DNA of 63,339 nucleotides, counting the filler, from Folioceros fuciformis (Eukaryota): NCBI GenBank assembly GCA_049999805.1. It is 5 parts of 4 records of this genome, joined end to end, with 100 filler letters (N's around TTAATTAATTAA, not from the genome) between each part and the next. Parts side by side here need not be neighbours in the genome. Positions count along the whole stretch, not along the records: positions 58,681 to 63,339 come from JBNGIO010006390.1; 4 more parts are not named here. One strand, 5' to 3'. This document shows, in pieces, positions 1 to 63,339 of the stretch; position 1 is the first letter of the stretch, and every line of letters starts with the position of its first letter. The notes beneath the pieces are model-generated. The model ran no database searches. It saw only the letters and a list, made by a program, of their open reading frames with translations, and was not told the DNA's origin. The translations under genes and the position numbers were made by a program.

Positions 1-406
1 CTCAATCAACTCTCCTTGATTCTCTGATTTTATAAGGATTGCACCAATAAAATTGCCAATAAATTTAGAATCTCTTTCAATTGGATCTATAAATTTATCG
101 GAATTGTTATAATTTGATGCATTCTCCCTTGATGCAGCCTTCAATCTCCTCCTACTTCCTTGCCCCATGAGAAGGAGTCAAGAAAGTGATGCACAATTTG
201 TGCATCATAAAAATATGATGTTGAGCATAATTGTAAAGTTGCCTCCAAGCCAAAATTCCATGCTGCAAAATTAGTAATGCACAAAAGAATTCATGCCTAA
301 ATAAGAGGCAAACAAGGTGCTCAAGCATCTAGAGCCGAAGCTCTGATACCATGATGAGAATCACGCACAAACGCACTTGCAAAAGAGTCTTGTAGAGTTG
401 CATTAC
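1..406. repeat. Direct repeat of 7226-7631 (offset 7225)
   Basis: The two sequences read identical by eye. Confidence 0.95.
340..351 (-). promoter_or_regulatory. Primer binding site (tRNA-iMet) of a following copy of the element
   Basis: gctctgatacca, which reads TGGTATCAGAGC on the minus strand, directly abuts the LTR. Confidence 0.9.
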
Positions 407-633
407 ATAATAGAGAATATAAGAGTGTTTAAATAGTAGGTAGAGTCGGTGGTTACAACCATAAGTTGTTGTAACTATAAGTGGTTATAACCATAAGTGG
501 TTATAACAACTAACTACCTAAATAACCACCTAAATAACCACCTAAAGAAAACTACTTAGTGCCCTAGGCATATAATAATCATTAAGTAAAGGTGCCCTAG
601 TGAATAGTGCCCTATACCTAATATATTTCATCA
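352..633 (-). repeat. LTR of about 282 bp with TGATGA...TCATCA termini and short internal tandem repeats
   Basis: Begins tgatgagaat and ends atatttcatca; bordered by a PBS on one side and a PPT on the other; internal repeats ccataagtggttataa and ctaaataaccac. Confidence 0.88.
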
Positions 634-643
634 CTCCCACTCA
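634..643 (-). promoter_or_regulatory. Polypurine tract
   Basis: ctcccactca, which reads TGAGTGGGAG on the minus strand immediately before the LTR TG. Confidence 0.75.
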
Positions 644-2452
644 CTGTGAACTAGGGGTGACAAATTAGAGAATTTTTCTAGCTTCAAAATGAGCCAAAAT
701 AGGCCTAAAACTGAAGACTAGTTTTAAGTAACTTAACCCAAAAGCAATAAGTTAAAAACTTGAGGAGGCTATGAAAAATCTCAAGAAAAAGAAAAGAAAA
801 TGAGAACACCTGTATCCCGTCTTCTAATTACGCATGGGTAATTACCGTTAATTAAGCAAAAGGTAAACCCAAGGTAAATACCTTATCCGCATGTCCCGCG
901 CATGAAACATGCGGTTACAGGGGGTAACCCCCCATCATCCAACCGCATGAGCGCCTTACACCGCCATCAGCCCGTGACGCGCAAACACTCAGAAAAAACC
1001 GCATCTGAACACCTGCTGATCAATCTGCCTGATCTCCCGCGAGAATTCCTGGTGCATCTGCTAGCATGGTGATCGCGACGCGTCGTGGGCTACTTCAGCA
1101 CCGCGCGCGCCTTCCACTTCTCATGCCGCCGCGTCCAGCAAAACAGAACAACACCAGGCAGGCGGAATAGAAGAAATCTCGGTTGCTTCTGCACAAAACA
1201 GACAATCTATCTGCAGCCTGCTCTTGTCACCATCGCGGCGCGTGTCGCCCCTGCAGTCCATGCACAGATTCGCGCTCCAGCTGCCAACACGCCCAGCCGC
1301 GCTTCAGCAGTGAAGATGCCCAGCAATGCTCCTGCAGCCTGCATACCCAAACGCGCTCCTGCAGCCACAAACTGGACCCATTTGCTCGCAATCCAGGGCT
1401 GCCTCAACCGCGCATCAGCAAAGGGAAGATCTCTCAGGCTAGGGACAAACGTGGGCGTTTTTCTGTTGCCATCACGGCCTCAGGAAGTGAAGAAGCTCTC
1501 GAAATTGTTGAAGCATCACCCATGGGTGAAAAATCATCCATGGCCGGAAGCATAACACCTGCAGCCACTGATCCAACACGCCTGGAGAAGAGGAAGAGAG
1601 CCCATGCGCCTGCTACAGCCAAGGAGGCAGACACGTTTCAGGTGAGAAAAGCTGCTAAAGTTCCTGATTGCCTGAAACTGAGATTCTGCCAAAACTGCTG
1701 GTCGATAAACGAGGCACCAAAATCGTCTTCATAGAGCTATCATCCTCGACCGAAGAAACCGGTCATGATACTTGGGAGGAGTCCAACAGAGGAACACCTA
1801 CAACAAAAGGTTCCTTACACTTTCCCTGTTGCCAACTTGTTTTTTTTTTTTTTTTTTACCACAATTGTGCTGCTGACAGTCCTCCATAAATGCAGGTGCT
1901 AATAACGATGTAGATGAAAAGGGCAAGTCGCCTGACATCATCAGTAATGAAGAACAAACACATGCTTCACCATACGCCAATTCTTCAGATCCTGAGCAAT
2001 ACTGCGAAGGCAGTCCTAGCTAGAGAGGACGTTGTCTGCAAACTGAGCTTTACGACAACCCGCAAGATGCCATGAAGTTCCACAAGTTTGCTGATGGTAT
2101 GCTCGGCTGTGGAGTCCCTTAGCCTAAAAGCATAACCTAATGGGAAGATGGGAGTACATCTGGTGTGGCTGGGCTGTGTCCCATGTAATGAATTCGAGGG
2201 TCATACTAAACACATCTATAGTAAGTGCCCTGAATAACTTGAACAATTAATGTTAGTTATTAATGTTTATTAAATATTTTAATCGATCCTTGATTCCATG
2301 GTTTAGGATCTGCTTGGACACTAGGTGAGGATGTTGGTGAATATTATGAGGACCATTTAGAAATTGAAGAGGAAATAGAATATGTAGTTAAGAAATGGGC
2401 TTAAAGAAATAAGGTTAACTTAATCGGCCCAGATAGCTGCTGATCTTCTTGG

Positions 2453-5400
2453 TTAGGTTGGTATTGACTTGGTATCTAATATACCTAAGGTCTTCATATG
2501 TTTAATATGTAATTCCCGACCAAGGGACTTTGTGAATAAATCAGCTGCATTATCCTGAGTTTGAATATAACTAATATCAATAGTTTTATTTCCCAATGTT
2601 TCTCTAATGTAATGGTATTCGACAGCTATGTGTTTAGTCCTAGAATGGAAAACAGGATTTCTGGCTAATGCTATGGCTCCTTGACTATCACTGTATAGAG
2701 GTGTAGGGTTGTCTTGTGTGTGATTGAGCTCACTTAAGGCTAACCTACTCCATACAATATCCTTGGCAACTGAGGTTAGTACTCTATACTCTGACTCAGT
2801 GCTTGAAAGGGCAATGGTCGTTTGTTTCTTACTTGACCATGATATGGGAGCTTTGCATAGCATAAGTACATAGCCAGATACTGATCGCCGTGTGTCGGGA
2901 TCACCAGCATAGTCGGCATCAGCATATGCCGTTAATATTGGTTTGTTCATACTTGGTGTATGTTGATAAACTAATCCTGTATTCATTGTACCCTTAAGGT
3001 ACCTAAATATACGTTTGACAGATGCCCAATGTTCACGACCAGGATTCTCCAAAAATTGTGAACAAGCACTAACTTCAAAAGCTATATCAGGCCTAGTGAA
3101 GTTGCTCAAATATATAAGTGTGCCAACAGCATGTCGATAAGGAACTGCTGACATCTGTAACTTGTCTGCATCTGTTTTAGGACTCATTTCCAACGTGAGT
3201 CGTATCCCACTAGCAAAAGGAGTGGGAGCAGGTTTAGCGTCTTCTAATCCAAATTTGATTAAGCTTTCCTTAATATATTTTGTTTGAAAAACGCTTAAAG
3301 TCTTACGGCTTCTATCTCTCATAATATTAACACCAAGTGCGTAAGTCAGCTCTCCAAGATCAGTCATTTCAAAATGACTTCTTAACCAAGCTTTAATCTC
3401 GGCTAGGAGAGAGGATGAAGAGGAAGCCATAAATACGTCGTCGACGTAGAGTAAGAGGTAAATTATCTCTTTTCCAGAGATTAAGATATACATGCAAGAA
3501 TCTGCCTTGCTTTGTCTAAAACCTCGTTTAATAAGCTTAATATGTATTACGGTGTTCCATTCCTTACCGGATTGCTTCAATCCGTAGATACATTTAATAA
3601 GCTTACACACCAAATCTTCTTTGCCTTTAACCTCATAACCCTCAGGTTGTTTCATGTATATTTCTTCTTGTAGATGCCCATGTAAATATGCTGTCTTTAC
3701 ATCCATCATATGGAGTTCAAGATCATACTGGGCAGATAAGGCAAATATCATTCGAAGGCTAGCAAATTTGGCTACAGGGGCATAAGTGGCCCAAGGTACG
3801 TAGTCTAGGCCAGGAATTTGTGTAAAGCCTCTGGCTACTAGACGTGCCTTATATCTTTCAATGGAACCATCTCCTTTTCTCTTGATTTTAAATACCCATT
3901 TGCTTGTCACTATCTTCCTCCCCTTAGGGGGTTTGACCAGTTCCCATGTAGAATTCTTGATCAAGGAGTCATATTCAGAATCTACTGCTGCCTTCCATAA
4001 GTCCTTTTCAGGGGATGAGAAGGCTTGTTTGAGAGTAGTGGGTTCTTCTGGGTCAATAGTTGCCTGATATACGGCTTCGGAAGTAGCTAGGTATCCCAAA
4101 GGAGGCTCCTTCCAACCTGCAGGACCAGGGATGGTTGGTCTGGTTCTGAGATTGTACCTTTGTGCAGGTTGCTCGTCTTCTACGTCTTCAAGAAGGGTTG
4201 ATTCCTGAGGAGGGTCCTCAACTAAATATTCAGGGTCACACTCAGGTTCGTCCGGATCATCAGGAATATCCTCAAAATGTTGAGGTTCCTCGGTATCTAA
4301 TGAAGGTGAGTCGGGACGTAAGAAGGGGGCTAACTCCTCCTCCTCCTGCATAATAGGTCCATCGGAAGGGACACGGAGAGCAGGAACAGGGAAGTCCATA
4401 ATGTAGTCACTAGTATCAAAAGAAGAACATTCAGGCTCCGCATCAGTAGATGAAGGATGGGGAGGCATTAGATCTCCCACTGAAGGACAAAATAGGGAAT
4501 GTTCATGAAAAGTGACGCTGCGAGCATAAAGAAGCTTTTTGGTGGAAGGATCAAATAATTTATAGCCCTTGATTCCTTCCGTATAACCAATAAAAGTATA
4601 TCTGGCCGCTTTCGGATCTAACTTCTTACGCAATGCTTTAGGAATAAAGACATATGCCGGAGATCCAAAAATGCGGAGATGATCAATAGAAGGCTTCTTG
4701 CCAGTAAAGGCTTCGTAAGGTGTCATACCTTGGACTGCAGAAGTGGGCAGTCGATTCATGAGATATGTGGCTGTGAGGAGTGCCTCAGCCCAATATACTT
4801 TGGGTAAATTTGCTTGGGTTAACAAGCAGCCAGTGATCTCTTGAAGGCGCAGATTTTTATTTTCAGCTACGCCATTTTGTTGAGGAGTGTATACAACAGT
4901 GAGTTGTTGAGCTATACCTTGAGCTCGGCAAAAGTCCTCAAACTGTTTAGAAGTAAACTCGCCACCATTGTCGGAACGTAAGGTCTTGAGTTTCTTCTCT
5001 GTCAATCTCTCCGCCCAGGCCATATAGTCCTTGAAGAAATGATAAGTATCACCCTTGTGATTAAGGATATAGGTGAGTGTAAAGCGGGAGTAGTCGTCGA
5101 TGAAGGTCAAAAAATATCTGCTACCACTGAAAGAAGGTGTAGAGATAGGGCCACAAATGTCTGTATGAACAAGCTCTAGAGGAGATGTCGCCCTCTGTGG
5201 AGAGATGTTCTGGAAAGGGGCTTGATGTCTTTTGGTAATGACACAAGTCTCACACCATGGAAGGTGTTGAATTTGAGAAAGGCAGGGTGTGCGGTATAGA
5301 TTTCCTACCTTAGACATTTGTACTAATTTTTGGCTGTTAGGATGACCGAGACGACAATGCCACAACATGGTATGGCTGGGTGGTGCAGAATTGGGGGACG

Positions 5401-6838
5401 CGACATTGATGGAATGTGTGGGACCCACTTGAGCTGAAAGTTTGTATAGCCCATCTTCTAGTATGCCTATGCAGATGGCATGTGACTTATTGGAGGTGTA
5501 TGAAATAAGACAACTATCTGCATAAAGTGTGACTTGCATAGTATGTGCATGACATAAACTAGCGGCAGAGACTAGATTTTTACACATGGCTGGTACATGA
5601 AGGACATGACGTAAGTGAAGAGTCTGACCTGTGGAACATCTGAGGACAACTGAACCTGCACCAGCTATTGGGAGGTTGTGATCATCACCCAAGAGGACAG
5701 TTTGGTGTCCTGTGGTTGGGGAATATGACTCAAAGGAGTCTTTGTCATGACAGATGTGTGAGGTAGCTCCACTATCAAGGTACCAGAATTGATTTGTAGA
5801 CTGGGAGGATGCCAGGCATACTGTAAGGGCAGAAGGAGTTGAAGAGGATGGTTTCTTCACAGCAACATGTGCGCCAGGTGAGGCCTCTTTCCTAGGCTCA
5901 CCATTTTTCTTCCTTCTGCAGTCCTTCTCCATGTGATTTGGGATTCTGCACCAATTGCAAATAATTCCAGTCTTCTTATTACCTCTTGCAGGTGTAGAAG
6001 AAGACGGAGAAGCTCCACTGTAGAAGCTGGATGAAGTGGCAGGCTTAGTGGAAGGAGGTTCGTTTGCGCGGCCTCGACCGCGACCCCTTCCTCTGCCTCT
6101 TCCTGTGTACATCACTTGCTGCCGGCTAGTTCGTGAGTCTTGACGTCGACTGGACTCCTCCTGTATCAATGCTCCGATCAACTCATTTATACTTATGTCC
6201 AAGGTATCATGCTTGTCCATATTTTTCTGGGCTGTTCTCAATACAGCATTTTGAGTTGTCACAAATGATCTATAGGAGGATGGAAGAGAGGATAATAATG
6301 CAACAAAGCATGTTAACTCGGAGAGCTTGGAGTTGGAAGCAGCTTCAAGTTGGGATCTTGCCATTCGAAAAGCACTAATATGGTGTTCAATGGTGTCAGA
6401 TTCCCTCATCTTAAGGTTGTGGAAGTTACGGGTAGCAGTCATCAGACTCATAACATCCTTGGAGGAGTATAATTGTGCGAGGTGATCCCACATTTCCTTG
6501 GAGGATCCTGCCTCGCTGATTTGCCGTACCATATGGAGAGAGAGACCACTGATAATCATATCCTGGGCTCTCTCATCCTTCGCATCCCAGGTGCGTTTTT
6601 CGTCAGCACCCCATACTGGGCGCTCTAAGGCTCCGCTGACAATATCCCATAGGTCACGGTTACGCAATACTCCCCTCATTCGCAGGCGCCAGACGTCGTA
6701 GTCCTTGCCATTGAATCTGTCCTTTTCTTTGAAGCTGTCTCCATAATTATTGACAACCATTGATTTGGTCTCAATGGGGTCCTTGTTGATGTTGACTTCT
6801 TCGTCAAGTTGCTCTCCCTCATCTTCCCGACTAGCCAT
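2453..6838 (-). CDS. Copia Gag-Pol polyprotein, 1461 aa
   Basis: Zinc knuckle CNWCRIPNHMEKDC; protease WYLDSGAT; GAG-pre-integrase LWHCRLGH; integrase LRSDNGGEF/PQQNGVAE; RT YKARLVARG, LLYVDD; RNase H YADADYAG, SDSQGA, ADLFTK. No stops. Confidence 0.97.
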   Translation of the reverse strand: MASREDEGEQLDEEVNINKDPIETKSMVVNNYGDSFKEKDRFNGKDYDVWRLRMRGVLRNRDLWDIVSGALERPVWGADEKRTWDAKDERAQDMIISGLSLHMVRQISEAGSSKEMWDHLAQLYSSKDVMSLMTATRNFHNLKMRESDTIEHHISAFRMARSQLEAASNSKLSELTCFVALLSSLPSSYRSFVTTQNAVLRTAQKNMDKHDTLDISINELIGALIQEESSRRQDSRTSRQQVMYTGRGRGRGRGRGRANEPPSTKPATSSSFYSGASPSSSTPARGNKKTGIICNWCRIPNHMEKDCRRKKNGEPRKEASPGAHVAVKKPSSSTPSALTVCLASSQSTNQFWYLDSGATSHICHDKDSFESYSPTTGHQTVLLGDDHNLPIAGAGSVVLRCSTGQTLHLRHVLHVPAMCKNLVSAASLCHAHTMQVTLYADSCLISYTSNKSHAICIGILEDGLYKLSAQVGPTHSINVASPNSAPPSHTMLWHCRLGHPNSQKLVQMSKVGNLYRTPCLSQIQHLPWCETCVITKRHQAPFQNISPQRATSPLELVHTDICGPISTPSFSGSRYFLTFIDDYSRFTLTYILNHKGDTYHFFKDYMAWAERLTEKKLKTLRSDNGGEFTSKQFEDFCRAQGIAQQLTVVYTPQQNGVAENKNLRLQEITGCLLTQANLPKVYWAEALLTATYLMNRLPTSAVQGMTPYEAFTGKKPSIDHLRIFGSPAYVFIPKALRKKLDPKAARYTFIGYTEGIKGYKLFDPSTKKLLYARSVTFHEHSLFCPSVGDLMPPHPSSTDAEPECSSFDTSDYIMDFPVPALRVPSDGPIMQEEEELAPFLRPDSPSLDTEEPQHFEDIPDDPDEPECDPEYLVEDPPQESTLLEDVEDEQPAQRYNLRTRPTIPGPAGWKEPPLGYLATSEAVYQATIDPEEPTTLKQAFSSPEKDLWKAAVDSEYDSLIKNSTWELVKPPKGRKIVTSKWVFKIKRKGDGSIERYKARLVARGFTQIPGLDYVPWATYAPVAKFASLRMIFALSAQYDLELHMMDVKTAYLHGHLQEEIYMKQPEGYEVKGKEDLVCKLIKCIYGLKQSGKEWNTVIHIKLIKRGFRQSKADSCMYILISGKEIIYLLLYVDDVFMASSSSSLLAEIKAWLRSHFEMTDLGELTYALGVNIMRDRSRKTLSVFQTKYIKESLIKFGLEDAKPAPTPFASGIRLTLEMSPKTDADKLQMSAVPYRHAVGTLIYLSNFTRPDIAFEVSACSQFLENPGREHWASVKRIFRYLKGTMNTGLVYQHTPSMNKPILTAYADADYAGDPDTRRSVSGYVLMLCKAPISWSSKKQTTIALSSTESEYRVLTSVAKDIVWSRLALSELNHTQDNPTPLYSDSQGAIALARNPVFHSRTKHIAVEYHYIRETLGNKTIDISYIQTQDNAADLFTKSLGRELHIKHMKTLGILDTKSIPT

Positions 6839-6850
6839 GGCAGGTGATGT

Positions 6851-7393
6851 TTAAAGACCACGACTACGTCGTGTGCGTGCTGTCTTGGAGGAGATTTCAC
6901 CAGACGATGCTCCAATCATATCAAAAACAGAATCTGCAAGCAAAAATGTGAATTTCTGCAGGGAACTTTTAGACATTTTAGTATCTAAGTCTTCAATGCA
7001 TCCAGCTAAATGATTGAAGGCACGAGCCAAAGACGACAATTGTCTACTTATGACATCATGTCTAAGTTCTGAATCTATTTTGATAGATTTAAGGAGAGGC
7101 TGCAGAGAATCCGTGCTACTAATCACAACAGGACCAGCATGTAGATTAGGAATGTGTTGGAGTGCTAAAACTAGAGATTCTACTTGTGATAAACTAAAAC
7201 AAGTAAGTAAATCTCTCTTAGCCACCTCAATCAACTCTCCTTGATTCTCTGATTTTATAAGGATTGCACCAATAAAATTGCCAATAAATTTAGAATCTCT
7301 TTCAATTGGATCTATAAATTTATCGGAATTGTTATAATTTGATGCATTCTCCCTTGATGCAGCCTTCAATCTCCTCCTACTTCCTTGCCCCAT
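6851..7393 (-). CDS. Extra 180-aa ORF between the PBS and gag-pol, function unknown
   Basis: ATG-initiated open frame in AT-rich DNA; ends 12 nt before, and in frame with, the gag-pol ATG. Confidence 0.6.
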   Translation of the reverse strand: MGQGSRRRLKAASRENASNYNNSDKFIDPIERDSKFIGNFIGAILIKSENQGELIEVAKRDLLTCFSLSQVESLVLALQHIPNLHAGPVVISSTDSLQPLLKSIKIDSELRHDVISRQLSSLARAFNHLAGCIEDLDTKMSKSSLQKFTFLLADSVFDMIGASSGEISSKTARTRRSRGL

Positions 7394-7564
7394 GAGAAGG
7401 AGTCAAGAAAGTGATGCACAATTTGTGCATCATAAAAATATGATGTTGAGCATAATTGTAAAGTTGCCTCCAAGCCAAAATTCCATGCTGCAAAATTAGT
7501 AATGCACAAAAGAATTCATGCCTAAATAAGAGGCAAACAAGGTGCTCAAGCATCTAGAGCCGAA

Positions 7565-7576
7565 GCTCTGATACCA
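7565..7576 (-). promoter_or_regulatory. Primer binding site (tRNA-iMet)
   Basis: gctctgatacca adjacent to the LTR at 7577. Confidence 0.92.
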
Positions 7577-7631
7577 TGATGAGAATCACGCACAAACGCA
7601 CTTGCAAAAGAGTCTTGTAGAGTTGCATTAC

Positions 7632-7731
7632 NNNNNNNNNNNNNNNNNNNNNNNNNNNNNNNNNNNNNNNNNNNNTTAATTAATTAANNNNNNNNNNNNN
7701 NNNNNNNNNNNNNNNNNNNNNNNNNNNNNNN
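7632..7731. other. Artificial contig spacer (N-TTAATTAATTAA-N)
   Basis: 100-nt N run with a six-frame stop linker at 7676-7687. Confidence 0.97.
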
Positions 7732-9530
7732 TTTGTTCGCTCCTTCTATGGTGCCCCATCTAATCTCTACTTTCAACATGGGCCCACGGCGAAGGAGGTC
7801 TCAGCGCTCGACTCGGCAGCAAGTACGCGCCAAGGGGATCCCCTAGGAGGGGCTCTCTTTGCTATGGTTCACTTCAAAGCCCTTTCAATTACCGCTTCTG
7901 CGGTAAGGGGTTGCCTCTTCCCATCTATGGCCGATGATACCCATCTCCTAGGTCCAGGGGATAAGGTTCTGAAAGCCTTTGAGCTTTTCTTGAAGGAGCT
8001 CTTATGCTTGGGCCTAAAAGTCAAGATTTCCAAGTGTAAGATTTGGTCTCCATTTGGTATTACTCCATCTCTACAATTTCCGGAGGGGAACATCGATTCT
8101 CCATTGGGGATCCACGTCCTAGGGGTTCTTGTTAGCCCCCCCCCCCCCCCTGACTTCATCCGCAAACTTGTGGATGCAGCTTTGACGCAGGATTTGGTGC
8201 ACATTGAGGACCTTCATAAGCTTGGCGACCCATGAGTGGCCTGCGGCATCCTCTTCACCTGCTTTGCGCGACCCCCCGGGTACCTCTTCCGCATGGTGCC
8301 TCTATCCCCAGATTTTCTTTCCAATCTGAGGGACTTTGACAAGAAGGTATTGAAGGAATTAGGGGACATTGTTGGCCCGGTTTCATTCGATTGTACTGTA
8401 GGTAATTTGTCTAGGAGACAGGCATCTCTACCCATTGCTTCGGGCGGCATTGGGCTACTAGCAATGGAGGCCTCACCGCCAGTTTCTTTTCTTGGTAGTT
8501 AGGCGCTCTTTGTCTCAGCTTTAGTGATTCACTTCTCCATCGGAAACTCAAGTGTTTTGGAGGGTTTTGTTACAAGAATTGAGGAGGGGCCATTCCCCCT
8601 CCATGAGTCCTTGAGGAGGGCCCGGGATCTCTTATCCTCACAAGCTCAATTGGTCATGCCTTCTTTTTCCTCCTTCCTTTGTGGGGGTATAAGGGGGCTT
8701 CAGGCCACCCTCATGGAAAAGCATTATGCACAAGAGTTGCAAGCCCTCATGCTAGATTCCTCCATTGACAAGTAGGCTCGGGCACGCTTTCGATCTTGTT
8801 CGGGGAAGGGCGCTGGCTCTTGGCTCGTTCATGCATCTAGGCTTTCTAAATCGCACCAGCTTCTTTCTCTACCGCAATGAGGTTCCACTTAGGCTTGGTC
8901 CAGCCGCTAGCCTGGTCTCTCTCGTCTTGTAGCTGTGGGGTCCCCCTTGACAACCCTTGGAGCCACTTGATGCGTTGACCTATCGGCGGGCAGCGCACGG
9001 CCACCTAAAATGCAGTGAGGGACGTTATGTTTTCTTTGGCTGAGGAGGGTGGCTTCTTCCCCTACAAGGAGCACCCATATACCTTGCTAAACAGCGTCTC
9101 CCTCATTGCAGACCTTTTCTTGACCAAGGGGGATCAGATTTCTATAGTGGATGTGGTTGTCACAGACCTCACTCGGACAACCATCAGCAAGCATGTCACT
9201 ATCAACCCCCCGGGTTGGGCAGCAGAAGGAAGCGCGACAAAGAAGACTTGCAGGTACAGGCCCATGCAGCAGGGTCACTTGTTCATCCCTCGTGCTATTG
9301 AAACGCATGGGGCCATGGGTAGGAATTTTTCTAGGTTTTTGAAGACATGCGCGAAGGCCCATCACGTCAAAAGGATCGGCGTAGCGCTTCCTCTATTCGG
9401 CGTTGTGGCATTTTTCCGGCAATGGGTTTCGATTGCAAAAGGCAGATTACAAAAGGCCTTGGCAAACACGATTTTTCAGACAGCATCAAGTGCGGCGGAT
9501 GTGGCTTCAGTGGCCCTGGTGGTAAGTAGG
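7732..9530 (+). mobile_element. Degenerate non-LTR retrotransposon with RT and a C-terminal restriction-like endonuclease (CRE-like)
   Basis: RQGDPLGGALF, MADDTHL (YADD box), RQASLPIASGGIGL, decayed CCHC (CSCG...HLMR*), NAVRD, IADL...DVVV, KKTCRY, FIPRAIETHGAMG; several stops and frameshifts. Confidence 0.85.
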
Positions 9531-10648
9531 TGTGGAGGAAAATATTGTGCCCGGGGGCATCGCGAGGTCCACACCAACCCTCTATGTCGTTGTAACCGTG
9601 GGATTCGCTCCCAAGGGAAAGATTTGTGCCAAGTAACACATGTTTCTTCTAAAATCGACTCTTACCTAGGCCAAGTCTTACCTACCCCTAGTTCCACTAC
9701 CTACAAGTTCAGCTACTACTACCCCTTAGTTAGTTTGGCTACCACAGACCCTACTCTACGGCTCCAGCCCCTACTCCACAACCAAGGTAGGGATCTCTAC
9801 AACCGTGGCCCCTCTATGACCGGTTGGGACCTCCACAACCGGTAGTGGATTCCACTACCGAGGTGGGTTCCACGACTGGTAGTGGGTTCTGCGGCTGTGG
9901 TGGGTCCCACCCAAAACCCTAACTAATTATATTCCGGCGCATGTGCCGCCGCGGGTTTCCACCACAGGTTTCTGCCCAGGGGCTTCCAAACTCATTGATC
10001 TGGGTTATTGGATGCTCCTCACATATGCAAGTGCTGATCCTTGGAGAACAAGACCCTGCGGATCAGCCACACCTCCACACACACATATGCAACACTCTCA
10101 ACACATGCAAAACACACAAGAGCTCTGGTTCACAATTATTCCTCACATTCTTGTCTTCAAATGTCTCCAATCCTCCAGCAATGTCCCCAAATCTCCAGCA
10201 AATCCTTCACAATCCTTCACAACCCCTCACAATCCCTCACAAGCTTCAACAATCTCCAACAGCCGCTCACAAACGCTTCGAAATCTCTCAGAAACTCTCC
10301 AGGATTCGCACCCAATCTTTAGCACTCTTCCTCAATTCTACAGTAACTTTTCAGTCGTTTTCTTCAGTTCTCCCGCAACCTCAGCAATCTTCCGGCGATT
10401 CCTCAGCGACCCTTCACATCTCTTTACAAGCTTCCACACTCTTCAACTGTTCTCCACAAACGTCCAGGAATTCCTCAGAAATCCTCTAGCAACCACGTGC
10501 AAGCCTCAGCAGTCTTTCTCAACCCTTCCAACAATTTCTCAGTGATTCTCTTCAATTCTCCAGTAATCTTGCAGCAATCTTCCAAGGTTCTTCTCAGTCT
10601 CTCAGCTCCCTCTTCCTCACCAAATTCAGAACGCAGCTGATGGTTCTG

Positions 10649-11125
10649 GGAATAAGGGAAGGAGAAACTCTCCTTCCACTCCACGCAGTGGGTGGATTCG
10701 TCCTCCTCTCCTCAGCTATGGACCACAATCAATCCTCACTCACTCCTTCTCTTCACTCACTCTTTCAGCCTCCTTCTCCTTCTCAACTCACTCACTCTTT
10801 CATCCACACTTCAGCTCCTCATCTTCTCACACACGCTCTTCAACTCCATATTCAAAACGTAGCCAACAGCTTAGGAAATAAGGGAAGGAGGCGCTCCTCT
10901 TCCACTCCGCGTAGCTGGCGGATTCGTCCCCCTCTCCTCAGCTAAAGGCCACAGTCAGCCGTTCAAGGAATAAGAGAAGGAGAGACTCTCCTTCCACTCT
11001 ACGCAACTGGCAGATTCGTCCCCCTCACTTTCCACTGCAGAACACAACTAGCGATTCAGGAAATAAGGGAAGGTGACCTTCCATTCAGCAGGGATTTACT
11101 GATTTGTCCCCCTCATCACCAGCTG
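10649..11125. repeat. Four diverged copies of an approximately 70-bp unit (ggaataagggaaggag...gattcgtcccc...cagct)
   Basis: Copies start near 10649, 10874, 10967 and 11059. Confidence 0.85.
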
Positions 11126-11645
11126 TGGAGCAAAAGCCCTAGACCACCCCTAGGAGCGTCTCGCACACATTGCCCACTCAGACATCTCCAATCGAGCCAT
11201 GGACAGCGTAGGGATCTCAACCGGGAAGTGTCCCCAACATTTGCTGATTAGAGAGGCACCAACAGGCCCCTTTATACAGAGTTTACAAAGCGGGAGCCTC
11301 AACCCACCATAAAACATGGTCTAACCCTGACGGGCGGATACCATGAAGCCCGTTTCGCACATTTCAAATTTGTCGCGATCCACGCTTATTATCTACATAT
11401 CATCTCCTTTAACAAACAATGATTCCTCCAACATGTCATCTAAATTTTTTGTTCTAATAAACGTCGACCAAACAAACATTTTTGAAGAAAACTTTTGTGT
11501 CGTCTTTGTTAACTTTGATTTTCCGCAATAAAAAATGTGTGGTGCGCTGGTCAACCGGTGCACTACATTAAAAGGCACTTAAAATTTCACGACAACCAAT
11601 TTCCAATTAAGTTAAGTTTTGACCCTAAACAAAAATAGGGTCATT

Positions 11646-13602
11646 CTAGTTCGCTTCAGAGTCTACCACCACATCCAAAGCATGCAAATGATGTGCATCA
11701 GTTTCTACAAAATCATCGACACCCACCCAAAGCACCGAGAAGTTTGGATCCTCTGTAGTTTGAGGCGGTAGAGTGCAATTCTCGTCCCAAACAGTGATGG
11801 CATACAGGTCTTCCGCGGGCCTATCATCAATCTGATGTATAACCTCTCCTTTCTTCCCCAACATACTGAAGACCATCAGCTTCCGGTCAACGCTCCTATC
11901 ACCGCACACTTCCTTCGCCCAAAACTTGGATGGGCCTCGCGTAAAAGACTCCGTGGTTATCTCTTCATCTGTGTCCGGCAAGGACCCTAGCCCAATAATC
12001 CGCTGCATGATGTAGGATGTGCACCTGACATCCACATCAATCGCAATCGCGATTGCAGCAAGTTGCAGCTTCCCCTGTATCACTTTCTGTGTCATCGCTA
12101 TAAGCATTTCCTCTCCCTTCACACCTGTCGGAGCCCCTTGAAATGCTCTCTATGGCCTTCCCTGCATAGCTCCTGGCCTCTTGCTGCTGTCCTCTGTCAC
12201 CTGGGACACGGAACTTTGGAGGGCAGAATTTCCTGTCTTCCTTTTCGCCTTTGTCCTTTTTGTTGTTTCGGATGTTGCCATAGTCTTCTACTCCGGAAGC
12301 TCCCCCTGTTCCCACATTCTGAAGATCCTATCCACATTCTCCCACAGCAGACCTCTGCACCTTGCTACCCTATACGGCAATGTTTGTCTGTCCACCATCT
12401 TCTGCACCAAGTCTGTGTCGTGGGGATCTCCACCTTTGTCGGTCATCCCAAGCAACCTATAGAGGTTGAACTTCCATTTCACCGGTGGCTTCTGCTCTCC
12501 AGAGTGATGCCTGAAAAAAATATCAAGCTCGTCGTGGATGTACCTGACCTGCTCAATAAACCCCATCCTTTTCCGTTTGTATGCATAGACGTTGTGGTCG
12601 ACGGCGAGAACCCTCATCTCTTCCTCAGTCAAGCCAGCATAAACGTGCCCTTCCATCCATTCATATTTATTTTCGGCGGGGAACATCTGATGAAGTTTCT
12701 GCATGGCTGCAAAACAGTGGTTTCCCCCCAACACTCCTATGTGGTACTGCTACGCCGTGATCTTGTCCAAAGAAACTTGTTCCTTGCTCGCGACTTGTTT
12801 CGGATCAATCATACAGAGGAGGGGCAAGATCCCTTCCTTCACTGAGCCAGCCTGCATCTACCTCACTAAGCTTTTCATCCAGGCTTCGTCCACCTGCCTT
12901 ATCTGTGCATCAGACGTGATAAAGGAGGCAGGGTGCAAGATATCCACATGACGATCAAAGGTCGTGGACCTTATCCTCTTCGCATGGGCCTTCTTCCTTA
13001 TTCCATTGAGGTAGTCCTCACCCTGCGCTAACCTCTCCAGCCTCTCGTTGTCGGTTTCTACAGCTCGAGTTGGTTCTGGCTGCACCTACTGCAATGGGCC
13101 GCCCTTCCTCCATTTCTGCTTGCCTGCCTGTGCTTTGCTTGAAGTGGCTGCTGCTTTCCGCCGTTTCGGCTGTGGAGAAGTCGCTGTGGAGCAAACATGG
13201 AGAGTGCCATTTGAGTCAGGGGTCAGTGATCCCTGAACAGCATATAGAAAACCAGCAATAAAACCACAGCAAAAGAACAAGCTTACAGACAACATACTCA
13301 CCATATGTCATCTTCCTCTATTTCGCAGGAGACGCAGAAGACTTCCGTTTCCGCTGTCCTGGTGCGCTGGTTGCATGGCGCCCCTGGGCACCCTTCTTAC
13401 GCGTTGGAGTAATCTCCACTGGAGACTCCTCTGATGCTTCACCCTCGCGAGAATTGCGGGGCATCTCCAGCGCTTTGTTAAGGTTGTCTTCCGCTGATGA
13501 GTAATCAGCCATGTCCCCCACTCCCTCTACTTCCTCCTCCTCGCTGTGCTCTGGAACGTTTGGTGCCTCTTCCTCAGAAACCTCTGGTTGCATGCGCGGC
13601 AT
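11646..13602 (-). pseudogene. Transposon cargo gene with a ParB/Srx-like domain; one intron (13233-13301); several in-frame stops
   Basis: IRQVDEAWMKSLV...VLGGNHCFAAMQKL...VYAGLTEEEMRVLAVDHN; track ORFs 12858-13085, 12288-12734 and 11646-12122 lie in one frame, broken by TAG codons. Confidence 0.6.
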
Positions 13603-13770
13603 CTCCTGCCTGTCTTCCACAAAACCTACTGCACGAGATTTGAGGACAACAAAGTCAGCTTGCACCGTTTTCCGCTGCCGCTCCCCCGCAAGGCGCGCCA
13701 CAAGTGCTCGGTTCTTCAGAACCGTGTCTCCTACACAGCGCAACACGGTTCGACAGAACTGTTCTCCACC

Positions 13771-14625
13771 CTACTTAGCCAAAAAACACCCACAAAAGTT
13801 AGGGTTTAGGAAAAATCTCGGTAATGACATTTTTAACTTATGGGTAATAATCCCACTTACATCCTTCAAAAAAAGACAATCTCGGAGCACGTTTTTCATC
13901 CACAGCAGTTCGCAGCAGCGAGGTATGGCTTTCGCAACATTTACAACTACTAAGCTGTGGCTGTCGTAGTCATCGATAATGTGGCTTGGTGGGTGTCTGG
14001 TAAGGATGAAATTCAAGTGAGTTTCGTCATCTTCCCCGTCCACAGACGCATACAGAATCCATCCTGCCCTTCTTGCTTTGTCCTCCGCCAATCCTTGAAA
14101 CCCATTCACCCATAATGCAACCAGAGGAATCCACGACAAGTTGATATCATCAGGCTCATCTTCAGCTATCAAAAACCATTGCTTGTCAGTGTTGAATCTT
14201 TTGGCCAGAGTGTCTTCTAACTTCTTCAGTCTCAAGCGCTCTACAAAGTTGCAGGCATTCGGAATGTTATAATTCTGACTTCTTCCAATACTCCCTCCGT
14301 GATTCACAGTCATCGGGATGTGGTTGACAGGTCCTTCGCTTGCTTTTGAATTGGACGCTCTCACGCTCCCACCCGAGTTATCTTTTCTGCCTCCGCCAGT
14401 CTGGGCAACGAGAGTAGCCGCCTCTTCGCCACCGAGTGGTGCAGGTCGGTGTCTATCTTTGTCGGGGTTGTGAGCAGACGATGCTCGCGCAGTTGCTTTC
14501 CCCGCTTTCCTTTGCTTCCGAACTCTTGGAAGGGCCTCAGCATCCATCTCGACAACCTGAAGTTTGTTGCTACGACGACCAGATGCCATTTCTGTGCACC
14601 ACGAAGAAGAAGAGCCGCACCGCAC
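13771..14625 (-). CDS. Hypothetical protein, probably a second transposon cargo ORF (284-aa open frame)
   Basis: Long open frame with a basic disordered N-terminus and a globular-looking C-terminal half; no family recognised. Confidence 0.45.
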   Translation of the reverse strand: MRCGSSSSWCTEMASGRRSNKLQVVEMDAEALPRVRKQRKAGKATARASSAHNPDKDRHRPAPLGGEEAATLVAQTGGGRKDNSGGSVRASNSKASEGPVNHIPMTVNHGGSIGRSQNYNIPNACNFVERLRLKKLEDTLAKRFNTDKQWFLIAEDEPDDINLSWIPLVALWVNGFQGLAEDKARRAGWILYASVDGEDDETHLNFILTRHPPSHIIDDYDSHSLVVVNVAKAIPRCCELLWMKNVLRDCLFLKDVSGIITHKLKMSLPRFFLNPNFCGCFLAK

Positions 14626-14908
14626 GAAATCTTTTCTGGAGACGAAAGCTATTGTTGAAGAAGTTTCCAGTCACCGGCTTTGTACCCGCAAGTTTTCAAA
14701 AATGACCTATTCAGCTGACACCGACCATCCACTGTTGCCGACCGCCATTTCATTTATAGCGTGATGCAGGTCGTATCAGGTGGCGCTTATGGCTGAACCG
14801 TTAGTTCTATTGAGTCTCAAATGTTCAAAACGAATTAGCGTTATGATGGTCGTTTATGGCGTCGATTCTCGATGAACAGCTATTCCTATTTTTGGTCTAC
14901 CGTTCAGA

Positions 14909-17480
14909 ATGCATTACACACCCGCACTTCTAGACTTGAAAGAGAGGTATTGTGACATTGCTGCACATTTGAAAGCCAGCCAAGCCGAAGGGTATACACC
15001 CACTTTGGACTTTCATAAGTCCTTGCCAAAAGAAACTTCATCATCGTGTGGCAGAATGCCGATTTCCTGTGAAGAGAGTAGCGACAAAGGTTAGAAAGAG
15101 CGGACGATGCTTTGGTCAAGTGCATTCACATGACTATGATTTGCTTCTATTGTACTAATCCGTGGATGATTCTTATCCTCAGGAGACCATCTTTCCACAC
15201 ATCAGCCTGAGGAGTTGAGGTCTTCACCAATCCGTCTGATTCTCCTGGATGAAATTCATAGTTCTCCTGGCCGGTCATCTCCGTGATAGTCATTTGTGGG
15301 CGCGGTGATGAAGACCACACCCATAAGGAGAAACGCCGATGTCCGGAGTTTCTTGGGAGGGAGCGGGGTAGGAGAAATGGGCCCAGATGATGGAACACAT
15401 ATGCAGGAAGTGAACCATTTCCTGAATGCGATAGAAGAAGGGCGTTGTAGTCAAGAGTATGCAGACTCAAGAAATACATCTAGCCAGCGGTCGACTTTTA
15501 ATCGCAAGCCGGCGTCCGAGTCAATGATCGAAACTCTGTTAGATCATCGACGATGTCGGCGGAAGAGACCTTCAACAATACCAAAGGCTAAGTGTTCAGA
15601 GCTTCGCATTTCCGTTGATTATAGAAAACTATGTTGTGCGAGACAATGTCTGAGACAGCTTGGTAAACCGGGATTTAGAGAGTTGCGCTATCGCTTTCTA
15701 AAGATGAGCAGGACAGAGCAAGAAACTTTTTCGCAGGCGGATTTTGATGTCGAGAAAACCGACAGCGCATGTCCAATTGCTGAACCATTCTTACTGGGGT
15801 TGCAGAAAATAAGGTGTTGTCGAGACGCTTTCAGAAGAGTGTACTGCATTGGTTCAAACAGATATGAGGCAGTGAAGGAATGGGCTGTTGGGAACATTGC
15901 TTGGTCGGGAGCCACCTGCTCTGAGCCACAGACTCCTGGGTACGCCGTTGCCACGTGCGTATGGATGGATCAATTGTTTCTTCTAATTGTAGAGCGTATG
16001 CCAAATGCTGAACTGTACCATTTGCCGGACTCTTACACCAAGGAGGAAATTTTCATGGACTACAAGCGGCAAATGAGCATAGTAGAACAATACAACATTT
16101 CGTACTCTTACTTCTGTCAGCTATGGGCCTCGCACTTCCCGAAGGTGCGTATTCCAAAAAACGAACAGATTTTCATTGTGTACTACATGCGATTATCTGA
16201 AGAGAAACATTCGCTCTGAAACAGATAAACAAAAACAAGGTACAAATTAGTTTTCTCAGTTCCGTTGTTTAATTCCATGATGTTTGCTACAAATGTTCTT
16301 TGTTTGTTGCAATTTACAAAGTCGGAAGGAGGGCGCCGGTATACTGGCGCCCTCCTTCTAGCCGGGTCATGCGAAGTGCGCCGGTAGTTGCCGAGTGAGA
16401 AGCAGTGCGTTGGTCTACCGGCGCACTTCTGGCGATAGAGGACAAGTGAGCCGGTCTACCTGCGCACACACGAAGACAGCCGTTTATGCCTACTGACTTA
16501 ATTTCCCGTTCACTTCAAAGGGTTTCGAAAGCGATTTAAAAGTTCACCGACAAAGGTTGAAGGTGGAGTGAGAAAAGAGTATCAAGCACCGTGTTAAATG
16601 CTATGGCGATCCGGCCAAATACCTGAGGTTGACGATTGATGGAATGGATCAGCAAAAAACTCAAATTCCGCATTTCGTGCGACTTCCAAAGGATTTGGCG
16701 GACGTTGACCTCATCGACGTCCATGTTGTGGGATGCATGGTGTACAACAGCACAATGTCGCCTAAGCTCTTCTTAGAATATGCAAATGTCCGCAACGACG
16801 TCAACTTAACGATTTCTATTATCCAGAATGTGATTCACGCGTACGTTGGCCTGCTTCCAGGAGTTCTGTACTTGCAGCTGGACAACACAGCAAGAGAGAA
16901 CAAAAACGCTTTGCTTTTTTCATATTTGAATATGTTAGTGGAGCAAGGAATCTTCAAGAAGGTGAAGGTCGGTTTTTTACTGGTGGGCCACACGCACGAT
17001 TAGGTGGATCAAATGTTCTCCTGTTTTTCGACGGCTCTCGGAAGGAAAGAAGCACTGACTCTACCAGCACTCATGGCTATTATGCAGAGTCCTTACACAC
17101 CTAAGCTAGCAGTGCACGAAGTGAAGGAGGTTCCAGACTTTTGGCGATTGGTGTGGCCTATACCTTACAGTAAAGCCGGTTATTAGAAAGTGTCAGCTGT
17201 TCACCCATTGCACAATATTTCGTTCCAACACTAGTTCAAGATCACAAGGGAGAGCCGAGGTGAACGGAGCTTCATAACTGTGATGCGCGAGAAGCAGTAT
17301 TGTACAGACGAATTTTGGTCGCTAGATGAGGGTATCGAGTTTCTGAAGCATATTTCGAACACAGATATCAAAGCTACTCTATTTTTTCATCTACAATGCA
17401 AGAGCAAAAAAGGGAGGACAATTGTGGACAATGTCATTGAATATCATCTGACACAAATCAGGTCAAAACTAGAGATGTGA
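14909..17480 (+). pseudogene. Sola-like (DUF7869-type) DDD transposase, disrupted and intron-containing
   Basis: CCARQCL, SYSYFCQLW...FPKVRIPK, frameshifted RFSLCTTC, IDGMDQQKTQIP, LYLQLDNTARENKN, FLLVGHTHD*VDQMFS. Confidence 0.8.
16325..16429. repeat. Two adjacent inverted repeats (34-bp near-palindrome 16325-16358; 15-bp IR 16373-16387/16415-16429)
   Basis: gaaggagggcgcc/ggcgccctccttc and gaagtgcgccggtag/ctaccggcgcacttc. Confidence 0.9.
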
Positions 17481-19584
17481 TTACAACAACACTTAGGACT
17501 GGGCGAGAACTTGTGGTGGGATGGGTTTTGGGCAGAGCAAGAGGCAATCGTGCATTCTATAAACTCCGGTGTAGACAAAGACCTTGATTCTCTTTGGCAG
17601 TGGTTCAGGAGGTGACGGAAATATTGAACACACCTATTACTGTATCAGACGAAATGGTGGTAGGTATCAGACGAAATGGTCAAACAAACTAGACTTTATT
17701 AAAGTCTAGTTCCAAAAACAATCAACTTTGAAAGGTGCCCTTAATTGCGGGCGGCCTCAGGTCAAGATAGCATTTTTCCAAATCTTATTCCAATTCTTTT
17801 TTAAGATGCAACAACTCCTGGCCTACCTTAGCGCCGCGCTCTCCTCTTATCCGTTCTTTTGGTCCTCCAAGGATGCTGGAGTGCCTCCTGCCACTCTGGC
17901 TGTAGCTATTTCCATTCTAGTCCTCCTGGTGCGGGTAGGGGTTTCAGCAACCTTGGTTGCTGATTCCGCAACTGTCGTGCTTTCCCAATCGTGGTAGAGC
18001 TTCCCACTACAAGAGTCGTCTCTCCACTACCGGTAGCGGCTCTCACTACCTCACTCGTGGACCTGCTTCTTCATTTGACCTTGCCCCTCCCCTTAGGGTT
18101 TCCATCCGCCGACGGTCGTCTCGCTTCCACGATTGCCACCGGCTTCCACTACCGGTTGCCCCTTCTGCGACCAACTTCCATCTTTTGTGACCGTCGTTGA
18201 GCTTCGACTACCTCCCTTCTCAGCCTAAGTCCACAAACAACCACGTCCTACGCCCAAGCTAACCCCAAACACAGCCTAACTCTATAGCTATGGAGTTCCT
18301 CCTTATATAGGCTTTTGTGAATTGTTCAAAGACCGAAGGCCAAGGAACAATCAGCCCCTCCCCCCTGGTCCTGCTATTGGCCGCTTCGATTCCACTACCC
18401 GTCGGAGTTCCACCACCAGTTGTCCTTTCCATGACGGTGGTTCACCTTCCCCAACTATTGCTGAGTCACAACTCCCTTATTTCCTAGCCTAAGTCCACGA
18501 CACTCCTCTCCTAGGGGTCGTCCCTTATTTCCTAATTGCAAGGGGGGGGGGGTCTACATATATAGGCTCCCTAGCGTTCATTCAACTACCAAGACCCAAG
18601 AACCAACCAGCCCCCCCGGACACCTAGTCCGGCTACTGGTCTACCCCAAAACTTCATGGTCTAAGGAGGTCTTGTGTATATATGCCCCTGCTTATTCTCA
18701 TCTTAACTCGCTTTCTCCTCTACTTCACAACAAAACCCAAAAACCATCAAATTTGACACTTAGGAAGGGGGTTCGCAAATATTTTTTTCTCTACAATAGG
18801 TCATACCTCATACCTGAATGTAACATCTTAGGGGTGATACGGAGTTACAAGCTAGACGGATGAGGGGTTAGGCCCCCTTTCTTGGCTTTTCCCCATTGCG
18901 AGTTGTTCCCCTTGCCACATAGTAGATGGAACTTCCATCTTTTTTTTTTTATAAAGCCTTCACGTTCTCTCTCACCCAAAAATTGAGGAGGAACATCTCA
19001 AGAAGGTCTTAGTCTAGGATGGAATACCATAATCATAGTTATAAAGATATGATAGTTATTACTTTCAACACACATATGAGGAAATAATAAAATAGCCTCA
19101 TTAAAATGGGTTACTTACCTTCATAGACTTCTAGTATGGCGCACACTTTCTTCCACGCAAACCTTTTTGTTTGCGGAACGTCTTCATGCGATCTATATGT
19201 ATCAATGTGAGATTGAAATCGCCATCGCAAAGCACATTGTAAGCTCTTCCAATATTGTTCATCCTATTCCCTTCTTAAATCTGTCGGACACAATCTCTCT
19301 ACCATGCCAGAGTGCATTGTTTGAAGAAATTAACAAGATATTTGTGTTACTCTTGTTGCAAACTATGATATGCAATAGAAACTGATTCCATAGAAAATAT
19401 GTCTTGCTAAACAGCATCAGCTCGATCAGTTGGCTAGCAATCAACAGGATTGCGTGAAAGAAAAGGATTCTGGTCACTCGCTTTCTAACTAGCCTGGTGG
19501 TCATGAACATGACCGTAAGGCAAATTGGAAATCAACTAAACAAAATGGTAGCCCTTGCAAGTCCTGATCAGCATTCCACAAAAG

Positions 19585-20871
19585 TGTCACTGTCACTACA
19601 CAACATCAGCCTCACAACACCCTAAGGTGATGTCCAGCCAAATTGGTTGTCTGGAATCGCCTAACTGACACTCAAACCTCCATCCACACCCAACGATTGT
19701 GACCCGAATTGCTTCACGTGTCGGTGCCACCACGAGAACCCTGAAGACGTCGACCCTGGTCTTGGTGATGGTCTCCACAGGCAGTGTTGGCGGCGCTCAA
19801 GGTCGCTCCCACAGTCCCGTCCGCGACTCCTGATCGTTCGGCTCACAGCTTATTCAGGACAAACCAATGCCACCACCTAGGCTTAGCGCTACCTCCCCAG
19901 CCTCTCAGTCCTAAAAATGACAACTGCAATCATGCGCACACACGGATATCAACACCTGCCCACACCCAGTTTGCTTGTGCCAGATCCAGTCCACAATCGG
20001 CTAAGTGAGCTCAGCTCCGCTTGGATTCTTCTGTGAGTCGCAGGCCGCGGCGTCGCATCTGTGACTCCGTGAGTGAGATTCCCACACAGTCAGCTCAAAT
20101 CCATGGACAGCCCCAGGCTGCCCTCGGTGAAGTTTTCCCCACCTGGCTCCTACACACCAGCTCGTCGATGTCCACCAGCCCAACGTCCAGCGCCGTCGTG
20201 TGCTGTTGTTGTTCTGATGCCCGCGATGGGACACCACAGCGCTCGTGAGCTCTCCTGGTGCTCGAACTGAGACCCCCCAGCTCAACGTCCAGCATTGACA
20301 TTCACTAGTGTCGTTCTGATGCTCACGACGGGACACCACAGCACTAGTGAACCCTCCTAGACGAATCTTGAGACTTGTGAGCGTGACCCCCGTCTTGCAA
20401 TTCCAGCGACTATGTTTGCGAGTTGTAGTAAGTCCCCCACCTAGCCCCAGTGTGTCACACTCAGATCGTCAGTCACACACACACACTGCGATATGGCACA
20501 CTAGTGTTTGCACTTCGATTTCTGAGAAGTGGATTTACAAGCGATTCCTTGATCAGCCACCTCGACAGCAGGCCTAGGTTCAACGAGAGGAATTCTAACA
20601 ACTGCATAACTGAGCCTAGAAGTCTGACACTTATCTATCACGCTGGCCCCTGGCTGTTGCCCACAGTCCTCCTCTTCTCCATTGACGCCATGCCGCCCAC
20701 GCTCGTAACCTCTCCACCATTTTGCACAATGATGCTTCTGAGCCCTAAACGCGTCACACGTTCCCTACCTAGCTATCTACCTAACTATATGATTAGACTA
20801 ATTACATACGATTAGCCTAATTACATTTATTTGATTAATTAGATGTCCTAATTAATCAACATGTCCTGACA
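19585..20871. mobile_element. Probable solo LTR (about 1.29 kb) with internal approximately 100-bp tandem units
   Basis: TGTCA...TGACA termini; flanks AAAAG/AATAG (4/5 TSD match); repeats at about 20090-20360; ends tcctgaca like the LTR at 58463. Confidence 0.55.
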
Positions 20872-21138
20872 AATAGCTAATAGCTAAATTTGATCTAGCT
20901 TCTTACTTACTTGGTAATGGAAGATGCACTGCCTATTGCTCCTCAAAAGTCTCTTGACCTAAGACTCTCTTAGCTGATCTAAGGGCCATTACATCTAAGC
21001 TCCTCGTGATCGTGCACCGTCCTTTTCCCCCTGTTTCAATCTTGTGATTCATACCTGAAGTGCCCATCATCTTCCACCTTGTGTGATCATGCACTCTTAT
21101 CTTGTTCTTAGGCTTGTTTCCATCTTGAGAGTAATGCA

Positions 21139-22347
21139 TTATCTGCTCATAGTCTTCCACCATCTTTGCCATTCTTTCTGTTGTGTTTTAGAAGAAATGT
21201 TTGTAAGATCTATGTTGTATTGTGCCATGCGCTTTGCAACCTCATTCTCTATAACTCTTTCAAACTCATCTTCAACAAAGGTATAATAGACCTTTGGTAC
21301 CAATGTATTTCTCTGGTCTATGTGGTATTGTGCTATCCATTGTGTAAGCTTCTTTTCTATAACTCTTTCAAGCTCATCTTCAACAAGAGTATAATGGACT
21401 TTAGGTTCAAATTTATTTCTCATGGCCATGTGGTATTGCGACATCCGCTTTGCAATCTTGCTTTCAATAACTTGTTCAAAGTCATCTTCAGAAAGAGTAT
21501 AATGGACTTTAGGTGTAGATCTATTTCTCACGTCCAATGGCATGGGGTATTGTGCCATTCGCTTTGCAACCTCTTGTTCTATAACCCTTTCAAGCTCATC
21601 TTCATGAAGGGTATAATAAACTTTAGGCATAGATTTCTTTCTCAAGTCCATAAGGTATACTGCCATCCTCTTTGCAACCTCCTTTTCTATAACTCTTTCA
21701 AGCTCATCGTCAACCATGCTATAATACACTTTAGGTATTGGATGTAACCTAGTGTTTGCCCTTATATCCATCCTCATGTTTGGTTTATGGCGTCTAGATG
21801 CATACCCTTGATAGTGTTGGCGAATTTTTGCACTTCGCTTCTCTTCTTCGATATCATTTTCACCTACAAACTCCTCATAGTCTTGCTCCATATTCACATT
21901 CCCAACTGAATCTTGAGGTTCATAGACAAACTTCTTTTGATCTTGTTCTATACTTCTATCGGCCTTTCGTTTTCTATGTGCACTTTCACCCTTCTTGCTC
22001 GCACTCATAGTCCTTGTTCGAGGTTTACATACAGAATTCTCATCTAGCGCTATATTCTTGCTAATCTTCTGCTTTTTACACAGATACATAGGGTATTCAC
22101 AATGTTCTTCCATGTCCAAGCACCAAATCTCATTCTCTTGTTGTTTGGAAAGTGTACAGCTCCTCCTCCGCTCCATAGCTTGTGCTCTTAGTTTTGCAAT
22201 CTCTTTTTCTACATCTTCAATGTCATCTTTGCAAAAGGGAAAATATTGCAAAGTCATTGTGTGCAAGTAAGTTTTGCCAACAATATTTAAATAAACGTTT
22301 GCCAATAATATTTGAATTGATGTTGACACTTCTACCAATCTTTTCAA
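21139..22347 (-). CDS. Hypothetical protein with five tandem 36-38 aa repeats
   Basis: 402-aa open frame in AT-rich DNA; repeat PKV(Y/H)YTLxEDELERVIExEVAKRMAQY; true start and splicing are uncertain. Confidence 0.55.
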   Translation of the reverse strand: MKRLVEVSTSIQILLANVYLNIVGKTYLHTMTLQYFPFCKDDIEDVEKEIAKLRAQAMERRRSCTLSKQQENEIWCLDMEEHCEYPMYLCKKQKISKNIALDENSVCKPRTRTMSASKKGESAHRKRKADRSIEQDQKKFVYEPQDSVGNVNMEQDYEEFVGENDIEEEKRSAKIRQHYQGYASRRHKPNMRMDIRANTRLHPIPKVYYSMVDDELERVIEKEVAKRMAVYLMDLRKKSMPKVYYTLHEDELERVIEQEVAKRMAQYPMPLDVRNRSTPKVHYTLSEDDFEQVIESKIAKRMSQYHMAMRNKFEPKVHYTLVEDELERVIEKKLTQWIAQYHIDQRNTLVPKVYYTFVEDEFERVIENEVAKRMAQYNIDLTNISSKTQQKEWQRWWKTMSR

Positions 22348-22515
22348 ACAACAATCGTTTGCTTTTGTATCATACAGTATGCAGTTCTAAAAATAAAAAT
22401 GCATCCTACACCAAACATTGAACCATGAATTTGTTAGTTGGCCAACAACTTGAAAACATATTAGTGTAATACCACATATATAGCCTAAGAAAACAAAACC
22501 GAGAACCATAGAACA

Positions 22516-22615
22516 NNNNNNNNNNNNNNNNNNNNNNNNNNNNNNNNNNNNNNNNNNNNNNNNNNNNNNNNNNNNNNNNNNNNNNNNNNNNNNNNNNNNN
22601 NNNNNNNNNNNNNNN
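22516..22615. other. Scaffold gap (100 N)
   Basis: N run without linker. Confidence 0.97.
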
Positions 22616-23346
22616 CTCTATATATATTAGCATGAAATTTTTATACTAAAAAAATCTCAAAAGCAAGTTTTAGTTTGGGAACTACTCTCTATATCTACTA
22701 GGATTGTTTACTTTTCCCATCCGCTTGGTTTGGGTAGAGGATCTTTCCATATTAGGGCTTCCATTTCGCTTCAGGTTTTGTAGGCTTCCGGGATCTTGGA
22801 CTTTTCAACTTCGTCCTCCAATTGGACTGCTTGAGCTCGAGTGGGAGCTCCAGTTTCAGCCTGAGTGTTCCGAGCACTTTTGATTGCATGGGCCAAGAGC
22901 ATAACCTTCTCTTGCGCATTAACGTCGAACGACTCGAGATTAAAACGCTAACAGGATCGGTTTCAAGAGTCCCGTCCATCCCTCGAGAAACTCGCACAAC
23001 GCTTTACTTCAAACGTAGGTCCTTGTGTATAAGGTTCCTCATTGTCAAGCTTCTCGCTGCCAAGAGCGTGAAGGATTATTATCGAGGCGAGCCGTCATTT
23101 CAGAGGCTCTGGATGTGGCGGACGCCGCGCCAGTCCCTTCAGGCTGTGTACGTCACGCTGCAGCAACGTCAACGATGGATGCATCGCCTCGCGGGCCTGA
23201 AATCAGCGTCGTATTATCGCGATGTGAGGCAGATAGGAGCCCCCCGCCAACTTGGTGAAGGCAGCGGTTTCTCCGTTCCACAAGCTGCTCTCCGGCGATC
23301 TTCTCAGCAGGATGCAGCTTTCGGATACCTGACTGAGGGCCTGGGA

Positions 23347-26059
23347 TTACGCCTCAGTCTTCTTCCTCTTCCTTCTCGCCTCCCCGGTTCCACTGATGTC
23401 ACGCTTCAGCTTCGTGATTTCTGCCTGCAAATCGCGGTTCGTGCGCTTCTCTGTATCGATGATGTTCCCCAGGTAGCTGACGACCTCTCCTAGAGAAGCT
23501 GCCCGGCCTCGTGTCAAGGGGTGGCTGCCCTCGGCAGCGAAGTTGCACAGAGTTGGATCCGTGTCCCAACCGGTGGGATGGTACTCCTGGAATTCCTTCA
23601 ATGCGGTGATTACCCCATGGTAGGGCTTTTCACCGGATTTAGCCGTCATCGGCTTGAACAAGGGATCTTCAGGGTATACTTCAGCAATCCACTGCATGAC
23701 ATCGATCGCGATGCAACAGAGTCACAGGAAGCTAGACACTCAGCTGGGGGTTGCAGTGCTCCCTTATCGTACGAGACAACGAAACAAATCTAAAGGAGAT
23801 CCTCACCTGAGTTCCATCCGGGTGGAGGAAGGTCCTCTTGAATGGAAAAAACCCGCGTTCCATTTCCATCTCGCCCCTCTCAGCGCGTATTTTCGTAAGT
23901 TGAACTTTCCAGTCCCAGTGGTTGTAATTGGCGTCCCCTGCTTCGTTCCAGCCGCTGTCGTCGATCTCACAGAACCTCTCGACTCCAATACCCTCGTGGA
24001 CATCGTTGTGAATAGCTTGGATCACCTGTGAAAGACAGTTGGAAGACACAAGCTTACGGTACTACAAGCAACACGCCAAAGCAACAAGCCAGCTGGCATC
24101 ACAGCTTAGAGACATCCATTTCAAAGGTCTGACCGCCACTGCCGCTTTCTTGGCATCCTGGAGTTGGATTAAAGCCTTGCGACGGGATAGAAACAGGCTG
24201 TTAACCACATTGAGTGCTCCCTGCTTCAGCTCTTCGAGCTCCTTTAGTTTCCTTTCCAACTCTTCGTTTTTTGTAGTGGATTGCGCAAGACGCAGCTTAT
24301 GTTGCTCAATTTCATCCTCCAGTTCGGTTACGGCCTTACGATGGGACGCAGACTGGCTGTTAACCAGATCGAATGCCCTTTCCTTCTCTTCTTCGAGATC
24401 CTTAATTTTCTCCTCTAACTCTGCGTTTTTTGCAACGGATTGCGCAAGATCCAGCTTTTGTTGCTGAATTTCGTCCTCCCGATTCTTCTCCTTCTGCTAG
24501 GAAATCGTGGGATAAAATGCTTCTGAGTCACCCTAGAACACCTAGAACATAACACACAAGCCACAAGAATTGCAATGTGAGGAAACTTGATCGTTATCAA
24601 CCTCGCGCTCCTGAGCGGACTTACTCCCAACTTCCAGCAGCAAATTAGCCTGTTCAACCAGGCATGAATTAGTGAAAAGAGTTGAAATCCACAACACTTT
24701 TCGAAACCCACACATGTCAGCACTTTTGCCTCCTCTTCTGCCACCTCTGGCCTCTGAAGCTCGCGTCCCCCGACTCATTGGAAAACACACACACACACAC
24801 CTGGTCTAATTCACGTTTGAGCCGCTTCATTTCTGCTTGATCCTGGCTCTCTTTGATGCTCATCTCCTTGTAACCAGTAAACAGGCTTGACAATTTTCCC
24901 TCTAATTCACGAATCTGCAACGTCATCTGCTCGTTGAGGAACTTTTTCACTCGTTGGGAGTGAGCCCTCACGCTTCCCAGCTCTGCCACTGCAGATCACT
25001 CTGCCGTTAGCGAGGTAGAAAGGATGGAAGAGTACACGAAACCATGAGACATCCCATCAAAACCTTGTCTGTGCTTCGCTCTCAGACGCTGCAATTCCCC
25101 CTCCATTTTCATCATGGCCTGCTCAAGCTCGGCAGCCTCCTCATTGTGGATCAAATTGGTTTTCTCGGCGTCTTTCTCATCCACGCACCATTGCAGTCGC
25201 AGGATTTTACGGACCTTCTTCTGCAGCTGCTCTTTAGTCCTTATTTTCTCTTCCTCCAGCGCCTGGCTAAGGGTCTTGAGGTGATGCTTACTCCGCAAGA
25301 ACTCCCCGACTAACCCTATACCATTGTAGTCGTCTTCACCGGCCATCCAGCCGTACAGGTCCGTCCCCTGCCGATCTGTCCCCTTGTTCTGGAGCCACTG
25401 TTGCCTTCCCCGACGTACCTCCAGAAAAGCTCTCTCAAGCAGCCGGCAGTTCCTATACCCCTCCATATCTCGTGCGAACGTAAGGACCGCTATTCCCGTC
25501 CTGGGGTGCCCGTCATCGGTACTCCAGAACTCCAACACCTGCTTAGGATGGAACTCATCGAACATGTACCGCAGGTCACCGGGCTCGGGGCTGATTCTTC
25601 TGCCATCCGGGCCAACATTCTGGGCATTGTAGACCAGTCCCACCCACGGGTGCACCATACGGTGCTCGGTCCGCTCCCGAGCTTCCGCCGATTCAGTCAC
25701 CGGGAACGGGTCTGCGACCATCGGGCAGCCAGCCCGCACTGTTACTGCCCACCGATGACACGAAAAGGCACGAACATGACTCGGGACAAAATCCACTCAC
25801 ACACTCACACAAACCCACCTTCCCCAGGCTTTAACCGCAGGAACCTCGAGACCGGGTGGCACTGGCATCTGGTCTCGCTGCACCCCGCGTGGTTGCAGAG
25901 CGAGTGGTAGAACTGCTCCTCCTTTGAGGAACAGCACCGGCAGCGACACGTCCCCCGGGCATTAGGGACCAGGGTCTTCTTCGATTTGAGGTTCTCCATG
26001 GCTGGAGGTTCCAATCCCCGCGTCTCCACCACATTTTCGTCGCTGCTCGAGGCATCCAT
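23347..26059 (-). CDS. Divergent IDN2/FDM-like XS-XH protein (tandem paralog, multi-exon; 5' end uncertain)
   Basis: XS (VHPWVGLVYN, LYGWMAGEDDY), coiled coil and XH exons are collinear with the neighbouring gene; GT-AG junctions can be placed in frame. Confidence 0.8.
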
Positions 26060-26905
26060 GAAATCACCGTGGATCCCTCTTGGTGTAGGTGCACAAACAG
26101 CCTGAGCACAACACAACACAGTTCAGAGCCGCCTTGGCCCGATAAGACAAGATCAAAGCATTCCCAACATGCAGGACTCGAATCCATGCGAAGCTGGAGA
26201 CAGGAAAGTGCCTGTCGGTTTTGGAGAGTACTTTGCGTCGGTTTTGGATAGTACTTTGTACCCTTGCAAGATGAATTTGACATGCATTTGCCAAGTGTGA
26301 GATTATCGCTGGTTAACGAATGCATGAACGTCGCGCGCACGCGTCTCAGGATACCTGGCTGGACTCGGAAGCTGTCGGAACCCTTTCGTCGAATTTTGAG
26401 CTGGCGGTGCTGATATTGCCGATCTGTGCAATTTCGAGAGGAGAGCTGCTGTCCACGCGCATCAGCTCGAGCAGTTCTGAACTAATGCTGTGTCCCTGGA
26501 ACACTAGCATTTTATGTGCATTTTTGGGAGAGATGGCGCCGTGTCTCTGAATCGCCTGGGAGAGATGACGCTGTGTCTCTGGATCGCCTCCACATGCATG
26601 GAACAGGGAGTAGCCCGGATCCATGGCCCCGTCCCATGGTGGATCCGGGCCACTCCCTCTCGCTCTCCCTCTCCGTTGCGGGAGTCACCCATTCTCTCCA
26701 TGCCCGTTATGCGTCGGGATGCAAAGTCCGCGACGAACACACCAGCGGGCCTATATTGAGAGGCTGGCGCTTACAGCACTGGACTCTGTGCTTTAGTTCA
26801 AAAGTTTCGGAATGGGAGGCTCACGGGGGATAACCATTTTGTCCCAGAAGTTTCGATCCTACAATCTTTCCGCCACTGTGCAAAATTCCTAAACTCGTCT
26901 GCCGT

Positions 26906-29500
26906 CTAGGATATAGTCTTCTTTCTCTTAGCTCTGCCCCTCCCCGCTCCACCGCTAGCACCCTTCAGTTTCTTGATTTCTGCCTGCAAATCCTGGTTGG
27001 TGCTTTTCTCTGTATTGATCACATTCCCCAAATGGTTGACGACCTCTTTTAGGGTTGCTTCCCGGCCTGGCGTGAAGGGCTTGCTGCTTTCTGCAGCAAA
27101 GTTCCATAGAGTTGTGACTGGGTACCGACCGCTGGCATTGTAGTGCTGGATTTCCATCAACGCAGTGGCTACCCCATTGAAGGCCCTTTCACCGAATTTA
27201 GCCTTCAGCTGCTTCAACAGGGGATCGTCGGGATCTACTTCCTCCTCAAACTGCACGATGCAACAGAGTCACAAAAGCCTATCGACTCAGCTCCACGCGC
27301 AGTGTTCCCTTCATACAAGACGAGAAAACGAAGGAGATCCTCACCTCCGTTCGATCCGAGTTCTTGTAGACCTTCTTGTATGGAAACCAGTCGTGCTTCT
27401 TTATCATCTCATCCCATTCTGAGCATATTTTGGCAAGTTTGGCTCGCCAGTCAGGATGGTTGAAATGAGCTTCACCTACGTCCTTCCAGCAGCTGTCGTC
27501 GATCTCACCGCACCTCTTGACTCCAATACCCGCCTGGGCGTCACCGCCCAAATTTTGGAGCAACTATACAGAACAGCCGAAACACGCTTACGCCGCGGGC
27601 ACCCTAATGGAACACGCCAGCCTCACCTCAAATGATATTTTGGTTTCACAGACAGACACATGTAAGGTCTTACCGACACTGCTGCTTTCTTCGCACCCTC
27701 AAGTTCGTCTACGGCCTTACGATGGGACAAAGCCAGGTTGTTAACCATATCCAATGCCCCGTCCTTCTCTTCTTCGAGATCCTTTAGTTTCTCCTCCAAC
27801 TCTGCAATTTTCCCAGTTGATAGCTCCGTGCCTCCAACTTTCAGTTTTTCTGTTTCTATGGTCTCCTGTATGTGCTGAGCTTCGATCTCCATCTGTTGCT
27901 GCTTTGCAAGTTGCAGCTTTTTTTGCTGAATTTCGTTCTCCAAATTCCTCTGCTCATTCTGCAGTTTTCGCAAGGCAAAATTCCCTATCAAGTCACTCCG
28001 AAAACCTTGTGCCCGGAAACCTCAAGAATTGCAATTTGAGGAAGCATCACTAACCTCGTGCTTCTCTATTAAGCTTCGCTCCTCATCACGGTACCTGATC
28101 CGAACTTCCACTTCTTTCCTCACAGTTTCCAGTTGCCTCATATTCTGTCCAAGCCAAGCCTGGATTAGTGGGGGTACTCGAAACCCCCAAGCACCCTCCC
28201 TCCCCGGCTCGACGGCACTGAAACTTCATTCGATTGAAAAAAAAAAGAAAACCAAAAACAAATAAAGGAGAACGCTTCACTTCTTCTCTTTCAAGTTCGA
28301 GCCGCTTCTTCTCAGCTTCATTCTGGCTCTCTTTGATGCTCATGTCAGAAGAGCGCTGTTGCAAGGTTGCCATTAGTTGTTCCAACTCATGACCTCGTCG
28401 CTTCATCTCTTGATTGTGCAACTCCATGGCCTTTTGAGATTCAGATCTCAGGGTTTCCCTTTCTGTCACAAATTTCTGACTTTTGGCAAGAGAGGCAGGA
28501 AGTGTAGGGTGGAAACACGAAACCATGACAAAAGAAAGCTTAGAGGTTCCATACCTTGTCTATGCTTCTCTTCCAGCAGCCGCATTTCCAGTTCCGCTTT
28601 CTTACTCGCCTGCTCGGCAGCCTCCATCCTGTTAGCCATTTTGAACTTGTCGGTATCTGCCTTTGCCAGCAACTGCTGTTGATTCTGGATGGTTTCATGC
28701 AGCTGCTTCTGCAACTGGTCGCTAGTCCTCATTTTTTCTTCCACCAGCTGATTCATGGTCTTCAAATTATGCTTCTCCCGCAAAAACTCCCCGACCTTCC
28801 CTTTACCATTGTAGTCTTCTTGGCCGGCCATCCAGCCATAGAGGTCCGTCCCCTGCCGATGCGTCCCCTTGTTCTCAAACCAATCTTGCCTTCCCCGATG
28901 TTTCTCAAGAAAACTCCTCTCAAACAGGCGACAATCCCCATATCCCTCCATATCTCGCTTAAAGATAAGAGCCGCCATCCCCAGAGGCCCGTGGAAAGCC
29001 CAGAACACCTTCACGTGCTCGGGATTGAACGCTTCAAACTGCTGCTTCAGCTCTCCGGGCCCGGGGCTGATCCTTCTGCCATCGGGGCCGACAGTCCCAA
29101 CATTGTGGATGAGCCCCACCCACGGATGCACCACCTGGTGCTCGGCCTGAGCCCGCTTGGGCGCGGCCTGCTCCAATTTCACAAGCCGGGGCGCGGCTGG
29201 TGCCGCAAACTCCTTCAGGTCCTCCCGAAGATACTTGTGCAGCGCTCGGTGCTGCCCTCCCTGCTCGTTCCCACGCTTTCCTCGACCGACGCCGTCAGCA
29301 TGCGCTAGCAGCTCATGGTACTTATAGTCCTGCTTCTTCTTGCTGACACAGAAAGGGCAGCGATACGTCCCGTCTCCATTAGGCACCGTATGCTTCCCAC
29401 TCTTCAACCCCTCGGTTGCTGCTTCCTCAAACTCGTCCATATCCACCTCATCTTCGTCTTGCTCTGACGCGGAGTCCATCTCGTAGTCCTCGATCTCCAT
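26906..29500 (-). CDS. IDN2/FDM-family RdDM protein (zf-XS, XS, coiled coil, XH), about 688 aa; exons 29500-28555, 28462-28281, 28144-28055, 27958-27674, 27563-27345, 27250-26906
   Basis: YRCPFCVSKKKQDYKYHELLAHA; VHPWVG; LYGWMA; IGVKRCGEID; CSEW...WFPYK; HYNASGRYPVTTLWNF...ATLKE; splice phases are consistent. Confidence 0.92.
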
Positions 29501-30717
29501 CCCCACCTCTTCTACCAGGAAGCTCCTTCCCCTCCAGAGACAAAACGCCACCACAGCACAGCACACCCGCAAGCTCAATTGCCACTAAAAGAAGCAAGAA
29601 CGGGCTCCGGCAAGCTGCAACAAGCAAAGCACATGCATTTGGAAAGAGAAACGCTACAAACGCAGCACAACAACACGAAACCGCCTCCAGCTTCCCAACC
29701 TTCGCAAACCAGCAACTGAAGCACTCAATTCCCGCAAGCGGCACAGCACAGCACACCACGAGTCCAATTCGCAGCGAAAAATCAACTCTCACCGAAGACA
29801 CGTACGAGTCGAAGAAGAAGAGTGTCCCGCACCAGGCAATTGCCCGCTCTGCAGCAGACCGTGCGCCCTCCCGCTGCCACGGTACAGAAGCACTGCAGTG
29901 CTGCAACGAATTCGCGAGACGTGCCGTTGAGACTCCGCCGAACCAAGCGAGAAGGGGAAAGGTTTCAAACGTTCCGTTCTGGCTTCATCCAACTCCCTGA
30001 AGCTCGAGGATTTGAGGCCAGGGGTGACCGGCTCGTCCCGTGCGCACCCGCTAATACAATAGGAACACGAAAATGTAAGCTTCTCAGCTAATACATGTCT
30101 ACGTCTACGATCAAGACGCGAGATGGAACATTCCTCACATTTGTTGCTTCACACCCTGTGCCTTTGGTGCACCAAGCACATGGACTGCATCAAAGCTCCC
30201 TGCTTTAAATTTGCATTAACTTAACTCTACATCCTAAAGAACATTCTGTAAGGATTCTACACAAGTATGTAAGATCATATGTTTTCTCCTTTCTCTTGAG
30301 TGAAGTTCTTCTCTTCCGTTCCACTTGGGCTCGGTGCAGTCTCGTTTGGAAAGAGAAAGGATTCTATTAAAGTTAACCGAGGACGGATTTCCGCCACTAT
30401 CGTCCAGACCGTCCAAGATATGAGTATGAATATACGCCCCACGGTGCCGGTGGCCGGTGGAGCGGGAGCCGGTCGCCCGCCAAGGAGTAGTCCAGTACTG
30501 GAATGCGCGGGGTGTTTAGTGCGCCACCAGCAGCTCATCATCAGGGCGTACGTCTGTAACAGATTGATGTGCGGGTGAAGGAGGACGGCACCCGCATTTG
30601 TGAACATGGATTATGACGATCGACGCCGGTGGTGATAGCGCGCACGACCCCTGGATGCGCTCAGTGGCTGCTGCGTGGCTCTCGTAGCGGTTTGGCTAGA
30701 GGAGGAGACGGGGCTGA

Positions 30718-31924
<1,207 letters not shown>

Positions 31925-33492
31925 AGACGGGAGCAAGGTGGCAGAGTCCATGTTTGTCCACCATGTTGAGTCTCGCGAATGAGCCTCCTCGTAGTTCGGT
32001 ACCACCCTTGGTGGCACGGTAGGTGGTGGCACGCAGGATCAACATTTCCATGTCAGATGCTTTGTATCCACATGTATTCTAAGTGAAGTGAGTGGTCTCT
32101 TACTGGGTCTTAACGCTTTCCCCTGACCTCTGACCCCTCATTGTAGTTCGGTGTGTTTCGGAGTTTGCCCGTTCTTGCGGAGCTCGATTTATTCGGCGAT
32201 GCAGTGGCCTTCCAAGGTTGCTACCTCATCCCGACCAATCCGAGATCCAAGAAATTGCGGCTTCCTCCTGATATCATTGAGCTGCATCTTGCCTGTCTTC
32301 ATCTCGCCATTCCTCCAAGCTGCTCTCTGTGACCTAGTGCGGAGGTATGTTCCAAACTTCAAGTTGCAGAGATAGTGTGACTGGCGGCCGTCATCCGTTC
32401 TCCTGAACTGGCTAAACTAGACACTCAAGGCTCAGGACTGTGCACTGAGTCATGATGGCGTCTTCGGAGACAACAGTACACCTATCGCTGTGAATCCGAA
32501 TTCCGGCCCTTGGACGGAGGTTACGAGGTGTGCAACCGAGCTGACTTGAATTCCAACCTGAGTCCATGGAATTTCCGGATACTCCTGTTGAATGCAGGAG
32601 GATGCCGAACACCCTGGTTCTGAGCCACGAATTGGTGCGACAGCTTGCTCTTTTCAGAACGGGTGAGCCTTCGGAACGTGGTGGAATCGATCCTGGATAA
32701 TTGCAACTTCGCATGAAGGAGCAGTGGCTGCGAAGTTGAATCCACTGCAGAGGTACTCATACTGCAAATCACACTTCCAAATAGGCTGCCTGGTTTCCCA
32801 GTATCTCGTGACTCGTGTGGCATCGGGAACCTGTCACAAGGCTCTGGAGTTCCAATGCAAAATGGAGCCCTGTTTCAACCATAGCCGCAAACCTCATATC
32901 GGGGAATGGATTCCGCTGGTCGTATTCCAGCGTCACATCCATCAACCCGGACTCTTCCTTCCTCGCCCCAAAACCCTCCTGCTGGACGTCTTCGTCACCA
33001 AGGTTTGCCTGCCCTGTCGCAAGCGTCTCTCAGGCGACACGGAAGAAGACCCGTCGCTTCCTGTCCATTTCCAAACTGGTAACCAGGTTATTATACTCCA
33101 CCAACATAGAAGGCAGTGGTTTTCGGTAGCCCGGGTACTAACATATCGTTGCCCGTCCGTCCCTATTCAGTTCAGGAAATTTGTTCACGAAGCGTAGTGG
33201 AATCGAAGAGTCGCGGAGTCGCGACGGTGGCCGGTAGCTTGTCGCGGCGTCCACTACCGGGCTTGAGTGTTGAGCACGGGACGTAATACGGTCTAAGGTC
33301 GCAGCAGCGAATAATCATGCCGGGCGCAGCCAATCCCGGGCAGCCGTTGCGTGGAACCTGCAAACTCAACTTGTTGCATGAGAGGGAAGGGCGGTAAAGG
33401 CTGCGAGACGCGGACAGTGTGTTCGAATTCGGATCTCAGCAGGCGCCTCTTCTTCCCCTCGTTTTTTTGGCTTTGGCGGGCCGGGCTGGGCT

Positions 33493-33592
33493 NNNNNNNN
33501 NNNNNNNNNNNNNNNNNNNNNNNNNNNNNNNNNNNNTTAATTAATTAANNNNNNNNNNNNNNNNNNNNNNNNNNNNNNNNNNNNNNNNNNNN
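33493..33592. other. Artificial contig spacer
   Basis: N run with TTAATTAATTAA at 33537-33548. Confidence 0.97.
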
Positions 33593-36540
33593 ACCGCGAG
33601 GAGGAGTCTGAGGAGGGTGAGGACTCTGCCTCGTTCGGGGATGATCTTCCACACGGGGATGATCACACGCCGGTGTATGAGGTTGAGGCGTTCAGGTGCA
33701 AGAGGACTGTGAAGGTGTGTGAATTGCCGTTGGAAAAATTTCTGGATTGCTCTCCTCGCCTCGGCTAGGCTTCGGGTCTGGGGTTTAGGTTTTTTTTTTT
33801 CTTGCGGCATAGATGGGATTCGTGTCTCGGTTGTTGCTTGGATGTTACGTGCGAGTCGTTTGGATGGAAAGATGCTTGCCCTGCAGGTGCGTTATGCCTG
33901 CTCCGGTGTGAGGATGGTGTCGGTTGAAGTTTCCAGAGCAGCGGCTGTGGTTGTGGAGACCTTTCATTGCAACTCGGCAGCTGTATTAGTGGTCTGTGTG
34001 TTTCGTTATTTCGCTGGTGGTGTTCCCAAGCAAAAATCACTGTTGTATTCCTGGCATCGGAGTGCTATCTGCGATTTAGTATGGCTGGGGGTTTGTTTCC
34101 GTTCCGCCCTCTGGTAGACCTATATGAGGGAAAACATTTTGATACTCATTGGCACGATCGGTTTGCAGGGCGTGGCAGAGTTTTTCGTCAAATGGTACGT
34201 GCAGTCTGGTGCTGCTGCGTGATGTTGTTTGCAAGACTGTCTTCCTTTCCTGCGCGGCTGTTTGTTATTTAGCTTGTGCTCTCGACTGCAGGGCTGGGTG
34301 GCCAGAGAAGGCAAATACGTGGGAGCCGTATGAAAATGTTAAACATCTCCTTCCAGAGTTTGGTCCTATTCCTGAGGAGGGGCAGATCAAACGTGGCTCT
34401 CAAAGCAAGCGAAAAGGTAGACTTACCACTGTCAAAACTCCTGCTGTCAAAACCCGTAAACTGTCGTCAACACCAACCGCTAAGATCAGTCATCCCGGGG
34501 TTGAATCAAGGCCATACCTCAAGCCTACAGGTTCTTCAGATAGGGGTTGTGAAGGATCAAATAAGAGGCTTCCTGTGGTGACTGCGGTCAAAGTAGGGGC
34601 AACTGCAGAAGGCTTGGAAGAGGGTTTGGGCACCCCTTCCTTTCAGACAGCCGATGATGGCTCTAAGGATGTCAAAGGAAACTCACTATCTCCTCCCCTG
34701 TCAAACCTCGAGGAAGAAACAAGGCATAATACCCTGGATATGGAAACCAGTGGTGGGGTTATAGACAACGCCGGTTCTGACTTGGTGAATGGCGATGTGC
34801 ACAGGAATGACACTTGTACTATGACTGACTCCGTGAAAGATGCAGAAGGAACATCCGACGCTAGTCTGAAACCTGAGGGCTCAACAAGACGAGTGGGAGG
34901 TGGTGACCAGTCGGATCCTGCCCCAATGGATGCTGGCCATGCTGACAGCCTGCCAGACATTGACATGGAGACAGCTCATCAGCCCAATCTTGATAGGTGT
35001 GAGAAGGCACCTGTGGGTACAGAAGAGGCATCACAGGCTAGAGACCCATGTGCCGTGGAAGAAGGAATTTTGAACAAGGAGTCGCCAGTCATTTCTACAG
35101 AAAGTCGGGAGGACAGTCCTCGTGTTGACAACGAGCTCTCTGAGCTGCCGCATGATCCATTTGAAGCTTACGATGATGGCAAAGTGGAAATTGCCTATAG
35201 TGATGGGAAAGCCAGCAGTGATCGTGTCACTGGAGCCAAGAAAAGAAAGAGTGGGTCTGTCAAGCGAGTCGTCCTAAGTTCAGATGATGTGGAAAACAGA
35301 AAGTCATCTCTGCCTGAACCTTCTGGCTCTCAGTATGAGGTTGCTGAACTTGTGGATGGTGCAGTCGTACGGGTGGCAGGAGCTTCTGCTTTTGGATCAC
35401 AGGGAGCAGCTGGCGAGGAAAAAAAGGTTGGTAGCATGGCACATCCTCAAAATGGAGGGCGTATGGATTCACCTGTGCCGGCACCGGTCTCAGCTGGTAG
35501 CACAGTGAGCAGGCCTCACCGCATAGTGGAAATCATCAAAGCCATCAGTTACAATCAGACGGTCATCAACGGCAAACAGGACGTTGTTGTTATTTTTAAG
35601 GCTTTGAGGTACATGAACATCTCTAATCCGCGCCATCCATAACTGTTGCATGACAATAATTCGTGTGAGCTTGATTGGTATTGGGCATTTCCTTCGCTTT
35701 TTCCGTATTCTTACAAGGTACTGAGCGATATTGTTGGCCCTCAGATCCGATGGACAGGAAGTGTTTGTCAACAATAAGGATATGCGTGAATCAGATCCGC
35801 GACTGGTAAGATTCAATTGCACAGACATAGACATTAGCTGTTAGCAGTCACTGATTTATTTCTGAGAACGTAACTGACTCTTATCCTTCGTGCATTTCGG
35901 TCAAATTCTTCACGGGAATGAGTAACTATCTGGCTGATTGCTGTTACCATTTGCTTGCTACCGTCCTGTACTAATTGCTTGGTATATGGGTGTATCCCTT
36001 GTTGTGTGGGCACAAGTCTTTGCTTATCAGGAAGGTAGAATAGTGACCCAACTCTTGTCGCAGTAGTCCAGAGTGGGCCAGTAGCTGGAAGTTTGAAGGG
36101 CTGCCCCAGTGAACGCTGCTGTCACCTCTGTTGCCTAACGCTTCATGTGTCTGTGGGTACCTGATTCCTTGTTTCATGTGCACGATAGTGTCTACCAGCA
36201 TGCTTGTATCAATGCAGTTGGTATAACCCGTAAATTGCTTGCAAGTTTCTGGGCAAATGTGGAAATTAAGGTGTCTGCATTAGGATGAGGGCGGATGATG
36301 GTTCTCTTCCTGAATTTTTGTGCTCATCACTGCTGTGGCTGTTCGCCGAAATGCATACTAACGTGGATGAGCATGGGGTTGTCCTGTCCGGTTTTCTGTT
36401 TTGATCCTGATGTCTTCTGCATTTAAGCAACTCTCCGTGGGGGCATGCCTGGCCTTCTCGCTAATACTAACGTTGTATTTATGTTCCTCCAGCTTATCGC
36501 ATTCTACGAGCAACACCTTAGGTACAGCAACTCTCAGTGA
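33593..36540 (+). CDS. LHP1: LIKE HETEROCHROMATIN PROTEIN 1 (chromo and chromo-shadow domains), 5'-truncated by the gap
   Basis: Acidic N-terminus; YEVEAFRCKR / FFVKW / GWPEKANTWEPYENV; TGAKKRKSGSVKR; IVEIIKAISY...FKALR / SDGQEVFVNNK / LIAFYEQHLRY, with stop at 36538-36540. Confidence 0.9.
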
Positions 36541-38674
36541 CGTAAGAAGACTGTCGGTAGTCTACGTATTTATTAGCAGACACCGTCTGTACATTAATTG
36601 CCATGCTGAGATAGCAGCTATTTAGAATTCACATCTGCATGCGGTAGGCAGTATAGAGACTAAATAGAGTTGTACGACTAGTTCAGTTTTGTTGGAAAAG
36701 ACTATTATGGTAGGCATGAGCCGCTTAACGAAGCTGGTGATAGTTTGTAATGTTAGAGGATACGCAGGTTGGTACGCTTGCAGCATAGGAAGGATTCAAA
36801 CATTTCTCCCGAGTGTCGAATCGGTTGACGCGGGACAGGATGTCCAATCGAAAACATCGGCAGCGGCGGAGGGAGGAAGCTCGACCTGTAAGTATGTCCT
36901 GGAGTTCCAATATTATGTCTCTGCGTGTCAAAATCTGAATATGCAAGCAGTGGACTATGTGAAGCAGGGGACCCGAAATCCCGCAGTATGTAGATAATCA
37001 GTGTACATAATCCACGCAGGAAAACTGTCGCTGGAGATTGAAATACATCCTTGGATATCGGGAGGGTCGTGCGAGGGTCGCCAACACCACAACTTGAGTC
37101 TACAATGCACGGGCCTGAGTAAACTTCAAAACGGCTGGCTGTGTGGGAAGTGTGTACGCGTGTTGAAGAGAGCACGGACGGGAAAGAAGAATACTGACTG
37201 CCTTGATGCTTTCCTGGCAAATTACGTACAGTACGTCCCTGTAGCACCGATGCAAGTTGCGGAGCAAGGGAAGACCCCGATCGGAATCTGAATTGGCCGC
37301 AATTTTACTATGGGCAAGACGAAGGAGACACATGGAGGGCGAGCGCGCCATTGGGAGTCACCTGCCGTTTCACCGAGTGGGGAGGTGGCTGCACGTTTTG
37401 GTGTCAAGATGGGGCTCGCTTGAGGCTAGGCCTCTGCAACATCTACCAGTCAGATGTCTCAGCGTGAGAGTGAAAGGCAGCTAGATGTTTTGCAGGACTT
37501 GGATCCGTTGGAAGCACTGCCGTCGGCTCGCTTACTTGCTAACCTCGCAACAGTCCGAGAGGAGGTCATAAGAGATTTCAGCCTCAAGGAGCGAGACGAG
37601 GCTCGAAATTCGGAGACCAACAGGTTGAAACAAATTATTCTGATGAGTTGCATGTCTGCACCCACATTTCGAGTCTGGGTTCGGGCTATGGTCTCCACTT
37701 TGGCTCATGTAATCCAGTTCTGGTTTCTGGGTTGGTGAATTGGCGTCTCTCTTATCACACCTCTAGGATGCGATGACTAGTATTGACCTCGGTGCAGGAC
37801 TGCCAGACGGGCACAGTTGGTATGCTTCTGGTTTTTTCCATGTATGCGTTGCCGGTAGCTCCATGAATTTCTTCCTCTGACAGAAGTCAGACTGTTTTTC
37901 CAGCTACTAGCGTGTTCGTTTTACCTTCCATCCGGGGTTCCACAGTACTGCCTCAAAAGTGTGCTATCAGATGTGGGACTGGATTTGTCAAGCCAGATGG
38001 GGTTTGCTGAAGCAAGTACTCCGCTCGCAGTGAAGTAGGGCTGGCACATCAATTGTGAGGGCCTTGCCGTCCTACACATCTGCGAAAAGTGCGTTCAGCA
38101 GAGAGTAGCTGTGGTGGCAGACGGCTGTTCTAAGTGGGTAGAGTCTTCGGAAGTCAAGGCCAGGCATGGGGTACCCGTTCACTGAAAGCAAGAATGAGCC
38201 TTGGGGTCCTGGATTTGAGGTGAAGCAAGCCGTGGATGGGGCACAAGAGAAATGGAGACGGAAAACAACAAAGCAAAGCAAAGCAAAACAAAGCTGAAAA
38301 AGAGAAAGTGTTTTGCGTGTGCCCCCACTGCCAAATGTGTGATACTCGGAAATTTTGCTGTCAATCGATTTCCAGCCCAGCTACCTCGCTCCCTGATCAT
38401 CACGCACACAATACGTACTGTACAAAACTTGCACAACCTTTTTTCCTTGTCATTCGAGCTTCATGTTTGTTTCATCTGAAATTGTATTTTCTCTTGCATA
38501 TGCACACTCTCCCACATGCACGCCGCCCGAACGCAAGAGTTTGCGGGGAGGGGAATTCAGATGAAGATGGTGCAGATCTTGAAGCGGACGCTGCTGCAAG
38601 GCTGACAGGCGGGGATGCACGATGAGCGCTGTTTTGTCGACGGCCAACCGCTGGAAAGGCAAGCCGGCAAGGCA

Positions 38675-38714
38675 TCACCTCACTTCACCTCACCTCACCT
38701 CACCTCGCCTCACC
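38675..38714. repeat. (TCACC)n microsatellite
   Basis: About 8 pentamer units. Confidence 0.85.
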
Positions 38715-41121
38715 GGGCCGCTTTATTCCAAATAACCCATATCGCTCAGATGGTTAGCGCTCCCCTCGAGTAGGACCCGAAGCACACAAAAAGTGCGAGT
38801 GGAGTACCAAATCTGGCATCAATCTCGGCCTGTGCCAAGCAGCAGTAGCCAAGGCGAGTGAGCTCAGTCACGAGTGTGTCTCTCGAGGGCTGTGTCATTC
38901 AGTTCAGATATGTCCCGGCCCTTGCATCAGCAATCTGGGAAGCCACACTTCACCGTTGCAAGCATTTTTCGAAAAGCGATCGGTCCAACCGAAAATGCGT
39001 CTCATCTGTCCGTAGGCTTGTTTTATTCGGTAGCGAGCCCACTGAAATTCGTTTCGTCCCGACTCCATCACAGCCAGCTGCATTGAATGGGGTTGGGCAG
39101 GGCTGGCCCCCACCGACAGCCACCCGCAGCATGGCGTTCTCCCTGTGGGTCCGTGACGCACCAAAGAAAGCGGGAAGGGCGACGGGCTTGGCTCTTTGTT
39201 TGAACGGGAATTAGGCTTGCCCGGTCCCGGTCCCGGTCCCAGTCCCGATCCCTGTCCCGGCTGGGTTGGGGTGACGTCCCCAGCTTCTTCGTCTTCCGGC
39301 ACCGCCTGGGGCAGGGCCTGGCGGTTGGTAGGGGACCCAGCACCGCATGTGCATGCTTGCCGAATAGTGTTTGTGTACTTGGGCTAGCCCATGCTCCATT
39401 CTCCACGTTACTCCCGACAAGCCGTGCTGCCGTGCCTTGGCGAGGCCGGAGGGCGCCGGAAACATGCTTTCACGGGGCCGGGGCCGGGGCCGGGCCAGGG
39501 TCCGGCTCCCGATGGGCCTGTCCCTGGCATGCCTGAGGAACGTGGATGCTAGTGCTCGGGGGCCCGGGCTCGAGACTGGGGATGGATGCGGTTGCCGAGA
39601 TAACGTCGATGAAACGAATTACCTGTCTGCTGTGTGATGCATCGATTTGCACAAGCAAGGGAAAGAAGAAACACTTGGTACTAGAAACGGAACGGGGTGC
39701 GGTCCCGCCGCGTGGAGGGCCAGGGCTAGCTATGGCCAGGAGGGACGGGGCATGGAATATGTTGTACCACCCGTGGTACCGGTACGTGCCCAGACGACGG
39801 GACTGCATAACTGAAACCCATGTCCGTGGGCCTGTGCGGGGCCAGAGGTCCCGGTACCGCTCATGATGGCCTTGCCCCTTGCTTGCCCACCCCGGGCTTC
39901 CTTGCGCTACCCACCCATCGTGGCCGCACAGACCCGTCCCGGCCGCCTCTCACCGGCTGTTGCCACACGATAAGCCTACGCTCTATCGTACTGGGCGCTG
40001 GATCCCGCATTGCATCATCAGCTGCGCATCGGGCGCGGCAGGATTTGTGGGGCGTCTGCCGTTGCTGCGTGATTTTTGTGGGTTCCTTCCGTTGGGTGTT
40101 TGTGGGTTGCTACCGTTGGGGCCAGCCTGGGGCTGGAGCTCTGCCTTGGTTCGTGGCTTCAACTGCTGGCTCAGGACTTGAGTGTTCATGCGTGTGGGTG
40201 TGGATGTGGGTGCGGGTTGTGGTGTGATGGCGCCACTGCTGCAGGCTGCGGGCTGCTTGCAGCAGCTGCGTTGACCTCTAGTGGAGGGTGGAATCAGATG
40301 TGCCGCGTCTGTCTTGTGCTGTGGCGTGGCCGATGCCTTGGTGGGGAGAAGGTTGAAGAAAGAAGGAAACGTCACTGGTTACTGGTATGTTGCGCATGTA
40401 TGGGGGTGTTGAGGAGATGGGAAATGCGTTGGCTCGTGACATGCGTTTTGGTGGGAACGACGAGGACAAACCACCACACCCTCTCCCTTTCTCTTTGCAT
40501 CTGCCTTTCCCTTGGCGAGGGGCTCATGAGCTCTGGACATGGCAGCTGGCCGAGACATGGCAGGAGGAGTGTTAGTGACGTGCGGGACAAGAGGGGGGGG
40601 GGGAGATGTAGAGCCCCGGTTTGTTGTAGGGACTGGTGGGCTTGCTTGGCTCACAATGCCAACCAGGAGATACGTATGCCTGGCCGACTAGGATGTTATG
40701 TATGATGCTGCTTGCGGCTTCCGCTCCCGACGAGTCTCGTCTGTTACAGCTGACACGCAGCATCAGCAACAGCAGCAATGATGCACGAAGTGCGACAAAA
40801 TGACGGGCAACCATGGCGTTCTACCGGTGGGCCGGTTGCCGGGGTGGGCCAAGGTAAGGAAGGAGGACTCGTGCCAAGAGAAGAAAAGGACGGAAGTGGG
40901 GCTGGCAGGCGTTTGCTTGGCTTGGGGTGGAAGCGATGAGGGAGAGAGTCCGATGGTGCGCCCGGCCCGAATGTACTCTACTGCTGCCCAGCTAGGTCTC
41001 GCAGCACCAGCAGCAGCATCATCAGGGAGGAGACAGCATGGTTATGACATGGCGACACCGGGAAAGACGATACACAGCAGGGTGACGACAGAAGTCAGGT
41101 AGGCGGGAAGCAAGGAACGAC

Positions 41122-41176
41122 GGAAGGAAGGAAGGAAGGAAGGAAGGAAGGCAGGCAGGCAGACAGACAGGCAGGC
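41122..41176. repeat. Compound tetranucleotide microsatellite (GGAA)n(GGCA)n(GACA)n
   Basis: Read directly. Confidence 0.9.
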
Positions 41177-44100
41177 TGCCCAAGAGAAACGAACGCAGCG
41201 TGGATATGGATTAAACGAGTGAGTGAGGTATTTGTGGGTCAGAGGGGAACGTGGCCTCTGGCAGTGCAAGTGTGCCCCATCCTCCTCCCCATTCCCTGCC
41301 CCAGGACCCGGCCCAGTTCCGAGGCAGGCACCGAAGACTCGCTATCAGGGTGCGCGCGGGAATCGTTCCGGGACGACTGGACACTTGTTACCAGCAGGCC
41401 ACAGCTGTGGCGCAAGGAAGGCAAAGGCAATGCAAGGCTGCTGTAGCTTGGGCTGTGCTGTGCTGTGCTTTGCTTTGCTGTACAGTTACTACCTCTTGCC
41501 TCTTGGACGTCTTGGTCCTACGGCCCCCCATTTCCTCTCTGCTGCCGGCCAACCATGTGATCCCATCATCCGACATGCCCTCCTTTTGCCCTTCCACCCC
41601 CGCGCTCATCACGATCCAATCCACTGGCCCTGCCTGCCTCCTCCTTCCTTCCGGGGACGAAAGTCCAGTGGTACGTGCTGCCGTGACAATTCACCACAAA
41701 CACTCGACACAAACCCACCACAAACCCAACCAAATCTCACGAAATCCCTCCGTCCCAGACTCCCACCGGATGCGATGTGGTACGTCATGGGCAGCAATGG
41801 GAAGCTTGATTGTTGCATGCGCAGCATTTATAGAAGGCATTGAAGTGCAGGCCGGCCAGTCCCAGGCGGCATGATAAGATGGGGAGGAGAGGCGGGGGAT
41901 GCCGTTCAAGCATGGCCCCATGATGCCAGCCACCCCACGCGGATGGGCATGCGGCTCCGGGAGGGGAATGCACCATGCTTGCCTCTGCCTCTCCATCGGC
42001 TGCCCTGAGACCAGGAGGTGGCGACGCTCACGCTCCCCTCTCCCTCGGCCAGGCTCGTCGAGGCGGGTGAAGTAATTGCTGGAAGCTATCCTGAGGTAAG
42101 AGCCAAACAGGGTAGGCCCGGACCACAAGCCACCGCTCGCTCACCTCCAGTCCTCCACCCCGGGCTCGCTCCCAGTACAGGGGGGTAATCAATCCCGCTG
42201 TCCCTTAAGCACGAGCGATCGCAGACTTTGTCTTCAATTCCCTCCCACCTTCTCCGTCGCACTCCACCACATGCTTTTTATCCCGCTCACCCACAAATTC
42301 TATCCCCCCTCTCTCCCGTTGTCCTTCCTGCCCTTGCACCGCCCCCGATGATGTGTGCACATCCCTCAGACCCACTCACCCACCCAGCTTCTCCTCACTT
42401 TCTTTCCTTCTTTCTTCCTTCGGTGAGGCGTCATGGGCTTGCCATTTCGCGCCTCTCCTATTAATGGCTGATTCCAGACATCTCCTTCCTTACGCTGCGC
42501 AGGTACGCAGCTTTCCTTTCACTCACCCTGGCAATCCGGGCCCGAGTTCCAACATCAAGCCAACCCAGGCTGGTTGTGGAACTGATGAAGCAGGACCCGG
42601 CCCCCTGCCCTCTTCCCCTCTTCCCTCTGCCTTCGCAATCATAGACTGACAGCTGACCCCCGGGGTTCCAACTCCCCCGCTCCCCGCCTGTCCTAGCGTG
42701 CAATGCAATTTGGAGCACGCTGCTGCTGCACTTCTGCCGCTACAGATGTGGCTGTCCAGTCCACTGCAGAGGCTCCACTCCTTCCGAGACAGACCGGGTC
42801 GCCATTACCCGAATCCAAATCGCTTCCATAACCGCGATCTGCGCTTCCCCGCCCACAAAACCAGACTTGCCAGAAACCTCTGAACAAAGAACGCAGTGCG
42901 GATCCGCAGTGCCAGGACATCAGGTCCGGGTCGGGACTCGGGTTTGGATTACTGTAAGCAACATGAATGATACTACACATGATGATCCCGGCCGGGCTGT
43001 GGGCAGTTATTCACCCTGCCCTGCCGCGGGCCGGACGCCCGATGTTTTTTCTTCTTACCGCGGCCGGGAAGAGCTTGAAGAGGAGGTAAAATTGGGTTCA
43101 AACTTGCGCGTCACAGTGGCGCCCTTGCCGGCCTCAACCCTGTTCACACCTGTCAGACTTCCCGCCGTTTTCGTGGCTGGTCAGTCTCTTCTCTCTCTGG
43201 AATGGGGCAGGGCTGGGCTGGACAGGGCCAGGCCGGGCCAGGCAGACAAGAGAGTGGAGACTGAAGCGCCTCGAGATCCAACCCCGCTCGCTTCTCTCTC
43301 GCAGCAGCAGCAAGCTAGAGCTGGAGCTGGAGCTGGAGTCTGCAGATGGGCAGGCTTTGAATCAGCAACGTTGGGTCGGCTTTCCAGCAGCCTGCCCACT
43401 GCCGGGGCCCAGGGCTCAGGACTCCACGCTCCACGCCCCGGCTGCAGAGCAGTTCAAGTCCAGCCCGCGCTGCACAGAGCACTTGCTCTGCCGCCTGCCT
43501 CCCCGCCCGCCCGCTTGCGTTCTTGCTTCAATTCCAAGAGACGGGGTCGGCGGGACCAGGCAAGGCGAGGCTGTTCAAATCCATGTCCGCGCTGCCGCGG
43601 GCCCGAAATTGCGCAGTTCCCACTCTCTGCACCTGCTGCTTGCCTGCCGCTGCCAGCTCCAGCTACGCCTGCCCCGAGTCCGACTGCAATGCCTGCCTTG
43701 GGATGCGCTCCCGGCGCCTGCCACTGCCGGATTCTGATTCCCTCGCCTAATGCTTCATGCGGCGTGGAGCCGTGGTGTGCGTGCACTGCGCTGTCCGGGC
43801 CAGCGGCAGCTCCCTGTTAGGACAGCGGCCGGGGACTGGGACTGGGACCGGGACGGGTGCGCGGAGGAAGGGAGAGCCACCTCTTCTGCGGGATTCCTTC
43901 CTTCTCGACTCGACTCTGCTCTGCCCTGCCCGGATGACTGGGAATTTGAATCCCGAAGGCCCGGCCGGGAGGCAGGTTTAGGAGGAAAATTGTGCCTTCG
44001 CATGGCCGGCTGCTGCTGGTGCTTGCCGTGAGGAGGGAGCGATCTGGACTGGGGTTGCACCCCGCTTGCACTGGCTGTAGGACGTGATTTTGAGGCATAC

Positions 44101-44488
44101 AGCCGGGTGCAAAGCTGCTCGATGTGTGTGTGAAGGTGAGAGAGGTATGGAGGCCGTTCGGGGTGGTGAGGATGAGGTGCTTGCTTCATCGGGATTTGTG
44201 TCTAATTGTACTTCATTGCTTGAACGGAGCGTGTTTCCTTGCGGCGATTGCTAGCGAGGTTGAGTGAGGGTGACGCGATGGTCAAACCTTGTTGCTTGAG
44301 GGTAGAGGTGCACAGCTTTGTGAGGAATTGCTGGGTGCTGCTGCCCTGCCCGTGGCAACTGTTTGTGATTGTTTCGTTCGAGAGTCTCCATGCCTTCCCT
44401 TAATTCGCGGTTGCGCGGAGGTCGGGGTCTGATTAGGTGACACTGTGCAGTCAACACGTTGCGGGGAGATTAAGAAGGTGAGTGAAAG

Positions 44489-47400
44489 ATGGAGAATCGG
44501 AGGAACTGGCCCTGGAGGAAGCGATCGAGCGATAAGCACTCTCACTCCATCGATTCTGAGTCCTCGTCTCTGGCACCGTCTATGGCACCCTCTCCTGCAC
44601 ATTCCCTGAGAGTTTATGACGAGCAGGTTTGGGGCGACCCTCCCGTCTTCTGCTTATCATCCGCCTTTGCTTTGCGTGGCTTGGCTTTGCGCTTGTTGGC
44701 GTTTAGGTGTGAGTTGGTGGAACCCCTCTAACATGGCCTCTCTCAACAGGATGGAGCCAAGTTTGGCGCCGATCCCCCACGGGTTTCCGAGGATGCAGTC
44801 GTGCAATGGCAGCAATCGGAGGAGAGGAACAGGAGTTTGAATGAGAGGCTGGCAGCGGCTCTTGCTGACATTACGGCGAAGGATAACCTTGTGAAGCAGC
44901 ACGCCAAGGTGGCGGAAGAGGCCGTGTCAGGTAAGGACGCACAGCGCCGAAGGTGACGGGCATTAGCATATCGTGTCGCGGTGGACGTGTCCTTCCTGTG
45001 TTTGAGAAGTGCTGTCTAAGAGCGTCCAGTTTTGATTTTGCAGGCTGGGAGAAAGCTGAAGCCGAAGCTGCTGCTTTGAAGCAGCAGTTGGAGTCGGTTC
45101 AACAGCAGAAGCTTGCCACCGAAGATCGGGTTTCGCACCTTGACGGAGCGCTGAAAGAGTGTATGCGACAACTCCGGCATGTGCGGGAGGAGCAAGAGAA
45201 CAAAGTACATGACTCCATTGTGAAGAAAACTCGAGAATTTGAAAAGCAACGGTCAGAGCTTGAGCTCAAGCTATCCGAGGTGGGACGTCAGCTCATTGAA
45301 GGGTCTGCGCAGGTTACGGCCATGTCCGCCGCTCTCCAGGAGAGGGCCAAGACCATCTCCGACCTCGGCGAGGCCAAGAGTCGGGCGGAAGCGGAGAATA
45401 GAGTTCTCCATGTGCGACTCGAGTCTTTGGAGAAGGAGAACGCGAGCCTCAAGTACGAGCTGCATGTTGTGGCCAAGGAGATCGACATTCGAAATGAGGA
45501 GCGAGACATCAGCAAGAAATCGGCTGAAGCTGCCAACAAGAGCCAGCTGGAAAGCGTGAAGAAGATCGCCAAACTGGAGGCTGAGTGCCAGAGGCTGCGA
45601 CTTCTGGTGCGCAAGAGACTTCCTGGCCCGGCAGCTTTAGCGCAGATGAAGTTGGAAGTTGATTCTCTGGGGCGAGAGACGGGGGATCAGCCCAGGAGGA
45701 GGAAGTCATTGGGCGGCAGGAGCCCCCAGTCGCCTGTTGCGCCCGATCACGACGTGGGAGTGGAAAATGGGACGAAGGAGGTGGAAGTCCTCACGGACAG
45801 GCTTTCTTCGCTGGAGGAGGAAAATACCATGCTGAAGGAAGCGTTGTCCAGGAGGAATGGGGAGCTCCAAGCTGCAAGGCTCATGTGCGCCAGGACCGCA
45901 AGCAAACTGTCAAATGCTGAAGACCAGATGGACAGTCTTCGTAGCCCCAATGGCTTGCCCCCTTCTTCTCCGAGCAGCATTCTGGATCACTCGAAGTTGA
46001 TGGCGCCCTCAAGAACGTCGACTGTCATTGATAGGGCAAGTAGTCGTGCCTCCAACTCTGGAGAGAGTGCCACCGAGGAGGAGCTCAACACTGCTGACGC
46101 ATGGGCTTCAGCTCTCATCGCCGAGCTTGCTCAGTTCAAGAAGGGTAGTGCCAAAAAGGAGAAGGGGCTCGGGTCTGTTAGTTCCATCAACTTTGACCTC
46201 ATGGATGACTTCGCTGAGATGGAAAGGCTAGCTATGGCTGGCGGGAAGGATAGGGAGGAGGTGGCCGAGTCGGAAGCTGTCAGTGACAAGAACGGTTGTG
46301 CACCCAGCGAGTCCAGTGTGGCCGTAAATGGTGGTGAAAAGACTGCTCTAGAGGAAGCACTCTCCAAGCGTGGCCTTGAGCTTCAGCAAGCTAACCAGTT
46401 GTGTAGGGAATTGAGCGGAAAGTTGACTGTGGCCGAGGAGCAGCTTGCCTCCTTGCAGACCCGGAATGCGGCTAATGAGAAACAGATCATTTGTCTTCAG
46501 GAGAGACTAGATATCATTTTTGAGGCTCAGGCGGATGGCGCGAACATGGCTCAGGTGTTGCATGAAGTCCGCCAGGCAGCTGCTGGAGACGGTAATGCGA
46601 AGGGTTTTGGCATCGTTCTCAAAGAGGGCCCAGCGGGAACCAGGAGAGAACTGGGGTACTGGGCCCATAATTCAGTATTTGAGGATGGAGGCAAGATTGG
46701 AATTGAGCTGGCACTGGCTGTCCGGAAGATTGCAAGTCTTGTTGAATCACTCTCAGAGGCAACAGGGGCGGAACACGAGATTCTTCCCCAGCATACTAGT
46801 TCTGCTGATCCTTCATCTCCTTATGAGGCTCTCCGGCCTAGCAAAACCTGGGCCAACGCTCAGTTGAACTCGTGCATAGTATCTTTCTTTGCCGAGGCAA
46901 ACAATCTACTGGAGGGCAGGTCAGATCTTACCGCGCTCCTTTCACGCCTAGCAGCAGCCCTTGCAGGGATAGTAGATCATGGCCTAAGGGCAACGCTAGA
47001 GAAGAAGTGGGGCAATGATTTTCCTGAAGCTGACAACAAGGTGAGTTACCACCAGCGCACATTCTATGTTCTCCCTCACGAGCTGAATGTCTTTAACCAA
47101 CCGGCACCAGACCGTAATTTTTTTCGGATGGTAACATTTAATTTTTTGTTTTTTGTGTCCGATTTTTTTTCTGTCAATGCAGCTCGTCTCCAGGTTGGAG
47201 GAGGACCTTCGCAACTTGCGGTTGGAGAAGGCCGCACTAGAGTCTCACATGCGTGCAGAGTTGGGCAGGCTCCCCAGTTTGGAAGCCGAAGTCTCCCAGC
47301 TGAAAGTGGAAAGGGAAGATATGGAGAGATGCCTTGATGAAACAACCGAAAATGCAGAAAGGCTAAAGGCTCAGGTTCAGGAGGCTGAGCGCCTCCTCGC

Positions 47401-48673
47401 TCAAAGAGAGGACAAACAAGTAACAGAAGATGAACTCCTTGAAGATGAGCTGATGACACTGTCAGCCTCTAAAGCTGATATCCTAGAAAACCGAGTGAAG
47501 GCAGCTGACGTCGAGATGGCAAGACTTCACGACAAAGTAGCGGCATTGGAAGTGGAGCTTCAGGGCGAGAGGATGAGGCACCAAGAAGTGATGGCCAAGT
47601 TCCAGGAGATTCAAGAGCACCTTCACGGGTAAATTGGCATATTGGCTCTTCCTTGAAGAATTTTTTGTGTTTGAATGTTGCCCCTGGCCTGAATTCACCC
47701 GAATACTTGCAGAAACGGGTCCATGAGTGACAGTTCTTCTCGGCGTCCACGAGATATTGAACGTGCAAATCAACGAAGGGCAGAGGAAGAGGAGGCCAAA
47801 GCAAGAAAGGTATAAGTCACCGGAAGTGCTTTCGGATATTGACTCCTTAGTAGTCACTGGTTGTCAGGCTGTCTTCTAATCACACTCGACCCGGTGCAGG
47901 ACCGAGAAATCGCTGCTGCTGCCCAGCAGCTAGCCGAATGCCAGCGAACTATCTTGATGCTTGGAAAGCAGCTAAAGACCTTGTCATCGCCTCATAATTC
48001 TGTGGACCCAACTTCCTTCGAATCATCTTCTGATTCAGCCTCGTCGTTAGAGAAGGTGACTAACACTATGGAGCTGCTTCGGTCACAAGCAGAGGATGTG
48101 CAGTCGTCTAGTGGCAATGTGGACAGTCTTTGCAGAGATTCCTCGGCTCGTGTTGTTGGGGCTTCCGGCACGCGGGAGAAAGTGAATGGGACGGAAATTC
48201 CGTGGAACCATTGCCACAGTCCGCAAGGCAGCTCTGTCTCCACCGGAAGTTATGGCTCAGAGGCTGACAGCAAAGCTGGGCAGAACGGAAGTGTACGCGA
48301 GGGACACCATGCAGGTCCTCAGTCCCAGTATGGGACACCACGGGGTAAAGTTCCGGATTCTCCAGTGGCGAGAGAAAACGGGCATCACGGCAGAGGGCGC
48401 AGTTTCGGTCATCTTTTCACTCCAGAGAGGGCTCCTTCTTCTGTACCCAGCTCTCCGTCACCATCGGATTCAGCTTATATGAGTTCTCCAGCCAGGTCAC
48501 CAGCAACGGTATTGCCTTCCAAACTGAGGATGGCAGGCCCTAATGGACTTAACTTGTCCAAAAGCCTGGATGCTGTCGACAACGGGCACGATCAGCGCAG
48601 TGGTGGCAGCAGCGGGTCATCAACTTTCAGCCGTTTCTACTCTCGGATGAGAAGCACTGGCAGTTCGAGCTAG
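44489..48673 (+). CDS. Filament-like plant protein (FPP/DUF869 coiled coil); exons 44489-44626, 44750-44930, 45044-47040, 47183-47628, 47713-47809, 47900-48673
   Basis: RRNWPWRKRS; LVKQHAKVAEEAVSGWEKAE; HLDGALKECMRQLR; KKIAKLEAECQRLRLLVRKRLPGPAALAQMK; LMDDFAEMERLA; LAECQRTILMLGKQLK. Confidence 0.93.
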
Positions 48674-49536
48674 TACTCAACGTTTGCTGAGCGTATTTGT
48701 TGTTCTGCTTATGTTTGACATGGAAGGACGTCCTTGCAGCAAGTGGACAAGCTTGCTTCCATTATGGGATTAATGCAGGTTTGCATCTTGGGTCAAGTAC
48801 CTGAGCGAGGGACTCACTGCTTAATGAGATGACAGATAGATTTCCTCTAGAGACGGTATATGGTTGTTTGCCATGCTCAAGAAAGTCTGTTGCCGAATGC
48901 AGAGCATGAAGTTTTCGAAGTCACATGACAGTGGTTGACCAGGCTGATTCCAAGATTTGACTGGATATGTATCAAGCTGAGAGAAGCTGGGGTGTGGCCC
49001 TGGTATGTCAGGGTTATCTTATGGACATCAGCGTCACCAAGCATCAGATTTTCAGGCAGCGTCAAAGGTTGGAGGTTCTGTGCACATGGTCTCTGGTGTA
49101 AGGGTGATCACATGCCTTGATCCCATACCTTTGTCAGTAACAGCTCAGCCTCTCGTATTCTTCTTTGCTGCAGCTTGTGGGCCTTGCTTGTGCAGCAGCA
49201 GCCTTACGACAAGAAACATGTGTACAACCTTTTAAGTTATGCAGCGGCAAGTTGGCCCCGTACTCGCTTTTTCCAAGGTGGAGCCCATGGAGAAAGGAGC
49301 TCGTTTATGTACCTTTATTTTAGATCCTTTAGGCTTTTCCCTAGAAAAATGTCAGGGTGTAAGATGTCTGTCAAATCAACTAAAGAAGCTTGAGAGGGTT
49401 TTGGCCAACAAGGCAACAAACCTGCGCGTGCTACTAACCACTGTCGACCGGACATTTTGATCACGGAAGTCACGAAGTAATGTACAAAGGGCGAGCGTCC
49501 TTTCGCGCGGTCTCCCAGCCCTGTGCCGATATTTTG

Positions 49537-50391
49537 TCACGACAGACAGGCCCAACCTGATTGCCCTGTCTGCTCCTCGATTCTGCGAGCCCTCCTCCAC
49601 TCATCCTGGAAGAAACGAAAAATGCTGGCGCACAGAGGCAGCATGACGAAAGGAACACAAAGTCCCAACCCCAGGACTGTGGTAATTATCATATCCGCCT
49701 GAAACCTGAGTGGCGGGGGCAGATCAGCAAAACCCGCGGCCGCGAAGCCGGCCACCACCAACGCCACAGCCACAAGCAGACTCGCGGATGTCCGGGTAAT
49801 TAATCTCCGCAGCATCTCCACCTCGTCCCCAACAAACGCCACCGCCTTGGGCAACATAATCTGAATCCCCGACAGCAGCGTGAAGATGGCGAAGTAGAAG
49901 CTCAAGTTGTTGAAGATCCAGAAAATCCGAACAGCAGGGTAGTGCTCCACCGCCGCGAAGGTCTCGAACACATCCGGCGGAGCCAGCAGGTCCTGATCCC
50001 GCCTAGGATACTGATAATAAGGCACCGCCCCGAGCGGCGGTTGTAGCCAGCTCCCGAATGTGCATCCCGCAACAAGAGCTCCCCCGATCAACAAGGCGTT
50101 GGCGGCGTTCCGATACACACTCCTGTCGTGCTGCAGACTTCGCACCTCCAACCTCACGTCCTCCCGCCGCATCAAAATCTCCTTCACATCCTCCGCTCCG
50201 TCCCCATCCCTCTCCCACACCATGCGAAGCACGGTCCGGTCCTTGGCATCCTTGGCATTCGCCCGCAACCTCCCCTGCCCGCAGAGCTCCTTCACCACCT
50301 CCACCCGCTCCGCCTGCACCGCCATGTGCAGCGGCGTCTGGCCGGGAAACCTCCCCCCGGCCCCGGCGTTGAGATTCACCCTCACATCCTT
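49537..50391 (-). CDS. Ankyrin-repeat plus PGG transmembrane domain protein (ACD6-like class), 5'-truncated
   Basis: GQTPLHMAV...VVKEL; ANALLIGGALVAGCTFGSWLQPPLG; FWIFNNLSFYFAI; further hydrophobic helices. Confidence 0.88.
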   Translation of the reverse strand, partial: KDVRVNLNAGAGGRFPGQTPLHMAVQAERVEVVKELCGQGRLRANAKDAKDRTVLRMVWERDGDGAEDVKEILMRREDVRLEVRSLQHDRSVYRNAANALLIGGALVAGCTFGSWLQPPLGAVPYYQYPRRDQDLLAPPDVFETFAAVEHYPAVRIFWIFNNLSFYFAIFTLLSGIQIMLPKAVAFVGDEVEMLRRLITRTSASLLVAVALVVAGFAAAGFADLPPPLRFQADMIITTVLGLGLCVPFVMLPLCASIFRFFQDEWRRARRIEEQTGQSGWACLS

Positions 50392-50491
50392 NNNNNNNNN
50401 NNNNNNNNNNNNNNNNNNNNNNNNNNNNNNNNNNNTTAATTAATTAANNNNNNNNNNNNNNNNNNNNNNNNNNNNNNNNNNNNNNNNNNNN
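50392..50491. other. Artificial contig spacer
   Basis: N run with TTAATTAATTAA. Confidence 0.97.
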
Positions 50492-50525
50492 TCAGGCTAG
50501 TTGTACCCTTTTGAGTGTGTAGCTT

Positions 50526-53500
50526 ATGTTGCAGGTAGACTCAGATAGTGATTCCGATTTGGACCAATTTTCTTGGATGTACTTTGATCAATCACTTCCT
50601 GTCACTCCTGTTATTCCAGTACATGTTCAGCCCGTCATGGCATCCATTCCAGTTGCCTCCCCATCTACATCTGTTGGATCCCCTTATTCAGGTGAGTTTA
50701 AGGAGAAAGATAGATTTGACGGGAGACCCATCAGGTTTGAGAGTTGGAAGGCAAGAATGAAAGCTAATCTGGATGCCAGGGACGTGTGGGAGTATGTGGA
50801 TGGATCCATACCCAATCCATTGAAGGTACCTAGCACAACAATACCACAACCAACAGCTGATGAGATAGCAAAGTGGAAGAAAGGCAACAAAGTAGCTTTT
50901 GCTATTCTATTATCCGAACTGGATGAGTCGACTGTAACTGAAGTGGACACCTTGGAAACAGCTGAAGCTGTCTAGAAGCAACTGTCTGATACTTACCAGG
51001 TGCAAAATGTTTGTACGATGATCAATGCTCGTAATAATTTTCACAGTCTTAGGTTGAAGGAGGGGGAACCGGTTGGAGCTCATATCACTAAGTTGAGGCA
51101 CCTACGAGCACAGCTTGCCGCTTTAGGTACCAAGATCACTGAGGTGGAGATGACTGCTCAACTCTTAGCCAGCCTACCTTCGTCCTATCAAACATTTATC
51201 TCCAGTCAGAATGCCACCTTGCGCGACGCATATAAGGTTGCAGCAAGTGGCCAACCGTCGTCATTAAATCTCAATGAAATCATAGGAGCTCTCTTGCAAG
51301 AAGAATAAAGCCACCTATGTACCCATTCAGCTCCTCGCCTGCGAGGGGAGAAAGTCTTGTTTGCCTCCAAAGGAAAAGGACAGTGGAAAGGAAAAGACAA
51401 GGGCAAGAAGACCCCCACATCTTCTACCTCCTCTTCAACCTTTCCGACAAAACGCAGTGGTAAATGTAATTGGTGTCAGATTCCCGGTCACTGGGAACGT
51501 GACTGCAGGAAAAAGAAGGCAGGTGAGCCTAAGAAGGAGCCTAGATCTGAAGCTCACATTACATCTAAGGAGAACAAGACCTCTGGATCTCAGCATAAGA
51601 GTGGGAGTACTGTACTTACAGTCTGCCTGACCTCTTATAAGGATCAGTCTTCCTCTTGGTTCGTGGACTCTGGCGCAACAGCTCATGTCTGCAACAACCG
51701 AGAACTTTTCTCCACCCTACACAAACAGCAATCACCTCAACTAGTTTATGTAGGTGATGCTCGTGGTGTGGGTTAAAGGAACTGGTTCAGTTAACATACC
51801 TCTTTCTGGTGGATCAGTCTGGATGATGTACTTTTTGTCCCTAAGATGAGTAAGAATCTTCTATCCATTAGAGCTCTTGTTCAGAGTAAGAAGTATGGCT
51901 TTAAGTTTGAGAACAGGAAGTGTTATATCTACCAGCAATCTCTTCCAGAAGTCTTTGTTGCTAAGGCTGTACTTATCAATGATTTGTATCAGTTAGTAAC
52001 AATTCATCACTCCAAAGTGAGGGCTCTTGTGGCTGCCAGTAATTTACAGGCAAGTCTTTGGCATGCGCGTTTAGGACATGTTAACAGATCTAAGTTAGAC
52101 CTCATGTCCTCGTCTAACTGTTACAGAGAACAGCTTCCTCCTTGCTTTAAGCATCTTGAGGCATGTTGCTCCTGCATATTATCCAAGCAAAAAGAGTTAC
52201 CATTCAAGAATAAAACAGCAACCAGAGCCAAATCTATCTTGGAGTTGATTCATGCAGATATAGCTGGTAAACTCCCTGTGAAATCTCTGGGCGGCGCTGA
52301 ATATTATCTCACGTTGACTGATGATTTTTCACGCTACACTCGGACTATTCCTCTTAAGCTTAAGAGTGACGTGTTTGATACCATTGCCTCCTGGATTCCA
52401 ATGGTACAACGTCAAACAGGAAAATTAGTAAAGTGCTTCCGTACAGATAACGGAGGTGAATTTACAGGCAACAGGTTTGATCATCTTTTCCAGCAGTTTG
52501 GCATCATAAGGCAGCTATTTGTTCCATACACTCAGCAACAGAATGGTGTTGCTGAGCGTAAGAACCAAACTCTAATGGGAATGACACGAAGCATGCTTTC
52601 GTGGTCATCCTTACCTAAAAGCTTCTGGGCTGAAGCTATTGTTGCTGCCACATATATTTTGAATCGCGTGGTTACTGCAGCTCTCCCAGGTCAAACTCCT
52701 TATGAAGCCTTTTGGGGTAGGAAACCCAGTCTTCTGCACCTTAGAGTATTTGGATCTCCAGCATTTGCTTATATTCCTGAACCCAAGAGGGGGAAGTTAG
52801 ATGCTAGGGCTAAACCCCTCATTTTCTTGGGTTACTCAGAACAGTCCAAAGCTTACAAATTGTTCGACCCTCAAACTTCAAAAATTACTCTCTCTTGTAG
52901 TGTTACCTTTAGAGAGTTGTCATCTCCTAAGCCAGCTTTGGATTCTCATCCTGTAGACTCGTTTGTGGACCCCGATCAGTCTGTAAATGCCCCTCCATAC
53001 ACCTATCCAATGTCAGATGGTGAGTCCTCTTCACCACAGGAATTTGTAGGTGGAGATGCTACTAATCAGGATGCTACAGATGACTCTGGAATTCAACCTG
53101 GAACTCAACAAGCTAATTTAACTGTTGGTGCTGATGAAGATGATGTTGTTCCGGATTTCTATGGACAGAATGTCGATGATGACCAGTCATTGAGTGATTC
53201 TGACCAGTCGGAGGATTCTGATCAGGCTACTTCTGAAAGTGATTTCACACAACAAAGTGAAAGTGAGATTCAGGCATAGACTACTAGATATCCCACTCGT
53301 GAAAGACGAACAAGGGAAAACTAGATCAACCCACCCTATCAAGCTGAAGATTTTCGCAAGCCAGCCGCACATGTGTCTGATCTTCATGTTCCAGAAGTTC
53401 GACCAGATCCTCAGTCATACTTGGAGGCTCTAAACGGACCTGATGGAGAACACTNNNNNNNNNNNNNNNNNNNNNNNNNNNNNNNNNNNNNNNNNNNNNN

Positions 53501-54410
53501 NNNNNNNNNNNNNNNNNNNNNNNNNNNNNNNNNNNNNNNNNNNNNNNNNNNNNNAGAACACTGGCGCAAATCAATAGATGATGAATATAACAACTTGATC
53601 AAAAATAACACTTGGAGTTTAGTTGATTTACCACTTGGCAGAAAACCTATTAGCTGCAAGTGGGTATTTAAAACTAAACTGAATTCTAATGACACTATAG
53701 CACGTTACAAGTCCAAGCTGATTGCTAGGGGTTTCAGCCAAATTCCAGGAATTGACTTTGGTGATACTTTTTCCCCGGTTGTGAAGCCACCCTCAGTTCG
53801 TATCTTACTTGCAATGGCCGCAGAGTTTGACTTAGAAGTCCACCAGATGGACGTATGTACTGCCTTCCTTCATGGTGAGCTTGAAGAAACTCTGTTTATG
53901 GATCAACCTGAGGGCTTTGTTAGCAAGAAGTGGCCTACGAAGGTTTGTAAACTCCTTAAAACAATATATGGGCTAAAGCAAAGCCCACGACCTTGGTATA
54001 AGCGTATTGTTAAGTACCTTCAGACACTGGATCAAAGTCCAGCTGACACAAATGTGTTCTACCTCGCCACTAGTGCCTTTTTTGTTATCTTGGCTTTGTA
54101 TGTTGATGATTGCGTCCTGCTGAGCAATGATATAGGGCAGTTAAACAAAGTTAAAGGACATGCTTTGGCAGGAGTTCGAAATGTCAGACCAAGGTGAACT
54201 TTAGTTGTGCCTCGGTATTCAGATTCTACGTAATCGATAGGTAGGGCAGATAATCTTACACCAAACGAAGTATATGAAGGAGATCCTTAGGCGTTTCAAT
54301 CTTGATGAGGCTCGTCCTGTCTCCACACCTTCAGCAGTTGGGGAGAAGCTCACACGAAATATGTCACCCCAGCTGTCTGCAGACATTGAGGACATGGCTT
54401 CTGTGCCGTA
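50526..54410 (+). mobile_element. Degenerate Ty1/copia gag-pol related to the element in contig 1; breaks off before RNase H
   Basis: FKEKDRFDG, LLASLPSSY, CNWCQIPGHWERDC, WFVDSGAT, FRTDNGGEF, LALYVDD; several stops and frameshifts. Confidence 0.92.
53455..53554. other. Scaffold gap (100 N), probably spurious
   Basis: agaacact appears on both sides of the gap. Confidence 0.85.
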
Positions 54411-55316
54411 CCCCATTTTGTTGTTGGGTATACGGAACAATGAGCTGTCTGACTATCCCTTGTGTTGTAAGGATCTGTTCAAAAAGAGCATGAACAAACT
54501 CAGTGCCATTGTCATATCGCAGGCAGCGCAAAAGTCGACCAGTTTGCTAATGAATCATAGTCACCCATTCCTGGAATATGGGGAAAGTATCAGACTTTGC
54601 CTTCATAGGGTAAGTCCAGGAATAGCGTCTATAGTCATCGGTAAGCGTAAGGTAATAAAATGCTCCTCCCATAGAGGAAACATGTATCTTGCCCGAAATG
54701 TTAGCATGCACTAGGTCTAGGACGTTCATAGTGCGATAGGTAGGAGCAAAGGGCAACTCCTTTTGCTTAGCAACCACACAAGCATCGCACACAGGGAGTT
54801 CGATGAAGCATTTGGGCAAGGGTTCATGGTAGCAGTCCATAGTAGACATCTTGACCAGCTTCTGTTGATTAACATGGCCAAGCCTTGCGTGCCAAAGCTG
54901 TGCTTGAACAGCTTGAGATTTGTCTGCCAGGTGCAGACTAGATGGACGGCAGCAAAACACATGGAGCTTGTACAAGTCATTAATGCGCACCTCCTTTGCC
55001 ACTACACTGGTGGGTGAGCCTTTAATGGTAAGAGCACAGCCGTTAGAAGTAAACAGTAGGTTAAAGCGGCATAAACGCATCAACTGACTTATTGATATTA
55101 AATGCTTTGCCATTGTAGGTACATACAGGACATGATCGAGGGTGAGCACATTGTTATCAGCAAGTCAAAACGAACAAGTGCCAATTCCAAGTATCATGAG
55201 GTCGGTATGAGTAAGCTCATCACCTAGCAGCACTCTCTCTGCTACACTAGCTGATGTGAAGTTACTCATTAAAGTCTTGTCCCTGCATATGTGCAAGGTA
55301 GCTCCTGAATCGAGGT
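54411..55316 (-). mobile_element. Inverted copia fragment (protease to integrase core)
   Basis: LDSGATLHIC, LWHARLGH, YYLTLTDDY, RQLIVPYTQQQNG. Confidence 0.88.
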
Positions 55317-58300
55317 TGTGGCGTGATTTCTTGCACCCAAGAACCACCAAAGGGCCACACATCCCCTTATTTTCGTTGCAGTCTTATGATTCGCTCCCAA
55401 GGGAGTGAACTAGTGCCAAGGAACACTACCTATCACACTTCTACCTATCAGCCGGTCTATAGGCCTGACCATACACTCACAACAAAAAGGCTAGAAGCCT
55501 AGCCTATCCCCAAATAAGCTCACACAACTCACACTCCTGATCTTCAGTCCTTTAGCTCTTCATGATTCCCACTTCAGTCCTTTCTCCTTCACTTCAGCCC
55601 TTCATGATTCCCACTTTAGTCCCTTCCTCTTCACTTCAGCCCTCCACCCTGCACTTCAGCACACACTCCTGCACTTCAGCAACTCACACTTCACTTCTAT
55701 GCATTTCACTCCAACTCTTCCTCTCTTTGCTTCAGCTATCCCCTGGAAATTGGAACACAATGGCTTCACTCCTTGCAGCCTTCAAGTATAGTGTGAATAC
55801 TAGGACTGGATAGCCCTCCAGGCTCACGGTCCTGTCCCTTCACTTCAGCCAGCCTGCGAATCATTCAGCCCTTGCGGATCCGGCCACACGGATCCTGACA
55901 GTCTTGGGATCTCCACGTTCCCCTAGTGGCAAGGGAAATCAGGACCTCGGTTCAGTCTCAACCGGCTCAGCGCCCTAAGCCAGGAGTTCTGCACACAAAG
56001 TTCGGGGACATCACACCGTAGACCGCCCCTCCTCAATACAGCCATTGAAGAGGTGCCGCCACCCAGCCTGTCCAGGACCTGATGCCATTGCCCGCATCTG
56101 GCTGGTCTGCCTCTGCAGCCAGCCCGCCGTCACCTAGCGATCCAGCCAGGTGCCTTCTTGCTAGAACCCACCTAGCTAGTCTCTAGCCGTCATGGCCTGC
56201 CTCCTGGATCTGATACTGCCGCAGCCTCGGAGCGGCCTGCCGATCCGACACCACCGCTCTGCATTCGGCTGGATCCACCCGGGACCTCGGCCCAAACCCA
56301 ACCTACCCCCGAGCTGACACAGCTTGCTTCAATCCTACCCTGACCTGCCATACCCCGGAGCCCCCTGCCGGCCAGGACCCGGCTGCTGCTACGCCGCTTG
56401 CCAACCTCCAGATCCAGCCCCGGTCTCGACCAGCTTGGATCCGCCCAGCCAGGCTAGCCAGGCAGCCAGCCTGTTGGCTGGCTGCTCCTTTGCGTTCCAG
56501 GCTGCCTGTATGTTGGCGGCACCGAACCACCAGCCCCCCCCACTGGCTAGCCCGTCTACCAAACTCGAATCGCCTGCAGCTCGCCCGCACCCCCTGCAGT
56601 GGCCCCGACTAGCCGATTAGCCAGAACGCCACCTGGCTCCAGCCGCCAACGCCTTCCCCTCGACAATGACCAACTCAACTGCCCAGCTCGGCTCCAGCCC
56701 GCGCTCCAACAGCCCGCCATCACTTGTCGGTTCTAAGCCAGCCTGCCCTGTTCACCTGCAGCAGCTTGGCTTGCTTTAGATCGGCCAGCCCTGCCTGCTG
56801 GCTTCTCGCCATGGCCCAGCTCTTTCCCCTATGGTGAGCACAGAAAACATGCTACAGCTTTTCGCAAGAACCACGAAACCGACTGCACCACAGGCAGCCC
56901 CGTAGCTTCCACCGACCCACGCTGGCTGCCCAGATCTACCCCAGCACCATCTAACCGATACCAGCCGATGGCGGCACCTACCTGGAACCTGGATCCATCG
57001 TCTCCCCGGCCCGCTTGGTGCGGCCTGACCCCAGTTGCTGCCGATCCCTTGCTAGCTGCCCGTTCGCGGCCTACACCGACCTGGATCGGCCATCGACGGC
57101 CAGCTCCAAAGTCGCCATGGCCCGGCCTGGTTGTCCCCTCTACAGCAGCCGCCGATCTGGCACCTGCTGTGGTCGAGTCTACCTTTTGCCACCGCCGCCA
57201 CCGCCGCCACTGTCGCCACCGCCGCCACTGCCCGGTCTCGGCTTCGGCCCGGATCTGCTCGTCTCGTGGATCCTCCCCCGTTAAGGAGCTCCCCCGGGCT
57301 GCTGCCATCGCCGCCATCTACCTAAGCTAGCTAGCCACTCCAATCAGCTGGCCTGCTTGCTGGCTGGCTTTCCCTCGAGCTCCCAGACTATCTGGCTCTA
57401 GTCGTGAATAACCCCAGCTAGCCCGACCCTAGGGCTGCCTCAGGTCCATCCAGGCCAGCTTGGATGCGCCGCCACCACCTGCCTTGCTAGCCACCCATGT
57501 GTACCGAGGCCACACACCAACCTTGTTGGCTTCCGGGTCCAGCACCCTGCTCAGCTGCTATGTCTGGACCCGAACGGGACTGCTCATGCCTTGCCTAGCC
57601 ACCTAACCTGCCCACTGCTCCAGTAACAGCCCTAGAGACGTGTAACCCCACGGCCATCTTCGGCCTCGCTGCCCTCCAGACTCGGACTGACCCGCCTCCC
57701 AGCGTCGCCTAGGCCTGACTAGACCGGGCTAGGTTGCGGCCTAAGCTTCCCAACAGCCGCCAACCTGGCTGCCTGCTCCTGGGTCCTCGGCCCCAAGTAC
57801 CTCGATCTCCATCTCCCGCTTCTTCCAGCAACAGCCAGAGGACCCCCGGCTCGCCTTCCACGACATCCTAGGGTGTCCTATTCCTCCGTTACCTTATCCT
57901 GAGGAACCAGAGCCTGTGTCCTATCTACCACACAACCTACCTACCTATCGACTCACCATAAATCTAGCTACTATTCTAACCTAATCTCCCAACCTTTCCT
58001 CTACAGCACTCACTCACGAATCAAAAAAAAGAAAAAAGAAAACCTATTATTTCCCAGGGGTCTGTTCAGCATGTGGAGTCCACAGAGGTACCAACTGTCA
58101 GAGTCACTTATGGATGTGGAGAGACAAACAATCATAACCACAGGGTGCTTAGAAGTGCTAGCCGAAGTAGGCCAATCCTTGGTGACAAAGTGTGCCTCAG
58201 CCTGCTTAAAGAGCGTCTCGGCTTTCCGTGGTTCACCAGATTTCTTCTTTCTGCATTCCCTTTCCCAGTGACCCTGAGTGTTTGTTTATCAGCGGAAGGC

Positions 58301-58474
58301 TTGGAAAGACAAAGCAAAACAATGCTGTTGTTGTAATAATAATAAAAAGTTTTAGGCAACTTGTATAAAGTACTTTGTTTGTTGAGTAACCCAAAAGGGT
58401 GTGACCCTTGGTTATTTCTACCCTAAGCAAGTTAAAATGATTAGTTACTGACTAATCCTGACACTCCCTCTTAA
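55317..58474 (-). mobile_element. About 3.1-kb LTR (55317-58463) with adjacent PPT; 3' end of another, probably gypsy-type, element inserted in the copia protease
   Basis: TG...CA termini; ctccctcttaa (PPT TTAAGAGGGAG) at 58464-58474; terminal motif shared with 9531-9630. Confidence 0.7.
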
Positions 58475-58580
58475 CCTGTGATGGTTAAAAATAAAGGACT
58501 GAACGACTACTCGCACGAGCTCCAGCTACCACTGCGTTTCCTCGTGGAGGCACTTCAGTTGCCGCCATTAGTTGTCACGA

Positions 58581-58680
58581 NNNNNNNNNNNNNNNNNNNN
58601 NNNNNNNNNNNNNNNNNNNNNNNNTTAATTAATTAANNNNNNNNNNNNNNNNNNNNNNNNNNNNNNNNNNNNNNNNNNNN
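58581..58680. other. Artificial contig spacer
   Basis: N run with TTAATTAATTAA. Confidence 0.97.
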
Positions 58681-59891
58681 GTGTTCATGCTATCAAAAAC
58701 CTGGCGTGCATCTTTCATTCGGCCACATTTTGCATACATGTCCACCAAGCAGCTGTTAACAAACAAGTCAGTACGGAAGCCACTGCGCAACACGTCGCGG
58801 TGCACTGTTCTGCCAGATTCTAAGTCGGCAGCAAATGCACAAGCTTGAAGGGCGGCTACAAAGACATAACCATTCGCCTTCACTTCTGACCTACGCATTT
58901 CATGGTACAGTTGTATGGCCTCCTTCGGCTTCCCGTGCTTAGCATGTGCAGAGATTACGGAAAACCACATGAAGACATTCGGTTTCCCTACCCTGTTGAA
59001 CACATCCATCGCCTCCTTTAGCCTACCTCCACATGCATACATGCGCAAGATATGGTTCCCCAAATATGCATTCGACTCGTACCCAAGTTTGACTGTGAGA
59101 TCGTGAACTCGTCGCCCCACCACCAAATCCTTCTTAGCTGTACAGAGTTTTAACACTGTGTAAAACAGAGACTGAGAAACGCCAGAGTCTGACTGCACCA
59201 GAGATTCCAGGGCTCCAACGGCCTCAGAAAGCTTCCCCTGACGACATAACATGCTCACGGTTGCAGCAGTTACGACGCCCGTTTCCAATTCTGCACGCCT
59301 GCCAGATCCACGCTTATACAGAGAGCTGCACTCGAAAGAAGAGATTCCATGGCCCATTGGATGTGGAAGTGCTGGGTTTCTTACACTGCTACCGCCGGAG
59401 CCCATTTCTCCACCTGTACGCCTTCCAGGTTCAGGATTATCTGGAGGGCTGGAGGTGGAAGGAGCGGAACCGTGATCCATCTGCATATCCAAGGAGACGA
59501 GCTTGTCATCAACCCATGCTGGCTTAAACCTGTTGTCCAACCACAGCACCTCGCCAGAACCCTTACGCCGGAAGTCAGGGGAACGAGAGCTCTTCTTGTC
59601 TCGTCTGTTATCCCACCACAGGGTAGGGTCCAGAAAAAGTTGTTGCCACAAGAGCTCCTGCTGCTCCTGGCAACTACCAGCATCGTCGGAAAACCCGTCC
59701 CTGCCCACACACGTTCTAGATTTCGGAGGTGGAAGTGCTTGGCTCCTGACACTGCTGCACCTGGAGCCTTTGTTTGCAAAGGGTTCACTCCCGAAACTGA
59801 GGTGAGCGGGGGTTCCTGGTAGAGTCCTTGTACACACACCAATTCCAATTTGTTGGGTCGACAACAGGTCCGGTTGCCATACTGTGGCCAT
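58681..59891 (-). CDS. 5' part of a PLS-class PPR gene with a transit-peptide-like N-terminus and an OSB-type PDF motif; cut by the gap
   Basis: LWQQLFLDPTLWWDNRRDKKSSRSPDFRRKGSGEVLWLDNRFKPAWV, then L-S-P-L-S PPR motifs. Confidence 0.9.
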
Positions 59892-60780
59892 CGTTCAGGG
59901 ACCGCTGTAGGAAAATGACTCTAACAAAAGTCTCGTCTAGGCAGACGCCCGGCCGGGCACACTGTACATACGTATGTATGACCACAGGAGCCTGAAGGGG
60001 TGAACCGTGAGCCGTGGGGTGAGCCGTCCTATAACACCTGTGGGCGAGCTGTCGGACTGGTGCTTCAGACCACTCGACCATGTGACGGATATTAGGGAGT
60101 AACTTTATGTTCAGTTTAGATATACAAAACATTTAATTGCTTGTCAGCCGCCATAACAAAAACAAGAATTTCATTTAAGGCTTGTCAACGTTAAGTGCAT
60201 GCCATCCTACATACCCCAAGATATTTTAATCGAGCCATGGTATCACGGTTTCTGTTTCTCATCACGCACTTGGGACAGTTGGTATCTTGAAGGCCGAAAC
60301 GGCAACGCGGTCCTGGATGTGACTAGACGAGGAATTGCCGTTAAGTAAAAGTCTAGATATGTGCGTCGCACTGCCTGGATTGTGATTGGGGTTGCTACTT
60401 TCACCTGCTTCCTGTCAACTGCCAAGCTCTTGTGCCTTGATACTCCTCGGCATACTGGCTACCAATGTGCTTACACCTGCACGGTACAGCATCATATACA
60501 TACGGCAGTATTGGTAAGGAAACGGAGTTGTGGAGACCCTGCAAAGCACGTGTACAACGTGCTCATCATGAAGAGTGTGCAAGGGTGCAGGAAAAACATG
60601 CTAGGCTTGCTACAAAGTTGTGAAGTACCTAGTCCCACAGAGCGAAATGCCCTCAAGTGCACGATCATACAATTCTTCTTCTTCTTCGTGTTAGCGGAAC
60701 AATGGTACTTGCCACCAAGAAGAATCCGTACACCACTAGGAATCCGCCTGGCACTGGCTACACTCACTTCTTCATTGTTC

Positions 60781-63339
60781 TCATGGTCGACCCTTACAAC
60801 TGCAACAACCATTTGCGAATCGATGCACACGGTACCCATCCCTCACAACAATGTCTCTCTGCTCAAGCCTCGACATGATCGCCGTCGAGCTGTGGCAATC
60901 ACTGCACATGCGTAGATTCTTGGTTACCATCAGAGGTGTCCCATTCGGAGTGTTCAACAGACCAAACGCCAGAGCTAGCTTCTCAGCATGCCCACAAAGC
61001 ACGTCTTCCTTTTCCTTCTCACTCAGTGGCTTCAACACCAACTTTGTGTCAGGTACGTGGCCTCCTTCCTGCTTCACACGCGCATTCGTGCTCTCTACCT
61101 TAAGCGCAATATCCTTTCTCCTGTCTCCCACCAGAAATCTGTGTACCTCCTTATTCACCTCAATGCTTGCCACTGCTGGCTTCTTCTTAGCTCCTGCTGC
61201 CTTTCTCTGTGTTTCAATCCTGTCTACATCGGTCCACCTACCTGCATCTGCATAGGCATTGGCCATGAGAACATAGGCCGTTGCCTTCTGGGGGTCCAGC
61301 CTAACAATGCTTTCAAAACACCACACAGCCCTCTCTAGATCTCCGTGACTTTTGCAGGCATTCAACAAAGATGTCAAACACACCACTTCACTTTGGCCCT
61401 CACATGATAATAGCATCCTCTCTGCCTCATCTAATTCGCCAGCACGCCCAAGAAGATCAATCATGCAGGCGTGATGCTCAACAGTAGGTATGACACCATG
61501 CTGTTCAGCCATGGAATCAAAGAGCTTGCGACCCTCCTGGACCAGACCCCCATGACTGCATGCTACTAGAAGGCAAGTAAAAGTAGCATCGTCAGGATGA
61601 ACACCGGCAGCTGACATCTCCTCAAAACAAGCTAGCGCGTTGCGACCTTCATCACAAGCACCATACCCCGCAATCAGGGCATTCCATGTAACCACATTCT
61701 TTGTGGCCATGCTGTCAAAAACCTGGCGTGCATCTTCCATCTCACCACATTTTGCGTACATGTCCACGAGGCAGGTGCCCACCACTACCTCATCCAGCAG
61801 ACCTCTGTTCACAATCTGTGAGTGGAGCTCCCTGCCCTTCAGCAAAGCACCAGTGCTTCCACACGCCTTCAGAAGGCAAGCAAAAGTAACACAGTCGGCC
61901 AAAACGACGCCTGCCTCCTCCATCTCTCCATACACAACAAGTGCCTCGTGGCCGAGTCCTTGCTGTGCATATCCAGCAATCAGGGCATTCCATGTCACCA
62001 CATCTTTAGTGGCCATGCTGTCGAAAACGTGGCGCGCATCTTCCACCTCACCACATTTCGCATACATGTCCACCAGGCAGGTTCCCACCACGACATTATC
62101 CAGAAGTTCTCTTTCGACAATCTTCGAGTGAAGGTCCCTGCCCTTCTGCAAGGCACCAGTGCTTGCACACGCCTTCAGAAGGCAAGCAAAAGTAACATCA
62201 TCAGCCAAAACGAGGCCTGCCTCCTCCATCTCTCCATACACAACAAGGGCCTGTTGGCCGAGTCCTTGCTGCGCAAACCCAGCAATCAGGGTATTCCATG
62301 TCACCACATCCTTCGACGCCATCCTGTCAAAAACCTGGCGTGCATATTCCACCTCACCACATTTTGCATACATGTCCACCAGGCAGGTTTCCACGACTAT
62401 ATTATCCAGCACACCTCTGTTGACAATCTGTGAGTGCAGCTCCCTGCCCTTCTGCAAGGCACCACTGCTTCCACACGCCTTCAGAACGCAAGCAAAAGTA
62501 ACACAGTCAGCCAATACGAGGCCTGCCTGCTCCATCTGCCCATACACAACAAGGGCCTCTTGGCCGAGTCCTTGCTGTGCATACCCAGCAATCAGAGCAT
62601 TCCATGTTACCACATCCTTCGAGGCCATCCCGTCAAAAACCTGCCGTGCATATTCCACCTCACCACATTTTGCATACATGTCCACCAGGCAGGTCCCCAC
62701 CACTACATTATCCTGCAGTTCTCTCTTGATAATCTGTGAGTGAAGCTCCCTGCCTTTGTGCAACGCACCAGTGCTTGCACACGCCTTCAAAAGGCAGGCA
62801 AAAGTAACACGGTCAGCCACCACGAGGCCCGCCTCCTCCATTTGTCCATACACAACAAGTGCCTCTTGGCCGAGTCCTTGCTGTGCATACCCAGCGATCA
62901 GGGCATTCCATGTCACCACATTCTTTGTGTTCATGCTATCAAAAACCTGGCGTGCATCTTTCATTCGGCCACATTTTGCATACATGTCCACCAAGCAGCT
63001 GTTAACAAACAAGTCAGTACGGAAGCCACTGCGCAACACGTCGCGGTGCACTGTTCTGCCAGATTCTAAGTCGGCAGCAAATGCACAAGCTTGAAGGGCG
63101 GCTACAAAGACATAACCATTCGCCTTCACTTCTGACCTACGCATTTCATGGTACAGTTGTATGGCCTCCTTCGGCTTCCCGTGCTTAGCATGTGCAGAGA
63201 TTACGGAAAACCACATGAAGACATTCGGTTTCCCTACCCTGTTGAACACATCCATCGCCTCCTTTAGCCTACCTCCACATGCATACATGCGCAAGATATG
63301 GTTCCCCAAATATGCATTCGACTCGTACCCAAGTTTGAC
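60781..63339 (-). CDS. PLS-class PPR-E-DYW protein, DYW:KP / GRP-type (candidate U-to-C editing factor); 5' end outside the window
   Basis: P-L-S triplets, P2-L2-S2, E1/E2, KKKPAVASIEV, CGHAEKLA, MCSDCH, C-terminus CSCKGRP. Confidence 0.95.
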   Translation of the reverse strand, partial: VKLGYESNAYLGNHILRMYACGGRLKEAMDVFNRVGKPNVFMWFSVISAHAKHGKPKEAIQLYHEMRRSEVKANGYVFVAALQACAFAADLESGRTVHRDVLRSGFRTDLFVNSCLVDMYAKCGRMKDARQVFDSMNTKNVVTWNALIAGYAQQGLGQEALVVYGQMEEAGLVVADRVTFACLLKACASTGALHKGRELHSQIIKRELQDNVVVGTCLVDMYAKCGEVEYARQVFDGMASKDVVTWNALIAGYAQQGLGQEALVVYGQMEQAGLVLADCVTFACVLKACGSSGALQKGRELHSQIVNRGVLDNIVVETCLVDMYAKCGEVEYARQVFDRMASKDVVTWNTLIAGFAQQGLGQQALVVYGEMEEAGLVLADDVTFACLLKACASTGALQKGRDLHSKIVERELLDNVVVGTCLVDMYAKCGEVEDARHVFDSMATKDVVTWNALIAGYAQQGLGHEALVVYGEMEEAGVVLADCVTFACLLKACGSTGALLKGRELHSQIVNRGLLDEVVVGTCLVDMYAKCGEMEDARQVFDSMATKNVVTWNALIAGYGACDEGRNALACFEEMSAAGVHPDDATFTCLLVACSHGGLVQEGRKLFDSMAEQHGVIPTVEHHACMIDLLGRAGELDEAERMLLSCEGQSEVVCLTSLLNACKSHGDLERAVWCFESIVRLDPQKATAYVLMANAYADAGRWTDVDRIETQRKAAGAKKKPAVASIEVNKEVHRFLVGDRRKDIALKVESTNARVKQEGGHVPDTKLVLKPLSEKEKEDVLCGHAEKLALAFGLLNTPNGTPLMVTKNLRMCSDCHSSTAIMSRLEQRDIVVRDGYRVHRFANGCCSCKGRP
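62927..63339. repeat. 413-bp direct repeat of 58681-59093 (offset 4246)
   Basis: The two sequences read identical by eye. Confidence 0.95.

Follow-up and report, generated by a model that had tools for sequence, protein, structure and literature searches.

RNA-editing factors of the PPR family are described as proteins composed of a presequence, a PPR array, E motifs and a DYW domain. In PLS-type editing factors the N-terminal repeats point toward the 5' end of the RNA and the DYW domain works close to the footprint's 3' end, and E-type editing factors recruit the deaminase in trans. To our knowledge, the accessory domains recorded in PPR proteins (SMR, the PRORP nuclease, LAGLIDADG and others) do not include the PDF motif of OSB proteins.

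Two described systems come closest to the protein reported here. The first is formed by the OSB proteins, which, as the accessible accounts present them, have a central SSB-like OB fold and one to several PDF motifs at the C-terminus. In the available text of two reviews, ssDNA binding is the only activity that has been assigned experimentally to the PDF motif (PMC6963530, PMC4166229): the PDF motif of AtOSB1 suffices for ssDNA binding (PMC6963530), and OSB1 and OSB2 prefer ssDNA over dsDNA or RNA (PMC4166229). The same text reports that AtOSB2 is tetrameric (PMC6963530). The second system is the GRP subgroup of DYW:KP proteins that exists in hornworts (PMC9478123), whose members are candidate U-to-C editing factors. 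DYW:KP domains are 132 or 133 aa long and depend on an essential Lys88 (PMC11845758), and their M92 corresponds to V95 of DYW:PG domains (PMC9478123). According to the available parts of these papers, U-to-C editing has been shown for designer KP proteins alone (PMC9478123, PMC11845758), and the accessible descriptions of hornwort DYW:KP proteins mention neither a PDF motif nor any other N-terminal nucleic-acid-binding domain (PMC13386178, PMC9478123, PMC11845758).

Here we describe a PPR locus that has features of both systems. In the literature (searchable full texts) we found no description of a PDF motif in a PPR protein, and one review treats the two separately. Neither the OSB proteins nor the PDF motif are mentioned in the available text of a 2026 survey of editing factors (PMC13386178) or of the A. 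angustus genome paper (PMC7027989). A 2026 OSB survey, as far as its accessible text tells, required an OB fold and a PDF motif together (PMC13393729) and would therefore have missed PDF-PPR proteins. Judged from the comparisons presented below, the PDF-PPR protein is a real, conserved domain combination of which the searchable full texts yielded no published report.

The PDF motif of the 5' ORF

The window, by which we mean the whole 63,339-nt stretch of DNA that was analysed, contains a minus-strand ORF that starts with the ATG at 59891 and remains open for 403 codons until the N run at 58680. It passes in a single, uninterrupted frame, with no N inside, from the ATG through the PDF motif into PPR repeats. 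An in-frame TGA lies two codons upstream of the ATG, and the next in-frame Met after M1 is residue 136, downstream of the PDF motif. Thus, no start other than M1 would include the motif. The predicted protein begins with a Ser/Thr/Gly/Pro-rich presequence (residues 1-77; 59661-59891, minus strand), which is probably an organelle transit peptide and whose residues 1-69 have pLDDT values below 50. It is followed by the 58-aa PDF motif (residues 78-135; 59487-59660, minus strand), defined by phmmer, profile and AlphaFold, and by a low-complexity Ser/Gly/Pro-rich linker (residues 136-197; 59301-59486, minus strand), in which pLDDT values are below 50 for residues 140-197. The first PPR repeats start at residue 198 and continue without a stop up to the contig end (58681-59300, minus strand; Pfam PPR 4e-18, PPR_2 5.2e-17). 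An initial annotation of this DNA had quoted a peptide that is identical to residues 81-127 of this ORF, and had placed a PDF motif ahead of PLS-type PPR repeats. ORF analysis and Pfam agree with this arrangement, the two elements being in the same frame of one intron-free ORF. A gene-model artefact that joins an OSB exon to a PPR gene was considered and is ruled out by the single intron-free ORF in uninterrupted sequence. Pfam has no match over residues 78-135; its matches in the 5' protein are to PPR families alone, all of them beyond residue 228.

The identity of the motif was examined by direct comparison. A phmmer search with the 58-aa piece encoded by 59487-59660 (minus strand) against 1.84 billion (1.84e9) representative proteins gave 592 matches at E<=1e-3, 129 at E<=1e-10 and 14 at E<=1e-30, and many of the 592 matched proteins have several matched stretches. 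The matches include clusters from Populus, Drosera and Bidens that are named 'protein OSB1, mitochondrial-like' by NCBI. A profile built from 383 motifs of 140 non-PPR phmmer matches, with the motif of the window left out, scores 79.7 bits against the latter over all 58 positions, which is as high as the motifs of the OSB proteins. When the whole window is scanned with the profile in six frames, a single PDF copy is found (73.4 bits), the runner-up scoring -2.8 bits. All 11 columns that are invariant in the alignment of PDF-PPR proteins are present in the motif, whose conserved residues are mostly aromatic. On these matches and scores the motif is a genuine OSB-type PDF, as the initial annotation had proposed; the absence of a significant profile match to OSB PDF motifs, which it had named as a reason to abandon the proposal, was not what the search returned.

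The window protein and the OSB proteins thus share, at a highly significant level of similarity, a PDF motif of about 50 aa with the conserved residues W..WWDNR..K....PDF.(H)K.....LW.....P.WV. Unlike in OSB proteins, the motif is single and N-terminal and is followed by a PPR array, and there is no SSB domain: neither half of the probable joined gene described below has an SSB match in Pfam at E<=1. Thus, the joined protein is not an OSB, and the PDF module alone is common to both. Among the non-PPR PDF proteins, 42 of 127 match Pfam SSB (PF00436). This is expected for OSB proteins, since their OB fold is poorly conserved according to the available text of the OSB survey (PMC13393729).

It could be argued that the PDF motif is an evolutionary relic, which lies in a cleaved presequence or is skipped by initiation at Met136 and has no role in the mature protein. 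Its position near the N-terminus, behind a transit-peptide-like stretch and ahead of that in-frame Met, would fit such a history. We consider it very improbable because every invariant residue of the motif is conserved. The OSB-like profile score also speaks against decay, and PPR-linked motifs that have been kept from lycophytes and ferns to this genome are hard to reconcile with neutrality.

AlphaFold2 modelling of a 78-aa piece containing the motif, based on an alignment of 55 rows, yields a mean pLDDT of 87.7 and a pTM of 0.72. The model consists of a helix (4-20), two strands (25-27 and 40-42) and a second helix (59-73; numbering of the 78-aa piece). In the AlphaFold model of the 402-aa 5' protein, the PDF region (71-138) and the PPR helices (from 198, pLDDT >90) are confident, in contrast to the disordered residues 1-69 and 140-197. 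Accordingly, the PDF is predicted to be an independent small module of helix, beta-hairpin and helix, tethered by a flexible stretch of some 60 residues. Foldseek finds no PDB entry that matches the PDF model at E<=1e-3, and phmmer of the motif against the PDB sequences returns nothing meaningful (best E 0.081). No solved structure in the PDB search resembles the model, and thus its fold offers no functional hint.

Proteins of the dinoflagellate Effrenium voratum have up to eight PDF-like stretches (E 2.2e-44); the motif is described as conserved in green plants only in the accessible text of one review (PMC4166229). PDF stretches also occur in a kinesin model of Coptis chinensis (three), in a Kingdonia protein (13) and in a Striga protein named 'Interactor of constitutive active ROPs 2' (three). 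The Coptis, Striga and Kingdonia combinations could reflect genuine fusions, or neighbouring genes merged during annotation.

The DYW:KP part and the probable join of the two halves

On the same strand, a second frame is open from the window end (63339-60781, minus strand); its product combines PLS repeats with E motifs and a DYW deaminase. The PLS array and the E1/E2 motifs that follow it occupy 61183-62926 (minus strand; Pfam PPR 3e-103; E_motif PF20431 1.9e-15, residues 665-727 of the 3' protein). Four tandem units of 306 nt (102 aa), with 87-89% identity between copies, lie within 61662-62879 (minus strand). We read 102 aa as the length of a P-L-S triplet, and the similarity of the copies thus indicates that the PPR array has been extended by recent internal duplication. 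The deaminase domain, including the stop codon, is encoded by 60781-61182 (minus strand; Pfam DYW_deaminase PF14432 1.6e-34). It is 133 aa long, with 'KP' at its start and 'GRP' at its end, and has a K at position 88, an M at position 92 and HAE...CSDCH at the zinc site (HxE...CxxCH). The hornwort GRP subgroup, with its designer representatives KP2 and KP3, is alike in all of these features: a PLS array and E motifs, and a 133-aa DYW domain with a KP start, HxE...CxxCH, K88, M92 and a GRP end. With Lys88, Met92 and a KP that replaces the PG box, the C-terminal domain fits a DYW:KP domain of the GRP hornwort subtype, an assignment made by comparison with the published descriptions as far as their text was available (PMC9478123, PMC11845758) and not by alignment to reference sequences. 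The downstream part was expected to carry E1/E2 motifs and a DYW:KP domain ending in GRP, and a downstream copy lacking DYW had been named as counter-evidence; the Pfam matches and the KP...GRP boundaries agree with the expectation.

Both halves lie on one contig of 4659 nt (58681-63339), which is separated from the preceding part of the window by a scaffolding linker, N44-TTAATTAATTAA-N44, at 58581-58680 that marks a contig boundary and not biology. Four such linkers (7632-7731, 33493-33592, 50392-50491 and 58581-58680) and two plain N100 gaps (22516-22615 and 53455-53554) are present in the window. The window therefore consists of separate contigs strung together, and being neighbours across a linker or gap is no evidence for linkage. 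The initial annotation had joined the halves through an identical overlap of 413 bp. Such an overlap exists: the stretch at the contig end, which is also the window end (62927-63339, minus strand), is identical to 58681-59093 at 413 of 413 positions, so that the contig has one copy at each of its two ends. The spacing of the two copies defines a repeat unit of 4246 nt. When the frame is joined across the overlap it comprises 1118 codons plus a stop, which reproduces the predicted 1118-aa protein exactly. On the coding strand, the order on the contig is the 3' part of the gene, a spacer of 889 nt from the stop codon of the DYW part to the ATG of the PDF part (59892-60780), and the 5' part, so that the 3' part lies upstream of the 5' part.

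The simplest interpretation of this layout is that a head-to-tail repeat of the 4246-nt unit has been collapsed, in which case each unit would hold the whole gene. From the identical contig ends we consider it quite likely, by a clear margin over even chances, that the two halves are one gene, and a link of the PDF to DYW:KP in one protein is probable. Alternatively, the two halves could have been joined wrongly, with the 5' half (PDF-PPR) and the 3' half (PLS-E-DYW:KP) coming from different, near-identical paralogues or tandem members. The PDF protein would then be of PLS or PLS-E type and lack a deaminase, like those of ferns and lycophytes. The order of the halves on the small contig is reversed and its ends show no more than identity, and the family has very many copies: short contigs by the thousand, from four sequencing runs, match the locus at 90% identity or more, which indicates a very large paralogous family. 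These public contigs are about 100-190 nt long, and none of them bridges the 413-nt overlap; the sole joint among the mapped contigs, from 62925 to 58681, merely repeats the sequence of the window itself. However, the identity of 413/413 is far above that between the internal repeats of the gene, the joined frame has no stop within its 1118 codons, and a collapsed tandem unit would be expected to leave a contig with identical ends. We regard a false join as unlikely, although it is the strongest of the competing accounts.

The mapped contigs also provide a lead on how widely paralogues carry the motif. In all four runs the summed depth in the bin covering the PDF (59533-59674) is above that of its neighbours, a depth that is not to be equated with copy number, and 20-102 contigs have a variant letter at one place in this bin. 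This hints that many paralogues share the PDF motif.

PDF-PPR proteins of lycophytes and ferns

PPR relatives were searched for by BLASTP of the PLS-E-DYW part against the best 150 of the 592 PDF matches. Ten of these 150 are PPR proteins with an N-terminal PDF motif, and the fusion is thus not confined to the window. They come from Diphasiastrum complanatum (two clusters), Selaginella moellendorffii, Adiantum capillus-veneris (two), Ceratopteris richardii, Pteridium aquilinum and three further assemblies, one of which has three PDFs. In the databases they are named as hypothetical or PPR proteins only. Five of the ten, 791-1371 aa in length and originating from ferns, lycophytes and one further assembly, were scanned with Pfam. 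All five have PPR matches and carry the PDF within their first 281 residues. A DYW domain was detected in none of the five (Pfam, E<=1e-5), and an E motif in one.

Thus, Selaginella XP_024517303, Diphasiastrum KAJ7570437, Adiantum KAI5076972 and Ceratopteris KAH7429238 resemble the window protein in having an N-terminal PDF, in one to three copies, before PLS repeats, and the PDFs of this lycophyte and fern group are the nearest relatives of the motif in the window. They differ from the joined protein in that the scanned members have no Pfam DYW match, and an E-motif match in a single case. The PDF is therefore not tied to DYW:KP, and the DYW:KP link is left without an outside parallel, a point that also counts in favour of a false join. 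Of the co-occurrence that the initial annotation had suggested searching for, the fusion of PDF to PPR proteins was recovered among the best matches, but not together with a DYW domain in the five that were scanned, and the notion that the fusion is special to DYW:KP proteins was not borne out.

A fragment from a metagenome, named 'pentatricopeptide repeat protein', and short proteins of Sphagnum jensenii look like further examples, with a PDF followed by the apparent start of a PPR motif. In Selaginella, the PDF-PPR proteins as annotated start only four residues before the PDF and have no presequence. Either their start is annotated too far downstream or their import is not of the usual kind.

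The relation between the motifs was analysed in two phylogenetic trees, which are weak because only 62 columns could be used. In a FastTree phylogeny of 386 PDF motifs, 15 of them PPR-linked, the PPR label requires 8 changes compared to 14.8 expected when labels are shuffled (0 of 500 shuffles reach so small a number). The five motifs closest to that of the window are all PPR-linked. A second tree was inferred by IQ-TREE from 79 motifs, comprising the 15 PPR-linked ones, four fragments and 60 randomly drawn from the 370 others. It places the window motif in a group of nine rows (SH-aLRT 89), consisting of eight PPR-linked motifs and one fragment. A single clade of all 19 PPR-linked motifs and fragments is not rejected by the AU test (p 0.76). 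These topologies are compatible with one ancient PDF-PPR fusion. The occurrence in this genome, in lycophytes and in ferns indicates that the combination as such is old and conserved.

Putative role of the PDF and other features of the window

The locus is best explained as a nuclear gene that would encode a PLS-class PPR protein of organelles in a land plant without seeds, and the GRP ending suggests a hornwort. Each 4246-nt unit would specify a 1118-aa protein, a candidate U-to-C editing factor made up of presequence, PDF, linker, PLS array, E1/E2 and DYW:KP(GRP). In the mature protein the N-terminus would carry one OSB-type PDF, about 60 disordered residues ahead of the PPR array. The PPR array would read the RNA target and DYW:KP would act on the base, and the PDF, on its flexible linker, could reach nucleic acid outside the PPR footprint. 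By analogy with the OSB proteins, it may serve as a sequence-unspecific clamp for single-stranded nucleic acid. Such a clamp could use the ssDNA of the nucleoid to hold the factor near nascent transcripts, or it could strengthen the binding to RNA on the 5' side of the PPR footprint. The OSB data favour ssDNA over RNA, yet the PDF is found here on a candidate RNA-editing factor. The single-strand clamp is the leading idea because ssDNA binding is the sole measured activity of a PDF. Taken as a whole, a joined PDF-PPR-DYW:KP gene whose PDF acts as a tethered single-strand nucleic-acid clamp is the reading we hold to be reasonably probable.

A different function would be that the PDF is translated and serves as a module for protein-protein contacts or oligomerisation, touching OSB or editosome components instead of binding nucleic acid. 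The tetramers formed by AtOSB2 (PMC6963530), as far as the accessible text describes them, would be in line with this. PLS-E proteins that have a PDF and lack DYW must recruit a deaminase in trans, and the mostly aromatic conserved residues could equally form a protein interface. On the other side stand the ssDNA binding assigned to the PDF by experiment and the lack of a known protein partner in the same partial sources. We rate a protein-protein role as improbable and keep to the clamp.

A more far-reaching version would be that an ancient OSB-PDF fusion, which arose before hornworts and vascular plants split, couples editing to nucleoid ssDNA, in hornworts on a DYW:KP enzyme, and that editing is partly co-transcriptional and DNA-anchored. 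We put this forward tentatively, as a rather doubtful extension. If it is true, transcription bubbles, R-loops or replication intermediates could be the anchors.

A conserved N-terminal PDF in this hornwort-like genome, in lycophytes and in ferns suggests a second, sequence-unspecific contact with nucleic acid, and the motif may physically link organellar DNA maintenance to RNA editing. Designer GRP-type U-to-C editors reach an efficiency of about 22-26% in E. coli according to the accessible text (PMC9478123). The PDF is a natural accessory domain and a possible lead for improving such editors.

Outside the contig with the PDF-PPR gene, the window contains an ORF for a filament-like plant protein (44935-47337, plus strand; PF05911, 1.1e-159) and an ORF with XS and zf-XS domains (28466-29584, minus strand), and it is therefore of plant nuclear origin. 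An ORF of 1465 aa for a Ty1/copia polyprotein with gag, integrase and RVT_2, which appears to be complete, is found at 2453-6850 (minus strand), and further copia-type fragments are present at 51795-53279 (plus strand) and 54547-55113 (minus strand). Finally, the G+C content of 56001-58000 is 0.63, compared to about 0.47 around it, and two overlapping Arg/Ala/Pro-rich ORFs lie on opposite strands within this G+C-rich stretch (56829-57317, minus strand; 56968-57330, plus strand).
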